Source: Candidatus Multivoradales bacterium (lineage in GTDB: Bacteria; Acidobacteriota; Thermoanaerobaculia; Multivoradales; J023). From it: 64,000 nt of DNA. Every line of letters begins with the position of its first letter. Positions within the stretch are counted from its first letter, which is position 1. Where the stretch lies: contig CBDFLE010000006.1 in assembly GCA_965248925.1 (NCBI GenBank), positions 963,700-1,027,699 on the forward strand, written 5' to 3'. This document shows positions 1 to 64,000 of the stretch, piece by piece. The position numbers were made by a program, and so were the translations under genes. The notes under the pieces are model-generated. The model was not told the DNA's origin and ran no database searches. It saw only the letters and a list, made by a program, of their open reading frames with translations.

Positions 1-296
1 GATGAAATCTCCCCACTGACCCACGGTCCGATCGCAAGTGACGCACCATCCGATGCGGTCCGGCGCTCGAAGCGCGACGCCAACGGGAAACCTGATCTGA
101 GACGGCGGGGGGTGACTACTCATCGGCTACGCTCCACGCGGCCTCGATCGCCGCATCCCAGACTGCCGCAGCCACCTCTCGCGGCGCACCATCGACCAAC
201 AAAGGCCCGAACTGGTCAAACCACCTCGCAAACTCCTCTGCGTGATACAGGCTCACTGCGTGGTCTGTCGCCCGCCCCGCCTTGACCGTGACTGGT

Positions 297-683
297 TCAG
301 CGGCCATCGCGACTCCGATCGCCGAACTTGCGAATGGCAAGACCCAGGAAGTAGGGCGGCGCCGCTAGCCACATGGCACCGACGACAGCGGTTGCGCTCG
401 CGAATGCGGCAGGTAGATACCCTGCTATCAACAGCGGGCGCGCGAACCGCGACAGGCGGCCGGGCCCCTCGGTCGAGACCGCTTGGCGACGAGTCGGCGC
501 TTTGGGTTCGCGCAGCGTCTCGATGGCTCGCAGCTCGTCAGCGGGGATGCCGGTGACGGCTCGCAGCTCGGCAGCGGGGATGCCGGTGTGGAGCTGTGCA
601 TAGACCTGGGCAGTGCCAGCATCCGCCGCTGTGACGCGGTCGACTTCGCGGCCGTCCGCGTCGAAGATCACCCAGCGGGGCAT
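297..683 (-). CDS. Hypothetical protein with internal tandem duplication.
   Basis: 128-aa ORF. No recognisable domain. Coding status uncertain in high-GC DNA. Confidence 0.25.
   Translation of the reverse strand: MPRWVIFDADGREVDRVTAADAGTAQVYAQLHTGIPAAELRAVTGIPADELRAIETLREPKAPTRRQAVSTEGPGRLSRFARPLLIAGYLPAAFASATAVVGAMWLAAPPYFLGLAIRKFGDRSRDGR
525..590. repeat. 33-bp direct tandem repeat x2 (ggctcgcagctcgKcagcggggatgccggtg) inside ORF 297..683.
   Basis: Read directly. It produces the duplicated peptide TGIPAAELRAVTGIPADELRA in the minus-strand ORF. Confidence 0.7.
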
Positions 684-1189
684 TACGAACCCCCGCGGCG
701 AAATAGATTGAGCGTCGCCTCGCCGCGCCGGCCAGACACCAGAACCACTCGGCGCCGATTACGAGGCGCTAACACGATCTCGGCGGACCCGAGCAGGTCT
801 GGCCGACGAATCTTGCGCGAGAGGTGTTGCACCAGCTCGCTGAGACCCTTGGCCACCAGCTTGCCGCCCAAGACGGCGCGCACTGGCGCAGACTTGAGGG
901 CGCCAGTAACCAGGTCGAGCGCTCGCTCTTTGGTCTTGCCGTCCCACTCCCAGAGGTGGACCAGGATAAGCGCTCGCTCGGCTGGTTGCGTCCACAAAGT
1001 GGTTAGATCACTGACCCTTACCTCAGAATTGCGCCGCACGCTGTGGCGCTCTGACTCCCAGGTGACATCGTCGAATCCGATTTGCTGAACGACAACGGTC
1101 ACGTACAGCTCGCCGACCCGCTCGAAGCGTAGCTGCCCGCACCGCAGCTTGATCAGGTGGAGTATGAGTTCGGGACGATCGCTCATCGA
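683..1189 (-). CDS. Hypothetical protein (phage/element-associated).
   Basis: ORF with GGAGGAG RBS ~6 nt upstream of the internal ATG (MSDRPELILHL...). The longer ORF-track start at 1327 is probably spurious. Confidence 0.45.
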   Translation of the reverse strand, partial: SMSDRPELILHLIKLRCGQLRFERVGELYVTVVVQQIGFDDVTWESERHSVRRNSEVRVSDLTTLWTQPAERALILVHLWEWDGKTKERALDLVTGALKSAPVRAVLGGKLVAKGLSELVQHLSRKIRRPDLLGSAEIVLAPRNRRRVVLVSGRRGEATLNLFRRGGS

Positions 1190-1518
1190 GACTCCTCCTC
1201 TGCTAGGCGCGACAGCCGCTCGACGTACCCCGCGCAGCTGTGGCGGTGAGCGCCCAGGGCCAGCCTGCTCAGCAGGCGCCACGACGCGATATGGCTCAGC
1301 TGCCTCTGCTCGCGGCATCTGAGCCACGCACTAGCGTGCTGCAGTGGCTGACCGGCGGGGCGGATGTAGACGGATCGGCCGACGTGGCGATACCAAGGCC
1401 AGCCGAAGACCGTGGCCCGCGGAATCTCAGTTACCGGGTCGCGGTGCATGACGACGCGGTGGGTCGAGGCTCCGAGCAGCGGCCGGGCATCCGGCAGGAT
1501 GAGCGCCGGTGCGTTCAT
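1183..1518 (-). CDS. Hypothetical protein.
   Basis: 111-aa ORF preceded by GGAGGA RBS. Translationally coupled, with overlaps, to neighbouring genes. Confidence 0.4.
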   Translation of the reverse strand: MNAPALILPDARPLLGASTHRVVMHRDPVTEIPRATVFGWPWYRHVGRSVYIRPAGQPLQHASAWLRCREQRQLSHIASWRLLSRLALGAHRHSCAGYVERLSRLAEEESR

Positions 1519-2129
1519 CTCCGGTCCTCCTGGACGAGAAAATCCTCGACGCCCAGTGCGATGCCCTTGGCGAATAGGCTCTGGACGACGCCATCCGTCA
1601 GCAGTCGCCGGTCATCTTCGTTGCTGATAAACGGCAGCTCGACCAGCGCTGCCGGTGCATAGGTGAGGCGCAGGACACCGAGGCGCGGACGGTCTTTGAT
1701 CCCGCGCCACTTGGGAGGTACCAGGCGCCGACCCCAGAGCAAGTCATCGTGCTCTGAGAAGCCTTGCAGGCCATCGACCAGCGAGACCTTGATTTGCTCC
1801 GCAAGGCGCGCCCCCGCCCCATCCGGGCCAAAGCGCAGGACCTCGAGCCCGTGGGCTCGAAGGTCCTGGTGAGCGTTGGTGTGGATGCTGACGAACGCCT
1901 GGGCGTCCACCAGATTGACGAGCTGGGCTCGATGGGACACCCCCGCCGTTTGCCCAAGTGCCCGCGTGAAGCGGACGCGGTGGCCGGTCCACCGAAGCAG
2001 TGTTGCCACCGCCACAGCGACTGGCCATGCAATGTCGGTCTCGCGCAGCCGTGGGCTCACATCGTGCGCTACCGCTCCAGGATCCCTACCTCCGTGACCG
2101 GGGTCGATCACCACCAGCGAGCGACTCAT
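1515..2129 (-). CDS. N-acetylmuramoyl-L-alanine amidase (Amidase_3 family, CwlD/AmiC-like).
   Basis: Motifs VIDPGHGGRDPGA, VSIHTNAH and ELPFISNEDD are typical of Amidase_3 cell-wall hydrolases and endolysins. Confidence 0.75.
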   Translation of the reverse strand: MSRSLVVIDPGHGGRDPGAVAHDVSPRLRETDIAWPVAVAVATLLRWTGHRVRFTRALGQTAGVSHRAQLVNLVDAQAFVSIHTNAHQDLRAHGLEVLRFGPDGAGARLAEQIKVSLVDGLQGFSEHDDLLWGRRLVPPKWRGIKDRPRLGVLRLTYAPAALVELPFISNEDDRRLLTDGVVQSLFAKGIALGVEDFLVQEDRR

Positions 2130-2437
2130 TGGACACCGTCCCGCACCACCCAAGAATCTAGCGGGCCCCGGAACTCAATCTCAGCAGGCAGGCCCCTAGA
2201 TCCGCCCTCAACGGCTGTCTCGAACTGCCCCTGGGCAGAGTCCGCCGCGAACAGGCTGTCTATCCCCGTTCGGTCGCACGCCGATAAGTGGCGGAGGTCC
2301 ACCACCAAGCGCCGAGCAGTGGCGCGGCGGGCAGCAGTAGGCTCGGCGGCGCTCACCTCATCGCCGTAGATCACCCCGCCGCCGAGGTCAGCCTCGGTAT
2401 CCGCGCCGGTCCACGCCGGCTCACGCTGATGCTGCAT
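2126..2437 (-). CDS. Hypothetical protein, possibly STAS-like.
   Basis: GAGGAGG RBS before ATG (MQHQREPAW...). Weak STAS-like segment LVVDLRHLSACDRTGIDSLF. Confidence 0.35.
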   Translation of the reverse strand: MQHQREPAWTGADTEADLGGGVIYGDEVSAAEPTAARRATARRLVVDLRHLSACDRTGIDSLFAADSAQGQFETAVEGGSRGLPAEIEFRGPLDSWVVRDGVQ

Positions 2438-2638
2438 CGCACACCTCCTCGCTAGTGGCGAGCCGGCCACCTAAGGACCTGCCGACTCGCCCAGAACGCA
2501 ATACCAAACAGGCACGCAACAGCGCGCACCAGTCGGCCCACCCACACCGGACTCGCTCGGGAATATGGAATCCCTGCATTTTTGGAGTGGATGAGCCGGC
2601 TGCTAAGCGCCGGTGTGGTTTGGTGGTGGTGGAGCTGC

Positions 2639-2929
2639 TCATCGAGCACCTCCTCCGGTCCAGGCTGCTTTTGCAAGTGCAGGATTCGCGAAACGCCCAC
2701 GCTGGCGCAGTGCCCATGAGCGAAATTCGTCGCCAGTCAAGCCCTCGGCAATGGCGCGACCGCTGTCACCAACGATGAGAGGGTGGAAATCTGGCAGCTG
2801 GTCGGCATAGCGGCGTGCAGTGGTGCGGCTCTTGATGCCGAGCATCGCCATTACCTGCTGTTTAGTGACGACATGCTGGGAACAAGCCATCTCGGCAAGG
2901 CAAAGCCGTAGTGCGACCAGCTCGGCCAT
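2639..2929 (-). CDS. Putative AlpA/excisionase-like HTH DNA-binding protein.
   Basis: HTH-like segment VTKQQVMAMLGIKSRTTARRYADQLPDFHP. Lies in the element regulatory region. Confidence 0.35.
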   Translation of the reverse strand: MAELVALRLCLAEMACSQHVVTKQQVMAMLGIKSRTTARRYADQLPDFHPLIVGDSGRAIAEGLTGDEFRSWALRQRGRFANPALAKAAWTGGGAR

Positions 2930-2970
2930 TATTCTCTGGTGCCTCGCAAGCTCGCTGTCACATGTCCGCT

Positions 2971-3543
2971 TCACGAGCCAAGCTCCACCGCTTGAACGCC
3001 AATCTGGATTTCAGGTTCCAGGTGGAAACTTGATTTGGAAGAACACCGAAAATCGCTACACAGACCAGGAACTTCAATTGGGGCTACCGGGCGCCCCAGA
3101 AAGGCTGACCACGACCCAGGCCAGTTGCAGGCCGGGAAAGCAGGAGCCCGGCCAGGAACAAGCGTCAAAACAGAGCCACCAACCTCGGGCGTTACGTACT
3201 TGACCTCCCCGGCAACCCTGGCGACGATGACATCGTGGCGACGTAGAGCCTCTTCGGCCGCTTCGCTCCAGCTCTGGAAACAAGTTGCTGACCAAAGCTG
3301 CCGAGGAACACCGAGGACTAGCTCAAAGAGCAGGGCCTCTCGGAGATAGACATGCTCAACTACGCCTCTTTCAAGCTTGGACAGGCGCATGGGCGAAATA
3401 TCAAGTTCAATCCCAAGACTGGAAAGAGTATGGCGAGCTGTCTTCCTGGCTCGCCTAAGCCTCTTGCCCGGTGTCTTACATGACTCTTTCTGTTTCTTAT
3501 CCATCTCTTTCGAAATCGTATACGACTCTGTATGAATCGTCAA
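2971..3543 (-). CDS. XRE-family transcriptional regulator (cI-like repressor candidate).
   Basis: HTH_XRE signature GKRLRRARKTARHTLSSLGIELDISPMRLSKLERG. Divergent from a second XRE gene. Start is TTG at 3543 or ATG at 3504. Confidence 0.6.
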   Translation of the reverse strand: MTIHTESYTISKEMDKKQKESCKTPGKRLRRARKTARHTLSSLGIELDISPMRLSKLERGVVEHVYLREALLFELVLGVPRQLWSATCFQSWSEAAEEALRRHDVIVARVAGEVKYVTPEVGGSVLTLVPGRAPAFPACNWPGSWSAFLGRPVAPIEVPGLCSDFRCSSKSSFHLEPEIQIGVQAVELGS

Positions 3544-3593
3544 TGGTAATTCTGATTGACAGCTTCTATTGTTTTGTTTAAAGTTTTATACGA
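3544..3593. promoter_or_regulatory. AT-rich divergent promoter/operator region between the two XRE regulators.
   Basis: Locally low GC (caatggtaattctgattgacagcttctattgttttgtttaaagttttatacgaatg) between back-to-back HTH genes, resembling a lambda-like genetic switch. Confidence 0.5.
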
Positions 3594-3950
3594 ATGAATA
3601 ACTCGCTAATAAATGCAGCGATGGCGCTGCTCTTGAGACAATCTGGGTTCTCAAGAGCCGTGGCATCCCGGAAGATGGGGTGTACCAGCGCGTCGATGTC
3701 GAACTGGCTGAATGGCCGGACTACGCCAAGCGCGTCAAGCCTCTTTGAATTTCTGCGCGTGCTGGGCTACGATTTTCGTCATCTCCAGAGCGCGCTGGAG
3801 AGTCTCGAAAAGGAGGATGGGGCGGAACCTGTAACTGGCCTTGCCTTGGATCTGATGTCCGGGATTAGCCGCGGTGAGCTACTGAGAGTCCTCAGGGAGG
3901 AGGCTCGGAAGATGCTCACCGAAGCGGCCACTGCAACGGGAGAGGAATAG
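3594..3950 (+). CDS. XRE/Cro-like HTH transcriptional regulator.
   Basis: HTH segment SRAVASRKMGCTSASMSNWLNGRTTPSASSLFEFLRVLG. Confidence 0.55.
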   Translation: MNNSLINAAMALLLRQSGFSRAVASRKMGCTSASMSNWLNGRTTPSASSLFEFLRVLGYDFRHLQSALESLEKEDGAEPVTGLALDLMSGISRGELLRVLREEARKMLTEAATATGEE

Positions 3951-3954
3951 CATC

Positions 3955-4683
3955 ATGGGCCAGAAGTCCCAACACTCAAAGATCTTGGCGCTTGGAAAAG
4001 CGCGCTCAGAGGGTCTCTTTGAAAGTCTCTTTGAAAGTCTCTTGGATATTTGCCGAACGGCTCGCAAGTCTGGGGACGATCAGTCAGCGCTAGAAGCATT
4101 GTCGGTTGCGGCAAATTCTCCCGACAGGCTCCCGAGCACGGATTGCAGGCTCTTGCGCCAACTGGGATCGATGCGCCGAGAGCAATGTAAGCTCGACTCT
4201 GCCTGCGATGCCTTTGGACTAGCCTCCTGCATCGCAGCGGTCGCAGGAGACAGGGTTCAATGGGCTAGGGCTGAGACAGAATTTGGGCTCTGCTTGGTCG
4301 AAGCAGGGAAGAACGACCAAGCAAGGGACGTTCTGAGAACAGCCTTGGCCGGGTTGGGACGGATGGTGTCTCAACGTCGCCACCGTGCTTCTGCGCATCT
4401 GGGACTAGCAACCGTGGATGTCGAGTCGGGTCTATACGGCGCCGCAGAATCCCACTACCGGCGAGCCGAATCGTTAGCTGAGTCCCAGGAAGACAGAGCA
4501 AAAATCCTGGCCAGCCTTGGTCGCGTGCAGATCATTCGTGGTCGCCTTGACGATGGCATTGCATCGCTACGAGACGCCCTAACGATCACGCCGAAGCTCC
4601 AAGACCGAATTGCCATCGAGATTTTGATCGAGCAGTTCGCCTCCGAAACGGCAGCCGAAGGCGAACTCAGTGCCGGCGCTTAG
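3955..4683 (+). CDS. TPR-like hypothetical protein.
   Basis: 242-aa ORF with TPR-like helical repeats. ATG 5 nt after the upstream stop. Confidence 0.4.
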   Translation: MGQKSQHSKILALGKARSEGLFESLFESLLDICRTARKSGDDQSALEALSVAANSPDRLPSTDCRLLRQLGSMRREQCKLDSACDAFGLASCIAAVAGDRVQWARAETEFGLCLVEAGKNDQARDVLRTALAGLGRMVSQRRHRASAHLGLATVDVESGLYGAAESHYRRAESLAESQEDRAKILASLGRVQIIRGRLDDGIASLRDALTITPKLQDRIAIEILIEQFASETAAEGELSAGA

Positions 4684-5021
4684 CCGCTCGGATCGATCAA
4701 GAATGGATTCTTCATCTGCTATTCCTCCTGATTGTTCCGGGTGGCCGCCATTGACCACTCATCGCCGTCTAACAGGCGAGTGTCTGATTTTGGATGCGTT
4801 TCGCGATGAGATCGCGAGGATATTCCCTAAATGACTGAAACTAGTGACCCCTTCTTCTGCGCTAAGCGAGTGCCCTACCCGCCTGGGCAAAATTCCGACA
4901 AGCCCCGGTCTCTTCGGTGGGGTCCATACATTGAGCCAGTGGGCCGCCGTCGAGTACTGCATCGGGGTCCTCGGGTCCAGCCTGTCGGTGTTGTCGGGGC
5001 GTAGGATCTGTTGGTAGTACA

Positions 5022-6197
5022 GTGAGGAAGCCTATCCTTGCCGAGCGGAATATCCGCCGACGCGGTAGCAGCTGGCAGCTCCGGATCTACTCGATGGGGC
5101 TTGGCCGTCAGGTCGTCGTCACCCACGGCAATCTGCCCCAGCTAGTAGCCAAGCGAGACGAGATCGAGGCCGACAACCTGTGCCGCAAAATCGGGGCATC
5201 TCCAGTACTGCGCTACCGGCCTGATCTTGGCAGCGTCCTGGAGCAGTTCCAACTCGAAATCGATCGCCGCGAGTGCTCTGGCGCGATCACTAGCGGCACT
5301 CTACGGACTTATGGCAACCACATCTCGGCATTCCAGCGATGGTCGGAAGAAACGGGGATGGATAGGTATGCCGCGGAAGACTTGCGGCGAACCCATGTGG
5401 AGCAATATTGCGCCTGGAGGGGGACCCACACGACGAGGGTTGGAACTAGCAAGGTGCGAGGCTCAAGCATGCGCACTGAACTCAGCACCCTCCGGCAGGC
5501 CCTCCGCCACGCCGAGATAACAGTCAACTGGCGCGCACCTCATTTCCTCAGCAAGGCGAGGGGTAAGAGGATCCTCTCGGCCGCAGAATTTTTCTCTTGG
5601 CTGGAGTGCATGCCCGTGGGCAGCCTGGAGCGCACCGCAGCAGAGCTAGCCTGGCGTACCGCGGCGCGTCCGAGCGACTGGATCAGGTTTCGGTGGAGCA
5701 ACGTCGACCGAGAAAGGGGGCTGCTGAAATTCGACGTCCAGAAACTCCGAGGCCAGCGCCATAGCGTCCCGCTGACTGACGAGATCCTCCATCATTTGAA
5801 CGCGTGGAGAACCAGCTCTGAGAGAGGCAACATCCTGCGAGGGCTGTGGTCACTGCATGCAGATCGACAGGCAATGCTTCGTGACACTATTTTCATCACA
5901 GGGACCACAGCGAGGCCCCGACGCCTGCGCACGAACTCACTCCGCAGGCGATGGGTCCAAGCTAGCAAGTCAGCGGGAATAGACCCGCCCATTAAAGCGG
6001 CCGGGGTTCTACGCAATCAGTTCATCGCCCTCGCCTTAGCGAGCGGCAGCAGCGCTTACGCTGTCGCTCGCCACGTTGGGCACAGCAGCCTCAATCTGTT
6101 GATCCGGTACGCAGAGCAGGATTTGCCAACCGAACTCATCCAAGAAATGACCGGAAAAATCGACGAGCGCCGACGCGTTATCGTCCAAGAGCGCTAG
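5022..6197 (+). CDS. Tyrosine site-specific recombinase (phage integrase family).
   Basis: C-terminal catalytic region with ...HSLRH.. and ARHVGHSSLNLLIRYAE, matching the R-H-R-Y integrase core. Confidence 0.8.
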   Translation: MRKPILAERNIRRRGSSWQLRIYSMGLGRQVVVTHGNLPQLVAKRDEIEADNLCRKIGASPVLRYRPDLGSVLEQFQLEIDRRECSGAITSGTLRTYGNHISAFQRWSEETGMDRYAAEDLRRTHVEQYCAWRGTHTTRVGTSKVRGSSMRTELSTLRQALRHAEITVNWRAPHFLSKARGKRILSAAEFFSWLECMPVGSLERTAAELAWRTAARPSDWIRFRWSNVDRERGLLKFDVQKLRGQRHSVPLTDEILHHLNAWRTSSERGNILRGLWSLHADRQAMLRDTIFITGTTARPRRLRTNSLRRRWVQASKSAGIDPPIKAAGVLRNQFIALALASGSSAYAVARHVGHSSLNLLIRYAEQDLPTELIQEMTGKIDERRRVIVQER

Positions 6198-6461
6198 AGA
6201 ATCTCGGCCAATCCTGTCCAACGAGGTGGCCGAATTTGGCCGAAATTTGGCAGGGCAGCATATATCCTGACTTTGTGAGAATCATCCAACTGCCTCAAAA
6301 CAATAAACTTACAGTGATTTTGTAGACAAGCAAATTCGCTGTGACTAAATAGCGTAGATTTCGTCCCATACCCACAGAGACGCGAAAGGTTCTTCGCTTC
6401 TTGCCTCTGACCTCGAGCGTGACTATCAACGGCTCTACACCCTGACGGCGGGAGCACGCTT

Positions 6462-7274
6462 TCAGTCCTGAGAAGCGATCTTGGCCAGTACATCAGGCCA
6501 AATCTCGCTCCAGCAACAACTGTGATCGAAGCCGGGATAGATCACCAGCTCGGCAGCTGAGAGCTCGGCCAGACGGCGGGACGCATCGGGCGGGATTCGC
6601 TCGTCGTCCTCACCCAACAGGTGCAACTGGCGGATGCTCGCCGGCAAGGGCGGACGGCGAGACGGGTCGAGGGAACCGAGCAGCGGGGTGTAGTGGTGCA
6701 GGTCGGCCCAGGCGACCAGGTCGAGATTGGCGGCGAGGGTGACCACGGCTCGCACCTTGGGCAACCGCTCGGCTAGCAACATGGCCAGCACACCACCGCC
6801 GCTGTAACCCACCAGCACGATCTGCTCGACCGGAGGCTCGGCTAGCAAACTGAGCAGGGCCTGTTCCATTGCTGCCACCACCCGCGGCGAGTAGCGCGCC
6901 AGGGTCCACAGTAAAGGGTCGCAATCGTCGGTCTGGCGCCAGCGGTTGTAGCACGGCCGGCCCAAGTAGAGACTGGGGGCGGGATCGAGTTGCATCAGCT
7001 CGAAGGCCAGGGCGCGGCGCGGGTGCGGATCGGCGGCGACCAGCTGTTCGCCAATCCAGGGTCGGCCATCGCCTTCGAGATAGACGTGTAGCCGTCGATC
7101 GGTGCTGCTCCCGCCTTTACGGTAGGCCACGTGGTGGAAGTCGCCGCCCACCAACACCAGGCGCTGATAGCCGGCGGCGGCGGCGCGAGCCTCGAGGTGG
7201 GCGGCAGGGGTAGGCGTCGTGACACAGCCAACGACGGCCAACGAACAAAGCAGGGTGGCGGCGCGCCGGTTCAT
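6462..7274 (-). CDS. Secreted alpha/beta-hydrolase lipoprotein.
   Basis: Signal peptide with lipobox (LAVVGC) and nucleophile elbow GYSGGG. Confidence 0.6.
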   Translation of the reverse strand: MNRRAATLLCSLAVVGCVTTPTPAAHLEARAAAAGYQRLVLVGGDFHHVAYRKGGSSTDRRLHVYLEGDGRPWIGEQLVAADPHPRRALAFELMQLDPAPSLYLGRPCYNRWRQTDDCDPLLWTLARYSPRVVAAMEQALLSLLAEPPVEQIVLVGYSGGGVLAMLLAERLPKVRAVVTLAANLDLVAWADLHHYTPLLGSLDPSRRPPLPASIRQLHLLGEDDERIPPDASRRLAELSAAELVIYPGFDHSCCWSEIWPDVLAKIASQD

Positions 7275-9253
7275 CGAGCACTCGGCACGAAAAACAGCTC
7301 GCCACCTTCGTCGTCAGTCAGCCTGATCGGAGCCAGGAGCGGTCGCTGGTCGAGTTCGAATCGGCGGGCAGCATCCACCACCGGCTGCTCGATCTGGCGA
7401 AATAGGGCCGACACCGGCAAGATCCGCTGATTGCCGCGAAGCGCGTCAAGCAAGGCGCGGGAGAAGACCGAGTTGCGCCCATCACCCCCAGCATCGAGCA
7501 CCGGACTGAGGCCACCCGAGGTGAGTGCCAGACGGGACCGGCGCTCGACCAACTGACGCACGCGGTCGGCATCGACCGGTGGATCGGCACTAGCGAGCGG
7601 CTCTGCCTCGTCACCCAAGGCACCGGAGTAGCATGAATCGGCCACCACCAGGACGTGGCGGGCAGCGATGTCGCCAATCAGAGTCGTGACATCGAATTTG
7701 ACGCTTACCCAATTCGACGTGTCCTCGGGCTCGGCGTCGATCGGCAGCCAGTAGCCCGACCCTTTCTGCAATAGCGAGCCGTGACCTGCGTAGAAGAGCA
7801 GCAGATTGTCGTTCGGCCCGACCTCGCCAATGATCTCGGTGAGGGCGGTGACGATCTCGTAACGTGTGGCGTTACGCAGGGTGCGCACATTGTAGCCGTA
7901 GCGGGTCTCCAGCACCTCGGCCAGCTCGCTGGCGTCGTTGACCGCGGTTTCCAGTCGCGGCAGCTTCTGGTATTCATCGTTGCCGATCAGCAGGGCGTAG
8001 GAAGCGCCGAAGTTGATCCCGGCATAGAGACTTGGGTCGTCCAGCTCATGTGCGCCTGCTGCTGATGACGCGGCTACCGCTGGGACGGTCTCTAGCGACC
8101 GACCGCCGCCACCGAGCCAGCCCATCTGCCAAGCAACCAGGGCCAACAGCAGCAAGACACCAAGTCCCACCAATGGCGCGGTGCGGCGAGGGCGGGACGG
8201 CATGCTAGCCGGCGGCTGAGCCTCGGCAGCCAGCAGCGCTCCACCACCCTCGGCGAGGGTCGGTGCCGAGGGGTTCCAGTCGCTGGGCGTGGTGCCGGCG
8301 GCGGTTGGCGCGGGCCGGGTCCGCAGGGGCCTAATGGGCTGCACCGCGGGCGGCAGCCCGGTGAAATCGTCGGCCCCGCTGTCTCCACTGCCTGAGAGGG
8401 AGCCGACCAAGGCTTCCGAAAATTCCCCGGCACTCGACCAGCGATCATCGGGACGCTTCTCAAGCGCCTTCATCACCACCCGCCGCAGCGATTCGGGAAC
8501 CGCCTCGCCGAGCGTGGTCTCGTCAAAAGCCTTGGGCGGATGGAACAGGTGCCCGGCGATGATCGACACCTCGTCATCACCCTGGATCGGATACTCGCGG
8601 GTGAGCAGCTCGTAGAGCACGATGCCGAAGGAGTAGAGGTCACTCCGCGCGTCAACCGTCACCTCCCCCTTGCTGCTTTCCAGATGTTCCGGCGAAACGT
8701 AGCGCGCTTTGCCCACCACCAAGCCGGTCTGGGTCTGAAACTGCGCTCCTTCGAGGGACTTGGCCAGACCGAGGTCGATCAGCTTGACCCGCGGGCTGCC
8801 ATCGGCGACCCAACTGAGCATCAGATTGTCGGAGGCGATATCGCGGTGGAGGATTTTCTGCTCGTGCAGGAAGGCCAGCGCGGCAAGCCCCTGGCGACCG
8901 ATCTCCACCACCTGCTCCAGCGCCAGCTGCTTGTCGGTGGCCAGCAGCTGGGCGACGTTCATGCCCTCGACCAGCTCCATCACCATGTAGGCGGTGCCGT
9001 CTTCGGCAACACTGAAGTCATAGAGCTGGGCGATCCCCGGATGGCGCAGCCGGGTCGCCACCTGCGCCTCGCGCAAGAAACGGGCCTGCAGATCAGGATC
9101 CTCGCGAAATTGGGCGCGGATCATCTTGATCACCCGCAGCTCGTCGAGGAAGACATGGCGCACCTTATAGACCGCGCCCATGCCGCCCTCGCCCATCTTG
9201 GCGACGACTTCGTACTTCTGCTCGATTTCCGGACTCAGGTGCAGCTCGCTCAT
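7271..9253 (-). CDS. Ser/Thr protein kinase (Hanks-type) - TM segment - C-terminal caspase (peptidase C14) fusion protein.
   Basis: Kinase motifs GEGGMGAVYKV, VIKMIR, HRDIASDN, DLGLAK, YVSPEH. Hydrophobic TM segment (LVGLGVLLLLALVAW). Caspase His/Cys dyad in LLLFYAGHGS and VVADSCYSG. Confidence 0.8.
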   Translation of the reverse strand: MSELHLSPEIEQKYEVVAKMGEGGMGAVYKVRHVFLDELRVIKMIRAQFREDPDLQARFLREAQVATRLRHPGIAQLYDFSVAEDGTAYMVMELVEGMNVAQLLATDKQLALEQVVEIGRQGLAALAFLHEQKILHRDIASDNLMLSWVADGSPRVKLIDLGLAKSLEGAQFQTQTGLVVGKARYVSPEHLESSKGEVTVDARSDLYSFGIVLYELLTREYPIQGDDEVSIIAGHLFHPPKAFDETTLGEAVPESLRRVVMKALEKRPDDRWSSAGEFSEALVGSLSGSGDSGADDFTGLPPAVQPIRPLRTRPAPTAAGTTPSDWNPSAPTLAEGGGALLAAEAQPPASMPSRPRRTAPLVGLGVLLLLALVAWQMGWLGGGGRSLETVPAVAASSAAGAHELDDPSLYAGINFGASYALLIGNDEYQKLPRLETAVNDASELAEVLETRYGYNVRTLRNATRYEIVTALTEIIGEVGPNDNLLLFYAGHGSLLQKGSGYWLPIDAEPEDTSNWVSVKFDVTTLIGDIAARHVLVVADSCYSGALGDEAEPLASADPPVDADRVRQLVERRSRLALTSGGLSPVLDAGGDGRNSVFSRALLDALRGNQRILPVSALFRQIEQPVVDAARRFELDQRPLLAPIRLTDDEGGELFFVPSAR

Positions 9254-9283
9254 GCTGGTGGCCTCTCGATCGGTGGTCGAACT
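9000..9283. repeat. Direct repeat copy 2 (5' end of the kinase gene plus ~30 nt of leader), ~88-90% identical to 10444..10727.
   Basis: Manual nucleotide comparison of the two regions. Confidence 0.75.
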
Positions 9284-9522
9284 TCCCTTGTGCTTGTCGC
9301 TGGCCTCATGAGCCCAGAGCGTATTGTGCCCCGGTAGACCAAGCGTTTCGAGTCTTCTTGGCAGGCCATCGGCAAGGAATCAGGAGACCTGGTCGCGGGG
9401 GCAATCCGCAGAATCGTCGAGAGAACCCCCCTTGACTCCGCGGAACCGACGACTAATACTCCTCATGGAGGCTCGGCTCAGGGGCTGCTCTCGGGTGGCT
9501 CTGAAGGCATTGCCTCCTTTTT

Positions 9523-10413
9523 TCATTCCCCACCTCGTCTGGCCTCGTACGGGTCCGGTACAAAAACGATGCCGTAGGACTCGAAAACGACCCCGTCCCG
9601 GGCTCCCTTCCCTCGGAATTGAAGCTGAGTGAGCCATTGACCATAGTCGTCGGCGATCTCCTTTCGAGTCGGCGCATCCATCCCTCGAGGCGGCAGCCGA
9701 AAACCCCAATTCACACAGTAGATCGCCAGGTCTGCGGCCTGGACCGGGTAGGTCATGTCAGAGGAGACGAAAAACGGCGCCGGGACGATCCACGCCGACC
9801 GATAGCGGCCCGTCTTCGTTCTCCGGAAGTATCCCTGGAGGCGGCGGACGAAGCGGCGGTCCTCAGCCTTTTCCACTTCGTCCATCACCAGCAGACCGTG
9901 CTGTTTTTCCTGCTCCAGGAGATAGAAGTAGCGCTCGAGAAGGAAGACCTGATCCTTGCGAAGGTACTCCTCCGCCTTGAATGTGTCTGGCTTGATGACG
10001 CTGCGCGGGATCGCGGCGGCAAATAATTGAGCTTTGTGTTGTCTGAGCAGCTCAAAGATCCCCGTCGCCATCTCCAGGGACGCCTGTCCGTAAGCCGTGA
10101 ACTCCACCCGCAGCGGCGGCTTCTTCTCCAGCCCCTTGGTGAGAAATCCCCGGCAATGCTTGCGGCGCTCCTCGTCAGGCATCCTCGACCCCTGGGCCGC
10201 CCACTTGTAGCGATCCTTGTCCAAGAGCTTGCAGCCCTTGAGTTCCGTCCGGAACTGATGCAGCGTGGTCCCGAAGGAGTCCAGCTCCAGACGCTGCATG
10301 TCCTGTACAAATGACCACAGCTCCGAAGCATGCAACGCCACACCGCCCCTAACCTCGTAGGGCATGGTCCGGTGGTCGTGACCGCTCTCATCCAGGAAAA
10401 GCAAATAGCTCAT
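9523..10413 (-). CDS. DUF3800 domain protein.
   Basis: N-terminal MSYLLFLDESGHD and C-proximal QAADL motifs typical of DUF3800. Its start overlaps the stop of the upstream kinase-fragment ORF (ATGA). Confidence 0.65.
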   Translation of the reverse strand: MSYLLFLDESGHDHRTMPYEVRGGVALHASELWSFVQDMQRLELDSFGTTLHQFRTELKGCKLLDKDRYKWAAQGSRMPDEERRKHCRGFLTKGLEKKPPLRVEFTAYGQASLEMATGIFELLRQHKAQLFAAAIPRSVIKPDTFKAEEYLRKDQVFLLERYFYLLEQEKQHGLLVMDEVEKAEDRRFVRRLQGYFRRTKTGRYRSAWIVPAPFFVSSDMTYPVQAADLAIYCVNWGFRLPPRGMDAPTRKEIADDYGQWLTQLQFRGKGARDGVVFESYGIVFVPDPYEARRGGE

Positions 10414-10697
10414 CCGGCGATCTCCAAGGGCTCCTCGATCTCATCCTCGGCGACGCTGAAATCATAGAGCTGGGCGATCCCCGGATAGCGTAGCCGGGTC
10501 GCCACCTGCGCCTTGCGCAAGAAACGGGCCTGCAGATCAGGATCCTCGCGAAACTGGGAGCGGATCATCTTGAGCACCCGCAGTTCATCGAGAAAGACAT
10601 GGCGAACCTTATACACCGCCCCCATACCGCCCTCGCCCATCTTGGCGACGACCTCGTACTTGTGCTCGATTTCCGGGCTCAGGTGAAGCTCAGTCAA
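10410..10697 (-). pseudogene. Truncated duplicate of the Ser/Thr kinase N-terminus (95-aa ORF: Gly-loop + VAIK Lys + aC only). Acts as a leader ORF for DUF3800.
   Basis: Protein MTELHLSPEIEHKYEVVAKMGEGGMGAVYKVRHVFLDELRVLKMIR... is ~90% identical to aa 1-85 of the full kinase. TTG start. It ends 9 aa after the homology stops. Confidence 0.6.
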
Positions 10698-10727
10698 GGT
10701 GCCAAGCCCCTCGATCGGCGGTCGATA
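10444..10727. repeat. Direct repeat copy 1 (diverged duplicate of the kinase 5' end plus leader).
   Basis: Manual alignment to 9000..9283. Confidence 0.75.
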
Positions 10728-11169
10728 CCGCCACCCGTTTCGCTCTCAGCGGTTGCACCTAATTCGGGATTCACTTGCATCCGCTTGCCGAAAGAGGATC
10801 AAGCCTCTGCAACATCAGGACGTTGTTGTGGGGAGGACGCTGCAATCGGCCGCGACTCTCAGCCAACTCTTGCTGGTCGCCATTCGGCACTGATCTCACA
10901 GACTCCATCTTCGCCGGGCGCCGCATGGAGATCCGCCGAGTCACGACGGAACATCTCTGCAGATCACTGACGGTCTGGCGGGATGGGACTCGGTCTGGCG
11001 CACAGCATAGATCTTCTCACGACCGAAGATCGCCTGCACGAGGAACCGATAGAGCGACAGTGATCGCCTCAAGACGGTGGCCGAGAGCGGCGCAGAGCAC
11101 CCGCACAAGGCAACAAAAAGCCGGCTGCACACCTGGTTGCAACCGGCTTTCGAGGCTCCAGCGAACTTC

Positions 11170-13614
11170 CTAGAACCTGAAGTTGCCCCGCAGGTACCAG
11201 GAGCCACCCTCGTAGTTGGCGGCACTGCGCCGGGGATATTGCAGGCCAACGCTCTGACGGTTGGCAAAGGGGGCATTGATCTCCTCGACGAATTCGTCGA
11301 AGACATTGATCGCCCCGACGGCAATGCCGACGTGCTGATTGACCTGGAAGCCAAGCTCAAGATCGATGTAAACGGTTGCCCCGATTTCTGCGGACGGCGA
11401 GCTGGATGCGCCGATGCGGCCGCGTTCGTCGAAGTGCTTGCCGTAGTAGTTGGCCCGAGCCAGCAGATTCCAATCTTCACCCAAACTGGTATTGGCGGTC
11501 AGCACCAGGCGCTCGTTGGGGTAGTTGTTCTCGATGTCCTCGATGATCCCTTCGCTGACCGGATTGACTCCCGAGACCAGAGACTGATCGACCACGTCGA
11601 CCTCGTTGTAGCTAAACGCCAAGACCCAGCTGGTATCAATGGTCGGTGACCAGTCGAAACCAGACGTCAGAACAATATCGAGACCTTGCGACTCGACATC
11701 CAGAGCGTTGGTGTAGAACGAAATAGTCTGACCCTCGGTGTCAGGGACTGCAATGTCGCCAGTGCGGTAAATCCGGTCGTCGACCTCGATCTTGTAGGCG
11801 TCGACGGTCAGTGTCGTTCTGTCGCTGAAGCTATTCGAGAAGCCGAAGCTGAAGTTCAGTGACGTTTCCTCGGTTAGTGCCTTGCCGCCGACCGCCGCCA
11901 CCAACGGGCTGGTGGAAGGCACCAAACCTTCTTCGACCTGCAATCCGGTCACCCCGTCAAAGGTGGTGATGGTGGTGCGCACGTTAGCCTGGCCGGGGGT
12001 CGGTGCGTGGAAACCGGTCGACACCGCGCCGCGCAAGGTCAGCGAGGAATTGACCGAATAGCGCGAAGCGATCTTCCAATTCACCGTGCTGCCAAAGTCG
12101 GAGAAGTCCTCGAATCGCAGAGCGTACTGCATCAAGAAGTCGTCGCTGATGTCGTGCTCCACATCGACATAGAGTGCGATGTTGTCGCGATCAAAGGTGC
12201 CGGCATCGTCAAGACTGATGCCTTTTAGGCCATTGGATCCGGCGCCTAGAAACGAGTTGGGCTCGCCGGCTATCGCAATGTAGGTCTCTTCCCGCCATTC
12301 GGCGCCAAAGGCCAAGTTTATCTTGTCGCTGAGCGGCTTGGAGAAGTCGGCATTCAGATTCAGCTCCTCTTGCCGATAGCCACCAGCATCGAAGTCTCGC
12401 TGCGCCGGCTGGCCGTTGCTCAGACCCAGATCTGGATTGATTGTGTTGTTGAGGGTGTAGTCGAGTTCGTTCTCGCCGTAGCTAATACTGAAGTCGAAGG
12501 TGGTGTTTCCAGCGAACACGCCGGTGAGCCCGGTGACCAAGCTCAAGTCGGTCTGCTCACCATCGAGAAAGGGGGTGTAGCCCGCTTGCAAGCCGGTGAA
12601 CCCTTGCTCGCGCAACGGCACCAAGCTCGAATGCTGGGGATTGCGATAGAAGAACCGGTAGCGGCCGTCGGTTTTGGCGTAGTTGCTCTGGAAGTAGAGG
12701 AAGGTGCTCTCGGTCGGGTTGAAGCCGGAGTTGAGAAAGAAGCGAGTGCCCTGAGTTTCCGGCCGGCCCCAAGTTTGCACCAGGGGCGTATCACCGAAGG
12801 GTGCATCGGCACCGACGCCCTGGACCCCAGCATCGATTAGAGCCTGCGCGTCAGGGCGCTGTACGCCCCGCGACAGAGCATCGTTATCGACATGCTCGAT
12901 GCTGAGATTGACAAAACCGGTCTCACCGAGCGAGAAGCCGCCGTTGGCGGCAACCTTGAGCGAATTCTCACCCTCGTAGTGCTGACCAAACTGAACCTGG
13001 ACTTCAGAACCCTGGGAGGCATCCTTCATTTTGAAGTTGATCACTCCGGCGATGGCATCCGAGCCATATTGGGCGGCGGCACCATCGCGCAACACCTCTA
13101 CTCGCTCGACGGCGATACCAGGCAACATGCCAACATCGACGCCATGCGCGCCATTACCCGCCGCCGGGGCAAAGAATTGCACCAAGGCCGAGCGGTGGCG
13201 GCGCTTGCCGTTGACCAAAACCAAGGTTTGATCCGGCGCCGTGCCGCGCAGCGAGGTGGGGCGAACAAAAGCACTGCCATCACCGGTAGCAGGGGTCGCG
13301 GTGTAGGAAGGCACCAAGGCCTTAAGGTTGTCTGTGAGATCGGCCGTATTGCCCATGGCGTTGAATTCTTCTGCCGAGATGATGTCGACGGGCACCGGCG
13401 AATCGGCTACTGAGCGGGGCTTGGTGCTGCGCGAGCCGAGCACGACGATCTCATCTGAGAAGTCCTCCTGCTCCTCGGCAACAACTTCTTCCGCCGTGTC
13501 CTCGGCCGCTGAAGCGGCCGCATCTTCCTCTGGCTGGGCGATCAAGGCCTGGGCCATCAATACCGCACCGGCAGTGGTCGCCGCCGACAAAAACTTCCAG
13601 GTTCTTCTGTTCAT
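11170..13614 (-). CDS. TonB-dependent outer-membrane receptor.
   Basis: Signal peptide, plug-domain motifs (IERVEVLRDGAAAQYGSDAIAGVINFKMK) and C-terminal YLRGNFRF with terminal Phe. Confidence 0.85.
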   Translation of the reverse strand: MNRRTWKFLSAATTAGAVLMAQALIAQPEEDAAASAAEDTAEEVVAEEQEDFSDEIVVLGSRSTKPRSVADSPVPVDIISAEEFNAMGNTADLTDNLKALVPSYTATPATGDGSAFVRPTSLRGTAPDQTLVLVNGKRRHRSALVQFFAPAAGNGAHGVDVGMLPGIAVERVEVLRDGAAAQYGSDAIAGVINFKMKDASQGSEVQVQFGQHYEGENSLKVAANGGFSLGETGFVNLSIEHVDNDALSRGVQRPDAQALIDAGVQGVGADAPFGDTPLVQTWGRPETQGTRFFLNSGFNPTESTFLYFQSNYAKTDGRYRFFYRNPQHSSLVPLREQGFTGLQAGYTPFLDGEQTDLSLVTGLTGVFAGNTTFDFSISYGENELDYTLNNTINPDLGLSNGQPAQRDFDAGGYRQEELNLNADFSKPLSDKINLAFGAEWREETYIAIAGEPNSFLGAGSNGLKGISLDDAGTFDRDNIALYVDVEHDISDDFLMQYALRFEDFSDFGSTVNWKIASRYSVNSSLTLRGAVSTGFHAPTPGQANVRTTITTFDGVTGLQVEEGLVPSTSPLVAAVGGKALTEETSLNFSFGFSNSFSDRTTLTVDAYKIEVDDRIYRTGDIAVPDTEGQTISFYTNALDVESQGLDIVLTSGFDWSPTIDTSWVLAFSYNEVDVVDQSLVSGVNPVSEGIIEDIENNYPNERLVLTANTSLGEDWNLLARANYYGKHFDERGRIGASSSPSAEIGATVYIDLELGFQVNQHVGIAVGAINVFDEFVEEINAPFANRQSVGLQYPRRSAANYEGGSWYLRGNFRF

Positions 13615-13765
13615 CTCTCCCTCTTCCTTTGGTCCTTCGTCGTTAACGTCGGCACGGCAGCACTACGCTGTCCTCGGGCTGTCCCCGGCTCTCGTCCGCA
13701 AGCTTGATGGAGTAACGGGGACAGTGTAGCATGCCGTTTCACTGACCGGAACTAGGTTTCACTAG

Positions 13766-14584
13766 ATGAGATCAAATCCCAAACCGCCGCGATCTGGCAG
13801 GCCTACCGCGCAGCCCTACCGCGTCGAAGCACTAGCTCGGGGGCTCGATATCTTGTCGCAGTTTGACCGCGCCACTCCTGACCTCTCGTTGGCCGAGATC
13901 GCCATCGCCACCAGCCTCAGTAAGTCGACGGTATTTCGTCTCGTCAGAACTCTGCTAGAAGCGGGCTATCTCTCCCGCAACGCGGATACTCAGCGATACC
14001 GACCGGGTCTCAAGGTGCTCGAGTTGGGGTTTACCGCCCTATCCAATCTTGGTATTCAGGAGGTCGCGCGTCCCTTCCTCGAGCAGCTCTCCCAGGAGGC
14101 CGACGAAACCGCCAGTCTGAGCTTGCTGGATGGCCTGGAGGTGGTCTACATCGACCGGGTGCGCAATCGATCGATCGTCGGCGTGGTGCTCGGGCTGGGG
14201 TCGCGTATTCCGGCTCACTGCGCCTCGATGGGCAAAGTGATGCTGGCCCACCTACCCGAAGACCGAATCTCTACCCTGCTGCAGGACGGTGATTTGTCTC
14301 CCTGCACCGCCCACAGTCAGATCGACGTGGCTGCCCTGGGCCGCGAGTTCGCGCAGATACGTTGCCGTGGCTACGCCCTCAACGATCAGGAGCTAGAGAT
14401 TGGCCTGCGCGCGGTGGCCGCTCCCATCTGGGATCACGAGCGGCAAGTGGTGGCGGCGATCAACGCCACCGGCAATGTACGGACCATCTCCCGCCGCCGG
14501 CTGGTGAAGGAGCTGGCGCCGCAGGTGGTCAAAGCGGCACAGGGGATTTCGCAAGCGCTCGGCTATGCCCCGGAGCGAGCATGA
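13766..14584 (+). CDS. IclR-family transcriptional regulator.
   Basis: N-terminal HTH (LSKSTVFRLVRTLLEAGYL) plus C-terminal IclR effector domain. Confidence 0.8.
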   Translation: MRSNPKPPRSGRPTAQPYRVEALARGLDILSQFDRATPDLSLAEIAIATSLSKSTVFRLVRTLLEAGYLSRNADTQRYRPGLKVLELGFTALSNLGIQEVARPFLEQLSQEADETASLSLLDGLEVVYIDRVRNRSIVGVVLGLGSRIPAHCASMGKVMLAHLPEDRISTLLQDGDLSPCTAHSQIDVAALGREFAQIRCRGYALNDQELEIGLRAVAAPIWDHERQVVAAINATGNVRTISRRRLVKELAPQVVKAAQGISQALGYAPERA

Positions 14585-15831
14585 GCGAACCACCGGACGC
14601 GGCTGCCCAGGGAGCCCTTTCCGGTATTCGCATCCTCGACCTGTCGCGAGTCCTCGCCGGCCCCTACTGCTCCATGGTGCTGGCCGACTATGGCGCCGAG
14701 GTGATCAAGGTCGAGAAGCCTGGCAGCGGCGACGGCACCCGCCAGTGGGGGCCACCCTGGGTGGGCAGCGAGAGTGCCTATTTCTTGAGCGTCAACCGCA
14801 ACAAGAAGAGCATTACTCTGGATCTTAAACAAGCCGCCGGCCGGGACCTGGCGCGCCGCCTAGCGAAGCGCAGCGACGTGTTGATCGAAAACTTCAAGCC
14901 ACGCACCGCCGCGCGTCTAGGGCTCGGCTACCCTCGACTGTCCACCGACAATCCGGGCTTGATCTACTGCTCGATCAGCGGCTACGGCCAGAGCGGCCCC
15001 TACAGTGATCGACCCGGCTACGACGCGATGATCCAAGCCCAAGGAGGCATCATGTCGATCACCGGTCCGCGGGATGGCGAACCGCACAAAGTCGGGGTGG
15101 CGATTGTCGACATCTCCGCCGGCCTGTTTGCCGCCACCGCGATCCTCGCCGCCCTGCACTCGCGCCAGCAAACCGGCACTGGTCAGCACATCGATGTGGC
15201 GTTGCTCGATTCGCAGGTCGCTTGGCTGGCCAACGTGGCGCAGAACTACTTGGCCACCGGCGACCCGCCCTCCCGCCACGGCAATGCTCATCCCAATATC
15301 GTGCCCTACGAGACCCTGCCCACAGCCGACGGCCAGCTGGCTTTGGCGGTCGGTAGCGACCAGCAGTACGAACGCTTCTGCCACGCCGCGGACCGCCCTG
15401 ATCTGTGGGCCGATCTGCGCTTTCGCAGCAACGACGGACGGGTCACTCACCGGCAGGAGCTAGTGCCCAAACTACGACGTCTACTCGCTTCCAAGCCAAC
15501 CGCGGACTGGCTGCGACTGCTGCTGGCGGCGGACATTCCAGCCAGCGCGGTCAATGACATTCCGGCGGTGCTCGCTGACCCCCAGGTCCGAGCCCGCGGC
15601 ATGGTGCAGTCGGCCGAGCACCCCACCCTGGGCAAAATCGATCTCCTCGGCCCGGTGGCCAAGCTCTCCGCCACGCCAGCCACGGTGCGCTCCGCGCCAC
15701 CGCTGTTGGGCGCCGATACCGAGGCGGTGCTCGGCGACCTCCTCGGCTGTAGCGCGGCCGAGTTGCAGGAGCTGGCAGGCCAAGGAGTCACCCAGCCACG
15801 GCAAGGCTCGGACCTGGAGGCTAAGTCGTGA
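14581..15831 (+). CDS. CoA-transferase family III (CaiB/BaiF) protein.
   Basis: MSEPPDAAAQGALSGIRILDLSRVLAGPYCSMVLADYGAEVIKVE... is the classic CaiB/BaiF N-terminus. Start overlaps the IclR stop (ATGA). Confidence 0.8.
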   Translation: MSEPPDAAAQGALSGIRILDLSRVLAGPYCSMVLADYGAEVIKVEKPGSGDGTRQWGPPWVGSESAYFLSVNRNKKSITLDLKQAAGRDLARRLAKRSDVLIENFKPRTAARLGLGYPRLSTDNPGLIYCSISGYGQSGPYSDRPGYDAMIQAQGGIMSITGPRDGEPHKVGVAIVDISAGLFAATAILAALHSRQQTGTGQHIDVALLDSQVAWLANVAQNYLATGDPPSRHGNAHPNIVPYETLPTADGQLALAVGSDQQYERFCHAADRPDLWADLRFRSNDGRVTHRQELVPKLRRLLASKPTADWLRLLLAADIPASAVNDIPAVLADPQVRARGMVQSAEHPTLGKIDLLGPVAKLSATPATVRSAPPLLGADTEAVLGDLLGCSAAELQELAGQGVTQPRQGSDLEAKS

Positions 15832-16826
15832 GCGGTGCGTCCCCACCGGTTCCGCGCACTGCCGTCGACAACAGTGCCGAGCTGATCGTCCGGCGGCTGC
15901 TGGCGGTCCGCCGAGGTGAGCAAGTCGCTCTGGTCTGCGACGACGAGAGTGAGATGGCGATGGTGGAAGCCCTGGCCAGGGCGATCGACGCGGTGGCCGG
16001 CGAGTTCACCATATTGCGCCAGCCATCGCGCGACACCGCCCGCAAGAACGAACTCAGTCCGGTGATCGAGCGCGGCCTCGAAGCGGCCGACTGCCTGATC
16101 GGCCTGACCCGCTCGGGAGGCGCTCCAACTTACGCCAAATCGGTGAAACGCCTACTCGACGCCCGCCGCTTGCGCAGCATCTCGATGGTGATGCGCAGTC
16201 TCGACAACTTCACCAGCGGCGGCGCCCTCGCCGACTACGACGCTTTGCACGCCGATGGCCTGGCGCTAGCCAGCATCTGGCAGCAGGCCGAACGTATTCG
16301 TATCACCTCACCGGCCGGCACCGACTTGCTGGCACCGATCGCTGGCGAAGAGGTGATCATCGAATGCGGCTTCGCCACTAGGCCGGGCCAGGAGGCCGCC
16401 TTCTCGGACGGCGAGGTCTCGCAGATGCCGCGCCAGAACGCCGCCCAAGGGATCGTGGTCGTCGATGGACCGATTGCCCACCTGGGACTGCCCGGCGCGC
16501 CGATCACCCTGCGCATCGAGGCCGGGCGAGTCGCCACGGTAGAGGGTAGCGACCCGGTGGCCAAGGCCTTGCGCCGGATCATCACCACTATCGACCACGC
16601 CGACAACATCGCCGAGATCGGTATCGGCCTCAACCCGGCCTGCCGCCGCAACGGCGATTTCGAAGAAGAGAAGAAGGCCCGCGGCAATGTCCACATCGCC
16701 ATTGGCGATAACGTTTTCTACGGCGGCGCGGTGGAGTGCGCCGTGCACATGGACATGGTGCTTTACCGTCCGACCGTCGTGCTTGATGATCGGGCGGTCG
16801 TGGTCGAAGGCGAATTGCTGGAGTAA
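15828..16826 (+). CDS. M29 aminopeptidase/NicX-like family protein.
   Basis: C-terminal GNVHIAIGDN...HMDMVL motif pattern. Family assignment is from memory and moderate. Confidence 0.45.
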   Translation: MSGASPPVPRTAVDNSAELIVRRLLAVRRGEQVALVCDDESEMAMVEALARAIDAVAGEFTILRQPSRDTARKNELSPVIERGLEAADCLIGLTRSGGAPTYAKSVKRLLDARRLRSISMVMRSLDNFTSGGALADYDALHADGLALASIWQQAERIRITSPAGTDLLAPIAGEEVIIECGFATRPGQEAAFSDGEVSQMPRQNAAQGIVVVDGPIAHLGLPGAPITLRIEAGRVATVEGSDPVAKALRRIITTIDHADNIAEIGIGLNPACRRNGDFEEEKKARGNVHIAIGDNVFYGGAVECAVHMDMVLYRPTVVLDDRAVVVEGELLE

Positions 16827-17081
16827 CCGCAAGGCGGCCACCCTCCGGAACTCTCTGAGAAGGCTGGGGCCGAGCTCCAGAAAAAACACCTGGCGCACCC
16901 CTCCAAAGTCTGGCGCTCGGGTCATGCGCTGGTCGCCGGCCCCTTCGAGGTTCCGGAGGAGGATTCGCTGCGCGGCATCGTCCTCTACCGCGGAGATCTC
17001 GCTGAAGGCGAGGTGCGCGAGCTAGCAGAGGCCGACCCGGCGGTGCGCGCCGGCCGGCTGAAGGTAGAGATCCGCCGCTGA
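16827..17081 (+). pseudogene. YciI-like domain remnant lacking a canonical start codon.
   Basis: In-frame read after the upstream TAA gives ...HALVAGPFEVPEEDSLRGIVLYRGDLAEGEVRELAEADPAVRAGRLKVEIRR* with no ATG/GTG/TTG start. Confidence 0.3.
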
Positions 17082-17164
17082 TGGACTGGCGGCGGGGTGC
17101 TGCGTTTTCGCAATGCGGAAGAGCTGGAGGCACTGCTCAAAGCCTGCGGCGGTGGCGACGAAAC

Positions 17165-18178
17165 CTAAGGACTCGGGGCTGGCGGCACCTTGCACTGGGC
17201 CCGGGGGGCCAGTACGGGCTGCCAAGAGCCATTCGAACACCCCGCGCTCAACACCACCACTACCGTCAAGGCGATCGCCAACAACAGCGCGCTGAGGCTT
17301 TGGTGGACGGCGTGAATCAGCGGAAAGCCAACCGGGGGAGGCCATGTTTCGCTGCTCGGCAGAGGTGCTTTGAGCATTGCCGCCATACCTAGCATCAGCT
17401 GTAGGATCGCCGCACTGAGCAATCCATAAACGCTCCACACGAGCGGCCCACGACGGCCTGAACTCGACACCCCGCCGAGCAGGAAGTTGATCCCACCCAG
17501 GACTGCAAACGCCCCCATCACATGCAGGCCGAGGGCGATCAAATAGACCGAATCGGCCGGCGGATGGCGCACCACCGCACCCAGCAAGATCTGTAGCAGC
17601 ACCATGGCGAGCACCAGCCGCGCCCGTCGCCCTAGGCCCGCATCAGCCGGCGACCGCCAGCGAGTCGAGCTGGCGACGGCGACCAGCACAGTTCCCGAGA
17701 AGATCAGTTGCGAAAGCAGCACATGAAGAACCAACAGCAACGGCGGCAAGAAGTGCCACACCATCACACCGCCGAGGCCGATTTGCAGTAGATCTGCGAC
17801 CAGCAGGGCAAAACCTAGACGGCGCAGCCAAGGCCGCGACCGGCAGCTGGCCAGGCGGCCAGCGAGCAGCAGGATCAACACCCCTGAGGATGCTGCCGCC
17901 AACCGGTGCAGGCTGACCCAAGAAGCGTTGCCTTGCCAGGCCCACGGCAGCCAGCGACCGTAAGTCAGCGGCCAATCAGGTACCGCCAATCCGCCTCGAA
18001 AGCTGTGTACCCAGCTGCCGGCGACGATCACCGCCAGGGTCATCAAAGCTGCCGCCCAGGCCAGCAGCCCGGTCCAACCCTCCGACGGCAATGGGTTGGA
18101 GGCGCCCCCGCTGAGCGGCATGGTGTCCTCCACAGGCGTCATTGGACGGTCTGCCGCTGAGCCGCCATGCCCCGCCAA
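17165..18178 (-). CDS. Heme A synthase-like (CtaA/COX15 family) polytopic membrane protein.
   Basis: ~8 TM helices with multiple intramembrane His. Segment VPDWPLTYG resembles CtaA. Confidence 0.45.
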   Translation of the reverse strand: MAGHGGSAADRPMTPVEDTMPLSGGASNPLPSEGWTGLLAWAAALMTLAVIVAGSWVHSFRGGLAVPDWPLTYGRWLPWAWQGNASWVSLHRLAAASSGVLILLLAGRLASCRSRPWLRRLGFALLVADLLQIGLGGVMVWHFLPPLLLVLHVLLSQLIFSGTVLVAVASSTRWRSPADAGLGRRARLVLAMVLLQILLGAVVRHPPADSVYLIALGLHVMGAFAVLGGINFLLGGVSSSGRRGPLVWSVYGLLSAAILQLMLGMAAMLKAPLPSSETWPPPVGFPLIHAVHQSLSALLLAIALTVVVVLSAGCSNGSWQPVLAPRAQCKVPPAPSP

Positions 18179-18393
18179 AAGCTGCCGGCACAGCAGGTGC
18201 CAAGCCGTGGCAGAACGGCACGAGAGTTGCTGTTGCAGCCACCATGTTCTGGTTCAGACCGGCTCACTCGCCGCCGAGATCCGAAGTCTGGGGCTGATAA
18301 GCTGCAAGCTGGACTCGGCAAGACCGTCCAAGCTTCGAAGCTCGTCGCGCAACGCCCAAGGCGACGGACCATCAACATCCAAGGAGCGAAAGC

Positions 18394-18984
18394 ATGAATA
18401 TTCAACGGAGAGTTTCCACTCTGCCGATCATCCACGCCCTGACCACCCTCTGCTGTCTGACCTTGTGGGTCGCCATTCCGGCTACCGCTCAGCCTTTCGA
18501 CGATGGAGATTGGGAGGTCGCGGTCGATTTCGGCCTCACTGATTGGGACCGGAACGTCTCCAATGACGACTCCGGCACCCGCCTTGGCATCCGCGCGGGA
18601 CGCTTCATGACCGACCACTTCGAGCTCGAACTGCAGTACTTCGAGATGGAGGCGGACGAAGCCGGCGTCGACATCACGTCGAGTAACTTGTTCGTCAACG
18701 GAACGTGGAATTTCTACCCCAACCAGAGGCTGGGGCTTTACACCCTGCTTGGCCTCGGCTCCACTGACGTTGACGTCGAGTTCAGCGACCGCGGTCAGTT
18801 GTTTCGCGCCAGCGACAGCGGTTTTGCCTTTCAAGCCGCCATCGGCCTGCGTTTCTTCTTCGCCGATGAAGACCGCGGGAACTTCCGCCTGGAACTGTCG
18901 TCGTTGACCGAGGATTCTTTCAGCGCCACCTCGAGCCACCTCAGCCTGACCGCTGGCGTCGGTTGGCGTTTCGGCGGCTATTGA
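18394..18984 (+). CDS. Outer-membrane beta-barrel protein (OmpA-like/OmpW-like porin family).
   Basis: Signal peptide, alternating amphipathic strands, C-terminal ...GWRFGGY aromatic end. Confidence 0.6.
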   Translation: MNIQRRVSTLPIIHALTTLCCLTLWVAIPATAQPFDDGDWEVAVDFGLTDWDRNVSNDDSGTRLGIRAGRFMTDHFELELQYFEMEADEAGVDITSSNLFVNGTWNFYPNQRLGLYTLLGLGSTDVDVEFSDRGQLFRASDSGFAFQAAIGLRFFFADEDRGNFRLELSSLTEDSFSATSSHLSLTAGVGWRFGGY

Positions 18985-19060
18985 TCGCCGGCAGCCGACC
19001 GGCGCAGCGGAAGACCCGTAGGGCGGCTCGTCACCGCCCGGCGGCGCCCAACGCCTTCGT

Positions 19061-19798
19061 TCAATCCTCATCCTCGGCTGGGAAGAGTAGGTTCTCGACC
19101 ACCTCCTCGCCGCGCAGGCGAAGCTCGCAGGTCGGCTTGCCGAGGGGCTCCAGAGTGCGATCCGGGTGACAAAGCAGGGCACCGCCAAATGGCACCCCGT
19201 AGCCTGGGGTGTGCGGGCCCGCTCGCTGAACCCCTTCCTTGAGAGTCCGCCAGCCACTGGCCTCCTCGTGGGCACCGATCAGGTAAGGCAGGATCTTGGA
19301 GGTCTCGATCCACTCACCGGTCGGACTCCAGCCACCCAGACCTAGCTGGACCGAGCCTGCGGAAACACCGATCAACAGGGCTCCCTCGCGATGGCGACGC
19401 TCCAAGCTAGATGCCAGGCCATTGCGCTCGAAAGCCCGCCAGCCGCGCTCCACATCGCCACCGGCGAGCAAGATCAGATGAGCGTCTTCGAAGAAGTGAA
19501 AATCCTCGGCCTCCAGCTCGCTCGGGATCATCCGCCGCTGCTCGACACCGGCCTCGTCCATCGCCGCCTCGAAGATCGAGTAGAAGGATGGATCGTCGCC
19601 ATTGGACGCGCCGACATAGGCCGCCAACGGCCGCGGGGTGGGCAGCTGTCGGCACAGCGAGCCGAGGAAGGACTCGCCGCCGCGGCGCCAGAATAGCGGC
19701 TGGCTATCAGCGAACAAATAGATCGGCTGCACATGAGCGCCAGGCTCTGCGTAGCGGATCTGGTCTAGTGCATCGGGCTCAACTGGGTTCTCGCTCAC
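19061..19798 (-). CDS. Peptidase S51 (PepE/cyanophycinase-like) family protein.
   Basis: ILLAGGDVERGW ... LIGVSAGSVQLG motif arrangement typical of S51. Confidence 0.55.
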   Translation of the reverse strand: MSENPVEPDALDQIRYAEPGAHVQPIYLFADSQPLFWRRGGESFLGSLCRQLPTPRPLAAYVGASNGDDPSFYSIFEAAMDEAGVEQRRMIPSELEAEDFHFFEDAHLILLAGGDVERGWRAFERNGLASSLERRHREGALLIGVSAGSVQLGLGGWSPTGEWIETSKILPYLIGAHEEASGWRTLKEGVQRAGPHTPGYGVPFGGALLCHPDRTLEPLGKPTCELRLRGEEVVENLLFPAEDED

Positions 19799-20104
19799 TA
19801 ATAGACTCCATCCGAAAGAAGGCCGAATCTATCAGCCCAACAGCCACCAGCGGCCCCACGAAGAGAATCTTCCACCGCCGACGACCAGATTCGACCGCCA
19901 ACTACGCGCCCTCCATGAAGGCGCTGATCGACAACGTTGGAGCGAAACTTCTTGGGCCTGGGACTGACACAAAATGGCCGTCGCTGGCAGCGCAATCCGC
20001 AGCATCAGGGGGAGCAACCGGGCAGGCCGAACCTTCCCGCCAGCCAAAGCCCGCGGGCAGGAAGGACCAGTACATTTAGAACGAGCAGGTGGAGCGGCAG
20101 ACGC

Positions 20105-20533
20105 CTACAAGCTGCGCTTCTTGCGCCGCAGATTGCGTCGGCTGCCCTTGGGCCGGGCGATACGTGCCGCGGCACCGCCGCCGGCACCGCCGCCGCCGCC
20201 GCCGCCGCCGCGGGGGGCACCACCGCCCCAATCGGACTCGAAGAAATCGCCGCCGCCCGCTGGCGGGCCACCACCGTAACGCGGGCCACGAGGCATTCGC
20301 GGTGAACGCGGACGGCGCTCAGCCGCCTCGCTCACCCGCAGCTGGCGTCCGCCAAGCTCATGCCCATCAAGTTTCTCGACCGCCTTGACGGCTTCTTCAG
20401 AGCTGGCGAACTCGACGAAGGCAAAGCCTCGCGGTCGGCCGGTGGCGCGATCGGTGGGGATAAACAGGTCGACGACTTCACCCACGTCGCCAAACAGGGT
20501 GGCGAGCTCGTCGCGAGTGGTTTGGAAGTTCAG
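20105..20533 (-). CDS. RRM-type RNA-binding protein with Gly/Arg-rich C-terminal tail. The start is non-canonical or uncertain.
   Basis: RNP-1 RGFAFVEF and RNP-2 KLFVGNL motifs. The RNP-2 motif lies upstream of the first ATG/GTG. Confidence 0.7.
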   Translation of the reverse strand: MNFQTTRDELATLFGDVGEVVDLFIPTDRATGRPRGFAFVEFASSEEAVKAVEKLDGHELGGRQLRVSEAAERRPRSPRMPRGPRYGGGPPAGGGDFFESDWGGGAPRGGGGGGGGAGGGAAARIARPKGSRRNLRRKKRSL

Positions 20534-20732
20534 ATTGCCGACGAAAAGCTTGGCTGCGATGACCTTTTCCTCTCTAATTCAGTGAACGTATACAAGGGGA
20601 TGTTAGCCGAGCAGCCGGCGACTGTCAAAACCCTATTTGCAAAGCCAATTATCTCTCCCTCCGCCGCCATCCCCCGCGCTTCGCGCGGCAGCCTATGGAC
20701 GCGGAGCCAAAGAGCCCTTGGCCGCCGCCGAC

Positions 20733-22682
20733 TCAGCGCTGCAAGTAGGTGTAGCCCTCCAGGCCTTGGCAGTAGAGGTCGATCAGCTGCCGGGCCTGCG
20801 AACGATTCATGCGGCCGGCCTCGAGGGCACCCTCGATATTGCGACGCAGCTGGCGTAGCAGCTGGCGATCATCATACTCGACATAGGCCAACACCTCGCT
20901 GATGGTATCTCCCGGTACGACGTGCTCAATCCGGTATCCACCGTCCTGGTCGAGCGAGGCGTGCACGGCATGGGTGTCGCCGAATAGATTGTGCAGATCG
21001 CCGAGGATCTCCTGATAGGCACCCACCAGGAAAGCTCCCAGGTAGTAGGGCTGCTGGTCGAGGGAGTGCAGCTCGAGTTCAGGCTGGCCACCCGGCGGGC
21101 CAATGAAGCAGTCGACAACCCCGTCCGAATCGCAAGTTATGTCGGCCAGCACACCACGACGGCTGGGGAACTCATCCAGGCGATGGATCGGCATCAGCGG
21201 GAAAAGCTGGTCGATGGCCCAAGTATCGGGTAACGACTGGAACAAGGAGAAGTTGGTGAAGTAGATGTCCGCAAGCCGCCGGCCGAGAACCTCAAGCTCA
21301 CCGGCAGGTGCGGCGCAGGCGGCACGCTGCAACTGCCAAACCCGACGACAGAGGGCCTCGAAGATGTCTTCAGCCAGCACTCGCTCCTCAAGCGACAAGT
21401 GGCCAAGATTAAACAGGCTGAGGCATTCGTCGCGATACTGCAAGGCGTCGTGATACGCCTGGCGGCAGGTCGTCGCGTTGAGCCCATGAAAGGCCTGCAG
21501 CAGATGCACCAAGGGCGGCTCGGCGTCGGCGGGAGGTGCCGACGGGATCTCAACCCGCCGCGGCTGGCGCACGTCGAGGACTTCGAGCACTAACACCGCA
21601 TGGTGCGCCACCGTCGCTCGGCCAGCTTCGCTCACCACCACCGGATGGGGCACTCCCTCGGCATCACAGATCTCTTGAATACCGAAAATCACGCCGTTGG
21701 CGTACTCCTGCAGGGAGTAGTCGATCGACGAGCCCGCGCTCGACCGCGAGCCGTCGTAGTCGACCCCGAGACCACCGCCTACATCGAAGTAGCCCAAGGG
21801 CGCGCCGAGGCGGATCAACTGCACGTAGACCCGCGCCGCCTCACGCCAGGCTTCCTTGAGATTGCGAATCGAAGAGACTTGGCTACCGAGGTGAAAGTGC
21901 AACAGTTCGAGCCGGTCGAGCAAACCCCGACGGCGCAGCAGCGCCACCGCCTCGACCATCTCGCGAGCGCCGAGGCCAAATTTGGAGCGCGCACCCGCAG
22001 AAGCCTGCCAATGGCCCGAACCGCGGGTCGCCAGCCGGGCGCGCAGGCCAAGCCGCGGCGCAACCCCAGTTCGCTGAGCCACCTGCAATATCAGCGGCAG
22101 CTCTGCCGGCTTCTCCAGCACCAGGATGACCCGCGGCCCAAGTCGCGACGCCAGCAGAGCCGCCTCGATGTACTGCTCATCCTTGTAGCCGTTGCAGATC
22201 ACCAAAGCCTCAGGATTGTCGAGCAGCGACATCACCGCCAGCAGCTCAGGCTTGCTGCCGGCTTCCAGGCCATAGTGAAACGGCCGGCCGGCCGCCACCA
22301 GCTCTTCGACCAGAAAGCGGTTCTGATTCACCTTGATCGGGTAGACCGGGCGATAGGCAGCCTGGTAGCCATGGGCTGCGATGGCGTTGGCGAAGGCACT
22401 TTGAATCTCCGCCAACCGTGCCTTGAGGACATCGGAGAAGCGAATCAGCAGCGGCGGATCGATGCCCCGTTCGACGATCTCATCCACCAACCGTTTGAGA
22501 TCCAGCCCGCCACTACCGACCACCTCCGGCGCCACCTCGATGTGGCCGCGGGGGTTGATCGAGAAAAATCCTCGGCCCCAACTGTCGACCCGGTAGAGCT
22601 CGCGAGAATCTTTGATCGTCCAGCAGGCCTCGGCGGGGCGCGAAGACGGTCTTGCGGCATTGGCTCGGAGTCGGCTGGACAT
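20733..22682 (-). CDS. speA: Biosynthetic arginine decarboxylase.
   Basis: YPIKVNQ, HFHLGSQ, DVGGGLGVDYDGS and WTIKDSRELYRVDSWGRGFFSIN N-terminal signature. Start is ATG at 22682 or 22688. Confidence 0.9.
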   Translation of the reverse strand: MSSRLRANAARPSSRPAEACWTIKDSRELYRVDSWGRGFFSINPRGHIEVAPEVVGSGGLDLKRLVDEIVERGIDPPLLIRFSDVLKARLAEIQSAFANAIAAHGYQAAYRPVYPIKVNQNRFLVEELVAAGRPFHYGLEAGSKPELLAVMSLLDNPEALVICNGYKDEQYIEAALLASRLGPRVILVLEKPAELPLILQVAQRTGVAPRLGLRARLATRGSGHWQASAGARSKFGLGAREMVEAVALLRRRGLLDRLELLHFHLGSQVSSIRNLKEAWREAARVYVQLIRLGAPLGYFDVGGGLGVDYDGSRSSAGSSIDYSLQEYANGVIFGIQEICDAEGVPHPVVVSEAGRATVAHHAVLVLEVLDVRQPRRVEIPSAPPADAEPPLVHLLQAFHGLNATTCRQAYHDALQYRDECLSLFNLGHLSLEERVLAEDIFEALCRRVWQLQRAACAAPAGELEVLGRRLADIYFTNFSLFQSLPDTWAIDQLFPLMPIHRLDEFPSRRGVLADITCDSDGVVDCFIGPPGGQPELELHSLDQQPYYLGAFLVGAYQEILGDLHNLFGDTHAVHASLDQDGGYRIEHVVPGDTISEVLAYVEYDDRQLLRQLRRNIEGALEAGRMNRSQARQLIDLYCQGLEGYTYLQR

Positions 22683-22847
22683 CGGCATGGCCCTCGCGGT
22701 CTGGCGCCCTCGGAATCTGACCCACCGATCCGACCCTCCAGCAGAAGGAACCATCCCAGGAAAGGAGTGGGTTCTAGCACGCGGATGAACGGCCTCGGCG
22801 ACAAGATCCGGCAGTGATCGAAGTCTGGTCTGAGGCCCACGGCCCAC

Positions 22848-23151
22848 GACAATCTACAACTCTAGCAAGGCTGTCGACCAGCTTCTAGAAGGAAACACCG
22901 AGAACCACCGGGTGATCACCTGGAGCCTATCGGTTAGCAATCTAAGTATGCTAAAATTATAGGTTAGCTATTCAAGCTATTCAGATGTCAAGAGGAGTGC
23001 GAGGTCTTGGTGGAGGTCTCTCCCTAAGGGTTCTTGAGTGTCTGCAATCTAGTAATTTCTCTTTATCGACTAGGAAAAAAGCGTTTCTATTCGGTTCGTA
23101 GGTCTGTTTCTTTTACGGACCGCTGCCCGTGGAGCGGTTCAGTTATCCGCT
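22848..23151. promoter_or_regulatory. AT-rich intergenic/regulatory region between divergent speA and the TIR gene, with imperfect direct repeats ggttagcaatctaag / ggttagctattcaag.
   Basis: Marked local GC drop. Repeated ggttagc motifs read directly. Confidence 0.45.
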
Positions 23152-24645
23152 GTGATGCCGATCGAGACTGATATTTTCATCAGTTACGCCCACCTCGACA
23201 ACGAGGTCGTCGGAGCTGAGACCGAAGGGTGGATCTCATGCTTCCACCGCTCTCTGGAAGTCCGCTTGGCCCAGCTGCTGGGTCACAAGCCACGGATCTG
23301 GCGCGATCCCAAGCTGCAGGGAAACGACTACTTCGGCGACGAGGTCAGCGAGCAGCTGCCCCGCGTGGCCACCCTGATCCCGGTCTTGACGCCACGCTAT
23401 ATCCGCTCCGAATAGTGCCAGCGAGAGCTGGAGACTTTCCTGGCCGAAAGCCGCTACGCCGGCCGCGAGCGGATCGGCAACCAGGCCACGGTTTTCAAGA
23501 TCGTCAAGACACCGATCCCGATCACCGAGCAACCCACGCCGATCCAGGACCTGCTGGGCTACGACTTCTTCAAGCTCGACCCCAAAACTCTGCGAGTTCG
23601 CGAGCTCAGCCAATCACAGGAATCTGAATACCAGCGCGAATACTGGGCTCGCTTCGAAGATCTGGCACAGGACATCGGCAAGCTGCTCGAGCAGCTTGCC
23701 GACGACGACCCACCCTCTACCCCGGCAGCCGGCCAGAGAAACCGGGGCAAGGTCTATCTGGCCGACACCACCTTCGACCTGCGCGAGTCCCGCGACGCCC
23801 TGAAGCGCGACCTGCAGCAGCACTGCTACACCGTGCTGCCCGACCGCACTTTGCCACCGATCGCTCCGGAGCTCGAAGCTACGGTTGCTGCGGGGCTGGC
23901 CGAGACGGCCCTCTCGATCCACCCGATCGGCGCCAATTACGGCTTCGTTCCTGAAGGCGCCACTTGCTCGGTGCTGGAGATCCAGAATGAGCTGGCCATC
24001 GCTCGCCATATCGAGGGCGGCATGCAGCGGTTGATCTGGATCCCCTCCGATCTGGTGATCGAGGATCCGCGTCAGCTCGCTTTCGTCGACCTACTGCGCC
24101 AGGACACGCGTGCTCAAACCGGCGCTGATCTGATGGAGACCACGCTCGAAGACTTCAAGCTGGTCATGCATCAGAAGCTCGCCCCACCACCTGAAGACGA
24201 AGCTACCGATGGCGATAGTGATGGCGATGGCGACCCGCTGCAACGCGTCTACCTGATCTGCGATCGGCGCGATTTCGAAGCCGTCGCGACCCTTGAAGAC
24301 CGTCTCGTTGACCTTGGCTTCGAGGTCATCCTGCCGGCCTTCGACGGCGACGAGGCGCAGGTCCGCGAAGACCACCTGGAGAATCTCAAAATCTGTCAGG
24401 CGGTGCTGATCTTCTGGGGTCAGGCCAACGAGTTCTGGCTCCGCGCCAAGCTGCGCGACCTGCTCAAGATCGGTGGCTACGGTCGCCGCCAGCCCCTGGC
24501 TGCCAAAGCGATCTGGGTAGGCTCGCCAGCCAGCCCACGCAAGCAGCGTCTACGCACCCATGAGGCCGCAGTGATCCATGCCGAGGCCGGCTTCGACGAC
24601 GCCCTCCTCGGCCCATTCCTGGAACATCTGGCAACCCCCGAGTGA
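23152..24645 (+). pseudogene. TIR-domain protein (N-terminal TIR plus two further TIR/SLOG-like modules), interrupted by an in-frame TAG at 23413-23415.
   Basis: DIFISYAHLDNE TIR start. Frame 1 is continuous from 23152 to 24645 except for one amber codon. Read-through gives ...PRYIRSE[*]CQRELETFL, so the stop sits at the conserved Trp of the TIR SxWCxxEL motif (TGG to TAG). Confidence 0.7.
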
Positions 24646-25440
24646 TGAGCTGCGTTCAGCCAATCAACCTCGACAACCCGTTTCCGGGCCTGCGCGCCTT
24701 CGAACCAGAAGAGGAGCATCTGTTCTTTGGCCGCGAAGAGCAGGTCGACGAGCTGATGCGGCGACTGCGTCGCACCCGTTTCCTGACCGTCGTCGGCAGC
24801 TCGGGCAGCGGCAAATCGTCGCTGGTGCGCTCGGGATTGATCCCGGCGCTGCACAGCGGCTACATGGTGGAGGCCGGCTCGAGCTGGCGCATCACCGTCT
24901 TCAGGCCCGGCGACGATCCGATCGGCAACCTTGCCGAAGCGTTGGTCGATCCGGAGGTGATCGGTGATCCCGAGCAGCCGCCGGCGATGCTGCGCGGCAT
25001 CCTCGAAGCAACCTTACGACGCGGCAACCGCGGCCTGCTCGAGGCGGTTCGCCAGGCCAAGATGGGGAAGCACGACAACCTGATGTTGGTGGTCGATCAG
25101 TTCGAGGAGATCTTCCGCTTCAAGCGTAGCGCCAACAAATCGGCGGTGGGCGATGCCGCCGCCTTTCTCAAGCTGCTGCTTGAAGCCGCCAAGCCAGACG
25201 ATCTGCGAGTCTACATAGTGCTCACCATGCGCTCCGATTTCCTCGGTAGCTGTGTCGAATTCCACCGTTTGCCAGAAGCGATCAACCAAGGCCAGTACCT
25301 CGTACCGCGGATGACCCGTGACGAACGTCGGGCGGCGATCGAAAGCCCAGTGGCGGTAGCCGGTGGCGAGATCTCTCCCCGCCTGTCGCTGCGACTGCTC
25401 AATGATGTCGGTGACAATCCCGATCAGCTGCCGATCCTGC
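24645..25440 (+). pseudogene. STAND/NACHT-like P-loop NTPase, 3'-truncated (N-terminal ~265 aa only).
   Basis: NPFPGLRAFEPEEEHLFFGREEQVDELMRRL, Walker A VVGSSGSGKSSL, Walker B LMLVVDQFEE. Homology stops abruptly after DQLPIL, where the LPLLQHAL-type motif is expected. Translationally coupled to the TIR gene (TGATG). Confidence 0.65.
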
Positions 25441-26888
25441 CAGGGCAACGATCGCACCCTCTTTCTGATCGATGGAGTGGAGGAGAACGATCTGTGGTCG
25501 AACATCGCCTATCTTTCGCGCCAATACCCGCTGTCCGACATCGACCGCATCGAGGTGGTCTACGGCCCGGCATCGACCATGTATGGCCCCAATGCTTTCG
25601 TCGGGGTGATCTCGATCTTGACCAAGAACGCCCGCCAACTAGTCGCCGCGGGCGAACGCATGGCGCTCCGCGCCGAGGCCGGCGGTGGTAGCTGGTCGAC
25701 TTCCTGGGTCGACGCCACGGTGGCGGCGCGCAGTGACTCTGGCAGCGTCGACTTCACCCTCACCGGCCGCTTCTACAGCTCGGAGGAGTTTGACCGCTCG
25801 AGCTTTGCCGACTGGGACTACGACCCGTCCTTCTACGCTCCGGAGAACGACGCGGTGCGCGGTGGCAGCAATTACCGCGGCCTCAACACCGAGCAGACCG
25901 AGCGCGCCCGCGACGATCTCAAGCTGGTGCTCGGCGGACGCCTCGACAACAACGACGCCGGGGCCCGGGTCGGGGTGCTCGACGCCGCGGGAAATCCGCT
26001 GGTGGTGACCGGCGCTATGGCAGTGAGTTCAATCCCCGCCTGGCGGTGGTCTACAGCCCCGGTGATCTGGTCCTCAAAGCGATTTACGCAGAGGCCTTCA
26101 AGGACGCCTCGAATTTCAACCGGTACGCCACCGCCGCCGGCATTCGGGACCTGCAGAACCCGTTTCTCAAGCCTGAGAAAATGGAGAATTTTGAGCTCGC
26201 CCTGGGCTGGGAGGGGGCGGCCCGGTGGAGCACTCAAACCAGCATCTACCAGGCAACCTACAGTGGCGCGGTCGGCCAAGTGCGGGTGCCGTTTCAGGGC
26301 GGCAGCACCGTCCAAAACCAGAATGTCGGCGCTCTCAAGATCCACGGACTGACGACCTCCGCGCGGTACCGGCGCGAGGGCTTCGGACTGTTCGCCAACT
26401 ACAGCTGGACCGAGCCGAAGAACCTCCAGCCCAGGGACAGCGCGGGCGACCGCTACCTCGACCCCGACGGCCGGCCAATCGCTGAGGTGCGGCTTGGCGA
26501 CATCGCCGAGCACCGTCTCAACCTGGGCCTCGACCTGGCATGGCGGGTGCACTTCGAGTTCGACCTGCGGCTGTCATGGGTCGGTGACCGCGACACCTTC
26601 GATGTTTGCAGCAACTGCCTGCCAGGTGGAGGCACCAGAGACGGCGAGCCTCCAGCGATGGCGACTGTCGGCAATCCGCTGCGCGAGATCGACGCCTATC
26701 TCGATGTCAACGCCACTCTGACCTGGAAAGATCCACTGCCCGCCAGCCGCCTGCAGCTGGTGCTGCGGAATCTGCTCGACAGCGAGTACGAGCACCCCGG
26801 AGTCCGCAGCGCCGATGGCAGGGTGTTCGCCACCAGCCAGCCGCAGAACGAGCGCAGCATCTTCCTCCGCTGGGCGGTGGGATTCTGA
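25440..26888 (+). pseudogene. TonB-dependent receptor remnant: 5'-truncated (starts mid plug domain) with an internal frameshift near 26000-26045.
   Basis: DRTLFLIDGVEENDLW...IDRIEVVYGPASTMYGPNAFVGVISILTK plug motifs with no signal peptide or TonB box. Frame switch before EFNPRLAVVYSP. C-terminal LRWAVGF. Confidence 0.65.
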
Positions 26889-26912
26889 GCCGGTGGAACC
26901 ACGAAGAAATCC

Positions 26913-27594
26913 GTTGGGCAGCCGGCCAGCGACTCGCGTCGACTTCATCAAGACTTCGCCGAGCGGCAACATCACGGCGCTGGTGCTACCGCTGGTGAAG
27001 CGCTCGCGGCAGGTCGAGATCGCCCATCGCCTGCTGCGCTACGACCCGCAGCTCGAGCAGGTCGGATTCGTCGAGCCCGCAGCGGGCAAAGCTATGGCCC
27101 GACTACAGATGATGGGCGGCGAACTGTGCGGCAACGGCGCCTGTGCGCTGGCCTGGCATCTGCGATCCCAGGTCGAACCAGTGGCCGAAGGTAGGCGCCG
27201 CCTGCGGCGGGCGATCATCAGCCCCCACAACCTGCCGTCTCTAGCCACTTTTCTCAACCACTGCGGCCATCTGGTAGAGCACTCCTACCCTCAGCTGCGG
27301 GGCTACGGCGAGCCCCGGTTGGCGGTGTGTGCGCAGCTCAGCGGCGCTGCCGATCTACACTACCGCATCGATCCAGCCTGCCTCGATCAACAGCTGGGGA
27401 GCGGCCAGGAAGGCGAAGACCATCTGCTGATCGATGGCACCAACCCGGCCGCTCTGCAGACCGCCCAGGCGCGGGGCTTCTACCCGGTGGCCCTACTGCC
27501 CTACACCGAAGACAGCGCCACTACGCACCTGCTGGGGTTACCCGCCAAGCGTCTCGCACTGCGCTATTCTGGGCCGCCCGCAAGGGTCGACTGA
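26913..27594 (+). CDS. DapF/PhzF-like epimerase-fold protein (hypothetical).
   Basis: VDFIKTSPSGNITALV and MMGGELCGNGACALAWHL resemble DapF FxKMHGxGNDF and CGNG active-site motifs. Putative TTG start. Confidence 0.35.
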
Positions 27595-29257
27595 TGCGCT
27601 TCAGCTTCCGGCGCCAGCTTCTCGAATTATTCGAGATTCGCTCTGGCGAAGGCCTTGCGATCGGTCTGCTACTGCTCTACTCGTCGTTGTCGGGCATTGT
27701 CGTAGGGTTCTATTTCACGGTCGCCAACGCCGCTTTCCTGAGCCAGTTCGACCTCTCCCAACTGCGCCAGATCCTACCCTTCGCCTATATGGCTTCGGGG
27801 GTCGTGGCAGCGCTGGCGGCGGCTCTTTTCGCTACCGCCGAGCATCGTCTCTCGCTACCCACGCTGCTGCTTGGCAATACGGCCTGCTTATTTTTCGTCG
27901 TGGGGGGCTTCGCGGTGGGATTCGGGCGCTCCAGCGGCGACCTGCTCAGCATCGCCAGCATTGTCTTCGTCGTCCCCATCCTGACCTTGCTCGATCTCGG
28001 CTTCTGGGGGTTTGGCCGGAGGTCTGCTCGACCTCGAACAGAGCAAGCGCCTACTCGGCGTCGTCAGCTCGGGCGAGGTGCTGTTAGCAGCGCTGAGCTT
28101 CCTCGCCGTGCCGTTGCTCTTCGACGCTGGCTTCGGCGCCGTGCTGCTGCTGACTCTTGCCACCGCCGCCTTACTCGCGACCCTACTCCTACTGCCGGTG
28201 ATCTTCGCCTGCCACCGGCAACGCCTCGAGGACAGCGGCGAGACTCTCGCCGAGCGATCCGCCGATGAGCCGGACGCGGCAGTCCAGAACAGCGCGGCGC
28301 GACGCTACCTAGCCCTGATGACCGCGGTCACCTTGCTGTTCATCCTGACGCAGTATTTTGTCGACTACAGCTTCCTAACCGAGATCCGCCAAACGATTCC
28401 GCAGCGGGGGGAGCTGACCCGCTTTCTAGGTTGGTTCTTCTTCGCCACTAAGACTCTTGAGTTGATCGTCAAGACCGTCGGGCTCGGCCGCCTGCTGCGC
28501 CATTTGGGCCTGTTCGGCGCCGGTGGCCTGCTGGCGCTGCTGGCCCGCAGCCCGATCCTCGGCGGCCTGGGGCCACGGCTGATGATCATGGCTTCGCTGC
28601 TCTGTGCCTGGTTGGCGGCCAGCTTGGCACTCTTTAGCGAGTATCGCGAACACCTCCTGGAGGCCCTCGACCGGCAAACTAGCCAGCTGCTCAACTCTCC
28701 GCTGGAGACCATCCGCAATCAGCTGGCGGGCGCCGAGCGCGATGAGCTGAGACTAGTGCTCAACGTGCTGCAGCGAGTCGAGCCGGAGTTCTTCAACCGT
28801 TCGCTGGCCGAGCTGCTGAGATCGCCGAAGCTGGCCAGCCGGAGCGAAGCGGTGGAGAGGGTGATCGAGCTGCGGCTGCTCCGAGCAGGGATAGAGCGGT
28901 TCGAGGCGGCTGAGAGCGATCTTCAGCTGCGCCAGCGGGCCGCGGAAGCCCTGCGCATCCTTAGACCAGGCCGAGCACTCTTCTAACACCCTCGAGAAAG
29001 TCACGGCACTGGCCGCCGGGGCGCTGCTCGAAACGGTAGGCAGTGCTCCCCAGGAGCTGTTCCTCAAGCTGCTCGCGGATGCCGACGTCCTGGGGGAGAT
29101 CGCGGTATTCGAATCCGGCAAACGGGTTGCCAACGCCACCTCTATCGGCCCAAGCCGTCTGCTGCGGGTCGACCGCCAGCAGCTCACCGACCTGCTGGCA
29201 GACCACTTCGAGATGCTACCGACATTTATCCAGGTCATCACCCAACGCCGGGCCTGA
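27594..29257 (+). pseudogene. Npt/TLC-like MFS transporter - HEAT repeat - partial cNMP-binding domain gene, disrupted by two frameshifts (~28010 and ~28985).
   Basis: Three consecutive frames carry protein-like sequence: MRFSFRRQLLELFEIRSGEG...(TMs); ...LFSEYREHLLEALD...HEAT...; ...DVLGEIAVFESGKRVANATSIGPSRLLRV... First shift is at a G5 run (ttctgggggttt). Confidence 0.5.
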
Positions 29258-29367
29258 AGGATCCCCCGGAGGGTCCCGATGAGACCCAGGAGCACGAGAT
29301 CGAAGCTGACTATCGCCACGATCCACGGGATTTGATTGACACCCTCGAGCGCTTCAATGCCTTCGAG

Positions 29368-29745
29368 CTATCCGCCGACCTCTTCGGTCGTGGCGTCATC
29401 AGCGCTGGCGGCAAAGCTGGCCACCGCCTCGGCTTCGTCGTCGTAGGATTCCAACAGCGGTAGGACCTGGCTGATCTCGAGCACGTCGCGAATCCGCCCA
29501 GCGGTCGACAGCAGCTTGAGCCGCGAGCCAAAACGGCCCGCCAGGCGATAGCCGGCCACCAACTCGCCAACCCCGGCACTATCGATACGGCTGAGTCCGG
29601 ACATGTTGAGCAGGATCTGCTTCCACTCGGCGGCAACCAGTTCGTTGATCACCTCGCGCAGCATCTCCTCAGGGCCACCGGCGATCAGACGGCCTTCGAG
29701 ATCGACGATCAGAGTTTTGCCGGACTGACGAAGTTCTACGTGCAT
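29368..29745 (-). CDS. STAS-domain anti-sigma-factor antagonist (SpoIIAA-like).
   Basis: LIVDLEGRLIAG...LNMSGLSRIDSAGVGELVAGYRLAGRFGSRLKL. Confidence 0.7.
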   Translation of the reverse strand: MHVELRQSGKTLIVDLEGRLIAGGPEEMLREVINELVAAEWKQILLNMSGLSRIDSAGVGELVAGYRLAGRFGSRLKLLSTAGRIRDVLEISQVLPLLESYDDEAEAVASFAASADDATTEEVGG

Positions 29746-29871
29746 AAGCTAAGCTCTCCTGGGTTCGCGGAGGCCGCAGGATAGCACGGCCAGAGGGCGG
29801 TGAAGCGATCGTCAGGGCACCGTCACAACAACCTCGGCGGCAGAGGGAATGTTGAGCAAGGGAGAGGGTCG

Positions 29872-30170
29872 ATGGCCGAGCGAGCAAGCGAGCAAGACAC
29901 CGCCGTAGGCGATTTCATGAGGCGGAATTTCCGCCACTTCAACGCCCGCTCTGTGGTCGAAGCGGCCGCCGCTTGGGTTGCTCAGCTAGACCAGGGCAAC
30001 CACATGTTCCTTACCTTGGCGGGGGCCATGAGCACTGCTGAAATCGGCCTACAACTGACCGAGATGATCCGCCGCGGCAAAGTCCACGGCATCTGCTGCA
30101 CCGGCGCCTACCCCGAGGAAGAGCTGTTCAACCTAGTCCCCCACGACCACCATGTGGGCTTCCGGATTGA
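29872..30170 (+). pseudogene. Deoxyhypusine synthase-like gene, 5' fragment only (~100 aa), paralogous to 37756..38736.
   Basis: MAERASEQDTAVGDFMRRNFRHFNARSVVEAAAAWVAQLDQGNHMFLTLAGAMSTAEIGLQLTEMIRRGKVHGICCTGAYPEEELFNLVPHDHH, then homology is lost although the ORF continues as low-complexity junk. Confidence 0.6.
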
Positions 30171-30217
30171 TCGAGAAAAACCCTCGGCCCCAGCGGTCGA
30201 CCGAGTAGGGATCGAGC
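30163..30217. repeat. ~55-nt segment ~85% identical to speA 5' coding region (22556..22610), at the breakpoint of the DHS-like fragment.
   Basis: attgatcgagaaaaaccctcggccccagcggtcgaccgagtagggatcgagcgag vs gttgatcgagaaaaatcctcggccccaactgtcgacccggtagagctcgcgag. Minus-strand translation gives ...DRWGRGFFSINP. Confidence 0.55.
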
Positions 30218-30376
30218 GAGCTGGCGGTCGCTGCTTGTGGCGGCTCGAGGGCGGATTGATCGACCGTCTACCTGGCTGCGTAGCATTAGGATACGATCCC
30301 CCCCACCAAACGCCTTATGAACACCAGAATCTTGGACTTCTTGCCGATGAACATTGCTGCAGATTGGCCGCGGCGC

Positions 30377-32101
30377 ATGGCCGGCGCCGCGGCGCTCGGG
30401 CTGTGGGCGTTGGCCTGCTCGGTAGAGTCTCCGGCGCCCGGCGGCGGCGACACCTCACATGCGCCGTGGTTCGTCGAGGTGCAGGACACCTCGGGACTCG
30501 ACTTCCGCCACCAGCACGGCGGCAGCGGCGAGCGCTACATGATCGAAACCATGACCGGCGGCGCCGGCTTGCTCGACTTCGACAACGATGGTTGGCTCGA
30601 CGCCTACCTGGTGCAGAGTGGGCCGCTGCCGGGTTTCGCCGATCAGACACCGCTACCCAACCAGCTCTATCGCCACCGCGGCGACGGGATCAACTTCGAA
30701 GACGTCACCGAGGGCTCGGGAGCCGGCGACACCGGCTACGGCATCGGCACCTGCTTCGGCGACATCGACAACGACGGCTGGATCGACATCTACGTCACCA
30801 ATCTCGGTCAGGACACGCTGCTGCGCAACCGCGGCCTGAGCGACGGCCGAGTCACCTTCGAAGACGTCACCGCGGCGGCCGGCATCGACAGCCCGGCCTA
30901 TGGCTCGAGCTGCGCTTTCGCCGACTACGACCGCGACGGCTGCCTCGACCTGTTCGTGGTCAACTTTGTCAACTTCACCCTTGAGAACCACCTGCGCTGC
31001 GGCGCCGAGAAGTTGCGCACCTACTGCTCGCCCGACGTCTACGACGGCCTGCCCGACCAGCTCTACCGCAATCACTGCGACGGCTCAGGCGGTTTCGACG
31101 ACGTCTCCGAGGCCGCCGGGGTGGTCAACCACGACCCCGAGCAGGGCAAGGGGTTGGGGGTGGTTTGGACCGACTTCGATGACGACGGCGACCTCGACAT
31201 CTACGTCGCCAACGACTCGACTCGCAACTTCCTCTACAGCAACCGCGGCGACGGCACCTTCGAGGACGTGGCGATCTTCGCCGGCGCCGCCTTCAACGAC
31301 CGCGGCCTGACCGAAGCCAGCATGGGGCTCGACGCCGGCGACTACGACGGCGACGGCCGCCTCGACCTGTTCATGACCCACCTCGACTTCGAGTCCAACA
31401 CCCTCTATCGCAACGCCCCCAACAACCTCTTCCTCGACTCCAGCGCCATGACCGGGGTGGTGACGCCGAGCGCCACGCGGGTCGGCTTCGGAACCAACTT
31501 CCTCGACTTCGACCACGATGGCGACAACGATCTCTTCGTCGCCAACGGCCATATTCTCGACAACGCCAAGGAGCGTAATCCGACCCTCGACTACGAGCAG
31601 CGCAACCAGCTGCTGGAGAATCGCGATGGCCGTTTCGTCGACGTTTCGGGGCAGGCCGGCGAGCATTTCACGATCCGCCGGGTCGGCCGGGCCTCGGCCA
31701 CCGGCGACCTCGACAACGACGGCGATCTCGATCTGCTGATCGCCAACTCCAACCGCGAGGTCGTGGTGCTGCGCAACCAGCGCGAGCTGATCGGCGGCGG
31801 GCGCCGCTGGCTGATGCTGCGCCTGCTGAGCCGCCACGGTGGCCGCGACGCGATCGGCAGCCGAGTGCGGGTCATTGCCGGCGATCGGATCTGGGTCGAC
31901 GAGATCCACAGCGGCGCCAGCTACCTCGCCCAGAGCGATCTGCGGGTCCATTTCGGACTGGGAGAGATCGATCGCATCGACCGGATCGAGATCCGCTGGC
32001 CGGAGGGGGAAATCCAGCAGCTCGATGGCGCCGGCTTGGAGCTCGACCGGCTGCACACCCTCCGCCAGCCGGCTGCGCCAGCCGCGGAGGAAGGCCGATG
32101 A
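30377..32101 (+). CDS. CRTAC1-family protein (FG-GAP/VCBS repeats + ASPIC/UnbV domain), lipoprotein.
   Basis: Repeated DxDxDGxxD FG-GAP motifs (FDNDGWLD, DIDNDGWID, DLDNDGDLD) and C-terminal UnbV-like segment. Lipobox LWALACS. Confidence 0.75.
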   Translation: MAGAAALGLWALACSVESPAPGGGDTSHAPWFVEVQDTSGLDFRHQHGGSGERYMIETMTGGAGLLDFDNDGWLDAYLVQSGPLPGFADQTPLPNQLYRHRGDGINFEDVTEGSGAGDTGYGIGTCFGDIDNDGWIDIYVTNLGQDTLLRNRGLSDGRVTFEDVTAAAGIDSPAYGSSCAFADYDRDGCLDLFVVNFVNFTLENHLRCGAEKLRTYCSPDVYDGLPDQLYRNHCDGSGGFDDVSEAAGVVNHDPEQGKGLGVVWTDFDDDGDLDIYVANDSTRNFLYSNRGDGTFEDVAIFAGAAFNDRGLTEASMGLDAGDYDGDGRLDLFMTHLDFESNTLYRNAPNNLFLDSSAMTGVVTPSATRVGFGTNFLDFDHDGDNDLFVANGHILDNAKERNPTLDYEQRNQLLENRDGRFVDVSGQAGEHFTIRRVGRASATGDLDNDGDLDLLIANSNREVVVLRNQRELIGGGRRWLMLRLLSRHGGRDAIGSRVRVIAGDRIWVDEIHSGASYLAQSDLRVHFGLGEIDRIDRIEIRWPEGEIQQLDGAGLELDRLHTLRQPAAPAAEEGR

Positions 32102-33576
32102 CCCGCTCGCTGAGGGTGCTTTGCGCCGCGGCCCTGCTGCTCGCTGCCTGCGCTGCCGATCCATCGCCGCCGCCGGCCTACCAGCTGACGCCGGAAGAGC
32201 AAGCGCTGATGGCCCGGATCACCGAGCTGCAATCGCTGCGCGAGTACGATGAAGGCATCGCCGCGGCCGAGGCTTTTCTCGCCACCCATCCCGACGCCCG
32301 CCGGATCCACTACGCGATAGGCGTGTTGCACGGCCTGTCGGACCGGCACCGGCAGGCGCTGGCAGCTTTCGAGCAAGAGCTGGCCATCGACCCGACTCAT
32401 CTGGCGAGCTATCGCGGCAGCGCCACGGCACATACCTTGCTCGGCCAAGCAGAGGCCGCTATCGAGAAGCTCCGTCAGGCATTGCAGATCGCTGCCGATC
32501 GTCCCGAGGTCATGCTGGATCTTGGTAGGGCACTTTCGAACTTCGGCCAACTCGACCAAGCCGAGCCGCTACTGCGCCAGGCGTCTCACAGCGGTGGCGC
32601 AGCAGCCCGGGTCGAGCTCGGCATCCTGCTGCGCCGCCAGGGCCGGCTCGAGGAGGCGGCGGAGGCCTTCCGCAAGGCTCTGCAAGAGGATCCTCGGCAG
32701 CTCAGTGCGATGTCCAACCTCGGCCAGACTTTGAGCGCGCTGGGTCGAGCCGCCGAGGGCCAAGCTCTCTTGCGGCATCACGCCCGGCAGGCATCCCTGC
32801 ACGACCGACTCGATATCTATCAGCGCAGTAGCCTGCTCGAGGGCGCGACAGCGGCCAACTTCCTGCAATTGGCGATACTGCAAATCCGCTCCCGCAAGAC
32901 CGCCGAGGCCGTCGAGTCCTATCGCCGAGCCCTGGAGCTGGATCCTCGATCGACGACCGCCACCCTCGGTCTGGCGGCTCTCTTCCGCCAGAACGGACAA
33001 GCCGGCGAGGCGACCAAGTGGACGGTCCACACCCTGCTGATCGATCCGCAAAACAGCAAGGCGCACTTTCTCCTCGGCATGCTCCGCTTGTCGAAGGGGC
33101 AGCTCGATCTGGCGCTACAAGCTTTCGCGACTTCGCGCCAGCACGAACCTTGGCAGGCCGAGGCCTACTGGCGAACCGGTAACGTCCTTCGATCCCGCTC
33201 CCAGCTGGACCAGGCAGAGCAACACTACCGTCAAGCGCTGGCCTTGAATCCAGAATCAGCGCCAGCACTCTTCGGCATCGGCTTCAGCCAAATGTTGCGA
33301 GGCGAACCAGACCTGGCCATCGCCAACTTACGCCACGCGGCCGCACTGAATAGCTCGGACGCCGACAGTCAGCTGCTGCTCGGCCTGGCGCTGGCCGCCA
33401 GCGGTGACCCTGCGGGGGCAGAAGATATCTGGCGCTCGGCCGCCACCCTGCACCGACTCGATCTGCTGACCGGCAAGACCCTCGAGCAGCTACTGGCACC
33501 GTTCTCGGCCTTGCAAGCCCTCGACGCCACCGCCGCCGGCTTGGAGCGCTACCGGGCGCTGTTGGCGCCGGGGTAG
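32098..33576 (+). CDS. TPR-repeat lipoprotein.
   Basis: Signal peptide LLLAACA, multiple TPR units. Overlaps upstream and downstream genes. Confidence 0.75.
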   Translation: MTRSLRVLCAAALLLAACAADPSPPPAYQLTPEEQALMARITELQSLREYDEGIAAAEAFLATHPDARRIHYAIGVLHGLSDRHRQALAAFEQELAIDPTHLASYRGSATAHTLLGQAEAAIEKLRQALQIAADRPEVMLDLGRALSNFGQLDQAEPLLRQASHSGGAAARVELGILLRRQGRLEEAAEAFRKALQEDPRQLSAMSNLGQTLSALGRAAEGQALLRHHARQASLHDRLDIYQRSSLLEGATAANFLQLAILQIRSRKTAEAVESYRRALELDPRSTTATLGLAALFRQNGQAGEATKWTVHTLLIDPQNSKAHFLLGMLRLSKGQLDLALQAFATSRQHEPWQAEAYWRTGNVLRSRSQLDQAEQHYRQALALNPESAPALFGIGFSQMLRGEPDLAIANLRHAAALNSSDADSQLLLGLALAASGDPAGAEDIWRSAATLHRLDLLTGKTLEQLLAPFSALQALDATAAGLERYRALLAPG

Positions 33577-33585
33577 GGCCGAGCG

Positions 33586-35844
33586 GTGTTGAGGCGGTAC
33601 AGCGCCTGCCTGCTGGCGGCGGCCCTGCAGATCTCCTGCGGTGAAGCCGAAGACCGCTCCCAGCCTACGGGCTCTCACCTCCCAGCGACCTCACCGGCCC
33701 GGCCAGCCGTGGTAGAGCCCCATCGACCCGCCCCCATCCGACCGCCGGGCAATGCGGATCTGCCCCCCTTCTCGGAGCTGCTTTCCGAGGCCATCGAAGC
33801 CCCCGACCCGATGCGCTCGCTGACTCTGGGCCGGCAACGGGTCGCCCTGGTCCGGGACCGCCTGGATCGCGCCGGCAAGGCGCGCGAGCGTTTTCAGCTG
33901 ACCGTCGCGCTGGGCCGCGAGCAGCTCTGGGCTGGTCAGACCGAGGAGGCGATCAAGACCTTTCGCGGGGCGCTCGAGATGCCGGCGGCGACCGAGCATG
34001 CCGAGGAACGCCGCCAAGTGCGCAAATGGGTGGCGATCGCCTACCTCCGCCTGGGCGAGGAAGAGAACTGCCTGGCGCTGCACCGGGCGGGCTCGTGCAT
34101 CTTGCCGATCGCCGAGGACGCTCGCCACGTCGAGCAACGCGGCTCAAAGGCCGCCATGGCGGAGCTGATCGCGCTGCTCGCCGAGAAGCCCACCCCTGGG
34201 CTGCGCTGGCTGCTGAACCTGGCGGCGATGACCCTCGGCGAGTATCCCGACGGGGTTCCCGCCGAGCACCGCCTCCCCCGCCGCCTGCTGGCGGGCGAAA
34301 CCAGCGAGTTGCCGCGATTCGTCGACCGGGCGGCGGAGTTCGGGCTCTCGGCAGCTGGACTCTCGGGCGGCGTCGTCACCGAGGACTTCGACGGCGACGG
34401 CCGGCTCGACGTGATGGTGTCCTCATGGGGGCTGCACGATCCGCTACGGTTGTTCCGCAACCAGGGCAATGGCACCTTCGCCGAGGCTGGCACCGCGGCC
34501 GGTCTCGGAGATGAGCTGGGCGGCTTGAACCTGATCCACGCCGACGACAACAACGACGGCCATCCCGACGTGCTGGTGCTGCGCGGCGCCTGGTTGGGCG
34601 CCGCCGGGCTGCATCCCAACTCGCTGTTGCGCAACCACGGCGACGGCACCTTCAGCAACGTCACCCTAGAAGCCGGCCTGCTCGGCTACGCCCCGACCCA
34701 GACCGCGGCTTGGGCCGACTACGACGGCGATGGTTGGCTCGATCTGTTGATCGGCAACGAGGCCGGCAGCGGCGCCTACACACCCTGCCAGCTGTATCGC
34801 AATCACGGCGACGGCACCTACTCGGACGTCGCGCCGCAGCTCGGGCTGGACATCTCGGCCTTCGTCAAAGGGGTCGCCTGGGGCGACTACGACGACGACG
34901 GCTGGCCTGATCTCTACCTGTCGATCTTCGGCCAGCCCAACCGGCTGTTGCGCAACCAAGGTCCGGCGGCCGGTTTTCGCTTTGCCGACGTCACCCGGGC
35001 CGCCGGGGTGGCGCAGCCGCTCAAGAGCTTCGCCACCTGGTTCTGGGACTACGACAACGACGGCCTGCTCGACCTGCTCGCCGCTTCCTACTCGGGCCTC
35101 AGCGCCGAGTCGCTCGACGAGGTGGTCCGCGACCTGCTCGGCGAAGAGACCGCGGGCGAGCGGCCGCGCCTCTACCGCAACCGCGGCGACGGCACCTTCG
35201 AAGACCACACCGCGGCGGCCGGCCTCGACACCGTGCTGCTGGCGATGGGCGCCAACTACGGCGATCTCGACAACGACGGCTTTCTCGACGTCTACTTCGG
35301 CACCGGCGAGCCGAGCTTCTCGACCCTGGTGCCCAACCGCATGTTCCACAACCGAGCCGGCCGCACCTTTGACGACGTCTCGCTCGCCGCCGGCTTCGGC
35401 CATCTGCAGAAGGGCCACGCCATCGCCTTCGCCGACCTCGACAACGACGGCGACCAGGATGTCTACGCGGTGATCGGCGGCGCCTATGCCGGCGACGTCT
35501 ACCCCGATGCGGTGTTCGTCAACCCGGGCAGCAGCAACCGCTGGCTGACCCTGCGCCTCGAAGGCAGGCGCGCCAACCGATCGGCGATCGGCGCGAGGGT
35601 CGAGGTCCGAGTGGTGGCGCCCGGCGGCGAACGTTCGATCTTCCGCACCGTCAGCACCGGTGGCAGCTTCGGCTCGTCGAGCTTGCAGCTGGAGATCGGC
35701 TTGGGCTCGGCCGCGGAGCTGCTGGAGGTGAACATTCGCTGGCCGCTTCCGGGTCTGGGCCGGCAACGCTTCACCGATCTCGAGAGCAATACGATCTACC
35801 GCTTGATCGAGGGCGAGCAGGAGGCGATTCGAGAGCTACCCTAG
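33586..35844 (+). CDS. CRTAC1-family protein (FG-GAP/VCBS + ASPIC/UnbV) with N-terminal TPR-like region.
   Basis: FG-GAP motifs (FDGDGRLD, YDGDGWLD, YDDDGWPD, DLDNDGFLD, DLDNDGDQD) and UnbV-like C-terminus. Confidence 0.75.
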   Translation: MLRRYSACLLAAALQISCGEAEDRSQPTGSHLPATSPARPAVVEPHRPAPIRPPGNADLPPFSELLSEAIEAPDPMRSLTLGRQRVALVRDRLDRAGKARERFQLTVALGREQLWAGQTEEAIKTFRGALEMPAATEHAEERRQVRKWVAIAYLRLGEEENCLALHRAGSCILPIAEDARHVEQRGSKAAMAELIALLAEKPTPGLRWLLNLAAMTLGEYPDGVPAEHRLPRRLLAGETSELPRFVDRAAEFGLSAAGLSGGVVTEDFDGDGRLDVMVSSWGLHDPLRLFRNQGNGTFAEAGTAAGLGDELGGLNLIHADDNNDGHPDVLVLRGAWLGAAGLHPNSLLRNHGDGTFSNVTLEAGLLGYAPTQTAAWADYDGDGWLDLLIGNEAGSGAYTPCQLYRNHGDGTYSDVAPQLGLDISAFVKGVAWGDYDDDGWPDLYLSIFGQPNRLLRNQGPAAGFRFADVTRAAGVAQPLKSFATWFWDYDNDGLLDLLAASYSGLSAESLDEVVRDLLGEETAGERPRLYRNRGDGTFEDHTAAAGLDTVLLAMGANYGDLDNDGFLDVYFGTGEPSFSTLVPNRMFHNRAGRTFDDVSLAAGFGHLQKGHAIAFADLDNDGDQDVYAVIGGAYAGDVYPDAVFVNPGSSNRWLTLRLEGRRANRSAIGARVEVRVVAPGGERSIFRTVSTGGSFGSSSLQLEIGLGSAAELLEVNIRWPLPGLGRQRFTDLESNTIYRLIEGEQEAIRELP

Positions 35845-35921
35845 CCTGCTGCGCTCAACAAAAATGGCATCCCGAAGGATGCCATTTTTGTTAGACAAGC
35901 TGTAGCCGCGGTCGATCTGGA

Positions 35922-36605
35922 TCAATCGACGGTGAAGCCCTGCAGCTCGACCGGCACCAACGAGCAGCCGGTGGCGGTGACTTCGATGATGTCCAGGGTG
36001 TACGCTCCGGCAGCTGTGTTCCAGCCATCGGCGATCAAGAAGTAATCAGTCCCTGCGGTGGCAGTGAAAGTAATGTCTTCTCCGGTACCACCATTGTCCT
36101 GGGAAGCGATGCAAGTTCCCGCCAGATTCGTGCAGTCGGTGACGACGTAGATCACCTCGTCATGAGCGCCATCTATCAGAGCATTGACATCGCAGGTGAC
36201 ATCGACTTGCACCCGCCAGGCTTCGTCGTTGGCGCTGCTATTGAAAGTCGTGTCACAAACCCCACCGATGCCGGCGATGTCATAGTCGGCGGAAAGAGCG
36301 GTGGTGTCACCGCCACTGGAGTACGGCACGGCGCCAACCTCGTTCGTCGTGCCAGGGCACATGTCAGCGGGCGCGCGATTGATCGGCAGGACCTTCTGAC
36401 CCAGGATGGTCGCGGTGCCGGCCGGAGCCTTGGCGGCTGGCATCATCTCTTGGTAGGCGGCCCGCTCGCTCGGGGTCAAGCTATGCCAGGTCAATTTGAC
36501 CTGATCCCAGTCGATGTCCTGAGCGGCGAGAGGGCTGGTGAGCAGCAAGGCGACAATGGCTAGCAAACAAGCGAGGCGTGAGAAGCTCTTCATGAATAAC
36601 TCCAA
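35922..36605 (-). CDS. Secreted Cys-rich protein with PPC-like C-terminal domain ending in the tail EVTATGCSLVPVELQGFTVD.
   Basis: Signal peptide MKSFSRLACLLAIVALLLTSPLAA. The C-terminal tail recurs at 37388 and 43702. Confidence 0.55.
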   Translation of the reverse strand: MELFMKSFSRLACLLAIVALLLTSPLAAQDIDWDQVKLTWHSLTPSERAAYQEMMPAAKAPAGTATILGQKVLPINRAPADMCPGTTNEVGAVPYSSGGDTTALSADYDIAGIGGVCDTTFNSSANDEAWRVQVDVTCDVNALIDGAHDEVIYVVTDCTNLAGTCIASQDNGGTGEDITFTATAGTDYFLIADGWNTAAGAYTLDIIEVTATGCSLVPVELQGFTVD

Positions 36606-36730
36606 AGTTCTGTTTCGAGACGGCTCGGATCAACGGCCATCTCAGGTACTCATACACTCAAGCTTTCTTGCCACATGGCTCGAAGCTCGGCAATCTCCAA
36701 ACAATCTGTTGGGCTGGTTAGGTCTGGATC

Positions 36731-37285
36731 TCAAGCGAGGCGGGGCGGCGGGTCCGGCGGCGCGCCCTCAAATAGCCTAGCGATCAGCGGTACGGAGGCC
36801 GACGAGGCCGCCAGAGAGGCCTCGGGCAGGCCGGGAACCCTACGGAGGTCCGCCGGGCTCGAACGCTGCGACGACGTCGCGGATTGCGTATCCTGACACC
36901 GCGGCACCTGGACGTCGAAGCTGCCGAGCACCACTTCGCGGTCGACGATCACCTCGCTACCGCGCGCGGCGACCCGCAGCTGGTAGGTCTGGACTCCGTC
37001 CGAAGCCGAATGACCTACCCGGTAGTCGGCGTTGCCGGGGATCGCCGGCAGCTCGTAGAGCAGCTCGAAGTCCTCCAGGCCACCGCGGCGGTAGAGCCGG
37101 AACACCCAACCGGGGCCGGCAGTGGTCGCCTCCCAGGCAATGTCGAGTTCCCCCGTCGAGTGGATCACCAGGGGCTGCTGCGCGGCTACCTCCGCGGACC
37201 GCGGCGTCACCGGCAACTCGACCCGCGCGGACGCAGGTAGGCCTTGCCACACGACTACAAGGCAACTCGCAATGGCCCCGACCAT
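36731..37285 (-). CDS. Secreted hypothetical protein.
   Basis: 184-aa ORF with N-terminal hydrophobic segment. No recognisable domain. Confidence 0.35.
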   Translation of the reverse strand: MVGAIASCLVVVWQGLPASARVELPVTPRSAEVAAQQPLVIHSTGELDIAWEATTAGPGWVFRLYRRGGLEDFELLYELPAIPGNADYRVGHSASDGVQTYQLRVAARGSEVIVDREVVLGSFDVQVPRCQDTQSATSSQRSSPADLRRVPGLPEASLAASSASVPLIARLFEGAPPDPPPRLA

Positions 37286-37387
37286 CCACCTCCCGGCAGG
37301 ATCGGATACGGAAACCCGTCGTTCGTTTCTGATAGGGGATTACTACCACAGAGACCCGTTGCCCGCAAGCGCATCCCGGCTTGGCGG

Positions 37388-37582
37388 TCAATCGACCCTG
37401 AAGCTCTGCAGCTCCACCGGGATCGAGCAACCGGTGGCGGTGGCTTCAGAAATCTGCCGCCAGGCGGCGGCGATCAGCTCGTTGATCACTCCGCGAAACA
37501 TCTCCTCAAGGCCGCCGGCGACCCGACGGCCTTCGAGGTCGACGATCAAGGTGCTGCTGGACTGACCAAGCTCTACCTGCAT
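37388..37582 (-). pseudogene. Chimeric 64-aa ORF: N-terminal 45 aa of a STAS antagonist paralog fused to the C-terminal tail ...ATGCSIPVELQSFRVD of a secreted-protein paralog.
   Basis: MQVELGQSSSTLIVDLEGRRVAGGLEEMFRGVINELIAAAWRQ is ~85% nt-identical to 29620..29745. The last 65 nt are ~85% identical to 35922..35987. Confidence 0.5.
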
Positions 37583-37643
37583 GGGCTATGCTCCCCGGGC
37601 GCCGCAGGGTGTCTTGCAAACCGTGCCAAGGTCTGCGGAAACC

Positions 37644-37695
37644 GCAAGATCGCACTGCAAGATCGCACTGCAAGATCGCACTGCAAGATCGCACT
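37644..37695. repeat. Perfect 13-bp tandem repeat x4 (gcaagatcgcact) in the intergenic/promoter region upstream of the DHS-like gene.
   Basis: Read directly: accgcaagatcgcactgcaagatcgcactgcaagatcgcactgcaagatcgcactgcgg. Confidence 0.85.
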
Positions 37696-37755
37696 GCGGA
37701 AGCGCCGCGACAGCCGCCGGCGGCAGATGGAAAGCCGACGTGAGGAGTCCGCCCC

Positions 37756-38736
37756 TTGAGCGACGAAAATATCTCAGTGCGCGACTTCATGCGGCGCAAC
37801 TTTCGCCACTTCAACGCCCGCTCGGTGGTCGAGGCGGCCGACGCCTGGGTCGCTCAGCTGCGCCAGGGCAACCACATGTTTCTCACCCTGGCTGGGGCGA
37901 TGAGCACCGCCGAGATCGGCCTCCAGCTGGCCGAGATGATCCGCCGTGGCAAAGTCCACGGCATCTGCTGCACCGGCGCCAATCTCGAGGAAGACCTGTT
38001 CAACCTGGTCGCCCACGACCACTACCAGCGGATCGCCGATTGGCGTTCGCTGACCGCCGGGAATGAGGCCGAACTCGCCGAGCACGGCCTCAACCGGGTG
38101 ACCGACACCTGTATCCCTGAAGTCCAGGCGATGCGCAAGATCGAGCAGCTGATCGCCCTGCGGTGGCACGATGCCGAGGCCGCTGGCCAGCGCCACCTGC
38201 CGCACCAGTTCGTCTATCAGCTGCTACTCAGCGGCGACCTCGAGGAGGCTTACCAGATCGATCCCAACGACTGCTGGCTATTGGCGGCGGCGCAGCGGGA
38301 CCTGCCCCTCTTCGTCCCCGGCTGGGAGGATTCGACCCTCGGCAACATGTTCGTCGCCCGCCATCTGAGCGGCGAGATCGCCAATCTCGACACCGTCAAA
38401 GGGGGCTTGCACTACATGCAGGAATTGGTCGATTGGTACCGCCGCGAGACGGCGGAGCGATGTCTCGGGTTTTTCCAAATCGGTGGCGGAATCGCCGGCG
38501 ATTTCCCAATCTGCGTGGTGCCGCTGATCCAACAGGATCTGGACCAGGAGATTGGCTTGTGGTCCTACTTCTGCCAGGTCAGCGACAGCACCACCTCCTA
38601 CGGCTCCTACAGTGGCGCGGTGCCGAACGAGAAGATCAGCTGGGGCAAACTGGCGCCGGAGACGCCGAAGTTCATCATCGAGAGCGACGCTTCGATCGTC
38701 GCGCCGCTGGTCTTCGCCTGGGTCCTGGCAAGCTAG
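37756..38736 (+). CDS. Deoxyhypusine synthase-like (DHS/homospermidine-synthase family) protein.
   Basis: FMRRNFRHFNARSV...TLAGAMSTAEIG...KVHGICCTGANLEEDLFNL. TTG start with GAGGAG RBS. Confidence 0.75.
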   Translation: MSDENISVRDFMRRNFRHFNARSVVEAADAWVAQLRQGNHMFLTLAGAMSTAEIGLQLAEMIRRGKVHGICCTGANLEEDLFNLVAHDHYQRIADWRSLTAGNEAELAEHGLNRVTDTCIPEVQAMRKIEQLIALRWHDAEAAGQRHLPHQFVYQLLLSGDLEEAYQIDPNDCWLLAAAQRDLPLFVPGWEDSTLGNMFVARHLSGEIANLDTVKGGLHYMQELVDWYRRETAERCLGFFQIGGGIAGDFPICVVPLIQQDLDQEIGLWSYFCQVSDSTTSYGSYSGAVPNEKISWGKLAPETPKFIIESDASIVAPLVFAWVLAS

Positions 38737-38811
38737 CCGCGACGGTCGACTAGAACGTGGTGTGTTAAAACAGGGACCGCCACTCTTTGACCCAACTCTG
38801 GAGGACCGCCC

Positions 38812-40197
38812 ATGGCCCGCTTCCGCGTCCCGCACACGCTCGTCCTGCTCTTCGCCATGATCGTCTTGGCCCTGCTGATGTCCTACATCCTGCCCCAGGG
38901 CGAGTTCGAGCGCTTCGAGAACGCCAACGGTCGGCAGCAGGTCAAGGCGGGCACCTACACCATGCTCGAGGACGTCGAGCGAGTCTCGCCGCTGGCCATC
39001 TTCACCGCCATTCCTCGGGGCTTCGAAGCGGCGGCGGAGATCATCTTCTTCGTCTTCATCGCCGGTGGCATGTTCGCCGTGCTGCGCAAAACCGGCACCG
39101 TCGACGCGCTGATTGGCCTCTTGCTCGACAAACTGGGCGGCGCCCCACAGCTGCTGATCGGCGGCGGCATCTTCGTCTTCGCCGTCGGCTCAAGCACCAT
39201 CGGCATGGCCGAGGAGTACATCCCCTTCGTGCCGGTGCTGCTCGCCCTATGCTTCGGCCTGGGCTTCGACGCGGTGACCGCCATCGGCATCCTCTGCGTT
39301 GGCTACGGGGTGGGCTATGGCACCGCGCTGATCAACCCTTTCACCGTGCTGATCGCCCAGGACGTCGCCGAGCTGCAGCCGACCTCGGGACTGGGTTATC
39401 GCGCGCTGCTGTTCTTCGTCTTCGTGGCACTCGGCACGCACCACGTCTGGTCCTACGCCAAGCGAGTGCGCAAAGACCCGGCGGCGAGCCTGGTGGCCGA
39501 CATTGAGCCCGACCCGAGCCTCAAGGCCGCCGAGCGGGTACCGATGACCAGCAGCCATTGGCTGATCCTGGCCATTCTGCTGGCGACCATCGGTCTGATC
39601 GTCTGGGGCCTCAGTCAGTGGTCGGGATGGCATTGGTACGTCCACGAAATGGGCGCTGTCTTTCTAGGTTTGTCCGTGGTGTTGGCGCTGGTCGGCCGGC
39701 TGAGTCCAGACTCCGCCGCCAAATCGTTCTGTGCCGGCGCTGCCGAACTCACCACCACGGCGTTGCTGATCGGTTTTGCCCGCTCGATTCTGATCATCCT
39801 CGAAGACGGCAGGGTGATCGACACTTTGGTGCACGGTATCTCGCTGCCCTTGACCCACGCCGGTCCGATGCTGGCGGCGGGCGGCATGCTGGCCTTCCAG
39901 AGCCTGTGCAACCTCTTCATCCCCTCCGGCTCGGGCCAGGCCTACGTCACCATGCCGATCATGGCGCCGCTCGGCGACTTGGTTGGAGTGCAACGGCAGG
40001 TGGCGGTGCTGGCCTACCAATTCGGCGACGGCTTGACCAACATCCTGGTGCCCACCAACGCGGTGTTGATCGGCATCCTGACCATGGCCCGGATCCCTTA
40101 CGACCGCTGGTTACGCTTCATCCTGCCGTTCATGTTCAAGGCCTGGGCCTTGGCCGCCGTGGCCTTGGCGGTGGCGGTCTGGTTCGGTTACAACTAG
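38812..40197 (+). CDS. YfcC-family polytopic transporter (putative basic amino acid/C4-dicarboxylate carrier-like).
   Basis: 461 aa, ~12 TM. Architecture and motifs ([18 protein letters not shown]) are consistent with YfcC/DcuC-like carriers. Family call is moderate. Confidence 0.55.
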
Positions 40198-40235
40198 AAT
40201 TCGTCCTTCCACTACTTGTTCGAGGATCTCTTTCT

Positions 40236-42893
40236 ATGCCCTCAGGCCTTGCCCGTTTCTTATCGCCATCGCCCGGTGTGTTCCGCCTCTCCACCAAGAC
40301 CGTGGGCAGTCTGCTGCTGGCCGCCACCCTGCTGCTGGCGGGTTGTGGCGACTCGGGGGAGCCACCGGCCTTCAAAATCTTGCTCGAGCACTCGGGGGTC
40401 TATGCGGTCAGCTGGGATCAGCTGAGCCTCGCCGGCCTCGGCCAACGGCGCCCCGACTCCGCGAACCTCGGCGTCACCCACCTCGGCGAACCGCTGCCGA
40501 TTTGGTTGGTCGACGGCGGCGATGGCCACTTCGACCCCGGCGACCATTTCGAGTTCATCGGCCAAGCTCGCCCCGGAGACAGGTCCTATTTCAGCGAACA
40601 TGATCCCTGGAATGCCTACCGCCTGAGCTTCGATGGCAGCGCCGTCGAGCGCTTGCAAGACGGCTCCACCACCGCCGGCAGCTCTAGCCCAGCTGCTTCG
40701 GCAAGCGGTTTCTTCAGTGTTCGGGAGCACCTTGAACGTGATCGTCTGATGCTGCGCTTCGCCCGCGACCGCACGGGCACCTCACCCGAGCCCTGGTACT
40801 GGGCCAAGCTGACTCAGATCGACCACCATCCCTTCAAGCAGCTGCTCGACCTCTCGACCTTGGATCGCCAATCGCCACGGCCCTTGTCCCTGCGCATTGA
40901 GCTGCGCGGTTGGTCGAAGCAGCCGCGCAAGCCGGCCGGCGCTGCGGCCGATCATCGCGTCGAAGTGCTGTTTAACCAAGAGTTGATCGGCGCTGGTGAG
41001 TGGGATGGCCAAGAGGCCTTCGTCATCGACATTCCGCAAGTGCCCCGCAAGCTCCTGCGGCGGCGCGCTGAGCAAGCTCTGAAGCTGCGAATACCGCAAC
41101 GCAAGGCTGGAGACAAGGACGAGTTCCTGGTCGATGTGGTGATGCTGAACTGGATCGAGATCGAATTTCCGCGCACGGATCAACTGAGCGAAGTCCAGGA
41201 GCGTCTGTTCCTCGACGGCGCCGATCTCGCAACTCCCCTGCGCCTCGAATCCAACGCTCCACCGGTGCTCTACAGCGACCGCTTCCGGATCGAAATCGAC
41301 CCGGCGGCGGACGGCACTTTCTTGCCTCCCGCCGAAAATGCACGGCTCTACGCCGTACCCACCGGTACCCTGTTGACCGCGGACAGGGTGCTGATCGACA
41401 CCCCTTCCTCGCTGCGCGACGACCAGCTCCAAGCCGACTATTTGATGATCGCCCATCGCAGTCTGAAGCAAGAGATCGAGCCCCTCGCCAAGCTCCACCG
41501 CGAGCGCGGCTTGGCGGTCACGGTGATCGACGCGGAGGACATCTACGACGAGTTCTCCCACGGCCTGGTCGAGCCGCGGGCCATCCGTGACTTTATCGAC
41601 CACGCCTACCATCACTGGCAAGCGCCGCGGCCACGCTTCGTGCTACTGGTGGGCGACGCCAGTTGGGATACTCGCAACGAGGACAATCTGGACCGCAACT
41701 ACGCCGATTGGACCTACCGCGGTGGCGAAGTGCGGCGCTTCTGGAAGAACGACAGCACCGCCTATGCCGACGACAGCGGCGCTAGCCGCAACCTGATTCC
41801 AACCTGGCACTACCAGTCCCACGAGGGCCACGCCGCCAGCGACAACTTCTTTGTCAATGTCGCCGCCCGCTTGGAGGGCGACGCCGACGCAGTGAAGAAC
41901 TTCCACCCCGAGCTGGCGATCGGTCGCTTGCCGGTGACCGAGCCGGCGGAAGTCGCCCAGATCGTCGCCAAGATCAAGCGCTACGTCGAGACTCCCCAGG
42001 TTGGCGAATGGAAACGGCGGGTGCTGTGGATCACCAACGAGAACCGCATCTACCAAAAGCAAGACGACAATCTGGCCAATAAACTAGGGGCCCATGGCTA
42101 CGCCGCGGCCAAGATCTACCCCAAACCGCAAGAGAAAGACAACGTCCACCACCAGCAAGCACTGCTCGACGCCTTCGACGAGGGCAACCTCCTGGTCCAC
42201 TTCATCGGCCACGGCGGCCGCTACATCTGGCGCACCGGGCCGCCCGATGTGCGCAAGAACCACGACCTCTTCACCCTCGATCACCTCGATCAACTACAGC
42301 CCCACGACCGGCTGCCGGTGGTGCTCAGCCTGACCTGCTACTCGGCCCCCTTCGACCACCCATCGGCCGATTCAATCGGCGAGAAGTTCCTGCGCCTGCC
42401 AGATCGCGGCGCCATCGCGGTGTTCGCCGCCTCCTGGCGCAACAATCCAACTTCGTGGTTTGGCGAGACCTTGACCCATGAACTCACCGACCGCCAAGTC
42501 GCTACCGTCGGCGAAGCGATCCGCCGTGCCAAACGGCAAATCCGCAACGCCGACCTAGTCGAGACCTACAACTTGCTGGGCGACCCGGCCTTGCCCCTGG
42601 CACGACCTCAGCTGGATCTGGAGTTGGCCCTAGAGGCCGACCGGCAGGTGCTGAAGGTGCGGCTACCAACCAAGAAATTCAACGGCCAGGCGATCGTCGA
42701 CTGGCACGGCTACAGCGGTGAATTAATCAACAGCGACCAGATCGAGGTGCGCGGCGACACCTTCGAGGCGCCGTGTCCGGCAAACTGCGGCGAACCAGGT
42801 GGCACGGTGCGGATCTATGCTTGGGACCCGCGGCAACAGCTCGACGCGGTCGGCGGAATGCGCTTCAAAGGCTCGCCGAACAAGCCCTCTTGA
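40236..42893 (+). CDS. Gingipain-like peptidase C25 family lipoprotein.
   Basis: Lipobox LLLAGCGD. C25 catalytic His/Cys context: FVLLVGDASWD, LLVHFIGHGGRY, VVLSLTCYSAPFD. Confidence 0.7.
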   Translation: MPSGLARFLSPSPGVFRLSTKTVGSLLLAATLLLAGCGDSGEPPAFKILLEHSGVYAVSWDQLSLAGLGQRRPDSANLGVTHLGEPLPIWLVDGGDGHFDPGDHFEFIGQARPGDRSYFSEHDPWNAYRLSFDGSAVERLQDGSTTAGSSSPAASASGFFSVREHLERDRLMLRFARDRTGTSPEPWYWAKLTQIDHHPFKQLLDLSTLDRQSPRPLSLRIELRGWSKQPRKPAGAAADHRVEVLFNQELIGAGEWDGQEAFVIDIPQVPRKLLRRRAEQALKLRIPQRKAGDKDEFLVDVVMLNWIEIEFPRTDQLSEVQERLFLDGADLATPLRLESNAPPVLYSDRFRIEIDPAADGTFLPPAENARLYAVPTGTLLTADRVLIDTPSSLRDDQLQADYLMIAHRSLKQEIEPLAKLHRERGLAVTVIDAEDIYDEFSHGLVEPRAIRDFIDHAYHHWQAPRPRFVLLVGDASWDTRNEDNLDRNYADWTYRGGEVRRFWKNDSTAYADDSGASRNLIPTWHYQSHEGHAASDNFFVNVAARLEGDADAVKNFHPELAIGRLPVTEPAEVAQIVAKIKRYVETPQVGEWKRRVLWITNENRIYQKQDDNLANKLGAHGYAAAKIYPKPQEKDNVHHQQALLDAFDEGNLLVHFIGHGGRYIWRTGPPDVRKNHDLFTLDHLDQLQPHDRLPVVLSLTCYSAPFDHPSADSIGEKFLRLPDRGAIAVFAASWRNNPTSWFGETLTHELTDRQVATVGEAIRRAKRQIRNADLVETYNLLGDPALPLARPQLDLELALEADRQVLKVRLPTKKFNGQAIVDWHGYSGELINSDQIEVRGDTFEAPCPANCGEPGGTVRIYAWDPRQQLDAVGGMRFKGSPNKPS

Positions 42894-43078
42894 GCTGCTT
42901 GCAGGCCCAGTTTGATCCATGGTATTCTTCCTCTACTAATTAAAGACTAGCGGAACTTGAGGGAGATCCAAGGCCCGCTCGACACTCTCCCCGTGCCTTG
43001 CCGGCGGAGAAAGTCAACCCAACCCCAACGCCCCTCTGCGGTCTCACTTTCAGACCAGCGGATCGGAGGAATTCTGGA

Positions 43079-43702
43079 ATGTTGAAGATTGCACGCTTTG
43101 CCTTGATCGCCGCCGCCCTCTGCCTGGTGGTCGGCAGCGCCTGGAGCACCGGCAGCGTCACCACCGGCGATGCCGCGGTGCCAATCCCTGACAACTCCGC
43201 CGGCACTTTCGCCTGCCAATCGCTGATGGTGGCTGCCGACGGGGTCAACGGTGACAACATCACCGATCTGACGGTGACCATCGGTGTGGATCACTCCTGG
43301 GTTGGCGACACCACCCTACAGCTGACCGGCCCGAATTGTGGCCCACTCAACGTTTACGCCCGCCCGGGCGCCGCGGCCGGCGTCGGCGCCGGCGATTCGA
43401 GCGATCTCTGCGCGGCGACGCCGCTCGGCTTCAACGATGGCAACGCGACGGATGCCGAAACCATGGGCGCCCCCGAAGCTGGCGGGTCCTGCGTCGGCAC
43501 TTCCGGTCCGCTGGCGTATTTCTCCAACGGTGACGAGGTGGGTGGTGCGATGACCCTGACCGGCTGTGTTGGCACGGATGCGGTGGGCTCCTGGATGCTG
43601 TGCATCGACGACGCCGGGGGTGGCGACACCGGCACTCTGCAGACCTGGACCCTCGACGTGACCACCGATCCGGTGGAGCTGATCGAGTTCAGCGTCGACT
43701 GA
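43079..43702 (+). CDS. Secreted protein with P-domain-like region ending in the tail ...TLDVTTDPVELIEFSVD.
   Basis: Signal peptide MLKIARFALIAAALCLVVGSAWS. GGAGG RBS. The C-terminal motif is shared with 35922..36605. Confidence 0.55.
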   Translation: MLKIARFALIAAALCLVVGSAWSTGSVTTGDAAVPIPDNSAGTFACQSLMVAADGVNGDNITDLTVTIGVDHSWVGDTTLQLTGPNCGPLNVYARPGAAAGVGAGDSSDLCAATPLGFNDGNATDAETMGAPEAGGSCVGTSGPLAYFSNGDEVGGAMTLTGCVGTDAVGSWMLCIDDAGGGDTGTLQTWTLDVTTDPVELIEFSVD

Positions 43703-43799
43703 GCCGAACTCTGATAGAGCATTGAGAGGGAGCCGCTTCTCCGGAGGCGGCTCTTGTTGTTTATGCCGCCTGAGACTTGCTTCGACGGGTGGAGCCTGG

Positions 43800-45563
43800 A
43801 TGCCCAAGCACCAACATCTTGCCTACCTGACCGCGTTGCTGAACTTGGTCATCGCTGTCGCCTGCGGCTCGCCGGCCAACGAGTTCAGCGGCGCCGACTC
43901 TGGCACAGCGGTCAGCAGCCGCCCACCAATGGTCGACCGTGCATTGGAGCTGGGGCTCGACTTCACCCATTGGAACGGCATGATCGGCGAGCTCTACCCG
44001 GTCGAAGCGCTGGGCTCCGGCGCCGCATTGTTCGACTACGATGGCGATGGCGACCTCGACATCTACCTGGTCCAAGGAAACCTGCTCGGCCCCGAGGCCG
44101 ATCCCAAGCTGGCCGTCCTGCCGCCGCCAGGAGAGCTACCGCTCGGCGATCGGCTGTTCCGCAACGAGCTGGCCGAGAGCGGTGCGCTGCGCTTCACCGA
44201 GGTCACCGAAGAGGCCGGCCTCGAGGCCACCGGCTACGGCATGGGAGTGGCGGTGGGCGATGTCGATGGCGATGGCCACCTAGACCTCTACCTGACCAAC
44301 CTCGGCGCCGACCAGCTGTGGCACAATCGCGGCGACGGCAGCTTCGAAGACTGGACATTGCACTCACGGGTCGCGGTAGACGGCTTGTCGACCGCTGCCA
44401 GCCTCTTCGACATGGAGGGCGACGGTGACCTTGATCTCTACGTCGGGCGCTACATCGACTGGAGCTACGCCCTGCATCAGCTGTGCTTCCAGCCGAGCTC
44501 GGCTCTCGACTACTGCGGCCCGGAGAGCTTCCGCGCCGCTGCCGACCTGCTGTGGCGAAACCGTGGCAACGGCATCTTTGAAGACTGGACCGCCGAGGCC
44601 GGCTTGCAGACCGCCTATGGCAAGGCCCTGGCGGTGAGCGCCGGCGACTTCGATGGCGACCACCACCCCGACCTCATGGTGGCCAACGACGCGATGGAGA
44701 ACCAGCTGTGGATCGGCCGCGGCGACGCCACCTTTGCCGATCAGGGGGTTGAACGCGGTATTGCCCACAACGGCGCCGCCGAGCGGGAAGCTTCGATGGG
44801 CATTGCGATCGGCGATGTCGACGGCGACGGCGATCAAGATGTGCTGCTAGCCCATTTGAGCACCGAGACCAACACCCTCTACTCCAACGACGGCAGCGGC
44901 TACTTCCAAGACACTACCCGCTCGGCCGGGTTGGCGGCACCGAGCTTGCCCTTCACCTCTTTCGGCACCGCCTTCTTCGACCTCGACAACGACGGCTGGC
45001 TCGACCTCTTCACGGTCAGCGGCGCGGTGCGTATCGACCCCACCCAGCAGCAGGCCGGCGCGATCTATCCCCTGGCTCAGACCAATCAGCTGTTTCACAA
45101 CGTCGGCGACGGCCGCTTCGAAGATTGGACCGCCACCGCCGGGGAAGTCTGGCGCCTGGCCGAGGTCAGCCGCGGCGCCGCCATCGGCGATCTCGACAAC
45201 GACGGCGACAGTGACATTCTGCTGGTCAACAGCAACGGTCCAGCACGGCTGCTGATCAACCAAATCGGCCAGGATCGGCCGTGGCTCGGTCTGCGCTTGG
45301 TCGATCGCTCCGGCGGCGACGCTCTAGGAGCCCGTGCCGAGGTGCATCGCCAAGGCGTGGCGCCCTTGGTCCGGGTGGTGCGAACCGATGGCAGCTACCT
45401 CTCCGCCAGTGACCCCCGGCTGCTGTTCGGCCTGGGCGACCAACCGGTGATCGATCGCTTGCGGGTCGTCTGGGCGGACGGGCAAGCTGAGACTTTTCCA
45501 CCGCCTTCAATCGGCCGCTATCACCAGTTGCAGCGTGGACAGGGGGCCACCTCCAAGGATTGA
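43800..45563 (+). CDS. CRTAC1-family protein (FG-GAP/VCBS + ASPIC/UnbV), lipoprotein.
   Basis: FG-GAP motifs (YDGDGDLD, DVDGDGHLD, DMEGDGDLD, DFDGDHHPD, DVDGDGDQD, DLDNDGDSD) and UnbV-like end. Confidence 0.75.
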   Translation: MPKHQHLAYLTALLNLVIAVACGSPANEFSGADSGTAVSSRPPMVDRALELGLDFTHWNGMIGELYPVEALGSGAALFDYDGDGDLDIYLVQGNLLGPEADPKLAVLPPPGELPLGDRLFRNELAESGALRFTEVTEEAGLEATGYGMGVAVGDVDGDGHLDLYLTNLGADQLWHNRGDGSFEDWTLHSRVAVDGLSTAASLFDMEGDGDLDLYVGRYIDWSYALHQLCFQPSSALDYCGPESFRAAADLLWRNRGNGIFEDWTAEAGLQTAYGKALAVSAGDFDGDHHPDLMVANDAMENQLWIGRGDATFADQGVERGIAHNGAAEREASMGIAIGDVDGDGDQDVLLAHLSTETNTLYSNDGSGYFQDTTRSAGLAAPSLPFTSFGTAFFDLDNDGWLDLFTVSGAVRIDPTQQQAGAIYPLAQTNQLFHNVGDGRFEDWTATAGEVWRLAEVSRGAAIGDLDNDGDSDILLVNSNGPARLLINQIGQDRPWLGLRLVDRSGGDALGARAEVHRQGVAPLVRVVRTDGSYLSASDPRLLFGLGDQPVIDRLRVVWADGQAETFPPPSIGRYHQLQRGQGATSKD

Positions 45564-45644
45564 AGCTCGGCTCGGCACCGACCTCGACCCCCAACCATCT
45601 GGTGTAGGATGAGTTGTCTTCAATGACCGCTCTGATCCCATTCC

Positions 45645-47246
45645 ATGACCGTTCCTCCTTCAGGCTGCTCGCGCTGGACCCCCTTGTTGGCGGCGCTGTG
45701 CTTGGCCCTGTGTTCCGCCTGCGATAAACCCCCTTCCACGACACGGGATCCGCCGCCCAGCTTGGCCGAGATCCCCTGGCCCGACCTCGATCAGCTGGCC
45801 CCCGAAATAGCCGCCCAACTGCGCCAACAACGCCTGACCTTGGAGGCCCTGCAACAGCAATCCACCGGCCGCAGCGCAGAGCTAGGCCAGGCATACGGTG
45901 CCGCCGGCCGGCTCTTCCACGCTTACCAGTTGCACACCGCGGCCGAGGGTTGCTACCAGTACGCCCGCGCCCTGCAACCCGAAATGGCCGAGTGGCGCTA
46001 CTACTTGGGTCGCTTGCACGCCACCTTGGGGAATTCATCGGCGGCGGCTACCGAATTCGAGGCTTTTCTCAAACTCAGGCCTGACGACCGACCTGCCCGC
46101 CTGGCCCTAGGACAGGCGCTGGCCGAAATGGGGGACACGGCGGGTGCTCGCGCCGCGTTCGCAAAGCTGTTGGCCGAGGAAGAGGGTGCCGTCGCTCATT
46201 TCGAACTCGGCCAGCTTGACGCCGAGGGCAGCGATTTCGCCGCCGCCGCGAACCACTTCGAACGCGCCCTCGCCTTGCAACCTTCCGCCAGCCGGCTCCA
46301 CCTGCCTCTAGCGCGAGCTTACCGCCAGCTAGGAAGAGAGGATGATGCCGAGCACCACCTGGCCCAACGCGGTAACGGTCCGCTACAAATCGAAGATCCG
46401 CTGATCGAGCAGCTCGGTCAGCTGGCCACCGGCTTTCGCTCGTTCGCCAATCGGGGCGTGACCGCCTTTCGCCAGCGCGACTACCGCGCCGCCACCGCGG
46501 CCTTTGCCAAAGCCGTCGAACTCGAACCCGACAACGCCAACGCGCGGCAGAACCTGGCTTCGGCGTTGCTGCTCAGCGGCCAGCCGGAGCCGGCCGAGCA
46601 TCACTACCGCGAAGCCATCCGACTGCAACCCGACCTCGCCCAGGCGCATTTCAACCTAGGTACGTTGCTAGCCGGCAAGGGCGACCGCGCAGCGGCCATC
46701 GAACAGCTACTTCAAGCTGTCGAGCTAGTGCCTTCGTATCGCGACGCTCACTTCAACCTCGCCAAGCAGCTGCTCGACAGCCGCCGCTGGGACGACTCTC
46801 ATCTACACTTCGAGAGGGTCTTGGAACTCGATCCGGGCAACGCCGGGGCCTACCTCGGTACTAGCCGCAGCCTAGCCGGCAGAGGCCGCTGGGCGGAAGC
46901 CCTGCGCCGGCTCGAGAAAGGGCGCCAGACGCTAGCCGAAGATCCGCGAATCCTCATCTCCCAGACCCGACTGCTGGCCGCGGCCCCCGACCCGTTGGTG
47001 CGTGATGGCGATCGTGCGCTGGCTCTTGCCGAGGGCTTGTTGCGACGGCAGCGCACCGTGCCCCATCTGGTAATCCACGCCATGGCATTGGCCGAGCTGG
47101 GCCGCTTCGAAGAAGCCGCCGCCCAACAGCTTGCGGCGATCGAGCTGGCAGGCGCCACCGGTGCAGTGCCCGAGCATTTGCCACTCAGTCTCGACCTCTA
47201 CCTGGCGGACAGGCCCTGCCGCGAGCCCTGGCCCGGCATCGGCTAA
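45645..47246 (+). CDS. TPR-repeat lipoprotein.
   Basis: Signal peptide with lipobox LCSAC. More than 8 TPR units. Confidence 0.7.
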   Translation: MTVPPSGCSRWTPLLAALCLALCSACDKPPSTTRDPPPSLAEIPWPDLDQLAPEIAAQLRQQRLTLEALQQQSTGRSAELGQAYGAAGRLFHAYQLHTAAEGCYQYARALQPEMAEWRYYLGRLHATLGNSSAAATEFEAFLKLRPDDRPARLALGQALAEMGDTAGARAAFAKLLAEEEGAVAHFELGQLDAEGSDFAAAANHFERALALQPSASRLHLPLARAYRQLGREDDAEHHLAQRGNGPLQIEDPLIEQLGQLATGFRSFANRGVTAFRQRDYRAATAAFAKAVELEPDNANARQNLASALLLSGQPEPAEHHYREAIRLQPDLAQAHFNLGTLLAGKGDRAAAIEQLLQAVELVPSYRDAHFNLAKQLLDSRRWDDSHLHFERVLELDPGNAGAYLGTSRSLAGRGRWAEALRRLEKGRQTLAEDPRILISQTRLLAAAPDPLVRDGDRALALAEGLLRRQRTVPHLVIHAMALAELGRFEEAAAQQLAAIELAGATGAVPEHLPLSLDLYLADRPCREPWPGIG

Positions 47247-47252
47247 CCGGGC

Positions 47253-49238
47253 TCAGCGCTGCTCACCCACCCGCTCCCGCCGCAACTGCTCGAGCATTTG
47301 CCCTAGGCGAGCCGCAGACGGGTTTCTTGCGACCGCGCGGCGCAGGAGATCCTCCGCCGCGTCCAGCCTCCCCGCCTGCCGCAAGAGGATCGCAGCATTG
47401 CTCACCGCTGCCTCGGGATAGGGCGGCTGCTCGGCCATCTCTAGCGAAATCCCTAGCGCCTCCGCGCCACGCCCCACCGCCGCCAAGGCAATGGCGTAGT
47501 TCAGCCGACAGCGGCCCATCTCGGCGGCCTGCAGCGAACCGCGGGCAGCCCAGGCAGCGAGCGCCTGCTGGTAGTGCGGCAGCGCCCGCTGCGGCTGACC
47601 ACGACGAGTGTGCAGCAACAGAGCCAGGTTGCGGTGCCCCTGGGGAGAGTCGGAGTCGGCGGCGATGGCCTGGCGAAACAAGGCTTCAGCCTCCTCTACC
47701 CGACCCGCTGCCAGCGCCTTCGCCCCCAGCCAATCGAAGGCTGCCGGGTTTCCCGGATCCACCACCGCCACCCGTTGCCACAGCGCCGAATCAGTCGCCC
47801 AGAAAGGGTCGTGGTAGAGATTGCTCACGGTCCACAACGCCAACAGCGCGCCCACCGCAAGATTCCGCCAACGCGGCGCCAAGCGCCAGAGCAACCACAC
47901 CACGCCGACACAAAAACCTAGAACCGCCAGGTAAAGATATCGCTGGTGCACCAGATAGGCCGGCCGAAAAGAGCGGGTGTTGAAGACCGGCCAAACACAG
48001 GCCCCGATCCACGCCGCGCCGAACAACAGCACCGGGCGCCGACGCCACAGCCACCCACCGACGGCGACCAAGGCCCCCAACACGAGCAACGCCCCCCAGG
48101 CCCGTGGATCGCCCCAGCTTACCAAGTAGCGCACCGGATAACTGGGTGAGAAATCCCAGGGCCAGAACAGAAAGCGCAAATACCACAAAGCCAGCCAAGG
48201 CAAGGTCGGCAACACCTCGACTATTTCCATTCCACCGGCAACGACCCCAAAGACGGTGTGGATCGCCAGCTTGCGGACATAGATCCACAGCAGGGTGAGG
48301 AGCAGGAAAGGCAAGTAGCCGAGGGCCACCCGGCGCAGCTCGAACCAGCGCGCCGCAGGAACCCGCGGTCTGACCCAGGCCAGCCAGCCGAGAGCCAAGC
48401 CACCGAGCGCCAAGAACTCGGCCACGAACGCCAGGTGGAGGTGGCGCATCAGTCCCTGGCCAGCGAAGAGTTCCAGCGCGAAGACAATTGCCATCAGACC
48501 CACCAAGCCGCCATAGGCCCGCCACAGCCAACGCTCGCCGCGGCGATGAGCTAGCAAGCCATCGACCAGCGGCAGCAGCAGCAGCAGGGACAACGCCGAT
48601 TCCTTGAGACAGAGAGCAGCGGCGTAGCACAGCGCCGCCGCTGCCAAGCGCCAGAGTCCGCCCGCTTGCCGCCAGCCCAACCAGAGCGCCAGCCCAACCA
48701 ACAGCAGTGCCGCTGCCGGCGGATCGTTGTAAGCCGCGGCAATCCAGCTCACAGACTCTCCATGGGCCGGATGCACCGCGAAAAGGGCCGCTACCGCCAG
48801 CGCCTGGTAGCGACCAAATCCTAGCCGCAGCAACAGCCACCAAGCCGCCCAACAAGCGAGCAAATGGAGCCCCAGACCCGCCCCATGCCAGGCTCGGGTA
48901 TCGAGCTCAAAGAGCTGGTACATGGCCAAGTACTGAACATAGAACAAGGGCCGCCAGTAGTTCGATCGCTCGCCGTCGTCGCGCGACAACGAGAGAATGT
49001 CTTGCCGCCAGAAATCGGCGAAGCTCGACCCCTGGCGCAGGCGCATGTTGTTGACCACCTGCTCGTGATCGTCCCAGACGAACTCGTGGCTCAGGGTGGG
49101 AGCGAAGGAAATCCCGATGACTACCGCCAGACAAGCCACCGCGAGCCCAGACGAAAGCCGCGGCCAGCCGCCGCCTGCACGGCTCTCGGAAGGCGATTCG
49201 CTCACGGGCGGAGCCTGACGTACACGGCGGTTCTCCAA
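47253..49238 (-). CDS. TMTC/PMT-like polytopic membrane glycosyltransferase-like protein with C-terminal TPR repeats.
   Basis: N-terminal FVWDDHEQVVNN motif characteristic of the DUF1736/TMTC-like family, ~11 TM, C-terminal TPRs. Confidence 0.55.
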   Translation of the reverse strand: MENRRVRQAPPVSESPSESRAGGGWPRLSSGLAVACLAVVIGISFAPTLSHEFVWDDHEQVVNNMRLRQGSSFADFWRQDILSLSRDDGERSNYWRPLFYVQYLAMYQLFELDTRAWHGAGLGLHLLACWAAWWLLLRLGFGRYQALAVAALFAVHPAHGESVSWIAAAYNDPPAAALLLVGLALWLGWRQAGGLWRLAAAALCYAAALCLKESALSLLLLLPLVDGLLAHRRGERWLWRAYGGLVGLMAIVFALELFAGQGLMRHLHLAFVAEFLALGGLALGWLAWVRPRVPAARWFELRRVALGYLPFLLLTLLWIYVRKLAIHTVFGVVAGGMEIVEVLPTLPWLALWYLRFLFWPWDFSPSYPVRYLVSWGDPRAWGALLVLGALVAVGGWLWRRRPVLLFGAAWIGACVWPVFNTRSFRPAYLVHQRYLYLAVLGFCVGVVWLLWRLAPRWRNLAVGALLALWTVSNLYHDPFWATDSALWQRVAVVDPGNPAAFDWLGAKALAAGRVEEAEALFRQAIAADSDSPQGHRNLALLLHTRRGQPQRALPHYQQALAAWAARGSLQAAEMGRCRLNYAIALAAVGRGAEALGISLEMAEQPPYPEAAVSNAAILLRQAGRLDAAEDLLRRAVARNPSAARLGQMLEQLRRERVGEQR

Positions 49239-49299
49239 CTAAGTTACGAGGTAAGAACAGGGGTCAATCTTAGCATTCACCCGCTGCTAAACTGCCTCC

Positions 49300-51204
49300 A
49301 TGACCGCCGCCAAGACTGCCGCCAAGACTGCCGCCAAGACGCTGTCTATCCCCCATCCGGACGGCGGCCCAGCAACCAGCGATGGCTGGATCGCCCTCGT
49401 CTTGGTGGCCCTCGCCATTCTGCCCTTCGTCGTCAGCCTCGGCGGCGACTTCGTCTATGACGACCGCCACCAGATCGTAGGCAACCACCTGATCCAAGAC
49501 AACGCCTACCTGGGCCGGGCGCTGACCTCCGACGTGTGGGCCTTCAAGAGTCAGCGCGAGGCCGCTTGGAGCAACTACTGGCGACCGACATTCGTGCTCT
49601 GGCTGACTCTCCAGCACCGCCTGTTTGGCCTCGCATCGACATTAGGGTGGCACCTATCGAGTCTCGCCTTGCACGCCTTGGTCTGCCTACTGGCCTACGC
49701 CCTTCTGCGTCGCCTAGTGCTCGGCCGATGGGCCGCCGCGACGATCGCTGGACTGTTCGCCGTGCATCCGGTACATGTCGAATCAGTGGCGTGGATTTCG
49801 GGCTCGCCCGACTTGCTGGCGGCCGCCGCCATGCTCGGCGCATTGCTCGCCCTACCCCTCGATTCTGACCGCAGCCGACGGCTGCGACGGGCGGTGGCGC
49901 TGCTGCTGGCGACGGTAGCGCTAGGAGCCAAGGAGTATTCGGTAATGCTGCCAATCTTGGTGGCCATCCTCAGTTGGCTACGCGGCCCGCCGAGCAAGCG
50001 CCAGGCCGCTCTTACCGCTTTACCCTTCGCGACTCTAGTGGCGCTCTACTTGATCTGCCGCTTCTGGGTCCTCGGCACCGTCGAAATCGATACTCCTTGG
50101 AGCCTCGGCCCGCTCGGCATGGCGGCCAATGTTCCGGCGCTGCTGACCTTTTACCTACGCCAGAGCTTGTGGCCCCTGGAACTCGGCCCCTCGTATCCCC
50201 TGCGAGCCATCCAACTCAGCGAGGTCGGCTGGAGCAACTTCTGGCTACCTCTGCTCGGCCTGCTGCTGATCGCCGCCGGCACCCTGGCCTTGGCCCGCCG
50301 CCGACCGCTGGTGTGGATGGCAGCGGCGCTCTTTGCCCTGCCCTTGCTGCCGGCGCTGAACATTGACGCCTTCATCCAGGAACAGCTGGTGCATGATCGC
50401 TATCTCTACCTGCCCTTGCTGGGCTTACTATCAATCTTAGCCGTAGCCTGGCAGCAGCTGCTGCCCCGGCTGAGCAGCACCGCGGCCCGCCGCTGGCTGG
50501 CCGCCGCGGCGGTGGTGTTGATGGCAACACTAGGCTGGCAAACCAGCCTCTACGCCCGAACTTGGACTTCGGAGCTGGCGCTGTGGCAACGAGCGGTCGA
50601 GGTCGATCCCAGCTCCGCCTTCAACTACACGGAATACGGCGGTGCCTTGCTCCAAGCCGGTCGCATCGAGGAGGCGCGTTTGGCCCTGGACCGCGCGATC
50701 GAGATCGAAGCGGTGACCGTGGCCTTTTTGAAGCGCGCCGATTTGGCCATGCGCCAAGGCCGGCTGGCGGACGCCGAGAGTGACCTCGCAATGGTGCAAC
50801 GCCACCTACCGCAAGACCCGCGTCCCTACCGCCGTCTGGCCCAACTGCGACAGGCCACCGGTCGTGGCGCCGAGGCCCAACGCACGCTGCGTCAAGGACG
50901 CCGCCAGGCGCCGGAGCAATGGTGCGCCATGACCGCCGATCTGGCAGTGCTGCTCTACTTGGCCAACGAGCGGACAGCGGCCCTCGAAGAACTGGAAGCC
51001 TGCCGCTCTAGGCTCGACCGAGAACCCACCCCCGACTGCCTCCGCGGCCTCCTCAGACTGGCCTCCTTGTACCGTGAGAAGGGCCGCGAAGAGGCCGCCC
51101 TTGACGCCTTCGATGAGCTTGCCAGGCGAACTTCCGGGCACCGCCCAGCGGCGGTGATGGCGCTCCACGAACAGGCTCTGAAAGCCCTTGGCGACGCCCC
51201 CTGA
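49300..51204 (+). CDS. TMTC/PMT-like polytopic membrane glycosyltransferase-like protein with C-terminal TPR repeats (paralog, divergent).
   Basis: FVYDDRHQIVGNHLI motif, multi-TM, C-terminal TPRs. N-terminus MTAAKTAAKTAAKT is encoded by a 12-bp tandem repeat. Confidence 0.55.
   Translation: MTAAKTAAKTAAKTLSIPHPDGGPATSDGWIALVLVALAILPFVVSLGGDFVYDDRHQIVGNHLIQDNAYLGRALTSDVWAFKSQREAAWSNYWRPTFVLWLTLQHRLFGLASTLGWHLSSLALHALVCLLAYALLRRLVLGRWAAATIAGLFAVHPVHVESVAWISGSPDLLAAAAMLGALLALPLDSDRSRRLRRAVALLLATVALGAKEYSVMLPILVAILSWLRGPPSKRQAALTALPFATLVALYLICRFWVLGTVEIDTPWSLGPLGMAANVPALLTFYLRQSLWPLELGPSYPLRAIQLSEVGWSNFWLPLLGLLLIAAGTLALARRRPLVWMAAALFALPLLPALNIDAFIQEQLVHDRYLYLPLLGLLSILAVAWQQLLPRLSSTAARRWLAAAAVVLMATLGWQTSLYARTWTSELALWQRAVEVDPSSAFNYTEYGGALLQAGRIEEARLALDRAIEIEAVTVAFLKRADLAMRQGRLADAESDLAMVQRHLPQDPRPYRRLAQLRQATGRGAEAQRTLRQGRRQAPEQWCAMTADLAVLLYLANERTAALEELEACRSRLDREPTPDCLRGLLRLASLYREKGREEAALDAFDELARRTSGHRPAAVMALHEQALKALGDAP
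49306..49341. repeat. 12-bp tandem repeat x3 (gccgccaagacK) at the 5' end of CDS 49300..51204, encoding (AAKT)3.
   Basis: Read directly: atgaccgccgccaagactgccgccaagactgccgccaagacg. Confidence 0.8.
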
Positions 51205-51242
51205 AACCGCTGCCCTGGTAGCACTTCTGGTATGCTGAATGC

Positions 51243-51722
51243 ATGGTCAAAACTCAAACTGTGCGCTTTGCTCGAGCTTGGAGCTATCCGTTGGTGGTCC
51301 TCGCTCTCCTGCTGGTCACTTGCACCCAGCCGACGAACGATGCTGGCGCTACCGCCAACTCCACCACGCCTCCAGCTGCCAGCGGGTCAGCTGACAGCGA
51401 GGGTGACGGCAGCCCAGCCGCTGAGGGTCGAGACCCGTTGCGTAACCGGGTGAATTGGGCCACCGCCAGCGAAGTCGATATCTTTGGCTACGACATCTAT
51501 CGCGGCGAGAGCCCAGACGGCCCATTCGAGCGCGTCACAACAGAACCCGTCCCCGCCGCTGGCACCACCGACGAGCCGCAGAAATACACTTGGATCGACC
51601 CCACCAACGATCCCACCAAGGACTACTACTACTACGTCGAGAACATCTCGATGTCGAACCAGCGGGAGCACCTCACCGGCATCGGCCATGTCCCGCCGAA
51701 ACAACCCGCGGCGGCTGACTGA
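51243..51722 (+). CDS. Hypothetical lipoprotein (possible FN3-like fold).
   Basis: Signal peptide with lipobox LLVTCT. No confident domain. Confidence 0.4.
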   Translation: MVKTQTVRFARAWSYPLVVLALLLVTCTQPTNDAGATANSTTPPAASGSADSEGDGSPAAEGRDPLRNRVNWATASEVDIFGYDIYRGESPDGPFERVTTEPVPAAGTTDEPQKYTWIDPTNDPTKDYYYYVENISMSNQREHLTGIGHVPPKQPAAAD

Positions 51723-51759
51723 CCCCCGCAGCAAAGGCTAACCGCCGCACTCGACGACC

Positions 51760-53385
51760 ATGATCTCGTCGCGCCGCCCACTGCTGCTGCTCGCCTTGCT
51801 GCTACCCCTGTTGGTGGTCGGCGCAACGCTGCTCTACATGCTGGGCATGCGCTACCTCGAAGGCTCGCCGCGCGATTTTCTGACCAGTTTGGAGTTCGTC
51901 TCCGAGACTCTGACCTCAGTGGGTTACGGCGCCGATAGCAGCTGGCGCCACCCGCTGATGCTGCTGCTGGTGATCGGCTTGCAGTTCGCCGGTTCTTTCT
52001 TGCTGCTGCTGATCCTGCCCTTGATCATGCTGCCGATGCTCGAGCGACGGTTCGAGACCCGGCTGCCGCAGCGGGCGGCGAAGCTCTCCGAGCACGTGGT
52101 GATCTACCGCTGGGGAGCCGCGGTCGAGACCCTGGCGAGCGAACTCGACCGTACCGAAGTGCCGGTGCTGATCCTCGAGGAGAGTGAGAGTGAAGCCCGG
52201 CGGTTGCTTGAGACCGGCCGCCAGGTGGTGTTCTGCTCCAACCCCACCACGGCGCTCGACAGGGTCTCCCTGAGCGAAGCTAGAGCTTTGATCGCCAATG
52301 GCAGCGACGAAGAAAACGCGGCGATCATTCTCACTGCCCGACAGGTTGGCTTTGAGGGAAAAATCCTCGCAATCGTCGAAGACCCCTTCCACCGCCAAGC
52401 GATGTCCTTGGCCGGCGCCAGCGAAGTGTTCACCCCACGCCACGTCTTGGCCTCGGCCTTGGCGGCCCGCGCTAGCCACCAGGTCAGTCCGCGGGTCAGT
52501 GGCTTGCAACAGCTCGGCAAGCACCTGCAAGTCGAAGAAGTGCGTATCGACCCCGCAAGCCCGCTGGCCGGCCGGACTTTGGCCGAGACCGAGATCCACA
52601 GACAAACCGGCACCACCGTGATCGGCCAGTGGATCGGTGGCGAACTAGAGACCCGCCCCCATGGCCAAATGCGCCTCGAACCCCACGGCATCTTGGTGGC
52701 TATCGGCAGGCAAGAGGGCCTCGAGCGCCTAGCTTCCTTGGCGGGTAGCATGGTGCAGCTAAGCCCGGCAGAGCACTTCGTGATCTGTGGCTTCGGCGAA
52801 GTCGGTCGCAAGGTGGCCGAACTACTCGACCAGGCGGGTGAAACGGTCCGCGTGGTCGACCGCCAGCGCCTGGCCGGAGTGGATGTAGTAGGCGATGTGC
52901 TGGATCCAGCGGTTCTCGACGCCGCCGAAATCGACTCTGCCCAAGCGGTGGTGTTAGCGCTGGACAATGACCCGGCGACCCTCTTTGCCACCGTCATCCT
53001 GCGCGACCGCGCCACCGAGACGCCGATCGTGGCGCGGGTCAATGCCGCCGACAATGTGGATCGGATCCACCGCGCGGGAGCCGATTTTGCGCTTTCGATC
53101 AGCCAAGTTTCGGGGCAAGTGCTAGCCCGCTGCCTGTTGCGCCTAGAGTCGGTGTCGATCGACGCGCGACTGCGGGTTACCAAGCTGCCGCGGCACCGTC
53201 TGGGCGGCCATCAGCCGGCTGAATTCAAGCTACGCTCTCGCACCGGCTGCTCGGTGGTAGCAGTCGAGCGCGGCGATCAGGTGTTGGTGGATGTGGGCCC
53301 GCGATTCACTTTCGACGCCAACGACGTACTCTACGTCTGCGGCAGCGATCAGGCGATCCAGCGGTTCATCGAGGCTTTTTGCTAG
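51760..53385 (+). CDS. Potassium channel with tandem RCK/TrkA-N domains.
   Basis: Selectivity filter TLTSVGYGAD. Two Rossmann-like RCK domains (VVIYRWGAAVETLASEL..., FVICGFGEVGRKVAELL). Confidence 0.8.
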   Translation: MISSRRPLLLLALLLPLLVVGATLLYMLGMRYLEGSPRDFLTSLEFVSETLTSVGYGADSSWRHPLMLLLVIGLQFAGSFLLLLILPLIMLPMLERRFETRLPQRAAKLSEHVVIYRWGAAVETLASELDRTEVPVLILEESESEARRLLETGRQVVFCSNPTTALDRVSLSEARALIANGSDEENAAIILTARQVGFEGKILAIVEDPFHRQAMSLAGASEVFTPRHVLASALAARASHQVSPRVSGLQQLGKHLQVEEVRIDPASPLAGRTLAETEIHRQTGTTVIGQWIGGELETRPHGQMRLEPHGILVAIGRQEGLERLASLAGSMVQLSPAEHFVICGFGEVGRKVAELLDQAGETVRVVDRQRLAGVDVVGDVLDPAVLDAAEIDSAQAVVLALDNDPATLFATVILRDRATETPIVARVNAADNVDRIHRAGADFALSISQVSGQVLARCLLRLESVSIDARLRVTKLPRHRLGGHQPAEFKLRSRTGCSVVAVERGDQVLVDVGPRFTFDANDVLYVCGSDQAIQRFIEAFC

Positions 53386-54686
53386 TCGTCCCAACGGCCC
53401 ATGATCAGCGCCCCGTTGGTGCCACCGAAACCAAATGAGTTGGTCAGCGCATAGCGGAGATCGACAGCCCGTGGCCGGTGCGGCACGAAGTCGAGGTCGG
53501 CCAGCGGGTCCGGATGGTCGAGATTGAGAGTGGCGGGAAGCCGCTGATGCTTCAAGGCCAAGGCCAAAATGCCGCTTTCGAGCCCACCCGCGGCGCCCAG
53601 CAAATGGCCGGTAGCTGACTTGGTCGACGACACCGCGAGCCGGTAGGCATGGTCGCCATAGACCTGCTTGATGGCTTGCACCTCGCCCAGATCACCCAGG
53701 GTCGTCGAAGTGCCGTGGGCATTGATGTAGCCGATCGAGTCGGCCTCCAAACCGGCGTCTTTGAGCGCGCTGTTCATTACTCGAGCGGCGCCGCCGCCTC
53801 TCGGATCAGGGGCCGAGATGTGGTAGGCGTCGCCTGACATCCCATAACCGACCAGCTCGGCGTAGATCTCCGCCCCCCGCTGCTGCGCCGCGCCGAGTTC
53901 TTCTAGCACCAGGATACCGGCCCCTTCGCCGATGACGAACCCATCGCGATCGCGATCCCACGGCCGAGACGCCTTCTGCGGCTCGTCGTTGCGGGTCGAC
54001 AGGGCTTTCATCGAGGCAAAACCAGCCACCGCCAACGGCGTGATCACCGCTTCGGTACCGCCGCAGATCATCGCCTCGGCATAGTCTCCCTGAATCAACC
54101 TGAAGGCATCGCCAACCGCGTGCAATCCGGTGGTGCAGGCGGTTGCCACCGCAGAGTTCGGCCCCTGAGCACCGTAGCGGATCGACACCTGGCCAGCGGC
54201 CAGATTGATCGACAGAGCGGGAATGAAGAAGGGCGAGACCCGGCCGGGACCGCGTTCGAGCAGCCGCCGGTGAGTCTCTTCAATAAAGGCCAGGCCGCCG
54301 ATACCGGAGCCGATCAACACCCCGACCCGCTCGCGGTTCTGGTCGCTGATCTCGAGAGCAGAGTCTTCCATCGCGAACTGCGCCGCCGCCATCGCGAACT
54401 GGATGAAGCGGTCACACTTCTTGACATCCTTGCGCTCAAAGTAATCGAAGGGATCAAACCCCTCGACTTCGCCAGCGATGCGGCAAGGAAACTTCTCGGT
54501 GTCGAAGCGAGTGATCGGGCCAATGCCGCTCTGCGACGCCATCAGCCCATCCCAAGTCGCCGCGGTGCCAACACCGAGGGGCGACACCAAGCCGACTCCG
54601 GTCACCACTACCCGCCGCCGGTAGCCAGACCCGGCGCCTTCGCCGACGCTCACCGCGTTGCGCTCCACGGCAAGGCCATTCTCCAA
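53382..54686 (-). CDS. fabF: 3-oxoacyl-[ACP] synthase II.
   Basis: RRVVVTGVGLVSPLG, active-site ACTTGLHAVG, HGTSTTLGD, GFGGTNGAL. Real start is probably 10-20 codons downstream of the TTG at 54686. Confidence 0.9.
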   Translation of the reverse strand: MENGLAVERNAVSVGEGAGSGYRRRVVVTGVGLVSPLGVGTAATWDGLMASQSGIGPITRFDTEKFPCRIAGEVEGFDPFDYFERKDVKKCDRFIQFAMAAAQFAMEDSALEISDQNRERVGVLIGSGIGGLAFIEETHRRLLERGPGRVSPFFIPALSINLAAGQVSIRYGAQGPNSAVATACTTGLHAVGDAFRLIQGDYAEAMICGGTEAVITPLAVAGFASMKALSTRNDEPQKASRPWDRDRDGFVIGEGAGILVLEELGAAQQRGAEIYAELVGYGMSGDAYHISAPDPRGGGAARVMNSALKDAGLEADSIGYINAHGTSTTLGDLGEVQAIKQVYGDHAYRLAVSSTKSATGHLLGAAGGLESGILALALKHQRLPATLNLDHPDPLADLDFVPHRPRAVDLRYALTNSFGFGGTNGALIMGRWDD

Positions 54687-54708
54687 GCCATCTGAGAGGC
54701 CACCCGGC

Positions 54709-54972
54709 TTAGTCCACCTTGGCGTTCTGTTCGATGTAGGAGACCGCGTCTTGTACCTTGGCGATCTTCTCGGCTTCGTCGTCGGGGATCTCGAGGTCGA
54801 ACTCTTCCTCGAACGCCATCACCAGCTCGACGATGTCGAGAGAGTCGGCGCCGAGATCGTCGGTGAAGCTGGCGGCAGGAATGACTTCATCCTGCTCGAC
54901 GCCCAGCTGCTCCGCGATGATGCTGTTGACCTTGTCTTTAATGGCGTCTTTAGTGGCGTCTTTAGTGGCCAT
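54709..54972 (-). CDS. acpP: Acyl carrier protein.
   Basis: [20 protein letters not shown] phosphopantetheine-attachment motif. GGAGG RBS. N-terminus [13 protein letters not shown] comes from an imperfect 12-bp repeat x3. Confidence 0.9.
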
Positions 54973-55136
54973 GGTCAGGAAACCTCCAGAGTTTGTCCGG
55001 GAACGGAAGGAGTTGTAGCATAAAGACGTCACCGAGGTCTACGTAGCAAGACCTTGCCCGATCTCTGACCGAGACTCCTGGGAACCTCTCGGTACCCCCC
55101 TGACGCCCTGGTTTTCGTGTTTCGCTCTCAGCTGAT

Positions 55137-55880
55137 TCAGATGTACATGCCGCCAGAGACATTGAGCACCTCACCGGTGATATAGCCGGCTTCGGGGCTG
55201 CTCAAGAAGGCCACAGCGGCGGCCACGTCCTCCACCTTACCAAGACGGCGCAGGACAATGCTCTTCTCTAACTGATCTCGCACTTTGTCGCCCAGCTCAC
55301 TGGTCATCTCGGTCTCGACATATCCCGGCGCCACCACATTGACGGTGATGTTGCGGCCGCCAATCTCGCGGGCCAGCGACTTGGCGAAGCCAATCATACC
55401 GGCCTTCGAGGCGGCGTAGTTAGCCTGGCCAGCGTTGCCCATCAGACCGACCACCGAGGACACCATCACGATCCGCCCCCAGCGCTGGCGAATCATGCCA
55501 CGAATCAGCTGCCGGGTGACCGCATAAGCGCCGGTGAGATTGACCCGCAGGACCTCCTCCCACTGCTCGAGGCTCATCCGCGCTAGCAGCCCGTCACGGG
55601 TGATACCAGCATTGTTGACCAGAATCTGCACATCGCCGAGTTCTTTGACCAGCGGCTCGATCCGCTCAGCCACTAGCGCCGGCTGGCCGACATCGAGAGC
55701 CAGAGGGAAAGCCTCCCCTCCCTCCTCGGCGATCTCTTGCGCCAACGCTTCGAGCTTGTCGAGGCTGCGCGCCGCCACCACCACCCGCGCCCCCTGGCTG
55801 GCGAGGCGCGACGCTACTTGCCGCCCAATACCCTGCGAAGCGCCGGTAACCAGCGCCAGCTTGCCTTCGAGTTCAAACAT
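55137..55880 (-). CDS. fabG: 3-oxoacyl-[ACP] reductase.
   Basis: SDR: LVTGASQGIGR, NAG, YAASKAG. Confidence 0.9.
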   Translation of the reverse strand: MFELEGKLALVTGASQGIGRQVASRLASQGARVVVAARSLDKLEALAQEIAEEGGEAFPLALDVGQPALVAERIEPLVKELGDVQILVNNAGITRDGLLARMSLEQWEEVLRVNLTGAYAVTRQLIRGMIRQRWGRIVMVSSVVGLMGNAGQANYAASKAGMIGFAKSLAREIGGRNITVNVVAPGYVETEMTSELGDKVRDQLEKSIVLRRLGKVEDVAAAVAFLSSPEAGYITGEVLNVSGGMYI

Positions 55881-55926
55881 CTCTAGCTCCTTGTCTCGGA
55901 TCGAGTTTGCCTGGGCTCCAACCAGT

Positions 55927-56892
55927 TCAGGCTTCGGCCGCTATGCCGTTACTCTCGTCGATCAGCTTGTCGAGTGCCGCCGGCTTGGCCAAGCCAGACC
56001 AGCGCACTCCGCGGTCGATGCGCCTTCCGAGGCCAGTGAGAACAATCCCCGGTCCGACCTCGACAAAGCGCTCAACTCCGGCTTGGTCGATCAACCAGCG
56101 CATCGAAGCCACCCAACGCACCGGTCCGTCGATCTGGCGCACCAGCGCTTGCCGCGCCGTGGCACCGTCGGTGACCGGCTGAGCGTCGATATTGACCACC
56201 ACCGGCAGTCGTGGCGCGGCGAAATCCGTCGCCTCGAGTAGGGGCTGTAGGCCAGCTCGCGCGGGCGCCATCAGGGGCGAGTGGAAGGGCGCCGACACCG
56301 GCAGCAACTTGGCCTTCTTGGCCCCCTGCTCGAGCGCCAACACCACTGCCCGCTCGACCGCGGCGCGCTGTCCCGCGACCACGGTCTGCCTGGGCGAGTT
56401 GTAATTGGCTACCCCGCAAACCTCGTCCTGGGCCGCTGTCGCGACGATCTCCTCGACCACTTCATCAGTCAATCCAATCAACGCCGCCATCGCTCCTTCG
56501 CCCACTGGCACCGCCTGCTGCATCAGCTCTCCACGGCGCCGCACTAGGCGCAGGGCAGCGGCAAAGTCGAGGCTACCAGCGGCGACCAAAGCGGAATACT
56601 CACCGAGGCTGTGGCCGGCCACCGCCACCGGGGTCGGCCCACCGCGCTCTTGCAGCGCTCGTAGAATCGCCACCGAGCAGGCGAGGATCGCCGGCTGGGT
56701 GTTGGCGGTGAGCTGCAACTCTTCTTCCGGTCCCTCCCAGCATAGCCGGCTCAGGTCGAAACCCAGGGCTTTGTCGGCCTCAGCGAAGGTCTGGCGCGCC
56801 ACCGGATAGGCCTCGGCCCATTCGCCACCCATGCCGACCTTCTGCGACCCCTGGCCGGGAAAGAGGAAGACTGTCTTGACGTTTTCGCTCAT
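55927..56892 (-). CDS. fabD: Malonyl-CoA:ACP transacylase.
   Basis: FLFPGQGSQKVGMG, GHSLGEYSALVAAG. Confidence 0.9.
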   Translation of the reverse strand: MSENVKTVFLFPGQGSQKVGMGGEWAEAYPVARQTFAEADKALGFDLSRLCWEGPEEELQLTANTQPAILACSVAILRALQERGGPTPVAVAGHSLGEYSALVAAGSLDFAAALRLVRRRGELMQQAVPVGEGAMAALIGLTDEVVEEIVATAAQDEVCGVANYNSPRQTVVAGQRAAVERAVVLALEQGAKKAKLLPVSAPFHSPLMAPARAGLQPLLEATDFAAPRLPVVVNIDAQPVTDGATARQALVRQIDGPVRWVASMRWLIDQAGVERFVEVGPGIVLTGLGRRIDRGVRWSGLAKPAALDKLIDESNGIAAEA

Positions 56893-56948
56893 CTATCGAA
56901 GGGTCCCCATGACGGTGAACGCTAGCTCCAAGCGCTCACCGCAGATCG

Positions 56949-57965
56949 CTAGGTACCAAGCAATCGTTCTTCTTGCATGTGTAGCTCGGCGACCTTGTCT
57001 TGGATTTCGTTGTGTAGATCCGCGGCGCAGAACTCCCGCGCCCGGCGAACCGCGTTCTTGATCGCTTTGGCTCTCGAGCGCCCATGGCCGATGAAGCAAC
57101 CGCCGCGCACCCCGAGCAGGGGCGCGGCGCCATATTCACTCCAATCGATCCGCCGGCGGTAGCTGGCGAAGGCCGGCCGCACCAACCACGAGCCGAGCCG
57201 AGTACGCCAACTACCCCGTAGCTCCTCGCCGAGCAGCGACCCCAAGTAGGAGGCCAACGACTCCGAACTCTTCAACATCACGTTGCCGACAAAGCCATCG
57301 CAGACGATCACATCGACGGTGCCGCGGAAAACATCCCGCCCCTCGACGTTGCCGACGAAATTCAAACCAGTGGTCTTGAGCACTTTGAAAACCTGGCGGG
57401 TAATCTCGGTGCCCTTGCCCTCTTCTTCGCCGATCGACATCAGGCCGATCCGCGGCGCCGGCGTGCCGATGATCTCTTGGGCGTAGAAATGGCCCATCAC
57501 GGCGTACTGGCGCAGGTGCCCTGCTTTGGCATTGATATTGGCGCCCACGTCGAGCACCACGGTGCGCCCGCGCTGGGTTGGGAAGACCCCGGCCAAGGCC
57601 GGTCGATCCACCCCGGGCACGGCGCCGATAACGGTCTTGGCGGCGATCACCGTGGCACCGGTATGACCGGCGGTGAACATCGCCTGCGCACGCCCTTCGC
57701 GAACCAGGCGAGCACAGACACGGATCGACGAATCGCGCTTCTTGCGCACCGCCACCGCCGGTTCCTCCATCGCCACGACCTGGGAAGCATGGACGACCTC
57801 GATCCGTCCTTGAGCATCTGGCAAGCGCGCTAACTCGCGCTCAATCCGGCGCTGGTCGCCGACCAGCAGGATCGATGAACCGTCCTCCACCGCCGCTTCG
57901 ACGGCACCTTCCACGGCCGAGCGCGGCGCGAAGTCGCCGCCCATTGCATCGACGGCAATGTGCAT
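56949..57965 (-). CDS. plsX: Phosphate acyltransferase PlsX.
   Basis: MHIAVDAMGGDFAP N-terminus and overall PlsX layout upstream of fab genes. Confidence 0.9.
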   Translation of the reverse strand: MHIAVDAMGGDFAPRSAVEGAVEAAVEDGSSILLVGDQRRIERELARLPDAQGRIEVVHASQVVAMEEPAVAVRKKRDSSIRVCARLVREGRAQAMFTAGHTGATVIAAKTVIGAVPGVDRPALAGVFPTQRGRTVVLDVGANINAKAGHLRQYAVMGHFYAQEIIGTPAPRIGLMSIGEEEGKGTEITRQVFKVLKTTGLNFVGNVEGRDVFRGTVDVIVCDGFVGNVMLKSSESLASYLGSLLGEELRGSWRTRLGSWLVRPAFASYRRRIDWSEYGAAPLLGVRGGCFIGHGRSRAKAIKNAVRRAREFCAADLHNEIQDKVAELHMQEERLLGT

Positions 57966-58012
57966 GAATCAGGATCGTCCACGGGCCGGTGCGACAGGTC
58001 GCCCCACCATCT

Positions 58013-58198
58013 CTATAGAGACTCTTTGACCTCGATCACGTCGCGGTCGCGGTAGCTGCCACAATGCTGGCAAACTCGGTGCGATAGCTTCGTCTCGCCG
58101 CAGTTGGAGCAGCTGGAGGTCCCTGGACGACTCAAGCTGTCGTGGGTGCGCCGCTTGTCGCGGCGGGATTTGGAGTGTCTTCTTTTTGGATGCGCCAT
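58013..58198 (-). CDS. rpmF: 50S ribosomal protein L32.
   Basis: [20 protein letters not shown]...CxxCG...C. Confidence 0.9.
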
Positions 58199-58264
58199 GA
58201 CTTCTACCTTTCACAGAAACCAATGCCGTGGACGGGTCAGGTCCATAGGCTGAGTACGTTGTTC

Positions 58265-58783
58265 TCAATCGCCGTCTCGCAGGGCTTCGAGGGCTGCCCA
58301 ACGGGGGTCGACTGACGGTCCGCAATCACAGGGGCCGCTGTTGAGATTGGCCCCGCAGTGGCTGCAAAGACCGGCACAATCCGGTCGACAGAGCGGCTTC
58401 ATCGGTAATTTGAGCTGCACCTGCTCCATCACCAAAGGCCGGCTATCGAGAGTCGGTTCGGCCAGCCGGATCAATCCAAGTTCGTCGGCTTCAAGTTCAC
58501 GGTCAACCGAGGAATCATCCACCGAGTTGATCAATATCAGGTAGTCCGCAGCTACCTCGATCGGCCCCTCGATATCGCCAAGACAGCGGATACAGCCGGT
58601 GGTTTGGCGATAGGCCAAGCGAGTTCGCAGAACGTAACCATCACCCACTACTTCGATCCGACCGCTGCAAACGACCGGGTCAATCGCCCGCAGATCGGGG
58701 TGCTCGAACTCTTCGCGGGGAATCTTCAGCTCTTCCTGCCACTCGAAGGGACTGTCGCTCAGACGTTCAAGATGAATTTCCAT
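58265..58783 (-). CDS. yceD: YceD/DUF177 family protein (large-subunit rRNA accumulation protein).
   Basis: C-terminal CRPDCAGLCSHCGANLNSGPCDC and conserved position upstream of rpmF-plsX. Confidence 0.8.
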   Translation of the reverse strand: MEIHLERLSDSPFEWQEELKIPREEFEHPDLRAIDPVVCSGRIEVVGDGYVLRTRLAYRQTTGCIRCLGDIEGPIEVAADYLILINSVDDSSVDRELEADELGLIRLAEPTLDSRPLVMEQVQLKLPMKPLCRPDCAGLCSHCGANLNSGPCDCGPSVDPRWAALEALRDGD

Positions 58784-58836
58784 GGAGCTTCCCTGCGAGA
58801 GCCGAGCGGGGAATCTACGCCAGGCGGTGGGCGAAG

Positions 58837-60105
58837 TCAATCATCAGCCGGCCGGGTCGAGCCCTCGGGATCGGCTGGCAGCAGCGCCAAGCGCGCCGTC
58901 GGCGGCGACGCCCGCACCTCGACCACAAAGGTGGAGAATCGCTGTCCCAGGGGCTCGAGCAGCAACCCGGCATCCTGCCAGCGAGCTGTAGCCCGCGGCG
59001 GCACCAGCGGATTCTGCCGCATCATACCAGCGATCCGCCGTACTTCATCGCCACCCCGCTCAATATCCAGCCACAGACCCCAGGTTAGCCCAGCGCGCTC
59101 GGTCAAAGGCGCCAGGGCGGCCGCCAGGCGACGACCGCCTGCGAGAGCGACCCGATCGATGGCGTCGATCTGCCAACCGGCAGCCTCACCGTGGTACGGT
59201 TGCCGGCCCCCGAACTCGAGAATGCTCTCTCCAGGCAACCGCCAGCGCTCTGCACCGGGTTCGTACAACACCGCGGCGCGCGGCAAATCTCGAGAATCCC
59301 CTGCCAGATCAAAGAGCAGCAAGGCTCCAACTGGCTCGTTCAGGTAGTTGTCGCGGCCGGCCAAAGTGACCAGAAAGACCTCGTCGCGGCCGAACTCACT
59401 CCCTTGCAAGCGGCTCGCCGGTGCCGCCGGCGCCACTGTCGCCAACTCGAAACCGGCCGCCACCGAACCGCGCAACATGTAGGAGCCCGGTGGCAACGGC
59501 GGTGCCGGCCGGCGCATCTCGACCCATGCCCAAGCTGCCGCGTCGATATCTGGCGCGGCTCCAGGCGCGGGAATTCCATCGCTGGTAACCCACCATTCCG
59601 AACCCCGCCACTGCACCCACGCCACTCGGTCTTCGAGATGGACCTCGCCGCCGGCCAGCCACGGGTTAGCCGCCAAGCGGCCGCCAAGTTTGGCCAGCAT
59701 CGCCATCAGCGGATAGATCCTGGCGACCAGCGCGAAACTCTCTCCGGACGGGTCTGAAACCACCGCCAAGTCGCGCGCCGGCGGCACCGCGAACGGGCCA
59801 AAAGTCGGCAGCGGCACCGCCGGTAGACCGGCCAAGCGCAGCATCGCTTCAAGGTAGCGCGGCTCGCGACTGGCGAGGTCACCGAGCACGCTGAGATTCT
59901 GGTGTGGAAAGGGCACCCACAGCGCGACTGGAAAGTCACTATTGGTGGTCAGCCGCACCGCCGCCGAGTCGATCTCCGGCATCGCCGGCCGAGAGCGCGG
60001 CAAATACCAATAGAACACGTGGCCGGCAGCGGCAAACACCCCTAGGAGCAGCGCCAACAACCACCAGCCCAAGCGGCGCCGTCGCCTTGTCTTGCCCGCT
60101 GTCAT
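58837..60105 (-). CDS. Hypothetical membrane-anchored protein.
   Basis: N-terminal Arg-rich region plus TM (RRRRRLGWWLLALLLGVFAAAG). No domain recognised. Confidence 0.4.
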   Translation of the reverse strand: MTAGKTRRRRRLGWWLLALLLGVFAAAGHVFYWYLPRSRPAMPEIDSAAVRLTTNSDFPVALWVPFPHQNLSVLGDLASREPRYLEAMLRLAGLPAVPLPTFGPFAVPPARDLAVVSDPSGESFALVARIYPLMAMLAKLGGRLAANPWLAGGEVHLEDRVAWVQWRGSEWWVTSDGIPAPGAAPDIDAAAWAWVEMRRPAPPLPPGSYMLRGSVAAGFELATVAPAAPASRLQGSEFGRDEVFLVTLAGRDNYLNEPVGALLLFDLAGDSRDLPRAAVLYEPGAERWRLPGESILEFGGRQPYHGEAAGWQIDAIDRVALAGGRRLAAALAPLTERAGLTWGLWLDIERGGDEVRRIAGMMRQNPLVPPRATARWQDAGLLLEPLGQRFSTFVVEVRASPPTARLALLPADPEGSTRPADD

Positions 60106-61520
60106 TTGGTTCCTGCAACCGGGTGCAAGCCCGGAGTGCGGCGCTCTGCGGCCTGGCGCCAGACCGCCAGAGTCGCCGCCGCGGTGTGACGCCAGTCGAA
60201 GCTCGCCGCCCGCTCGGCGCTGCGCTGGGCCAGGGCGCGGATCGCCTCGGGCTTGGCGAATAGGCCGCCGAGGATGTCCGCCCAGCCCTCGGCACTGCCC
60301 GGAGGCGCGTAGACAGCGGCAGCACCGGCGACCTCTCGCAGCACCGGGATATCACTCACCACCAAGGCGACACCGACGCTCATCGCCTCGACAGCCGGCA
60401 AGCCGAAACCTTCGTAGATCGACGGCATCACCACCAGTTCTGCGCCACGATAGAGGGCTGCCACCTGTCCGTCCGGGAGATAGCCAAGGTGCTGTAACCA
60501 CCCCTCGTCCTCGGCGCGCTTGATCTGCTGCCGCAGCTGCTCTGTTTCCCAACCCCAGCCGCCACAGAGCAGCAAAGGCGGTGGATCGGCGCCACGAGCG
60601 CGCAGCAGGCGCCACGCATCGAGCAGCGTCGGCAAGCCCTTGCGCGGCTCGACCGTGCCGACGTGCAACACATAACGAGGCGGGGTGCCGTCCGGGGGCT
60701 CGGTCGGTGAGGTGCCGGCCACCGAGCCCGGCCCGAGATGCACCGCGTGGACTCGCTCAGCCGGCGCCAATTCGGCCTCGATCAGTTCACCGCGGACCGT
60801 CTCACTGTCGGTCAGCAGCTCAACGGCGCGGTGCAGAGTTTGCGCCAAATGAGCCGCTAGATCGCGGCGGGTGATCTCACGCAGAGTCTCGGGGACCTTG
60901 CGGAAACCGAGGTCATGGACAGTCGCCACCAAGCGGCCTGTGGCCAGACCAAAAGCGGCCGGTAAGAAGTAATTGGGTGCGAAGAGCACCGCATTCGCAT
61001 CGCTGGCGATCAGCTTCTGCTGCCGACGACGCAGCCAGCCGGCCACCTCCACATAAGAAATCGACAGCTCGGCCGAGACCGGATAGGTGACCACTTCGAT
61101 GGCGCTTCCCCGCGGGATCTCGACCACTGGTGGCGGCAGATCGGGAGTGTCTACCAAATTGGGCCCATAAAGCCGCAGATGCAGATCCGGCATCTCTGCA
61201 AGGTGCTGCAACAAACGGTAGAGGTACCAGCCAATGCCAGTCAGGGGCTCCCAGAAGGGGCTGATGTCGACGGCGACGGTCAACCCCGGCTGCCGGCGGC
61301 GGCGGCGGCGGTCAGCGCGCAGCTGCTGCCACCAGCGCCAAGTGAAACGCAGTCGGCGCCCCCCTAAGGCACTGCGCAAACGCAGCCAGGCTTCACGGGC
61401 GCGCCAGTAATGGGTCAACAAACCCAGTCGATGGGCGATGCGCTTGAGCCGGTCGCGTATCGCCCGCGGACGCATTTGGGCGACCAGCAAGCGGAAGTAG
61501 TGGAGGATTCTTCTTGGCAT
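60102..61520 (-). CDS. Glycosyltransferase family 4 (GT-B) protein.
   Basis: EGFGLPAVEAMSVGVALVVSD motif. N-terminal extension and start are uncertain. Confidence 0.7.
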   Translation of the reverse strand: MPRRILHYFRLLVAQMRPRAIRDRLKRIAHRLGLLTHYWRAREAWLRLRSALGGRRLRFTWRWWQQLRADRRRRRRQPGLTVAVDISPFWEPLTGIGWYLYRLLQHLAEMPDLHLRLYGPNLVDTPDLPPPVVEIPRGSAIEVVTYPVSAELSISYVEVAGWLRRRQQKLIASDANAVLFAPNYFLPAAFGLATGRLVATVHDLGFRKVPETLREITRRDLAAHLAQTLHRAVELLTDSETVRGELIEAELAPAERVHAVHLGPGSVAGTSPTEPPDGTPPRYVLHVGTVEPRKGLPTLLDAWRLLRARGADPPPLLLCGGWGWETEQLRQQIKRAEDEGWLQHLGYLPDGQVAALYRGAELVVMPSIYEGFGLPAVEAMSVGVALVVSDIPVLREVAGAAAVYAPPGSAEGWADILGGLFAKPEAIRALAQRSAERAASFDWRHTAAATLAVWRQAAERRTPGLHPVAGTK

Positions 61521-61739
61521 TGTCAGGTCCGCACTTAGCGTGGGCCGCGTTCGGCAAAGAGCTTAGCCTATGCACAAGGATCACCAACAGACTCGGCGGC
61601 CGCCCTCCAGCAAGCCACCCGTCCCTAGGCCCTGTTATGTTCTGCCATGCCTTCCTCTGGCTGGCGGCAACGGCTACAATCTGCTCCACCGGGGATCTAG
61701 CCTCTTGCTCTGCCGGTTCGCCTTCAAGCGGAAACTCCA

Positions 61740-62888
61740 TTGCCCTACACCATCGCCATCGATGCTCGCAAGATTCGCGATTTCGGCATCGGCACGTACA
61801 TCCGCAATCTGGTCAGTGGGATTGGCGAGATCGACCGCAAGAATAATTACTTGCTGCTCACCGGACCGGCGGGGCGGGAAGCGCTGGAGCACCTGCCGGA
61901 GAACTTTCGCCTGGTCAGCCAACAGGCACCAGTCTACTCAATCCGCGAGTTTTTGCAGGTGTCGTGGCAGCTGCTGCGGCTGCGGGTCGACCTGTACCAC
62001 GCCACCCACTACGTCCTGCCGCTGATGGTGCCCTGCCCGGTGGTGGTGACGATTCACGACATCATCCACTTACTCTACCCTGAGTACCTGCCCAATCAGC
62101 TCGCGTTTCACTATGCCGAACGGATGATCCACCGCAGCTTGCAGCGCGGCAACCGAATCATCGCCGTGTCGGAGAATACTCGCAGCGACCTGATGCACTA
62201 TTTCAGCATCGGCGGCGAGAAGATCGAGGTGATCCACAACGGCATCGAGGAGTGTTTTCGCCGGCCGGTGGCGGCGGCGGAACTCACCAGCTGGATGGAA
62301 CGTCTCGGCCTCGAAAGACCGTACCTGCTTTTCGTCGGCAACCCCAAGCCGCATAAGAATCTCGACAACGTAATCAAGGCCTATGCCGCCGCGCTGCGCC
62401 GTCATGAGTTTCCCCATCCGCTGGTCTGCGTCGGCGGCCGCGGCAATACTGAGTTCAAGATCCGCCAACGCGCCGAGCAACTAGGCATTGGCAACCGGGT
62501 TCTGCTGCTCGGCCATGTCGACCAGCAAGCACTGCCGGCGATCTACCAGGGCGCGGCCCTGTTTCTCTACCCAACTCTCTACGAAGGCTTCGGTCTGCCG
62601 GTGGTCGAAGCGATGGCCTCCGGCGTACCGGTGATCACCTCCGACACCTCGTCGCTCAAAGAGATCGCCGCTGGCTATGCCGATCTGGTGAACCCCCTCG
62701 ACATCGATGGCATGGCCCAAGCCATCGTCCAAGCCGTTCGCGACCAGGATCATCGCACCACCCTGGCCAAGCTCGGCCGGCGGCGGGCGGAGGATTTTCG
62801 TTGGGATAAGGCCGCCCGCCAGACCCTGGAGGTCTATCGTGCCGCCCTCGGGCTTGAGCGCCGTGAGGGCGAGGTGGCGCCTTCGTGA
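61740..62888 (+). CDS. Glycosyltransferase family 4 protein.
   Basis: EGFGLPVVEAMASGVPVITSD motif. TTG start. Confidence 0.75.
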   Translation: MPYTIAIDARKIRDFGIGTYIRNLVSGIGEIDRKNNYLLLTGPAGREALEHLPENFRLVSQQAPVYSIREFLQVSWQLLRLRVDLYHATHYVLPLMVPCPVVVTIHDIIHLLYPEYLPNQLAFHYAERMIHRSLQRGNRIIAVSENTRSDLMHYFSIGGEKIEVIHNGIEECFRRPVAAAELTSWMERLGLERPYLLFVGNPKPHKNLDNVIKAYAAALRRHEFPHPLVCVGGRGNTEFKIRQRAEQLGIGNRVLLLGHVDQQALPAIYQGAALFLYPTLYEGFGLPVVEAMASGVPVITSDTSSLKEIAAGYADLVNPLDIDGMAQAIVQAVRDQDHRTTLAKLGRRRAEDFRWDKAARQTLEVYRAALGLERREGEVAPS

Positions 62889-64000
62889 GTCCGCCAGCAG
62901 AGCTGCTCGGTCAACGACGGGTGGCCTTGGTCCACGACTGGCTCACCGGCATGCGGGGCGGTGAGCGGGTGCTCGAAGCGATCGCCTCACTGGTGCCAGA
63001 GGCGCCGATCTACACCTTGCTGCACCTCCCAGGCAGCGCCAGCGCTGCCCTCGAGGCACACCCGATCCACACCAGTTTCTTGCAACGGGCACCGGCAATC
63101 CGGCGTTTTTATCGGCACTATCTGCCCCTCTTTCCCAGCGCCATCGAAGATTTAGACCTCTCATGCTACAATCTCATAATCAGTAGTAGCCATTGTGTAG
63201 CGAAAGGCGTCAAGCCGGCTCCCGACGCGCTTCACATCTGCTATTGCCACACTCCGATGCGCTACGCCTGGGATCAAGAGCACGTCTATTTTCCGCGCCG
63301 CCGCGGGCCGCTGGCCAGGCTGCGCAATCTGGTGCTCACCGGCTTGCGGGCTTGGGATGTGGCGGCAGTACCGCGGGTCGATCATTTCTTGGCCAATTCG
63401 CATTGGGTCGCCGGGCGCATCCGGCGCTACTACGGCCGCCATGCCGAGGTGTTGGCGCCGCCGGTCGATGTTGACTACTTCCAGCCCGCGGACTCGCTCG
63501 CTCGAGAAGGTGCGTCAGCACCCTACTGCTTGGCGGTGTCGGCACTGGCCCCCTACAAACGGGTCGAGGTAGCGATCGAGGCCTGCCACCGCGCCGGGAT
63601 CACGCTGAAAGTGGTGGGAGAAGGACCGGAGCGAGGCCGCCTCGAACGGCTTGCCGGCACCAAAACCCAGCTCCTTGGCCAAGTCTCAGGGCAGCGGCTG
63701 CGCAGCCTCTATCAGGGGGCGGTGGCCTTCGTCCAACCCGGCTTGGAAGACTTCGGTATCGCCACCGTCGAAGCGCTGGCTTGCGGCACACCGGTGGTCG
63801 CCTTGGGGCGCGGTGGGGTGCTCGACATCGTCACCAATGGCCAACACGGAGTACTCTACGAGCCCACCGAGGACGACCAGGAAGCTGCTGCTCTGGCCGA
63901 AGCGATTGACAAATCGCGTCAGATCAGGTTCAATCCCTTGGAACTGCACTCCCGAGCCCAAGATTTCTCCCCCGCGCGATTTTTGCAACAGCTGCGCGAT
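62885..64000 (+). CDS. Glycosyltransferase (GT4-like), 3'-partial at the window end.
   Basis: VALVHDWLTGMRGGERV..., EDFGIATVEALACGTPVVA. GTG start overlapping the previous stop. No stop before the window end. Confidence 0.6.
   Translation, partial: MSPPAELLGQRRVALVHDWLTGMRGGERVLEAIASLVPEAPIYTLLHLPGSASAALEAHPIHTSFLQRAPAIRRFYRHYLPLFPSAIEDLDLSCYNLIISSSHCVAKGVKPAPDALHICYCHTPMRYAWDQEHVYFPRRRGPLARLRNLVLTGLRAWDVAAVPRVDHFLANSHWVAGRIRRYYGRHAEVLAPPVDVDYFQPADSLAREGASAPYCLAVSALAPYKRVEVAIEACHRAGITLKVVGEGPERGRLERLAGTKTQLLGQVSGQRLRSLYQGAVAFVQPGLEDFGIATVEALACGTPVVALGRGGVLDIVTNGQHGVLYEPTEDDQEAAALAEAIDKSRQIRFNPLELHSRAQDFSPARFLQQLRD

What the first reader, a model, noticed from the sequence alone, without database searches (positions are those of the whole stretch)
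7271..10727. Kinase-caspase fusion gene preceded by a DUF3800 gene that is bracketed by a diverged 285-bp duplicate of the kinase 5' end
The 660-aa protein joins a Hanks-type Ser/Thr kinase to a TM segment and a caspase (C14) domain with an intact His/Cys dyad. Its catalytic loop reads HRDIASDN, so the conserved catalytic Lys of HRDLKxxN is absent. This could be an atypical kinase or a pseudokinase sensor. Just upstream, a DUF3800 gene lies between two ~88-90% identical direct repeats (9000-9283 and 10444-10727). The upstream repeat encodes a 95-aa truncated copy of the kinase N-lobe (Gly-loop + VAIK Lys). That ORF's stop overlaps the DUF3800 start (ATGA), so the kinase stub serves as a translationally coupled leader. 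The geometry (homology - insert - homology + rest of gene) is what Campbell-type single-crossover insertion of a circular cassette carrying a kinase 5' homology arm would produce. The ~10% divergence means the incoming arm came from a paralog or another genome, or that the event is old. A kinase/caspase effector with a cassette-borne DUF3800 partner resembles signalling-protease modules in conflict systems. I do not recall this three-part arrangement being described.
Basis: partly seen in the sequence, partly recalled or inferred. Interest (0 to 1): 0.8.

Follow-up and report, generated by a model that had tools for sequence, protein, structure and literature searches.

The report
Mobile DUF3800–small RNA cassette insertion
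A small travelling cassette, made of an RNase H-like DUF3800 gene and an uncatalogued antisense small RNA, has landed in the front of an ordinary membrane kinase-caspase gene and duplicated that front end, so the kinase stub is an insertion scar and not part of a three-gene defence system.

Summary

The functional reading does not hold. None of 80 DUF3800 loci from many phyla has a kinase-caspase beside it, and three kinase-caspase homologue loci lack DUF3800. HRD[IV][SA]xDN without the Lys occurs in all 120 top homologues, so it is a family trait.

DUF3800's constant partner is a ~57-nt structured small RNA on the opposite strand (window 9467-9523, promoter 9432-9460). A covariance model built without the window finds it in 78 of 80 loci and in the window (E 6e-19). 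Rfam has no match.

The pair often sits between hsdS and hsdR of type I restriction operons. The window copy still carries an hsdS 3' remnant, which explains the ATGA.

Flanking duplications of host gene ends recur (11/63 loci against 9/236 controls), for example at fabI, trpD and a thioesterase gene. In the window the two copies differ mostly at synonymous sites (dS 0.40, dN/dS 0.08). That points to two functional alleles and therefore to homology-assisted insertion; Campbell-type integration is plausible but unproven.

The parts
10444..10727 (-). Upstream repeat copy (U): 28 nt of 5' leader plus codons 1-85 of a kinase-caspase allele
   Evidence: about 88-90% identical to 9000-9283; the differences are mostly synonymous (dN/dS 0.08).
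10410..10697 (-). Stub ORF (95 aa, TTG start). It holds the kinase Gly-loop and VAIK Lys, with the alphaC Glu changed to Lys, and ends in 11 codons read from the cassette leader.
   Evidence: The tail DEIEEPLEIAG* aligns with hsdS C-termini.
10414..10443 (-). Cassette 5' leader. It is a remnant of the 3' end of a type I restriction hsdS gene and contains the DUF3800 Shine-Dalgarno sequence (GGAG).
   Evidence: alignment with L011, L013, L027 and L022. The upstream genes there are hsdS (Pfam Methylase_S).
9523..10413 (-). DUF3800 gene (296 aa), an RNase H2-like fold. The N-terminal D8-E9 and Q225xxD228 motifs are invariant.
9467..9523 (+). Small structured RNA gene convergent with DUF3800. It has three helices, then a U-run whose last base is the complement of the A of the DUF3800 TGA stop codon.
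   Evidence: 96.8% of cells paired on this strand against 78.9% on the other, and 43 compensatory cells against 12.5 in shuffles. Model R1, built without the window, scores 80.6 bits, E 5.7e-19. No Rfam match.
9432..9460 (+). Sigma-70-type promoter of the small RNA (TTGACT, 17 nt, AATACT)
   Evidence: the only promoter-like site in 9200-10900. The -35 and -10 boxes are conserved across loci.
9284..9431 (.). 148-nt spacer of unknown origin between the cassette core and the intact kinase-caspase gene
   Evidence: no similarity to the rest of the window or to any locus, and no plausible ORF.
9000..9283 (-). Downstream repeat copy (D): 28-nt leader plus codons 1-85 of the intact kinase-caspase gene
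7271..9253 (-). Intact kinase-TM-caspase (C14) gene, 660 aa. It belongs to a large family found mainly in Acidobacteriota.
6462..7274 (-). Alpha/beta-hydrolase lipoprotein gene. Its ATG overlaps the kinase-caspase stop (ATGA), so it is the last gene of the read-through unit.
   Evidence: The signal and lipobox-like N-terminus reads MNRRAATLLCSLAVVGC. It is not conserved next to homologues.

Best explanation
SHOWN: what the cassette is
- Window 9429-10445 is one copy of a compact, horizontally spread two-gene cassette.
- One gene is promoterless and encodes a DUF3800 protein with an RNase H2-like fold.
- The other is a convergent ~57-nt structured small RNA with its own promoter. Its terminator overlaps the DUF3800 stop codon.
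- The home context of this cassette is between hsdS and hsdR in type I restriction-modification operons and in other defence neighbourhoods. The window copy still carries about 30 nt of an hsdS 3' end.

SHOWN FOR GEOMETRY, INFERRED FOR MECHANISM: how it arrived
- The cassette was inserted at codon 85/86 of a resident kinase-TM-caspase gene by an event that duplicated the gene's first 284 nt.
- The upstream copy is left as a stub. It supplies the native promoter region and read-through translation to DUF3800.
- The downstream copy keeps the kinase-caspase gene intact.
- The two copies diverged under purifying selection. One of them therefore derives from a different functional allele.
- The insertion, or its later spread, thus used homologous recombination with DNA from a diverged relative. 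Campbell-type integration of a circle carrying the cassette plus a kinase 5' arm is the simplest version.

INFERRED: function
- DUF3800 and its RNA form a self-contained toxin/antitoxin-like or abortive-infection-type nuclease module. The RNA acts either as an antisense or protein-binding inhibitor, or as a cofactor.
- The kinase-caspase is an unrelated envelope signalling protein that happened to be the landing site.
For: Cassette and RNA:
- Nucleotide homology to 70+ loci spans only about 10445..9429.
- The RNA motif is found once, on the opposite strand, directly after the stop codon in 78 of 80 loci and in 4 further loci.
- A reduced form occurs after 35-38%-identical plasmid genes.
- Covariation and G-U pairs fix both the structure and the strand.
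- The promoter is supported.

Spread:
- The protein is up to 89% identical across Acidobacteriota, Planctomycetota, Actinomycetota, Binatia, Nitrospirota and Proteobacteria.
- The flanks are unrelated in most loci.
- Most homologues lie on 1-5 kb contigs.

Home context:
- The order hsdM-hsdS-cassette-hsdR is seen in L011, L013, L027 and L031.
- GmrSD/Schlafen neighbours and Cas and PycTM neighbours occur elsewhere.
- The hsdS remnant in the window is shown.

Insertion scars recur:
- 11 of 63 loci have flanking direct repeats against 9 of 236 shifted controls (P 6e-4). For repeats of 100 nt or more the counts are 6 of 63 against 1 of 236.
- The duplicated pieces are ends of host genes, and an intact copy is always kept: FabI 5', TrpD 5', a 4HBT thioesterase 5' (175 nt, 100% identical) and a MacB/FtsX 3' end with in-frame indels.

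Allelic origin in the window:
- Sd 18, Nd 6, dS 0.40, dN/dS 0.08.
- Differences by codon phase are 20/8/3.

No partnership with the kinase-caspase.

Fold and literature:
- The DE and QxxD motifs are invariant.
- This agrees with PMC7736814 and PMC10910872. DUF3800 genes were already known to associate with many different RNA motifs (PMC5737381).
Against: - No empty site, donor allele or close relative of this genome was found. The next-best kinase-caspase is only 49% identical. The direction and mechanism of the event are therefore inferred.
- The cassette encodes no recognisable recombinase, and its ends are not fixed. The left boundary lies 0-38 nt before the ATG in loci where repeats abut it. 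How it first reaches a new site is unexplained.
- 52 of 63 loci show no flanking repeat.
- Expression of the RNA and any toxicity or defence activity are untested. PADLOC has no model matching this DUF3800.
- The 148-nt spacer is unexplained.
- The stub ORF is intact and could have a role of its own.
Confidence: 0.7

Rival explanations
1. The stub, DUF3800 and kinase-caspase form one functional three-part conflict system. The stub acts as a translationally coupled leader, and DUF3800 is a cassette-borne partner of a kinase/caspase effector.
For: - The genes share a strand, with an ATGA overlap between the stub and DUF3800.
- A kinase plus DUF3800 pairing exists in the Cas13-associated CASK operon (bioRxiv 10.64898/2026.08.25.746378).
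- The kinase domain hits PD-T4-6 kinase models in PADLOC.
Against: - 0 of 80 DUF3800 loci have a kinase-caspase or a kinase stub next to the gene.
- 0 of 3 kinase-caspase homologue loci have DUF3800.
- The ATGA is inherited from hsdS-DUF3800 junctions.
- The PADLOC hits cover only the generic kinase domain.
- The CASK kinase is a TPR/PknG-like protein, and no Cas13 context exists here.
- The caspase domain is predicted to be extracytoplasmic.
Confidence: 0.05
2. Tandem paralogues. The genome once carried two adjacent kinase-caspase genes, and the cassette replaced all but the first 85 codons of the upstream one. No foreign homology arm is then needed.
For: - dN/dS of 0.08 fits two long-functional copies.
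- The genome has at least one other paralogue (P0008, same 5.2-Mb contig).
- Kinase families expand by duplication (general knowledge).
Against: - The same U-cassette-D geometry recurs at single-copy housekeeping genes (fabI, trpD, a thioesterase gene, a MacB/FtsX 3' end). One case has 100% identical copies. Tandem paralogues are implausible there.
- Homology stops 28 nt upstream of the start codon.
- The known paralogue is only about 59% identical in the kinase domain.
Confidence: 0.12
3. De novo duplication at insertion. Template switching, or end joining at staggered breaks, produced two identical copies. Later, allelic replacement or gene conversion of one copy by a diverged relative produced the synonymous-biased differences.
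For: - Repeat lengths vary widely (33-317 nt), and some pairs are identical or nearly so (L028 100%, L066 99%). This is expected from non-enzymatic duplicative insertion of different ages.
- Cassette boundaries vary.
Against: - It needs a second event, with a recombination endpoint falling inside or next to the 1.4-kb unit, at 10% divergence.
- L017 shows in-frame 12- and 6-nt indels between its copies, which again points to two functional alleles.
- It cannot be told apart from Campbell-type entry with the present data.
Confidence: 0.2
4. Assembly artefact: a chimeric join or mis-resolved repeat created the stub.
For: None directly. Reads were not available.
Against: - The copies are 10% diverged and bracket 1160 nt of unique, well-conserved cassette sequence.
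- The contig is 5.2 Mb.
- The same architecture is seen in independent assemblies at other genes.
Confidence: 0.02

Closest known systems
DUF3800-associated RNA motifs DUF3800-I to -XI (Weinberg et al. 2017, PMC5737381; Rfam RF02969, RF02968 and others)
   Same: A structured non-coding RNA is tightly linked to a DUF3800 gene. It can lie on either strand and often ends in a Rho-independent terminator. Its function is unknown.
   Different: None of the Rfam 15 families matches the window or nine related loci, even at permissive E-values. This motif has a fixed convergent position overlapping the stop codon and its own conserved promoter. It would be a further, uncatalogued class.
Restriction-linked accessory modules such as PrrC inside the prr type Ic operon (own knowledge)
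   Same: A nuclease-type gene sits between hsdS and hsdR of a type I R-M operon. That is the position PrrC occupies.
   Different: The fold is different (RNase H2-like, not an ABC-ATPase/anticodon nuclease). An RNA partner is present. No evidence exists of regulation by the R-M enzyme. The window copy has left the R-M context.
Type I toxin-antitoxin pairs with convergent, 3'-overlapping antisense RNAs (txpA/RatA, bsrG/SR4) and the nuclease-type SymE/SymR pair (own knowledge)
   Same: A protein gene and a small cis-encoded antisense RNA with its own promoter form a compact, widely transferred two-part unit. Distant homologues sit next to plasmid repC.
   Different: The protein is a 296-aa RNase H-like enzyme, not a small membrane peptide. 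No toxicity has been shown. The strongly conserved loops suggest protein binding, as in type III systems or guide RNAs, rather than simple antisense pairing.
Integrative elements that duplicate the end of their target gene, for example prophage e14 in icd or islands in tRNA genes (own knowledge)
   Same: The insert is flanked by an intact gene end and a displaced, similar but not identical copy of it. The differences are biased to silent sites because both versions encoded functional protein.
   Different: No integrase lies within the 1.4-kb unit. The targets differ from genome to genome, and both repeat length and cassette ends vary. It is therefore not a site-specific att system.
CASK, the Cas13-associated Csx32 (DUF3800), Csx33 (kinase-TPR) and Csx34 operon (bioRxiv 10.64898/2026.08.25.746378), and TPR-DUF3800 proteins next to Cas12a2/a3 (PMC10910872, PMC13594972)
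   Same: A DUF3800 protein lies near a Ser/Thr kinase gene, and the family is linked to defence.
   Different: There is no Cas13 or Cas12, no TPR domain and no Csx34. The kinase here is a TM-caspase fusion of another family, and the adjacency is unique to this genome.
Retron type VII DUF3800 effectors (Mestre et al. 2020, PMC7736814)
   Same: A DUF3800 protein with RNase H2-like structure and the N-terminal DE motif is partnered with a non-coding RNA gene.
   Different: No reverse transcriptase lies nearby. The RNA is 57 nt with no msr/msd features. The QxxD motif is intact here, whereas the paper reports that retron-linked proteins lack the Q.
Bacterial Hanks-type kinase fused to a C14 (metacaspase/orthocaspase-like) domain
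   Same: The architecture is Pkinase, TM, then Peptidase_C14 with a His/Cys dyad. Thousands of homologues exist.
   Different: Nothing differs from its own family. The window protein is an ordinary member, and HRDIASDN is a minor variant of the family consensus HRDISPDN.

Membership tests
Hanks-type (eukaryote-like) Ser/Thr protein kinase | Pfam Pkinase match above the gathering score, with Gly-loop, VAIK Lys, alphaC Glu, HRD Asp, catalytic-loop Asn and DFG-type Asp | tested here: met
   151.8 bits against a cut-off of 31.7. GEGGMG 21, VIK 43, E62, HRD 136-138, N143, DLG 160.
Hanks-type (eukaryote-like) Ser/Thr protein kinase | Catalytic-loop Lys of HRDxKxxN | tested here: not met
   The window protein reads HRDIASDN. 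All 120 best homologues read HRD[IV][SA][PTS]DN. This is a conserved family trait and not decay. Catalytic competence cannot be tested here.
Peptidase C14 (caspase/metacaspase) | Pfam Peptidase_C14 match and a His/Cys catalytic dyad | tested here: met
   81 bits against a cut-off of 21.4. AGHG 489 and DSCYSG 539 are conserved in 118-120 of 120 homologues.
DUF3800 (PF12686) | Pfam match, N-terminal DE motif, C-terminal QxxD motif and an RNase H-like fold | tested here: met
Rfam DUF3800-I to -XI RNA motifs | Match to a curated covariance model | tested here: not met
   There were no hits at E<=1 in window 8900-11200, nor at E<=0.1 in 8 related loci.
Structured small RNA gene (generic) | Conserved secondary structure with compensatory changes, a strand-specific G-U signal, a promoter and a terminator | tested here: met
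   17 pairs, 8 with double changes, 96.8% of cells paired against 78.9% on the other strand. Promoter. A U-run follows helix 1. Transcription itself was not tested.
Type I/III toxin-antitoxin system | A toxic protein neutralised by a cis-encoded RNA | not testable with these tools
   Only the architecture was checked (convergent antisense RNA, compact mobile pair, location next to plasmid repC in distant homologues). PADLOC has no hit for this DUF3800; no toxin-antitoxin-specific library was available to search.
Insertion sequence / transposon | A transposase, fixed element ends (terminal repeats) and a target-site duplication of characteristic length | tested here: not met
Site-specific integrative element (att-based) | An integrase within the element and the same target in different hosts | tested here: not met
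   The only tyrosine recombinase (5022-6197) lies outside the repeat-bounded unit, beyond two other genes. The targets differ in every locus.
Integron gene cassette | An attC recombination site 3' of the ORF, an array context and IntI | tested here: not met
   The 3' element shows the G-U strand asymmetry typical of RNA and has its own promoter and terminator. No array and no IntI context were found in the loci.
CASK (Cas13-Csx32/33/34) | Cas13 plus a kinase-TPR (Csx33), DUF3800 (Csx32) and Csx34 in one operon | tested here: not met
   The Pfam content of the neighbourhood includes no Cas protein, and no TPR domain is fused to the kinase. The adjacency is not conserved.
Campbell-type (single-crossover) insertion | The insert is flanked by direct repeats of the homology arm, and the arms are of different allelic origin | tested here: inconclusive
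   The geometry fits and the divergence is synonymous-biased. No circular intermediate, donor or empty site is available, and the same end state can arise by other routes.

The most novel reading that the evidence does not exclude
The DUF3800 and antisense-RNA pair may be a distinct, recombinase-less mobile module.
- It would consist of an RNase H2-like nuclease controlled or guided by a new class of structured small RNA.
- It would escape from type I restriction operons and colonise the ends of expressed host genes.
- It would enter by homology-arm (Campbell-like) or template-switch insertion. This systematically duplicates the gene end, captures the host promoter for the promoterless nuclease gene and leaves the host gene intact.
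- The window would then be a clear example of a general route by which small defence or addiction cassettes move without a transposase.
Probability: 0.3. Interest if true: 0.75.

Novelty: new variant of a known kind. Interest (0 to 1): 0.55.

Why it matters
Ordinary parts:
- The kinase-caspase is a typical member of a big family.
- The stub is a scar.

Parts that could matter:
1. DUF3800 proteins now appear in retrons and next to Cas12a2, Cas12a3 and Cas13, and eleven unrelated RNA motifs were already tied to them without explanation. Here a further RNA class shows 78/78 co-occurrence in testable loci. It has a fixed convergent geometry, a defined promoter and terminator, and a recognisable minimal core in 35%-identical plasmid relatives. 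This gives a small, experimentally tractable pair for asking what DUF3800 does with its RNAs.
2. How small defence or toxin-antitoxin cassettes move without their own recombinase is poorly understood. The recurrent duplications of host gene ends, the hsdS remnant and the allelic divergence of the arms are concrete footprints of that movement.

Tried and rejected
- Exact look-ups of the window proteins and of paralogue P0008 found no contig on record. The source genome could not be read outside the window, and cluster look-ups gave no names.
- No close relative of the kinase-caspase exists in the protein collection; the next hit is 49% identical. Searches for an empty site or a donor allele were therefore not pursued.
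- Rfam gave no match in three searches. PADLOC gave none for DUF3800 or the hydrolase.
- The 148-nt spacer and the 440 nt upstream of the stub matched nothing by blastn or tblastx.
- A diversity-generating retroelement (template and variable repeat) was considered and rejected. The mismatches are of all kinds rather than adenine-specific, and no reverse transcriptase is present.
- An attC/integron cassette was rejected because of the G-U strand asymmetry, the promoter and the context.
- A transposase-made target-site duplication was rejected because the duplication lengths and cassette ends vary.
- A conserved 10-codon mini-ORF on the sense strand of the RNA region (AAGGAGG-N5-ATG) was rejected because the ATG is ACG in about a third of loci.
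- A literature search for the Pkinase + Peptidase_C14 architecture returned nothing relevant.

Full report
CHECK OF THE OBSERVATION

The - strand carries four genes in a row:
- a 95-codon ORF at 10410..10697, which starts with TTG;
- a 296-codon ORF at 9523..10413, whose ATG overlaps the stop of the first ORF (ATGA);
- after a 269-nt gap, a 660-codon ORF at 7271..9253;
- a 270-codon ORF at 6462..7274, which again overlaps by ATGA.

The direct repeat is real. Positions 9000-9257 match 10444-10701 at 90%. After a 1-nt indel, 9261-9280 match 10706-10725 at 90%. The repeat covers 28 nt upstream of the start codon plus codons 1-85.

Pfam confirms Pkinase (3e-44) and Peptidase_C14 (1.4e-22) in the long protein. 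It confirms DUF3800 (1e-12) in the middle protein and the kinase N-lobe in the stub.

The kinase-caspase shows HRDIASDN, DLG, the caspase His (AGHG) and Cys (DSCYSG), and one hydrophobic segment at residues 359-377 preceded by RPRR.

THE KINASE-CASPASE IS AN ORDINARY FAMILY MEMBER

- The protein search returned 4,863 hits at E<=1e-10, most of them from Acidobacteriota MAGs where a source is named. The best non-self hit is 49% identical.
- All 120 listed homologues lack the catalytic-loop Lys. They read HRDISPDN (70), HRDISTDN (35) or close variants. All have D[LM]G, and nearly all keep the caspase dyad.
- The missing Lys is therefore a conserved family feature with the other catalytic residues retained. 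It is not a sign of decay in this gene.
- The positive-inside rule puts the kinase in the cytoplasm and the caspase domain outside.
- In three homologue loci the gene stands alone. It lies next to a convergent pair of genes, a Sel1-C14 gene and a Calx-beta autotransporter gene. There is no DUF3800 and no hydrolase.

DUF3800 IS PART OF A MOBILE CASSETTE THAT IS UNRELATED TO KINASES

- A genome scan gave 80 loci encoding relatives that are 57-89% identical. They come from Acidobacteriota, Planctomycetota, Actinomycetota, Binatia, Nitrospirota, Fermentibacteria relatives, Proteobacteria and others.
- None has a kinase-caspase or a kinase fragment beside the gene.
- Nucleotide homology to the window is confined to about 10445..9429. 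That is roughly 30 nt of leader, the ORF and about 95 nt beyond the stop.
- The flanks are unrelated in most loci.
- The protein search found 1,930 relatives, most of them on 1-5 kb contigs.

A SMALL RNA GENE IS THE CONSTANT PARTNER

The 95 nt after the stop are strongly conserved. Read on the opposite strand, they contain three elements in order:
- a promoter, TTGACT-17-AATACT, at window 9432-9460; this is the only promoter-like site in 9200-10900;
- a ~57-nt RNA at 9467-9523 with three helices;
- a U-run that overlaps the DUF3800 stop codon.

RNAalifold and pair counting give 17 pairs, 8 of them with compensatory double changes. 96.8% of cells are paired, against about 50% when the partners are slid. 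There are 43 double-change cells against 12.5 in shuffles. 19% of cells are G-U, so pairing falls to 78.9% on the DUF3800 strand. This fixes the strand of the RNA.

A covariance model built without the window finds the motif in the window at 80.6 bits, E 6e-19. It finds the motif once in 78 of 80 loci. The two misses end at a contig edge. The motif is always antisense and lies directly after the stop, except where insertions intervene in L028 and L052. Four further loci also have it.

A reduced hairpin with the same GGAGGCU...GCAUUGCCU core follows plasmid DUF3800 genes that are only 35-38% identical.

Rfam 15, which holds the DUF3800-I and DUF3800-IX motifs among others (PMC11701678), matches none of these sequences.

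Weinberg et al. had reported eleven unrelated RNA motifs tied to DUF3800 genes, with no functional hypothesis (PMC5737381). This looks like a further class.

NATURE AND HOME OF THE CASSETTE

- The DE and QxxD motifs are invariant. This agrees with earlier fold assignments (PMC7736814, PMC10910872).
- In L011, L013, L027 and L031 the cassette lies between hsdS and hsdR of a type I restriction operon. In several of these the hsdS stop overlaps the DUF3800 start by ATGA.
- Elsewhere it follows a GmrSD-Schlafen gene, or lies between Cas and PycTM genes. On Phaeobacter plasmids a distant homologue sits directly after repC.
- The window's 30-nt leader, which encodes the stub's last residues EIEEPLEIAG*, aligns with the hsdS 3' ends encoding KIDVRQEAAG* and LDVRQEIAR*. 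The ATGA overlap is therefore an heirloom of the hsdS junction.

WHAT THE DUPLICATE MEANS

Direct repeats of host DNA flank the cassette in 11 of 63 testable loci, against 9 of 236 shifted control positions (Fisher P 6e-4). For repeats of 100 nt or more the counts are 6 of 63 against 1 of 236.

The duplicated pieces are ends of host genes, and one intact copy is always preserved:
- the 5' end of a 4HBT thioesterase gene (175 nt, 100% identical);
- the 5' end of trpD (60 nt);
- the 5' end of fabI (150 nt);
- the 3' end of a MacB/FtsX permease gene (317 nt, 90%, with in-frame indels);
- an intergenic stretch (278 nt).

The window's arrangement is therefore one instance of a recurrent insertion footprint and not a kinase-specific design.

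The cassette gene has no promoter of its own in the scanned region. It sits in the same orientation behind host 5' ends or behind upstream genes. Promoter capture by the stub is therefore the likely selective reason (inference).

The cassette boundaries are not fixed, and the duplication lengths range from 33 to 317 nt. This argues against a dedicated transposase or an att site.

In the window, the 85 shared codons differ at 18 synonymous and 6 non-synonymous sites (dS 0.40, dN/dS 0.08). If the stub had drifted neutrally from an identical copy, about 63% of the changes should be non-synonymous (P 2e-4). Both copies were therefore shaped as functional genes in separate lineages, and homologous recombination with a diverged relative must have been involved.

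Two alternatives remain possible:
- a de novo duplication followed by allelic replacement;
- replacement of an upstream tandem paralogue, which is less likely given the recurrence at single-copy genes.

No donor, empty site or circular form could be examined.

VERDICT

It is wrong on function, because there is no three-part kinase/caspase/DUF3800 system.

What is there is a mobile DUF3800 and antisense-RNA cassette, derived from a restriction operon and inserted duplicatively into the 5' end of an ordinary envelope kinase-caspase gene. The RNA motif and the recurrent host-gene-end duplications are the parts worth following up.

Noticed in passing
window 9432-9523 (+): An uncatalogued ~57-nt structured small RNA gene, with its own promoter and a terminator overlapping the DUF3800 stop codon. 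It is present in 78 of 80 related loci and has no Rfam match.
   Followed up: yes
L011, L013, L027, L031 (about 4400-12500 in each): The DUF3800-RNA cassette sits between hsdS and hsdR of type I restriction-modification operons. This is the position PrrC occupies in prr loci.
   Followed up: partly
L062 7805-7886 (+) and 8882-8963 (-): One locus has two copies of the RNA motif, one on each side of the DUF3800 gene and on opposite strands.
   Followed up: no
L028 8886-9154; L052 1757-3457: Insertions separate the DUF3800 stop codon from its RNA. In L028 the insertion is about 270 nt. In L052 it is about 1.7 kb and carries a 502-aa ORF with a weak UPF0236 (transposase-like) match. The RNA is retained intact in both.
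   Followed up: partly
L053 8000-10495 vs L060 7651-10170: Two related Planctomycetota genomes share the cassette and the downstream fabI region (87.5% identical) starting one base before the DUF3800 ATG. To the left they are unrelated: one has a squalene-hopene cyclase gene overlapping by ATGA, the other a duplicate of the fabI 5' end. Rearrangement at the cassette's left edge seems to recur.
   Followed up: partly
L081 7949-12612; L082 3533-8196; L083 7996-12935: Kinase-caspase homologues are followed by a conserved convergent pair of genes: a Sel1-repeat protein with a second C14 caspase domain, and a Calx-beta autotransporter. This may be the family's real functional neighbourhood, and it is absent from the window.
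   Followed up: no
window 2500-6500: A stretch of lower G+C (0.49-0.60 against about 0.65) holds a tyrosine recombinase gene (5022-6197, +), a TPR protein gene (3955-4683) and an unassigned ORF (2971-3543). It lies directly downstream of the hydrolase gene. It may be a small integrated island, and no tRNA gene is in the window.
   Followed up: partly
window 6462-7274 (-): An alpha/beta-hydrolase gene with a lipoprotein-type signal (LAVVGC) overlaps the kinase-caspase stop by ATGA. This pairing is not seen next to the three homologues examined.
   Followed up: partly
window 9490-9522 (- strand reading); same position in the loci: On the DUF3800 sense strand the RNA region reads AAGGAGG-N5-ATG followed by a 10-codon ORF (MPSEPPESSP*). 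The ATG is ACG in about a third of loci, so a conserved peptide is unlikely. The invariant CCUCC at the 3' end of the RNA resembles an anti-Shine-Dalgarno sequence.
   Followed up: partly
L088 1855-2779 (Phaeobacter plasmid pGal_E78) and similar plasmids: Distant DUF3800 homologues (35-38% identical) lie directly after repC on alphaproteobacterial repABC-type plasmids. A reduced version of the same antisense hairpin follows them. This is a typical location for plasmid stability modules.
   Followed up: partly
window about 11125-11165 (- strand): A hairpin plus T-run lies directly after the TonB-dependent receptor stop codon (AGCCGG...CCGGCTTTTT). The stub and DUF3800 unit is therefore probably transcribed from within the 440-nt region upstream of the stub and not from the receptor gene.
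   Followed up: no

Follow-up and report, generated by a model that had tools for sequence, protein, structure and literature searches.

The segment from 23155 to 29257 of the window, the 64,000-nt stretch of DNA analysed here, is very probably the non-functional remnant of a single operon, as judged by comparison with homologous loci. The ancestral order would have been a TIR/DUF4062-like gene, an nSTAND1-WD40 NTPase, a TonB-dependent receptor (TBDR), a CntK-like racemase, a GNAT-like gene and an NTT(TLC)-HEAT-cNMP-binding transporter. About half of this ~12-kb operon has been lost from the window copy, and our verdict is that the region represents ordinary deletional decay of one unit, with no function expected to be left anywhere in it now, the chimeric ORF included. 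An earlier note on this DNA had proposed serial decay of a mixed defence-plus-transport island. Every lesion it listed is present, the damage is heavier than it claimed, and profile matches show its domain calls (TIR, STAND NTPase, TBDR, Npt/TLC-HEAT-cNMP) to be correct, but the genes form one conserved operon instead, with a gene order common to six independent loci.

All lesions were placed against the unbroken reading frames of a relative, represented by two short metagenome contigs without overlap (L162 and L161; 80-87% nucleotide identity, ~84%) that carry the genes in the window's order between speA and STAS. L162 is collinear over speA, the intergenic region, the TIR gene and the NTPase up to base 25440, where its homology stops and that of L161 starts, the latter continuing to STAS. 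One possible stop in the transporter gene excepted, the relative's operon is free of lesions. Compared with it, the window copy has five large deletions (~3 kb, 651, 1055, 243 and ~1200 nt), a nonsense codon, a further deletion of 36 nt and three small insertions that shift the frame (Table 1), with ~6.1 kb of bases deleted as against 4 nt inserted. The losses lie at junctions with short direct repeats of 1-13 nt. The size of the first deletion (J1) is an estimate from intact cassettes in distant homologues, because the 3' end of the relative's NTPase and the 5' end of its TBDR fall outside both contigs.

Table 1. Features of the decayed operon and its flanks (window coordinates).
Feature	Position	Strand	Basis or remark
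speA (arginine decarboxylase)	20733..22847	-	intact left flank; full Orn_Arg_deC_N, helical-bundle and C-terminal domains
AT-rich speA/TIR divergent intergenic region	22848..23151	.	GC 0.45-0.49 vs ~0.64 for the window
TIR/DUF4062-like pseudogene, three-domain, ~495 aa	23155..24645	+	sole lesion is the stop at 23413
TAG nonsense codon (TGG to TAG) at Trp87	23413..23415	+	window RSE(stop)CQREL vs relative RSEWCQREL
nSTAND1-WD40 NTPase 5' fragment, ~266 codons	24645..25440	+	nSTAND1 profile 1-239 of 379
J1: ~3 kb deletion, NTPase codon ~266 to TBDR codon ~200, out of frame	25436..25445	+	homology switch
TBDR remnant	25438..26888	+	5' end missing, internal deletion, frameshifted
J2: 651-nt in-frame deletion between two GCGCGCCCGCG copies	25902..25912	+	comparison with relative
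+2 (GC) insertion, TBDR frameshift, GC to GCGC	26012..26013	+	comparison with relative
Chimeric ORF: CntK-like racemase + GNAT-like gene	26893..27594	+	tblastn
J3: 1055-nt deletion, imperfect CGCCNCCTG microhomology	27198..27204	+	comparison with relative
NTT(TLC)-HEAT-cNMP-binding transporter gene remnant	27594..29257	+	pieces in three frames
+1 G in G run, frameshift, G4 to G5	28006..28006	+	comparison with relative
J4: 243-nt in-frame deletion between GGCCTGYTCGCTG repeats	28491..28516	+	comparison with relative
+1 T insertion, frameshift, T to TT	28961..28961	+	comparison with relative
J5: 36-nt deletion, then ~1.2 kb deletion	29017..29085	+	comparison with relative
STAS anti-sigma-factor antagonist, intact	29368..29745	-	STAS profile 2-106 of 106
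Truncated deoxyhypusine-synthase-like gene (DHS'), N-terminal ~115 codons only	29884..30150	+	DS profile 10-102 of 288
speA 5' remnant (SLDPYSVDRWGRGFFSINPEAHMVVVG) abutting DHS'	30137..30219	-	repeat D15, 75% identity to 22525-22607
Second STAS gene remnant, N-terminal ~45 codons	37452..37599	-	repeat D10, 80% identity; upstream of intact DHS

The amber codon reported for the TIR gene lies within a TIR_2 match that, once the tryptophan is restored, spans the stop at 44 bits. It falls four codons upstream of the invariant Glu91 of a WCxxEL motif; W87, C88 and E91 are invariant across 81 homologues (alignment A3), and in a 39-sequence alignment (A2) W87 departs solely at the window's own stop codon. 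The pseudogene shares 84% amino acid identity with an intact 490-aa protein (P0005) and has more than 1000 homologues at ~50% identity over 99% of the length, and an AF2 model of an orthologue (pLDDT 86) matches the TIR domains of RPP1, SPARTA and SARM1. The stop aside, the gene has no excess of damaging changes, with ~2 extra departures at 151 conserved columns relative to the relative. The NTPase was correctly described as truncated: the fragment keeps the Walker A motif GSSGSGKS and has lost the remainder of the NTPase module together with the WD40 part (140 profile positions and all of the sensor repeats), in a family whose orthologues, with WD40 repeats, are at least 840 aa and up to ~1050 aa long. 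The TBDR is truncated and frameshifted, as had been claimed, and the in-frame internal deletion at J2 adds to this damage; its profile matches (Plug 55-107 of 107, barrel 230-436 of 436) lie in two different frames, and tblastn with the L161 receptor matches aa 101-258, 465-509 and 510-801, the last in another frame.

The one gene previously taken to be intact, a DapF-like ORF, turns out to be an in-frame two-gene deletion chimera of 233 codons, with its real extent at 26893-27594, in which racemase codons 1-104 are joined to codons 168-298 of the next gene. Histidine racemases are matched by its N-terminal third only, and the L163 homologue of the GNAT-like gene matches Acetyltransf_1. In the transporter gene, ancestrally ~1050-1070 codons long, the two +1 frameshifts already described (28006 and 28961) were found, but that account was incomplete, as deletions of 243, 36 and ~1200 nt are also present. 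Between them, the two at J5 take out the HEAT region along with the N-terminal half of the cNMP-binding domain, for which the profile match (cNMP_binding) spans only positions 33-89 of 89. The remnant is 78% identical in amino acids to P0001; the homologues in L168 and L170 score above the Pfam TLC threshold and have HEAT, and that in L170 has cNMP_binding too. Individual small lesions, above all the extra G in the G run at 28006, could be sequencing errors. The relative's transporter gene carries an in-frame TAA, its L161 parts being 780 and 264 aa, which may reflect a natural HEAT/cNBD fission (cf. PMC5381601) or decay begun before the split.

Measured against the relative (dS ~0.5), dN/dS is 0.07 and 0.18 for TIR, 0.16 for the NTPase, 0.10 and 0.14 for the TBDR, 0.28 for the racemase, 0.21 for the GNAT-like gene, 0.20-0.24 for the transporter and 0.43 for its cNMP part, so that every fragment but one falls within 0.07-0.28; the controls speA and STAS give 0.14 and 0.10. 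Such low ratios at this dS suggest that the decay is recent, and we infer that inactivation was recent compared with the divergence of the two lineages. At least ten lesions in 6 kb with recent-looking dN/dS would fit neutral divergence of a few per cent. The distal half, from racemase to transporter, has both more lesions for its length and a higher dN/dS, and so was probably lost first, with the TIR stop gained last, although intrinsically weaker constraint on these genes, rather than earlier inactivation, could explain their dN/dS. One disabling hit, whether a lesion within the transporter half or the ~3-kb deletion of the NTPase sensor half and receptor 5' end, would have let selection lapse on all members, leaving the bacterial deletion bias to erode the remainder. 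Bacterial pseudogenes reportedly show such a deletional bias, and the window shares with this mode of decay the large excess of deleted over inserted bases, the junction microhomology and the joint decay of a dead operon's members; in this respect nothing about it is unusual.

Evidence that the genes belong together comes from five distant loci (L163/L164, L165, L168, L169 and L170), in which TIR, nSTAND1-WD40 and TBDR genes follow one another in this order, overlapping by 4 nt or leaving small gaps (start and stop codons often overlap), and with unrelated flanks. The NTT-HEAT-cNMP gene comes next in four of the five, and the pairwise identities of the TIR, NTPase and TBDR proteins rise and fall together (r = 0.79-0.90). 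The operon does not occur universally, since one TIR homologue (L166/L167) has other surroundings, with no TBDR.

An alternative, which we consider unlikely, is that the region is a recently gained foreign defence/transport island, bounded by AT-rich DNA and now being purged, with the TIR stop selected for the effector's toxicity. In six more distant Acidobacteriota loci speA does adjoin DHS directly, with no cassette between them, and the cassette occurs elsewhere in unrelated contexts, once adjoining BREX and SLATT genes. The relative at dS ~0.5, however, has the same insertion, with near-intact genes between speA and STAS, and the same AT-rich intergenic region, and therefore any acquisition predates that split; an older acquisition of the operon is plausible. 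The low GC of the ~300 nt beside speA is real, but these bases are not the island edge that they had been taken for, since the stretch is also conserved in the relative (L162 1807-2058; GC 0.45, with conserved blocks), a comparison that identifies it as a divergent intergenic region. A conserved palindrome or hairpin lies at ~23117-23145, immediately upstream of the TIR start, and neither a sigma-70 consensus site nor an Rfam match was found in the intergenic region. Tetranucleotide distance is typical of the contig (z = -0.8 to +0.35), and with this and the conserved AT-rich stretch the proposal of recent horizontal acquisition is left unsupported. The window has no tRNA gene, no long repeat brackets the region, and the only integrase found (5022-6197) is 17 kb away. 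The TIR gene also carries signatures of purifying selection up to its stop. Without its NTPase partner the TIR protein could in principle escape regulation, but effector activation in STAND systems requires the NTPase, and an orphan TIR is therefore more likely to be inert than toxic.

It is quite improbable that the lesions are artefacts, the deletions arising from a chimeric or collapsed assembly and the stop and frameshifts from sequencing errors. The three small insertions do lie in short repeats or homopolymers, and L165, another long-contig assembly, likewise has a split NTPase. Nevertheless, the five large deletions all fall within collinear homology to one operon, with order and orientation kept, and the junction repeats are too short for k-mer or long-read graph collapse, the 11-13 nt at J2 and J4 being far below an assembler k-mer. 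The source contig is 5.2 Mb long (5,218,600 bp) and not a fragmentary bin, and a base error landing precisely on the invariant tryptophan is unlikely, though possible. Over ~55 kb around the region, the genes checked with Pfam (speA, IclR, CoA-transferase, two ASPIC/FG-GAP genes, a TPR gene, DHS(2), DcuC and a C25 peptidase) each show a profile match that is complete or extends over most of the length. The clustering of lesions is thus neither chance nor the product of generally poor sequence quality, as the earlier note had also held, and speA is intact, as it had said, with all three domains complete (87% amino acid identity to that of the relative; likely true start ~22685).

Scarcely credible is the idea that parts still function in remodelled form, by TAG read-through, through a useful racemase/GNAT chimera or by means of a truncated NTPase working on its own. 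In its favour, the chimeric ORF stays in frame, and the TIR and NTPase fragments appear to be under selective constraint still. Against it, TAG is a common stop in the window (the terminator of 16 of its 42 long ORFs), the chimera has only the first third of the racemase fold and a single catalytic half-site out of two, chance alone would put one fusion in three in frame, recency accounts for the low dN/dS, and the NTPase fragment is without much of its profile and every sensor repeat.

Judged from its domains, the intact operon most likely worked as an NLR-like system for conflict or signalling, in which a STAND/WD40 sensor would switch on a TIR-type NAD-cleaving effector; we conjecture that this pair may have been tied functionally to the outer-membrane receptor and to an inner-membrane transporter regulated by its nucleotide-binding domain. 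Related NLR-like/STAND conflict systems have TIR or DUF4062 (NIR) NADase effectors (nSTAND1, Kaur et al. 2021, PMC8195603; Avs; Swarozyc/NIR systems, bioRxiv 10.64898/2026.05.01.722283 and 10.64898/2026.09.04.749371). Shared with them are a TIR-fold protein with a WCxxE motif, in many family members a DUF4062-like second domain, a neighbouring nSTAND1 NTPase that bears WD40 repeats, and the placement of one homologous cassette within a BREX/SLATT defence neighbourhood. Unlike in those systems, effector and NTPase are separate genes here, three TIR-like domains stand in tandem in the effector, the pair is conserved in one operon with a TBDR and usually an NTT-HEAT-cNMP transporter, and the window copy is dead. 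No mention of a TIR/nSTAND1 pair linked to these two genes was found in the literature, and none of the PADLOC models matches; an operon of this make-up appears to be undescribed in the literature found, whereas decay of its kind is commonplace.

The transporter has the TLC/NTT, HEAT and cyclic-nucleotide-binding architecture of the NTT-HEAT-cNBD fusion transporters, a family of uncharacterised function (Major, Embley and Williams 2017, PMC5381601), with HEAT and cNBD likewise fused in some lineages (L168 and L170, 1062-1071 aa) and split in others (L161). A link with TIR, STAND or TBDR genes is not among that study's findings, and two frameshifts and three deletions set the window copy apart. 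The racemase shares the N-terminal ~80 residues, with GNxT and CGNG motifs, and the adjoining TBDR gene with the CntK/HisR histidine racemases of opine-metallophore (staphylopine) loci, but scores far under the family cut-off of 300 (40 bits in the window, 63 in the relative) and in the window has lost the C-terminal two thirds. Among the called genes of the relative's locus, none has a Pfam or NCBIfam domain that would suggest CntL or CntM.

On the right flank, STAS shares position and orientation with the relative (91% amino acid identity to L161). The DHS (29800-30150) of the adjoining STAS/DHS module is itself a truncated remnant, 85% identical in nucleotides to the intact DHS at 37756-38736 (dN/dS 0.12, dS 0.67), and further remnants, of speA and of a second STAS gene, lie beside these two DHS copies (Table 1).

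The decayed region at 23155-29257 (+) can be compared with a close relative, present on two non-overlapping metagenome contigs that came to light solely when the reconstructed transporter and TIR proteins were used as protein queries. The window's TIR protein matched an intact orthologue of 490 aa (P0005; ~85% identity) and the reconstructed transporter a protein of 780 aa (P0001; 78% identity), both from JGI metagenome 3300022697, where the relative's contigs are Ga0248672_106620 and Ga0248672_104651. Scans of genome and metagenome collections with speA gave a best match of 64% amino acid identity and none closer; the affinity of speA is to Thermoanaerobaculia-like Acidobacteriota, and window GC is ~64%. 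One contig of the relative (L162) carries speA(-), TIR and an nSTAND1 NTPase (at least 840 aa), and the other (L161) a TonB-dependent receptor (TBDR), a CntK-like racemase (287 aa), a 298-aa gene, an NTT-HEAT protein (780 aa), a HEAT-cNMP protein (264 aa) and STAS(-). Both are co-linear with the window by blastn, with zero rearrangement, and the comparison bears out the disrupted genes described in the earlier note while adding further lesions to the list. The operon has lost ~6.1 kb out of ~12.3 kb, with deleted bases exceeding inserted ones by more than 1000:1; the size of deletion junction J1 was estimated from intact cassettes. Flanking genes match their Pfam profiles across most or all of their length. 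Two window proteins are recorded on a 5,218,600-bp NCBI/ENA contig, indicating that the source is an essentially closed genome and not a fragmentary bin. We found no paralogues of the island genes at other positions in the window; the fragments were therefore not copied from intact genes residing there.

Blocks aligned between the window and the relative's contigs, lesions of the window copy (J1-J4, deletion junctions) and the site of a copied kinase-caspase fragment
Feature	Relative	Window	Description
Aligned block	L162 1-1831	20952-22783	blastn
Aligned block	L162 1915-4338	23023-25440	blastn
Aligned block	L161 305-777	25440-25912	blastn
Aligned block	L161 1418-2724	25902-27204	blastn
Aligned block	L161 3773-5108	27198-28516	blastn
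Aligned block	L161 5326-5857	28491-29017	blastn
Aligned block	L161 7150-7336	29071-29257	blastn
Aligned block	L161 7366-7654	29364-29652	blastn
Lesion 1		23413-23415	nonsense codon, TGG to TAG; relative reads RSEWCQREL
Lesion 2 (J1)		25440	NTPase codon ~266 joined to TBDR codon ~200; deletion of ~3 kb
Lesion 3 (J2)			651-nt in-frame deletion between GCGCGCCCGCG repeats
Lesion 4		26012	+2 GC insertion
Lesion 5 (J3)			1055-nt deletion; racemase codons 1-104 joined in frame to next-gene codons 168-298
Lesion 6		28006	+1 G
Lesion 7 (J4)			243-nt in-frame deletion between 13-nt repeats
Lesion 8		28961	+1 T
Lesion 9		~29017	36-nt deletion
Lesion 10		~29080	~1.2-kb deletion
Kinase-caspase copy and DUF3800 site		10413-10745, with 7271-9253 and 9523-10413	all (-)

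Divergence from the relative bears on the timing of this decay. At a dS of ~0.5, TIR, NTPase and TBDR have dN/dS ratios of 0.07-0.18, the racemase, the GNAT-like gene and the transporter 0.20-0.28, and the short cNMP piece 0.43, with control values of 0.14 for speA and 0.10 for STAS. Such low ratios indicate that nearly all of the divergence arose under purifying selection, and thus that the operon began to decay recently. The distal half exceeds the proximal half in both lesion density and dN/dS, which suggests that it was inactivated first. Operon decay is in itself an ordinary phenomenon; the locus offers a clean, datable case of microhomology-mediated deletional decay across a whole operon. 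For annotation, the consequence is that seven ORF fragments and the neighbouring "DHS" (deoxyhypusine synthase) call for a pseudogene label, the intact-looking ORF included.

The earlier note had treated the region as a mixed island, but the genes belong to one operon, since the same order recurs at distant loci with unrelated flanks. Tracing distant TIR homologues (50-53% identity) to their own contigs for neighbourhood comparison yielded five such cassettes (L163/L164, L165, L168, L169 and L170), each with the order TIR (494-511 aa), nSTAND1-WD40 (~1020-1050 aa) and TBDR (874-922 aa), and with start and stop codons that overlap or are separated by tiny gaps. In four of the five, the next gene encodes an NTT-HEAT(-cNMP) protein (1060-1071 aa), and L163 additionally carries the GNAT-like gene (42% identity); at L169, an NRPS with C-A-T modules (17321-21536) follows the TBDR instead of the NTT transporter. 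Across six lineages, TIR, NTPase and TBDR show correlated pairwise identities (r = 0.79-0.90). One further TIR homologue (L166/L167) lies in a different gene context. In the otherwise intact L165 cassette, the nSTAND1 gene matches in two frames (8514-10818), reflecting either a frameshift or an assembly error.

TIR domains have a flavodoxin-like fold, and the conserved Glu of their WCxxE(L) motif is the catalytic residue in NAD-cleaving members. The AF2 model of the intact orthologue P0005, used in place of the window copy, has three alpha/beta domains (pLDDT 86), and Foldseek matched it to the TIR domains of RPP1, SPARTA and SARM1 (E 2e-6 to 1e-3). With the tryptophan restored, the window protein scores 44 bits against PF13676 (TIR_2) in a match that crosses the stop; as assembled, the Pfam match is split by the in-frame TAG and the reading frame is interrupted. 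W87, C88 and E91 are invariant among 81 homologues, and the TAG, reported earlier as an amber, replaces W87, for which both the relative and the homologues have W. E91 is still encoded but lies 3' of the TAG and so would not be translated. Decoding of the TAG by pyrrolysine insertion or read-through was rejected, because TAG is a frequent stop here and replaces an invariant Trp. Changes at 151 conserved columns are essentially no more numerous in the window TIR than expected. DUF4062 is called in many members of the family, and a plasmid search with the TIR protein gave zero matches.

The next two genes were likewise described correctly as broken. The NTPase keeps its Walker A motif (GSSGSGKS), yet only positions 1-239 of 379 of the nSTAND1 profile (PF20703) are left, whereas the orthologue covers 1-373; the WD40 C-terminal sensor repeats, present in L162, L163, L168, L169 and L170, are absent. 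A complete TBDR comprises a whole Plug domain and a 22-strand barrel. What is left in the window is Plug positions 55-107 of 107 and, in another frame, barrel positions 230-436 of 436, with the J2 deletion and the +2 frameshift; the entire 5' end, where a signal peptide and TonB box are expected, is missing, and homology starts at residue 101 of the relative's protein.

The ORF at 26893-27594 (+), previously taken for an intact DapF-like gene, is a chimera, because J3 fuses two genes in frame. Only its first third resembles histidine racemases: against CntK/HisR (NF033599, NF052224) it scores 40 bits, with cut-offs of 300 and 400, the match spanning positions 2-84 of 271, and the C-terminal half of the racemase is replaced by part of another gene. 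The proposal of a single Npt-HEAT-cNMP gene downstream agrees with the ancestral architecture of a TLC-type membrane domain, HEAT (PF13646) and a cyclic-nucleotide-binding domain. TLC (PF03219) gives no hit in the reconstructed window transporter and the relative has only a weak TIGR00769 match (E 0.0015), while homologues at L168 and L170 score 29.3 and 23.6 bits for the TLC domain against a cut-off of 21. The sole Pfam match of the reconstructed transporter is cNMP_binding (PF00027), at positions 33-89 of 89 only, compared with 2-89 in the relative. In the relative itself, the transporter is divided into 780 and 264 aa by an in-frame TAA (L161 6509-6511; MRDHL*ADTAEARAYAMEIA, against MRHSLADPAGQGHAYVFEIA in read-through homologues), which may be a natural NTT-HEAT/cNBD fission or an early lesion. 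Fission of this kind has been reported for the NTT-HEAT-cNBD transporter family (PMC5381601).

Neither composition, mobility hallmarks nor synteny supports a recent arrival of the island proposed in the earlier note. In tetranucleotide distance, the 22-30 kb segment does not stand out from the contig (z = -0.8 to +0.35; GC 0.62-0.65). The window has no tRNA gene, no long repeats bracket the region, and the only integrase found (5022-6197) is 17 kb away rather than at a border. The closest available relative likewise has the cassette flanked by speA and STAS. The AT-rich stretch is real, with GC of 0.45-0.49 over 300 nt after speA, but it does not mark an island edge: the relative's speA/TIR intergenic region has a GC of 0.45 and blocks in common with the window, and this conservation implies that any acquisition predates the split. 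Rfam, tRNA, and promoter and terminator searches of the stretch found nothing. Just upstream of the TIR start, a palindrome or hairpin (23117-23145, CCGCTGCCCGTGGAGCGG) is conserved in the relative (L162 ~2015-2040, CTGCTCCTGGAGCAG) with both arms changed, and could be an operator or 5'-UTR structure. An older insertion of the cassette is plausible. None of 160 more distant speA loci has it alongside, and speA is the adjacent, divergent neighbour of DHS at six Acidobacteriota loci that are likewise more distant (L001, L009, L011, L012, L015 and L017). Elsewhere, the sole compositionally atypical stretch lies at 2-7 kb (~2500-6500; GC 0.52-0.60, tetranucleotide z up to 3.4), and this composition together with the phage-type integrase gene makes it a better mobile-element candidate than the reported region.

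The right-hand border is also damaged. The DHS that had been read as part of a STAS/DHS module is an N-terminal fragment (DHS'; 29884-30150 (+)) of the first ~115 codons only, sharing 85% identity with the intact DHS (37756-38736 (+)). Between the two copies dN/dS is 0.12 and dS 0.67, with 16 non-synonymous changes, and the low ratio implies that DHS' was a working gene until recently, whether paralogue or xenologue. Plain tandem duplication can be dismissed as its origin, since neutral decay would give several-fold more than 16 non-synonymous changes. DHS' directly adjoins, in tail-to-tail orientation, a 5' remnant of speA (30137-30219 (-)), and a remnant of a second STAS gene (37452-37599 (-)) is found upstream of the intact DHS. 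These three remnants identify the speA-DHS interval (22.8-37.8 kb) as a zone of accretion and breakage, possibly produced when DNA from a relative integrated by one-sided homologous recombination, among other conceivable mechanisms. Also upstream of the intact DHS is a 13-nt tandem repeat, GCAAGATCGCACT (~4 copies, ~37640-37700), absent from the duplicated copy at 29760-29800. The nearest database relative of the window's DHS (P0126; 83% identity) is labelled as a protein of the pipefish Nerophis lumbriciformis, probably because bacterial sequence contaminates the eukaryotic assembly; the label also hints that the window's lineage lives in a host-associated or marine habitat.

Whatever modest wider value the locus has rests on the conserved operon that its remnant reveals: the joint death of unrelated-looking genes traces to a tightly packed, repeatedly conserved TIR/STAND/TonB-receptor/NTT-HEAT-cNMP operon. 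Recent work showed that DUF4062 is a TIR-like NADase acting in bacterial immunity (bioRxiv 10.64898/2026.05.01.722283, 10.64898/2026.09.04.749371), and nSTAND1 was defined among the NTPases of conflict systems (PMC8195603). In PADLOC-DB 2.0, the orthologous TIR, NTPase, TBDR, racemase, GNAT-like and transporter proteins had no meaningful hits and no system model, only the cNMP domain resembling its counterparts in Pycsar effectors; our literature search found no description of the operon and none tying TIR/DUF4062 and nSTAND1 genes to a TBDR or NTT. Our best guess is that, in the intact unit, envelope transport is coupled to a sensor/effector pair of NLR-like type. The stronger proposal, which we advance tentatively and with rather less than even confidence, is that it is an undescribed system in which transport across both membranes is mechanistically tied to an NLR-like module for immunity or signalling, the window holding a freshly dead copy of the system. 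Its parts would be a three-domain TIR/DUF4062-like protein, nSTAND1-WD40, a dedicated TBDR and usually an NTT-HEAT-cNMP-binding inner-membrane transporter. One possible form of coupling is that the transporter's cNMP domain moves or senses nucleotides that the TIR protein makes or consumes. Alternatively, the receptor/transporter pair may be a guarded entry route or an effector. If the operon is a true unit, it connects envelope transport with TIR signalling of the NLR-like kind and would give a functional context to the uncharacterised NTT-HEAT-cNBD transporters, with intact copies at L168 and L170.

A role for the distal half in the uptake of a small, metallophore-like molecule is also possible, because a racemase, GNAT and NRPS accompany it, and the NRPS at L169 and the NRPS-PKS context of L171 hint that this half handles such a molecule. 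At L171 (1-11992), a more distant transporter homologue (P0003; 35% identical), lacking HEAT and cNMP, follows NRPS-PKS genes.

Elsewhere in the window, a DUF3800 gene is directly preceded by a copy, 90% identical, of ~86 codons from the start of a Ser/Thr-kinase-caspase gene (Pkinase and Peptidase_C14), a further orphan 5' gene fragment.

Follow-up and report, generated by a model that had tools for sequence, protein, structure and literature searches.

What has become of a gene whose reading frame runs unbroken on either side of a single stop codon, when that stop falls exactly at a residue that every relative of the protein retains? The question is raised by a TIR-family gene in the window, the whole 64-kb stretch of DNA analysed here, in which the initial annotation saw a plausible case of a toxic effector disabled by a point mutation within a defence locus in decay, naming amber suppression and sequencing error as alternatives. 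Between 23152 and 24645, frame 1 of the forward strand has no internal stop apart from a TAG at 23413–23415, and translation around the stop reads ...LTPRYIRSE*CQRELETFLAE..., so the single amber in an otherwise open frame is as that annotation reported. In our judgement the locus is probably a recently pseudogenised two-gene operon of the conflict (defence) type, in which a TIR effector gene was paired with a gene for an nSTAND1-WD40 protein. The features on which the argument turns are the following.

20733–22847, minus strand: speA, an intact arginine decarboxylase gene, divergent from the TIR gene and the anchor of synteny with the orthologous locus L001
23155–24645, plus strand: TIR-family effector gene, 496 aa with codon 87 read as Trp, interrupted by one amber
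23155–23712, plus strand: module 1, the TIR domain and a helical extension, aa 1–186
23413–23415, plus strand: the in-frame TAG at codon 87, TGG in the orthologue and Trp in all aligned homologues
23425–23427, plus strand: GAG codon for E91, family-invariant and aligned with the catalytic Glu of RUN1, four codons 3' of the stop
23749–24180, plus strand: module 2, alpha/beta, aa 199–342, with a weak match to DUF4062 (TIR-like) (PF13271, AlphaFold model)
24244–24642, plus strand: module 3, flavodoxin-like alpha/beta, aa 364–496, no Pfam match
24645–25440, plus strand: nSTAND1 NTPase remnant, the first 266 codons including Walker A and Walker B (Pfam, tblastn)
25440/25441, unstranded: breakpoint, where nucleotide identity to L001 drops over a few bases from ~90% to chance level and nSTAND1 is joined to the middle of a TonB Plug domain

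That the interrupted frame is a real gene is not in doubt, as a chance open reading frame is ruled out by homology, GC3 periodicity and synteny, all of which continue past the stop. More than 1000 homologues of ~500 aa align with 99–100% of the restored protein, before and after the stop, at E-values down to 1e-278, and GC3 periodicity keeps the TIR frame both before and after the TAG. The start is most likely the ATG at 23155, as judged from the closest orthologue (P0001), whose sequence begins MPIETD, and the gene terminates with a TGA at 24643–24645. No promoter-like or terminator-like excess was found around the TIR gene, and Rfam gave no match in the 64-kb window.

The position of the stop is equally clear. 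The stop column is Trp in 21 of 21 homologues in one alignment (A1) and in all of the ~67 in another (A2), the family motif at this point being S-[E/D]-W-C-x-[R/K]-E in both, and the earlier placement of the amber exactly at the conserved Trp of the TIR motif therefore holds. Its proposed origin by one G>A change is borne out by the orthologous locus L001, from a JGI metagenome, where the codons around the site (TCC GAA TGG TGC CAG CGA) are identical except for the TGG itself, such that the window differs at codon 87 by a single TGG to TAG transition. A degenerate DNA pattern that spans the site and allows either purine (R) at the variable position had no match in metagenome contigs, and when genome and metagenome contigs were scanned under the guidance of protein sequence, the relatives recovered were at ≤50% identity and none was closer. 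Nor did searches for identical copies of the 86-aa fragment and of two intact proteins from the window return any match. In the assembled sequence, then, the lesion has the marks of a pseudogene: it lies at a conserved position, is absent from the orthologue and has no alternative decoding.

Read with Trp at codon 87, the 496-aa product has a Pfam TIR_2 match at aa 7–106 (E 3.6e-11; 44 bits, the cut-off being 28; the orthologue P0001 scores 49.5 bits) and has the flavodoxin-like fold that defines the TIR domain (PF13676; STIR clan). As modelled by AlphaFold with a pLDDT of 86, the orthologue falls into three alpha/beta modules, at aa 1–186, 199–342 and 362–490. The ~497-aa product of a TIR domain plus two TIR/SLOG-like modules in the initial annotation is sustained as to its length and its three modules. 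Module 2 has DUF4062 matches that stay below the PF13271 cut-off of 24.7 (E 0.21 and 12 bits in the window; E 0.033 and 15 bits in P0001), and module 3 matches nothing in Pfam. PF13271 matches are precomputed for many homologues of the TIR protein, and the Glu of the module 2 sequence Q-N-E-L-A, which aligns with the DUF4062 catalytic Glu, is replaced in several family members. The Glu of the first module is another matter, as E91 is invariant in 67 sequences. The family profile aligns S-E-W-C-x-R-E-L with S-R-W-C-L-D-E-L of grapevine RUN1, and an entry for a RUN1 mutant (PDB 7s2z) carries Ala at the column of the family E91. The amber thus appears to lie four codons 5' of a putative catalytic Glu, in a family for which homology predicts NADase activity.

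The second gene of the pair has been damaged more severely. The TGA of the TIR gene overlaps the ATG of nSTAND1 in the sequence TGATG (24643–24647), in agreement with the translational coupling to a STAND NTPase gene that had been suggested. The protein is recognised by Pfam with an E-value of 1.5e-68 across profile positions 1–239 of 379 only; it has neither the full nSTAND1 (PF20703) module nor a C-terminal sensor, and is what is left of a genuine member of the family. In L001, by comparison, the orthologous partner spans nSTAND1 profile positions 1–373 and continues into WD40 repeats, and when it is used as a tblastn query against the window only its aa 1–273 are found. Since tblastn finds the missing part nowhere else in the window, inversion or translocation within the window is rejected. 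Immediately 3' of the breakpoint the sequence encodes the Plug domain of a TonB receptor in a different frame, and no insertion sequence, inverted repeats or meaningful direct repeat that would betray a mobile element or repeat was seen at 25440.

Intact relatives indicate what the operon would have encoded. L001 shares the order speA (minus strand), TIR, nSTAND1 with the window, and its TIR gene is 85% identical in amino acids and 84% in nucleotides. nSTAND1 also lies directly 3' of the TIR-family gene in nine of the 12 distant genomic loci, and at L012 the two genes are on one contig, non-adjacent. Loci of the family (L001 and L002–L028) occur in Acidobacteriota, filamentous cyanobacteria (Scytonema, Tolypothrix, Leptothoe), Bacteroidota and Thiothrix. 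The intact partners are proteins of 865–1109 aa with a complete 379-position NTPase module (PF20703 E 1e-94 to 1e-102), a coiled coil and a WD40 propeller, and in the partners from L001 and L007 the NTPase domain begins at about aa 10–12, with no N-terminal adaptor domain recognised. Searches of PADLOC-DB 2.0 gave no match for the TIR protein at E ≤ 0.01, only PDC-S66 for P0001 (E 9.5e-4), and P-loop or repeat-level matches only for the full-length nSTAND1 partners. Taken together these comparisons describe a conserved two-gene TIR/nSTAND1-WD40 system of the kind predicted to act as NTP-dependent conflict systems, with homology pointing to a role in defence.

How such a system might have worked, and how it was lost here, can be sketched. 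In intact relatives the first gene would encode an effector of ~500 aa, an N-terminal TIR NADase followed by two Rossmann-like modules, and the second, translationally coupled to it, would encode a P-loop NTPase of the nSTAND1 type that also carries a coiled coil and a WD40 propeller. If NLR/STAND systems are a guide, a trigger may be sensed by the propeller, upon which the NTPase would oligomerise and the TIR effectors would be clustered, so that the active site containing Glu91 hydrolyses NAD+ and the cell stops. In the lineage represented by the window, a G>A change would have turned Trp87 into an amber codon, with translation ending after 86 residues and reaching neither Glu91 nor modules 2 and 3. 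Past the amber, the frame offers no start codon before a GTG at 23833, in the middle of module 2. A deletion or rearrangement would account for the loss of nSTAND1 after codon 266 and for its junction with a TonB-receptor remnant that had already decayed. Both lesions would be young, leaving the operon non-functional: with an effector that ends at residue 86 and an NTPase that has lost its C-terminal two-thirds, the system as assembled is dead.

The setting is one of more extensive decay. Lesions in the window, comprising frameshifts, truncated domains and gene fragments, are clustered at 23.4–30.3 kb, where older gene remnants adjoin the nSTAND1 fragment and run from 25441 to 30219. They are, in order:

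25441–26888, plus strand: remnant of a TonB-dependent receptor that has lost its 5' end and is frameshifted near 25995–26015 (Plug profile positions 55–107/107 in frame 1, barrel positions 230–436/436 in frame 0)
26815–27594, plus strand: CntK-like histidine-racemase ORF in which only ~80 N-terminal profile positions are recognisable
27594–28986, plus strand: gene for a polytopic membrane protein with a +1 frameshift in GGGGGTTT at 28007–28014, marked by a GC3 frame switch
29036–29257, plus strand: fragment of a cyclic-nucleotide-binding domain in a third frame (profile positions 33–89/89)
29887–30153, plus strand: 5' fragment (89 codons) of a deoxyhypusine/homospermidine-synthase (DS) gene, 84% identical in amino acids to the intact copy at 37756–38736
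30142–30219, minus strand: speA-like fragment of 26 codons that abuts the DS fragment and resembles aa 81–106 of speA with 61% aa identity

The CntK-like ORF is probably degraded, and a one-base deletion in the membrane protein gene restores the sequence ...LGFWGLAGGLLDLEQSKR.... Together with the truncated partner gene, this clustering of lesions supports the proposal of a point-inactivated effector in a decaying defence locus. The remnants between 25441 and 29257 may be those of a former opine-metallophore or uptake cluster, and the speA-like fragment lies 7.6 kb from the intact speA. Over the rest of the 64-kb window, the long ORFs with Pfam matches contain full domains and have neither frameshifts nor in-frame stops, and it is from their integrity that we take the sequence not to be generally error-prone; the intact genes include speA, those for an 814-aa TonB receptor, TrkA and glycosyltransferases, an ORF for a 1111-aa C25 peptidase, and a plsX-fabD-fabG-fabF group. 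For this survey Pfam scans of ORFs were used, as segmentation of the whole window into strand and frame by GC3 only proved too noisy.

The age of the stop bears directly on whether it is real. Compared with L001, the TIR gene has a dN/dS of 0.157, the same as speA (0.157) and close to the nSTAND1 remnant (0.155), and the part of the TIR gene 3' of the stop has a value of ~0.18. When derived residues were polarised with 65 outgroup sequences, 38 were assigned to the window and 35 to the orthologue, and besides the stop the only changes in the window at conserved columns were L>M and L>F, both conservative. Neither dN/dS nor the polarised changes contain a signal of relaxed selection by which the stop could be dated. 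It follows that the stop and the nSTAND1 truncation are very recent, or that the base is wrong in the assembly, and the intact look of the TIR gene fits a very recent mutation and a base-call or consensus error equally well.

The possibility that the organism does not carry the TAG at all, and that its TIR gene is intact, the base having been miscalled in sequencing, polishing or consensus building or taken from a minor allele in the metagenome, is the alternative that we take most seriously, although we consider it unlikely. It draws on the same absence of damage, with no excess of derived or radical changes in the TIR gene, and on the nearby frameshift in GGGGGTTT, a homopolymer of the sort in which long-read or 454-type indels typically arise. 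The abrupt passage from nSTAND1 to TonB sequence might in principle be a chimera made during metagenome assembly. The lesion at codon 87 is a substitution, however, and not a homopolymer indel, and the other Pfam-matched ORFs are unbroken over ~57 kb, which implies a low overall error rate. Errors would also have to coexist with a partner gene that has been destroyed independently and with neighbouring remnants whose multiple lesions exceed what errors can produce.

A genuine stop might have been favoured by selection rather than simply tolerated, and it is tempting to speculate that once nSTAND1 was lost a free TIR effector became harmful, such that a knock-out 5' of the catalytic Glu rescued fitness. 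This reading, which is a variant of the explanation preferred here with selection and an order of events added to it, strikes us as improbable. In its favour are the occurrence of two young lesions in one operon and the elimination by the stop of the catalytic Glu together with everything 3' of it; in addition, the toxicity of deregulated TIR NADases is established for SARM1 and for bacterial TIR effectors, and NADases of the DUF4062 family cause abortive infection (bioRxiv 10.64898/2026.05.01.722283). Yet STAND NTPases normally activate their effectors and do not restrain them, so that loss of the NTPase should leave the effector inert. Nor does the site of the stop call for selection. The mutation, a G>A transition, is of the most frequent kind. 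The TIR gene offers 45 routes to nonsense by transition, of which 16 lie within its eight Trp codons, and five of those eight Trp residues are invariant in the family; with Trp codons making up 16 of the 45 targets, a conserved Trp is an unremarkable place for a stop, and mutational-target size by itself accounts for its position. Were selection nevertheless responsible, the implication would be that the STAND protein of this widespread two-gene family holds its TIR effector in check and does not merely activate it.

Finally, a full-length or conditional TIR effector might still be made if the amber were read by a suppressor tRNA, under an alternative code or through programmed read-through, and such decoding would fit the full conservation of the sequence 3' of the stop. 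It can be dismissed as exceedingly improbable, because TAG is a normal terminator here, ending at least six intact genes in the window (those for DS, DcuC, TrkA, PlsX, a TonB receptor and an FG-GAP protein; in DS, DcuC and PlsX the Pfam match extends to the C-terminal end of the profile), because the window contains no tRNA gene, and because no conserved gene in the window has a further in-frame TAG, the amber is unique to the window, with Trp encoded at this site in the orthologue and in every homologue, the STAND gene beside it has been truncated in any case, and near-cognate read-through of UAG, which inserts mostly Gln or Tyr, would mostly not supply the invariant Trp.

Several other features of the window are recorded here in their own right. 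A direct repeat of 258 nt with 90% identity occupies 9000–9257 and 10444–10701, and the genes associated with it lie on the minus strand at 7271–9253, 9523–10413 and 10410–10745. A gene for a Ser/Thr kinase-caspase fusion has its 5' end repeated on the other side of a DUF3800 gene, an arrangement such as one crossover might leave on inserting DUF3800. Its kinase part is matched by the PADLOC PD-T4-6 and mad6 kinase models and its caspase part matches the NCBIfam family 'caspase, EACC1-associated type', and these genes look like a second conflict-system locus. Beside them is a stretch of lower GC at ~3000–6500 (53–60% compared with ~64–65%) with a tyrosine recombinase/integrase gene at 5022–6197 and no tRNA nearby, and this stretch may mark one end of an integrated element. 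The DS fragment belongs to a reciprocal partial duplication of a divergent pair, STAS (minus strand) and deoxyhypusine-synthase-like (plus strand), at 29368–30153 and 37451–38736: the first copy has an intact STAS gene and 89 DS codons, the second 44 STAS codons and an intact DS gene, and the copies, with 73–85% nt identity, are separated by ~7.3 kb containing FG-GAP/ASPIC, TPR and FG-GAP/ASPIC genes. Paralogous FG-GAP/ASPIC (UnbV) arrays, each with a TPR protein, lie at 30317–35844 and 43722–47246, and their three FG-GAP genes are mutually 32–38% identical.

By itself the finding is a minor one, as it adds one more dead defence operon, with a stop at a conserved Trp as mutation bias predicts. 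There is a practical warning for annotation in that gene callers will report an 86-aa ORF, a 270-aa ORF and a chimeric nSTAND1/TonB ORF where one operon has broken down. The wider interest lies in the family to which the operon belongs, which is large (more than 1000 members in Acidobacteriota, cyanobacteria, Bacteroidota and metagenomes), conserved and missing from current catalogues of defence systems. Furthermore, TAG in the window set against TGG in an orthologue that is 85% identical provides a natural loss-of-function pair for the catalytic motif.

How does the family compare with systems already described? The best NCBIfam match of the N-terminal module is FxsC of the FxSxx-COOH system (NF040588; E 1.5e-14), and membership was rejected since the score of 54 bits falls well short of the 130-bit cut-off and no Fxs partners are present. 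Among TIR NADases, which include those of plants (RUN1, RPS4, RPP1), SARM1 and bacterial TIR effectors, the protein here differs in having a free-standing N-terminal TIR domain followed by two Rossmann-like modules, and whereas plant TNLs have TIR fused to STAND, here TIR is encoded separately from its STAND partner. The activity of the family is a prediction from sequence, and in the window copy the domain is cut by the stop ahead of the Glu. DUF4062 was recently demonstrated to act as a TIR-like NADase (bioRxiv 10.64898/2026.05.01.722283; 10.64898/2026.06.25.731849), and the likeness to Swarozyc/KpSwz and TEP1 (bioRxiv 10.64898/2026.05.01.722283) and to Evangelion (10.64898/2026.06.25.731849) consists of the weak PF13271 matches of module 2, which in the window and P0001 are below the gathering threshold, in a family where the column of the catalytic Glu is not strictly conserved. 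Swarozyc and Evangelion are, moreover, single-gene systems with other auxiliary domains, in contrast to the two genes found here; in eukaryotes, DUF4062 is found beside a NACHT/STAND NTPase and WD40 repeats, as it would be in this operon. A further parallel is with the nSTAND1 proteins that Kaur, Burroughs, Iyer and Aravind named among predicted conflict systems (eLife 2021, PMC8195603), and with antiphage proteins of the STAND/NLR type (Avs, bNACHT); the points of likeness are an nSTAND1 NTPase that ends in a repeat sensor, here WD40, and a TIR effector encoded in one operon with it. What sets the present family apart from these is that effector and NTPase are separate polypeptides, with no N-terminal adaptor recognised on the NTPase.

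Follow-up and report, generated by a model that had tools for sequence, protein, structure and literature searches.

Conflict systems in which an nSTAND1-type STAND NTPase is associated with a TIR effector have been described as predicted counter-invader systems (Kaur, Iyer, Burroughs and Aravind, eLife 2021, PMC8195603). The window analysed here, a DNA stretch of 64,000 nucleotides taken at its whole length, resembles these systems in that it contains a clear nSTAND1 module in the N-terminal 265 residues of an NTPase and a TIR gene immediately upstream of it, a gene pair that is also present in the metagenome locus L001. Unlike the described systems, the NTPase of the window is cut at position 239 of the 379 positions of its profile and lacks the C-terminal half found in the L001 homologue, and the TIR gene is interrupted by a stop codon. 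The TIR-NTPase pair of the window is a relic and not a working system.

The cut NTPase gene is followed directly by the remnant of a TonB-dependent receptor gene. In common with TonB-dependent receptors (PF07715, PF00593), this remnant keeps the C-terminal half of the plug, the C-terminal strands of the barrel and the terminal phenylalanine; in contrast with them, it lacks positions 1-110 and 245-463 of the receptor profile and carries a 1-nt frameshift. As judged from its sequence, the receptor remnant cannot fold into a 22-strand barrel.

The locus was also compared with the deletion-generated pseudogenes that accumulate in decaying islands under the deletional bias of bacteria. Abrupt ends of homology, co-oriented remnants, the presence of several lesions and a strain-variable site are shared with such pseudogenes, and the locus is unusual only in how densely the damage is packed: six or more lesions fall within 6 kb, and the other genes of the window are intact. 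We consider, with a probability of about 80%, that the junction between NTPase and receptor is a genuine deletion scar, with at least 2 kb lost, in a decaying island. The case is one of ordinary gene decay and not of a new system, and it opens no long-standing question; its value is that of a clear example of how a predicted TIR/STAND conflict system is lost via deletion and point lesions.

Remnants of the NTPase, its TIR partner and the receptor

The NTPase ORF extends on the forward strand from 24642 or 24645 to 25691. Its first 265 codons (24645-25439) constitute the 5′ fragment of a gene for an nSTAND1 STAND NTPase; homologues are 58-68% identical, the closest relative being at the upper end of this range (68%). 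The Pfam nSTAND1 profile (PF20703) was matched with E = 1.5e-68, over positions 1-239 of 379 only. In this part of the protein, the Walker A motif GSSGSGKSS (24795-24821, forward strand) agrees with the consensus GxxGxGKS, and the Walker B motif LMLVVDQFEE (25080-25109, forward strand) agrees with the consensus hhhhDxFEE. The similarity to NTPases stops at 25439, after the residues DNPDQLPIL, at a point where the homologues run on with QHALMRTWD. Profile positions 240-379 are absent, including the helical/winged-helix part that comes after LPxLQHALxxxW. A tblastn comparison of intact homologues with the whole window revealed no frame or place encoding the missing part, and nothing similar to the C-terminal sensor/repeat region of the NTPase was found in the window. 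The L001 homologue, which consists of 398 + 392 aa (about 790 aa in total), goes on for approximately 520 residues past the cut point of the window; by-eye reading of its sequence suggests that the NTPase module is followed by a hydrophobic segment resembling a TM helix and by TPR-like repeats. An earlier note on this DNA had described an NTPase cut in mid-domain and abutting a receptor that starts in the middle of its plug domain. This description was borne out by the limits of the profile matches (1-239 of 379 for PF20703, 55-107 of 107 for Plug), and the possibility raised in that note that the NTPase continues in another frame is discarded by the tblastn result, as no continuation exists anywhere in the window.

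The TIR-domain partner of the NTPase, that is, its effector gene, is located at 23152-24645 on the forward strand and consists of a continuous frame of 497 codons with one stop inside. Reading of the sequence placed this stop, an in-frame TAG (23413-23415, forward strand), within the TIR domain, between the residues RYIRSE and CQRELE. For the 87-aa ORF alone the TIR_2 match scored 17.5 bits; reading through the stop raised the score to 44 bits (E = 3.6e-11), with residues 8-107 covered. In addition, the C-terminal 300 aa encoded by the gene are 43% identical to those of the gene upstream of the L001 NTPase homologue. The usual TIR motif suggests that the residue at the TAG may have been a tryptophan. 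Recoding of TAG was considered and set aside: the window gives no hint of a non-standard code and its other genes end normally. The gene directly upstream of the NTPase is therefore a stop-interrupted one, and not an intact linked effector. PADLOC contained no model matching the TIR-NTPase pair.

To delimit the receptor, an HMM of 763 states was built from the eight closest intact homologues. The first receptor piece (25444-25845, forward strand, frame +1) begins with GNDRTLFLIDGV and encodes the second, C-terminal half of the plug together with the first strands of the barrel; it corresponds to HMM positions 111-244 (E = 5e-65) and to positions 55-107 of the 107 positions of Pfam Plug (PF07715; E = 2e-9), so that the plug domain is incomplete. 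It is followed by the site of an in-frame internal deletion (25846-25878, forward strand), where 33 nt replace HMM positions 245-463. This internal loss amounts to about 219 profile positions (approximately 650 bp) of the beta-barrel, in a segment that the alignment shows to be kept in all eight homologues. The second piece (25879-25974, forward strand), starting with GLNTEQTERARDDLKLVLGGRLDNN, covers HMM positions 464-495 and was recovered by tblastn with the homologues P0124 and P0127. A 1-nt deletion at 26014-26015 (forward strand; ACC GGC GC/TAT GGC AGT, against TGGYG(T/S) in the homologues) then changes the frame from +1 to 0. The third piece (26013-26888, forward strand, frame 0) comprises the C-terminal third of the barrel, with matches to HMM positions 495-760 (E = 2e-95) and to positions 230-436 of the 436 positions of PF00593 (E = 6e-22). 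It is listed in the public protein collection as the 280-aa protein P0121 and retains the C-terminal aromatic residue, in LRWAVGF, before the stop codon at 26886-26888. With only positions 230-436 of PF00593 left, the internal segment gone and the frame shifted, the 22-strand barrel is incomplete.

Profile positions 1-110 of the receptor are absent, and the upstream DNA in that frame belongs to the NTPase gene. It is in these missing positions that the signal peptide, the TonB box and the N-terminal half of the plug would be expected. The tblastn comparison with intact homologues found the missing receptor parts, including the 5′ fragment, nowhere in the window in any frame. Intact receptors, which are 750-830 aa long, share 42-46% identity with the remnant, the nearest of them about 45%. 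The matches of both the NTPase and the receptor pieces are far beyond chance. As to the earlier note, the lack of a signal peptide, a TonB box and the first half of the plug agrees with a homology that begins at position 111 of 763, the canonical LRWAVGF end was found as described, and the frameshift that had been placed at about 26000-26045 could be refined to the single-base deletion given above. That reading was nevertheless incomplete, since the second large deletion in the receptor, the TAG of the TIR gene and the frameshifts of a transporter gene located further downstream had been overlooked.

The junction at 25440

The two remnants meet in the sequence CCAG (25440-25443, forward strand), located between the final NTPase codon, CTG (25437-25439), and the initial receptor-homologous codon, GGC (from 25444). 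Both remnants are oriented along the forward strand and stand in the order that would be left by one deletion. The join is out of frame, as the NTPase remnant is read in frame 0 and that of the receptor in frame +1, and it yields no working fusion protein. The 348-aa ORF that crosses the junction is made up of the 265 NTPase residues and an 83-residue nonsense tail (25440-25691, forward strand), which results from receptor DNA being read in the wrong frame. This tail is included in the match to P0001, a 348-aa entry of the public protein collection that is 100% identical to the ORF of the window and whose end contains PGQRSHPLSDRWSGG and, as its last residues, RRGRRW. The cluster of P0001 has a single member, and a similar truncated form does not recur elsewhere.

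The presence of this product in a public collection, the 348 open codons and the intact Walker A and Walker B motifs might suggest that the P-loop protein has been retained for a function, for instance to regulate other STAND NTPases or to act as a decoy for them, and that the junction is a functional gene fusion. We regard this as highly improbable: the tail is out-of-frame receptor DNA, the NTPase lacks profile positions 240-379 and all of its C-terminal sensor parts, the TIR partner has a premature stop, and the truncated form is restricted to a single-member cluster. For annotation purposes, the 348-aa "ATPase", the 280-aa receptor piece and the nearby pieces of 270 and 324 aa are fragments of dead genes, to be left out of any count of defence systems or transporters.

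The earlier note had left the choice between a deletion or illegitimate recombination, on the one hand, and a chimeric assembly join, on the other. An assembly artefact, either a chimeric join or a deletion collapsed by the assembler, would imply that both genes are intact in the real genome. The genome consists of one 5.2-Mb contig, a possible sign that it was assembled from long reads or from a metagenome, and P0001 and P0121, the products of the two ORFs of the junction, come from the same contig of 5,218,600 bp. An artefact would be in line with this type of assembly, with the location of some of the small lesions in short G/C repeats, and with the absence of the junction from independent contigs, as a degenerate pattern spanning it had no match in metagenome_contigs. 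The surroundings of the join point in the opposite direction. No direct or inverted repeat involving 25400-25480 was found, and at or near 25440 there is no repeat of at least 14 nt that could cause a misjoin in the assembly graph. The NTPase and receptor homologies overlap by 4 nt at most. Composition does not change abruptly either, with a flat GC content across the join (0.60-0.66) and tetranucleotide correlations with the host sequence of 0.87-0.90 for the short left flank and 0.95 for the right one. Furthermore, an artefact at this point would leave unexplained the TAG of the TIR gene and the in-frame loss of some 219 receptor codons, the other genes of the window are intact, and the outer flanks of the region are adjacent in the independent contig of a relative, which argues against the two sides being unlinked loci. 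An artefact is thus unlikely, and a deletion is favoured by the geometry of the remnants, the linked flanks, the lack of repeats and the local character of the lesions. We infer that these lesions are present in the DNA of the living organism and are not confined to the assembly.

According to the deletion reading, the ancestral order would have been the TIR partner gene, the nSTAND1 STAND NTPase gene (both forming a predicted conflict/defence operon) and then the TonB-dependent receptor gene, all in the same direction. A single deletion, some 2 kb long or more, would have removed the 3′ portion of the NTPase gene (no less than about 1.6 kb), the intergenic DNA and the first 110 or so codons of the receptor gene. 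One deletion is the probable origin of the junction, it having to be noted that several successive deletions at 25440 would look alike. No close relative carries the NTPase or the receptor, so that there is no template for reconstructing the ancestral arrangement, the size of the deletion or a possible microhomology.

Island X and its flanks

All the broken genes are located within a region of about 6.7 kb (22690-29367), here designated island X, whose place is occupied by 87 nt in L007, a metagenome contig from a relative. In this contig, the 5′ end of speA lies directly beside STAS-DS, with 87-88% nucleotide identity to the window: positions 1-102 of its reverse complement correspond to 22521-22622 of the window (87%), and positions 190-945 to 29394-30150 (88%). 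In the window, 6.77 kb with all the broken genes stand between speA and STAS-DS. Since speA and STAS-DS are adjacent in L007, the two sides of the junction are parts of a single locus, and the DNA between these flanks is non-essential. Island X would thus represent dispensable DNA that was probably acquired and, with selection relaxed, is now decaying; we infer its acquisition in the lineage of the window, as opposed to its loss in the relative.

Two further genes of the island follow the receptor remnant. A histidine-racemase (CntK)-like ORF (26893-27594, forward strand) matched NCBIfam NF033599 and NF052224 with E values of about 2e-10 over positions 2-84 of about 260, far under the family cut-off; only the N-terminal third is recognized, and whether this gene is intact is uncertain. 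Next to it, a gene that resembles those of membrane transporters and ends in a cNMP-binding domain (27597-29257, forward strand) showed at least two frame changes by three-frame reading, one at a G5 run (28006-28010) and another at about 28950-29030, and its cNMP_binding match is limited to positions 33-89 of 89, in a third frame. Two of the small lesions of the island are situated in G/C-rich short repeats (the G5 run, and a change from GGCGGC to GGCGC), which are typical sites of sequencing errors too. Frame plots based on GC3 and on codon-usage segmentation were discarded as a means of counting frameshifts in the window, as they were too noisy at its moderate GC3 bias.

Altogether, at least five independent lesions besides the junction, and hence at least six in all, were identified within 6 kb. 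At least four of the five genes of island X were broken, and the comparison of four broken genes out of five inside the island with none out of 25 outside was significant (Fisher p = 1.8e-4). The intactness of each gene was measured as its coverage of Pfam profiles: outside the island, approximately 25 genes of the window cover their profiles virtually from end to end, the exceptions being a few gene fragments that are partial duplicates, indicating that the damage is local and not due to general sequencing error. None of the island proteins that were looked up had cluster mates at 90% identity or above, and such mates were present for DS, DcuC and STAS.

The fact that the region in its entirety forms an island when compared with L007 also bears on the possibility that the junction is an insertion scar, created when a mobile TIR-NTPase cassette entered a receptor gene, or when a block from the receptor side was recombined in, with the outer parts lost later. 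The low-GC stretch (0.46-0.53) that precedes the TIR gene would be consistent with such an event, as would other recombination scars at the locus (the DS/speA fragment at 30136-30150 and the kinase fragment at 10443-10700). However, the 5′ fragment of the receptor gene is found neither upstream of the cassette nor elsewhere in the window. Searches revealed no integrase, transposase/recombinase, tRNA or terminal repeats in the island or bounding it, no target duplications at the island or the junction, and no tRNA or Rfam family in the window. Moreover, the NTPase is itself truncated, so that a deletion-type event would be needed anyway. We therefore judge an insertion to be an improbable origin for the junction.

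Layout of the speA-STAS locus

The order of the locus is speA, X, STAS and a truncated DS (DS′, codons 1-118), followed by a 5′ fragment of speA (speA′), a second intervening region (Y), a decayed STAS (STAS″) and DS. The truncated DS abuts the speA fragment at 30136-30150. The existence of three repeat pairs 7.6-7.9 kb apart had suggested a plain tandem duplication of the segment speA5′-X-STAS-DS5′. This explanation was ruled insufficient, as X and Y have no detectable similarity and the truncated DS fragment of copy 1 is nearer to relatives than the intact 5′ end of copy 2.

The locus would mark a hot spot that varies among strains and lies between two polyamine genes, speA and DS, the latter being deoxyhypusine-synthase-like. 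We tentatively suggest that the junction might be one symptom of a hot spot for insertion and recombination at the short speA-STAS spacer, the layout being compatible with the capture of a foreign block (speA′-Y-STAS″-DS 5′) by homology-facilitated illegitimate recombination. This block would have had its anchor in DS at one end and an illegitimate join at the other; the same site would in this way have received two different islands, X being the older one, a decaying defence island. A search of genome_contigs anchored on SpeA retrieved relatives at 44-51% identity only, and a metagenome scan anchored on STAS retrieved relatives at 54% identity or less, none of them with speA or DS beside STAS.

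Elsewhere in the window, the kinase fragment at 10443-10700 is part of a kinase-fragment/DUF3800 arrangement (9000-10700) with a "repeat-insert-repeat" shape. Should the capture of a foreign block at the speA-STAS spacer be true, the likeness of this arrangement to it would suggest a recurrent mode of gene acquisition in the lineage.

Remnants of the NTPase and receptor genes at the junction

Analysis of the NTPase ORF (24642/24645-25691) revealed an nSTAND1 domain (Pfam PF20703, E=1.5e-68) matched over profile positions 1-239 of 379 only, with Walker A (GSSGSGKSS, 24795-24821) and Walker B (LMLVVDQFEE, 25080-25109) both kept. The best database relatives, 58-68% identical to the NTPase, all run on as ...DNPDQLP(I/V)L-QHALMRTWD...; in the window the match stops at 25439 after ...DNPDQLPIL, and the same frame then reads PGQRSHPLSDRW..., a tail with no resemblance to anything. 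The gene is thus cut mid-domain, as the earlier note had claimed. That note had also proposed looking for the NTPase in another frame, and no continuation was found: tblastn of five longer homologues against the whole window gave a match at 24654-25526 only, with none in any frame for homologue residues beyond ~284. Since the join is out of frame, the 348-aa product consists of 265 NTPase residues followed by 83 nonsense residues, which makes a functional truncated P-loop protein highly improbable.

The nSTAND1 family was defined (PMC8195603) as the NTPase at the core of predicted counter-invader systems, with TIR among their effectors. Like those systems, the window NTPase has a TIR gene upstream, but here both genes are broken. 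In metagenome locus L001, gene calling splits the NTPase homologue into 398 aa and a subsequent, overlapping ORF of 392 aa (~790 aa in all); the latter carries the protein onward (...HESLMRCWTRL...), and its sequence reads as a putative transmembrane helix (a hydrophobic stretch) plus TPR-like repeats. The gene upstream of the L001 NTPase shares 43% identity with the last 300 residues of the window TIR protein, indicating that the partner gene and the nSTAND1 NTPase form a conserved unit. The L001 pair (6736-10354 of a 1.59-Mb contig) is also frame-split, with the partner gene in two frames, which could reflect assembly indels or decay there too.

Similarity to a TonB-dependent receptor starts at 25444 in frame +1 with GNDRTLFLIDGVEENDLW..., four bases past the end of the NTPase. 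This frame corresponds to Pfam Plug positions 55-107 of 107, and frame 0 at 26013-26888 to receptor barrel positions 230-436 of 436, ending in ...LRWAVGF. The closest intact receptors have 750-830 aa and are 42-46% identical to the remnant. An HMM of 763 match states, made from eight of these receptors and run on the three forward frames, resolved three pieces: 25444-25845 (frame +1, HMM positions 111-244, E=5e-65), 25879-25974 (frame +1, positions 464-495, E=1.4e-4) and 26013-26876 (frame 0, positions 495-760, E=2e-95). The mapping shows three lesions. HMM positions 1-110, which would hold the signal peptide and TonB box, any N-terminal extension and the plug's first half, are gone. Positions 245-463, present in 8 of 8 homologues, are lost in frame, with 33 nt standing for ~650 bp of barrel. 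Finally, 1 nt is deleted at 26014-26015 (ACC GGC GC|TAT GGC AGT vs T-G-G-Y-G-(T/S) in the homologues). The mid-plug start, the canonical LRWAVGF end and a frameshift at ~26000-26045 had all been described correctly, whereas the in-frame loss had been overlooked. No N-terminal receptor piece was found by tblastn of intact receptors against the window, the sole other match being an unrelated, intact receptor at 11170-13614.

Origin of the junction

Around 25 genes outside the region of broken genes fill their Pfam profiles wholly (CoA-transferase 1-366/366, Peptidase_C25 1-374/374) or nearly (DcuC 2-460/461, PlsX 1-320/324, FabG 1-193/195), with further whole or near-whole matches for the KAS, TrkA, SpeA, IclR and second-receptor genes. 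Broken genes amount to 4 of 5 inside the region vs 0 of 25 outside (Fisher p=1.8e-4). General sequencing error does not account for the lesions, and losses of ~2 kb and ~650 bp and a TAG substitution in the TIR gene are not errors of the sequencer type.

The chimeric join that the earlier note had offered as an alternative to deletion or recombination was also weighed. The public protein collection contains the products of both junction-region ORFs (P0001, 348 aa; P0121, 280 aa), on one 5,218,600-bp contig, and a degenerate junction pattern searched against metagenome contigs found no independent contig carrying the junction. No direct or inverted repeats involving the junction were found, and the two homologies could share no more than 4 nt there. 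On either side, GC content lies between 0.60 and 0.66, and tetranucleotide correlation with host sequence is 0.87-0.90 in the short left flank and 0.95 in the right. Cluster mates of STAS and of the deoxyhypusine-synthase-like gene (DS) occur at ≥90% identity in JGI metagenomes. One relative, L007 (1,031 bp, 88% nucleotide identity), carries the DS 5′ end, STAS and the speA 5′ end in one piece, indicating that both sides of the junction come from one ancestral locus. Its reverse complement matches window 22521-22622 (positions 1-102) and 29394-30150 (190-945), with a spacer of 87 nt vs 6,771 nt in the window. The broken genes therefore constitute an island, X (~22690-29367), between the speA and STAS-DS flanks. 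Unlinked loci as the source of the join are ruled out, and an internal deletion made by the assembler without any repeat is unlikely; with flanks joined in L007 and composition alike on both sides, we regard an assembly artefact of any kind as improbable.

The absence of repeats, the linked flanks and the local damage favour the deletion or recombination alternative. We conclude, with a probability of about 0.8, that a genuine deletion of at least 2 kb, perhaps more than one, produced the junction in a non-essential, probably acquired, decaying island. This island would once have comprised a TIR/nSTAND1 conflict system together with a TonB-dependent receptor and genes associated with them. The deletion would have taken the at least ~520 codons (~1.6 kb) now missing from the NTPase, at least 110 receptor codons and any DNA between the genes, hence the minimum of ~2 kb. 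A scar left by insertion or recombination rather than by simple deletion is slightly less probable still than an artefact. Altogether, the earlier note was right, yet what it describes is an ordinary deletion scar between two pseudogenes, useful mainly for keeping annotations clean and for flagging a variable hot spot.

Other genes of the island

The TIR gene (23152-24645) occupies a single 497-codon frame that a lone in-frame TAG interrupts at 23413-23415 (...RYIRSE*CQRELE...). Reading through it raised the TIR_2 score from 17.5 to 44 bits, the match crossing the stop, and the usual motif suggests that the site is probably the conserved Trp of TIR domains. The public collection stores the 270-aa piece downstream of TAG as a separate protein; the 87-aa ORF upstream, as delimited here, is not in it. 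Just 3′ of the receptor remnant, an ORF (26893-27594) weakly resembling histidine racemase (CntK/HisR) could be the remnant of a receptor-linked metallophore-type cluster; its state is uncertain because only the first third of the models is matched. A gene resembling membrane transporters and ending in a cNMP-binding domain (27597-29257) is split over three frames, with one frame change at a G5 run (28006-28010) and a second around 28950-29030, and its cNMP-binding domain matches profile positions 33-89 only, in the third frame. With the damage at the junction and in the receptor, at least six independent inactivating lesions lie within 23.1-29.3 kb.

Partial gene copies around speA and DS, and features elsewhere in the window

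The gene order is speA - X - STAS - DS′ | speA′ - Y - STAS″ - DS - DcuC, where Y comprises FG-GAP/ASPIC and TPR genes; comparison of X and Y revealed no similarity between them. The DS fragment (codons 1-118, 29800-30150) is 84% identical in amino acids and 85% in nucleotides to the intact DS (37756-38736), and adjoins a speA 5′ end fragment on the opposite strand (30136-30219; 75% nucleotide identity to 22525-22607). Another STAS copy, decayed, is found 5′ of the intact DS at 37283-37606. In relatives, speA-STAS-DS is contiguous in L007, and the arrangement upstream of DS differs again in L006. Over a 264-nt DS 5′ segment, identity was 95.1% for L006-L007, 90.9% for copy 1-L007, 87.1% for copy 2-L007 and 84.8% for copy 1-copy 2. 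The intact DS (37759-38300 vs L006 894-1440) is ~84% identical over the first 500 nt and ~91% after, a step near 38,250 that may mark a recombination breakpoint or simply reflect constraint that varies within DS. These data fit, without proving, import of a diverged speA′-Y-STAS″-DS5′ block through a homologous junction at one end and an illegitimate one at the other, and suggest that the speA-STAS region may be a recombination and insertion hot spot.

A similar repeat-insert-repeat shape, a partial duplication around an insert, was observed at 9000-10700. There, 86 codons from the N-terminus of the Ser/Thr-kinase-caspase gene (7271-9253) occur twice (9000-9257 and 10443-10745; 90% identity), with a DUF3800 gene (9523-10413) between the copies. 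Strong matches of the kinase-caspase protein to PADLOC PD-T4-6 kinase models (E down to 8.5e-76) show that the window has at least one more defence-like gene.

Three ORFs share a like C-terminal motif, which may be a sorting or anchoring signal: 35922-36605 (-) PVELQGFTVD, 37388-37582 (-) PVELQSFRVD and 42998-43702 (+) PVELIEFSVD. In the second, of 64 aa, the motif is joined to the first 44 residues of the STAS copy. Finally, an integrated element, or what is left of one, may occupy window positions 1-6200, which fit the host codon model poorly and encode an N-acetylmuramoyl-L-alanine amidase (1515-2153) as well as a phage-type integrase (5022-6197).
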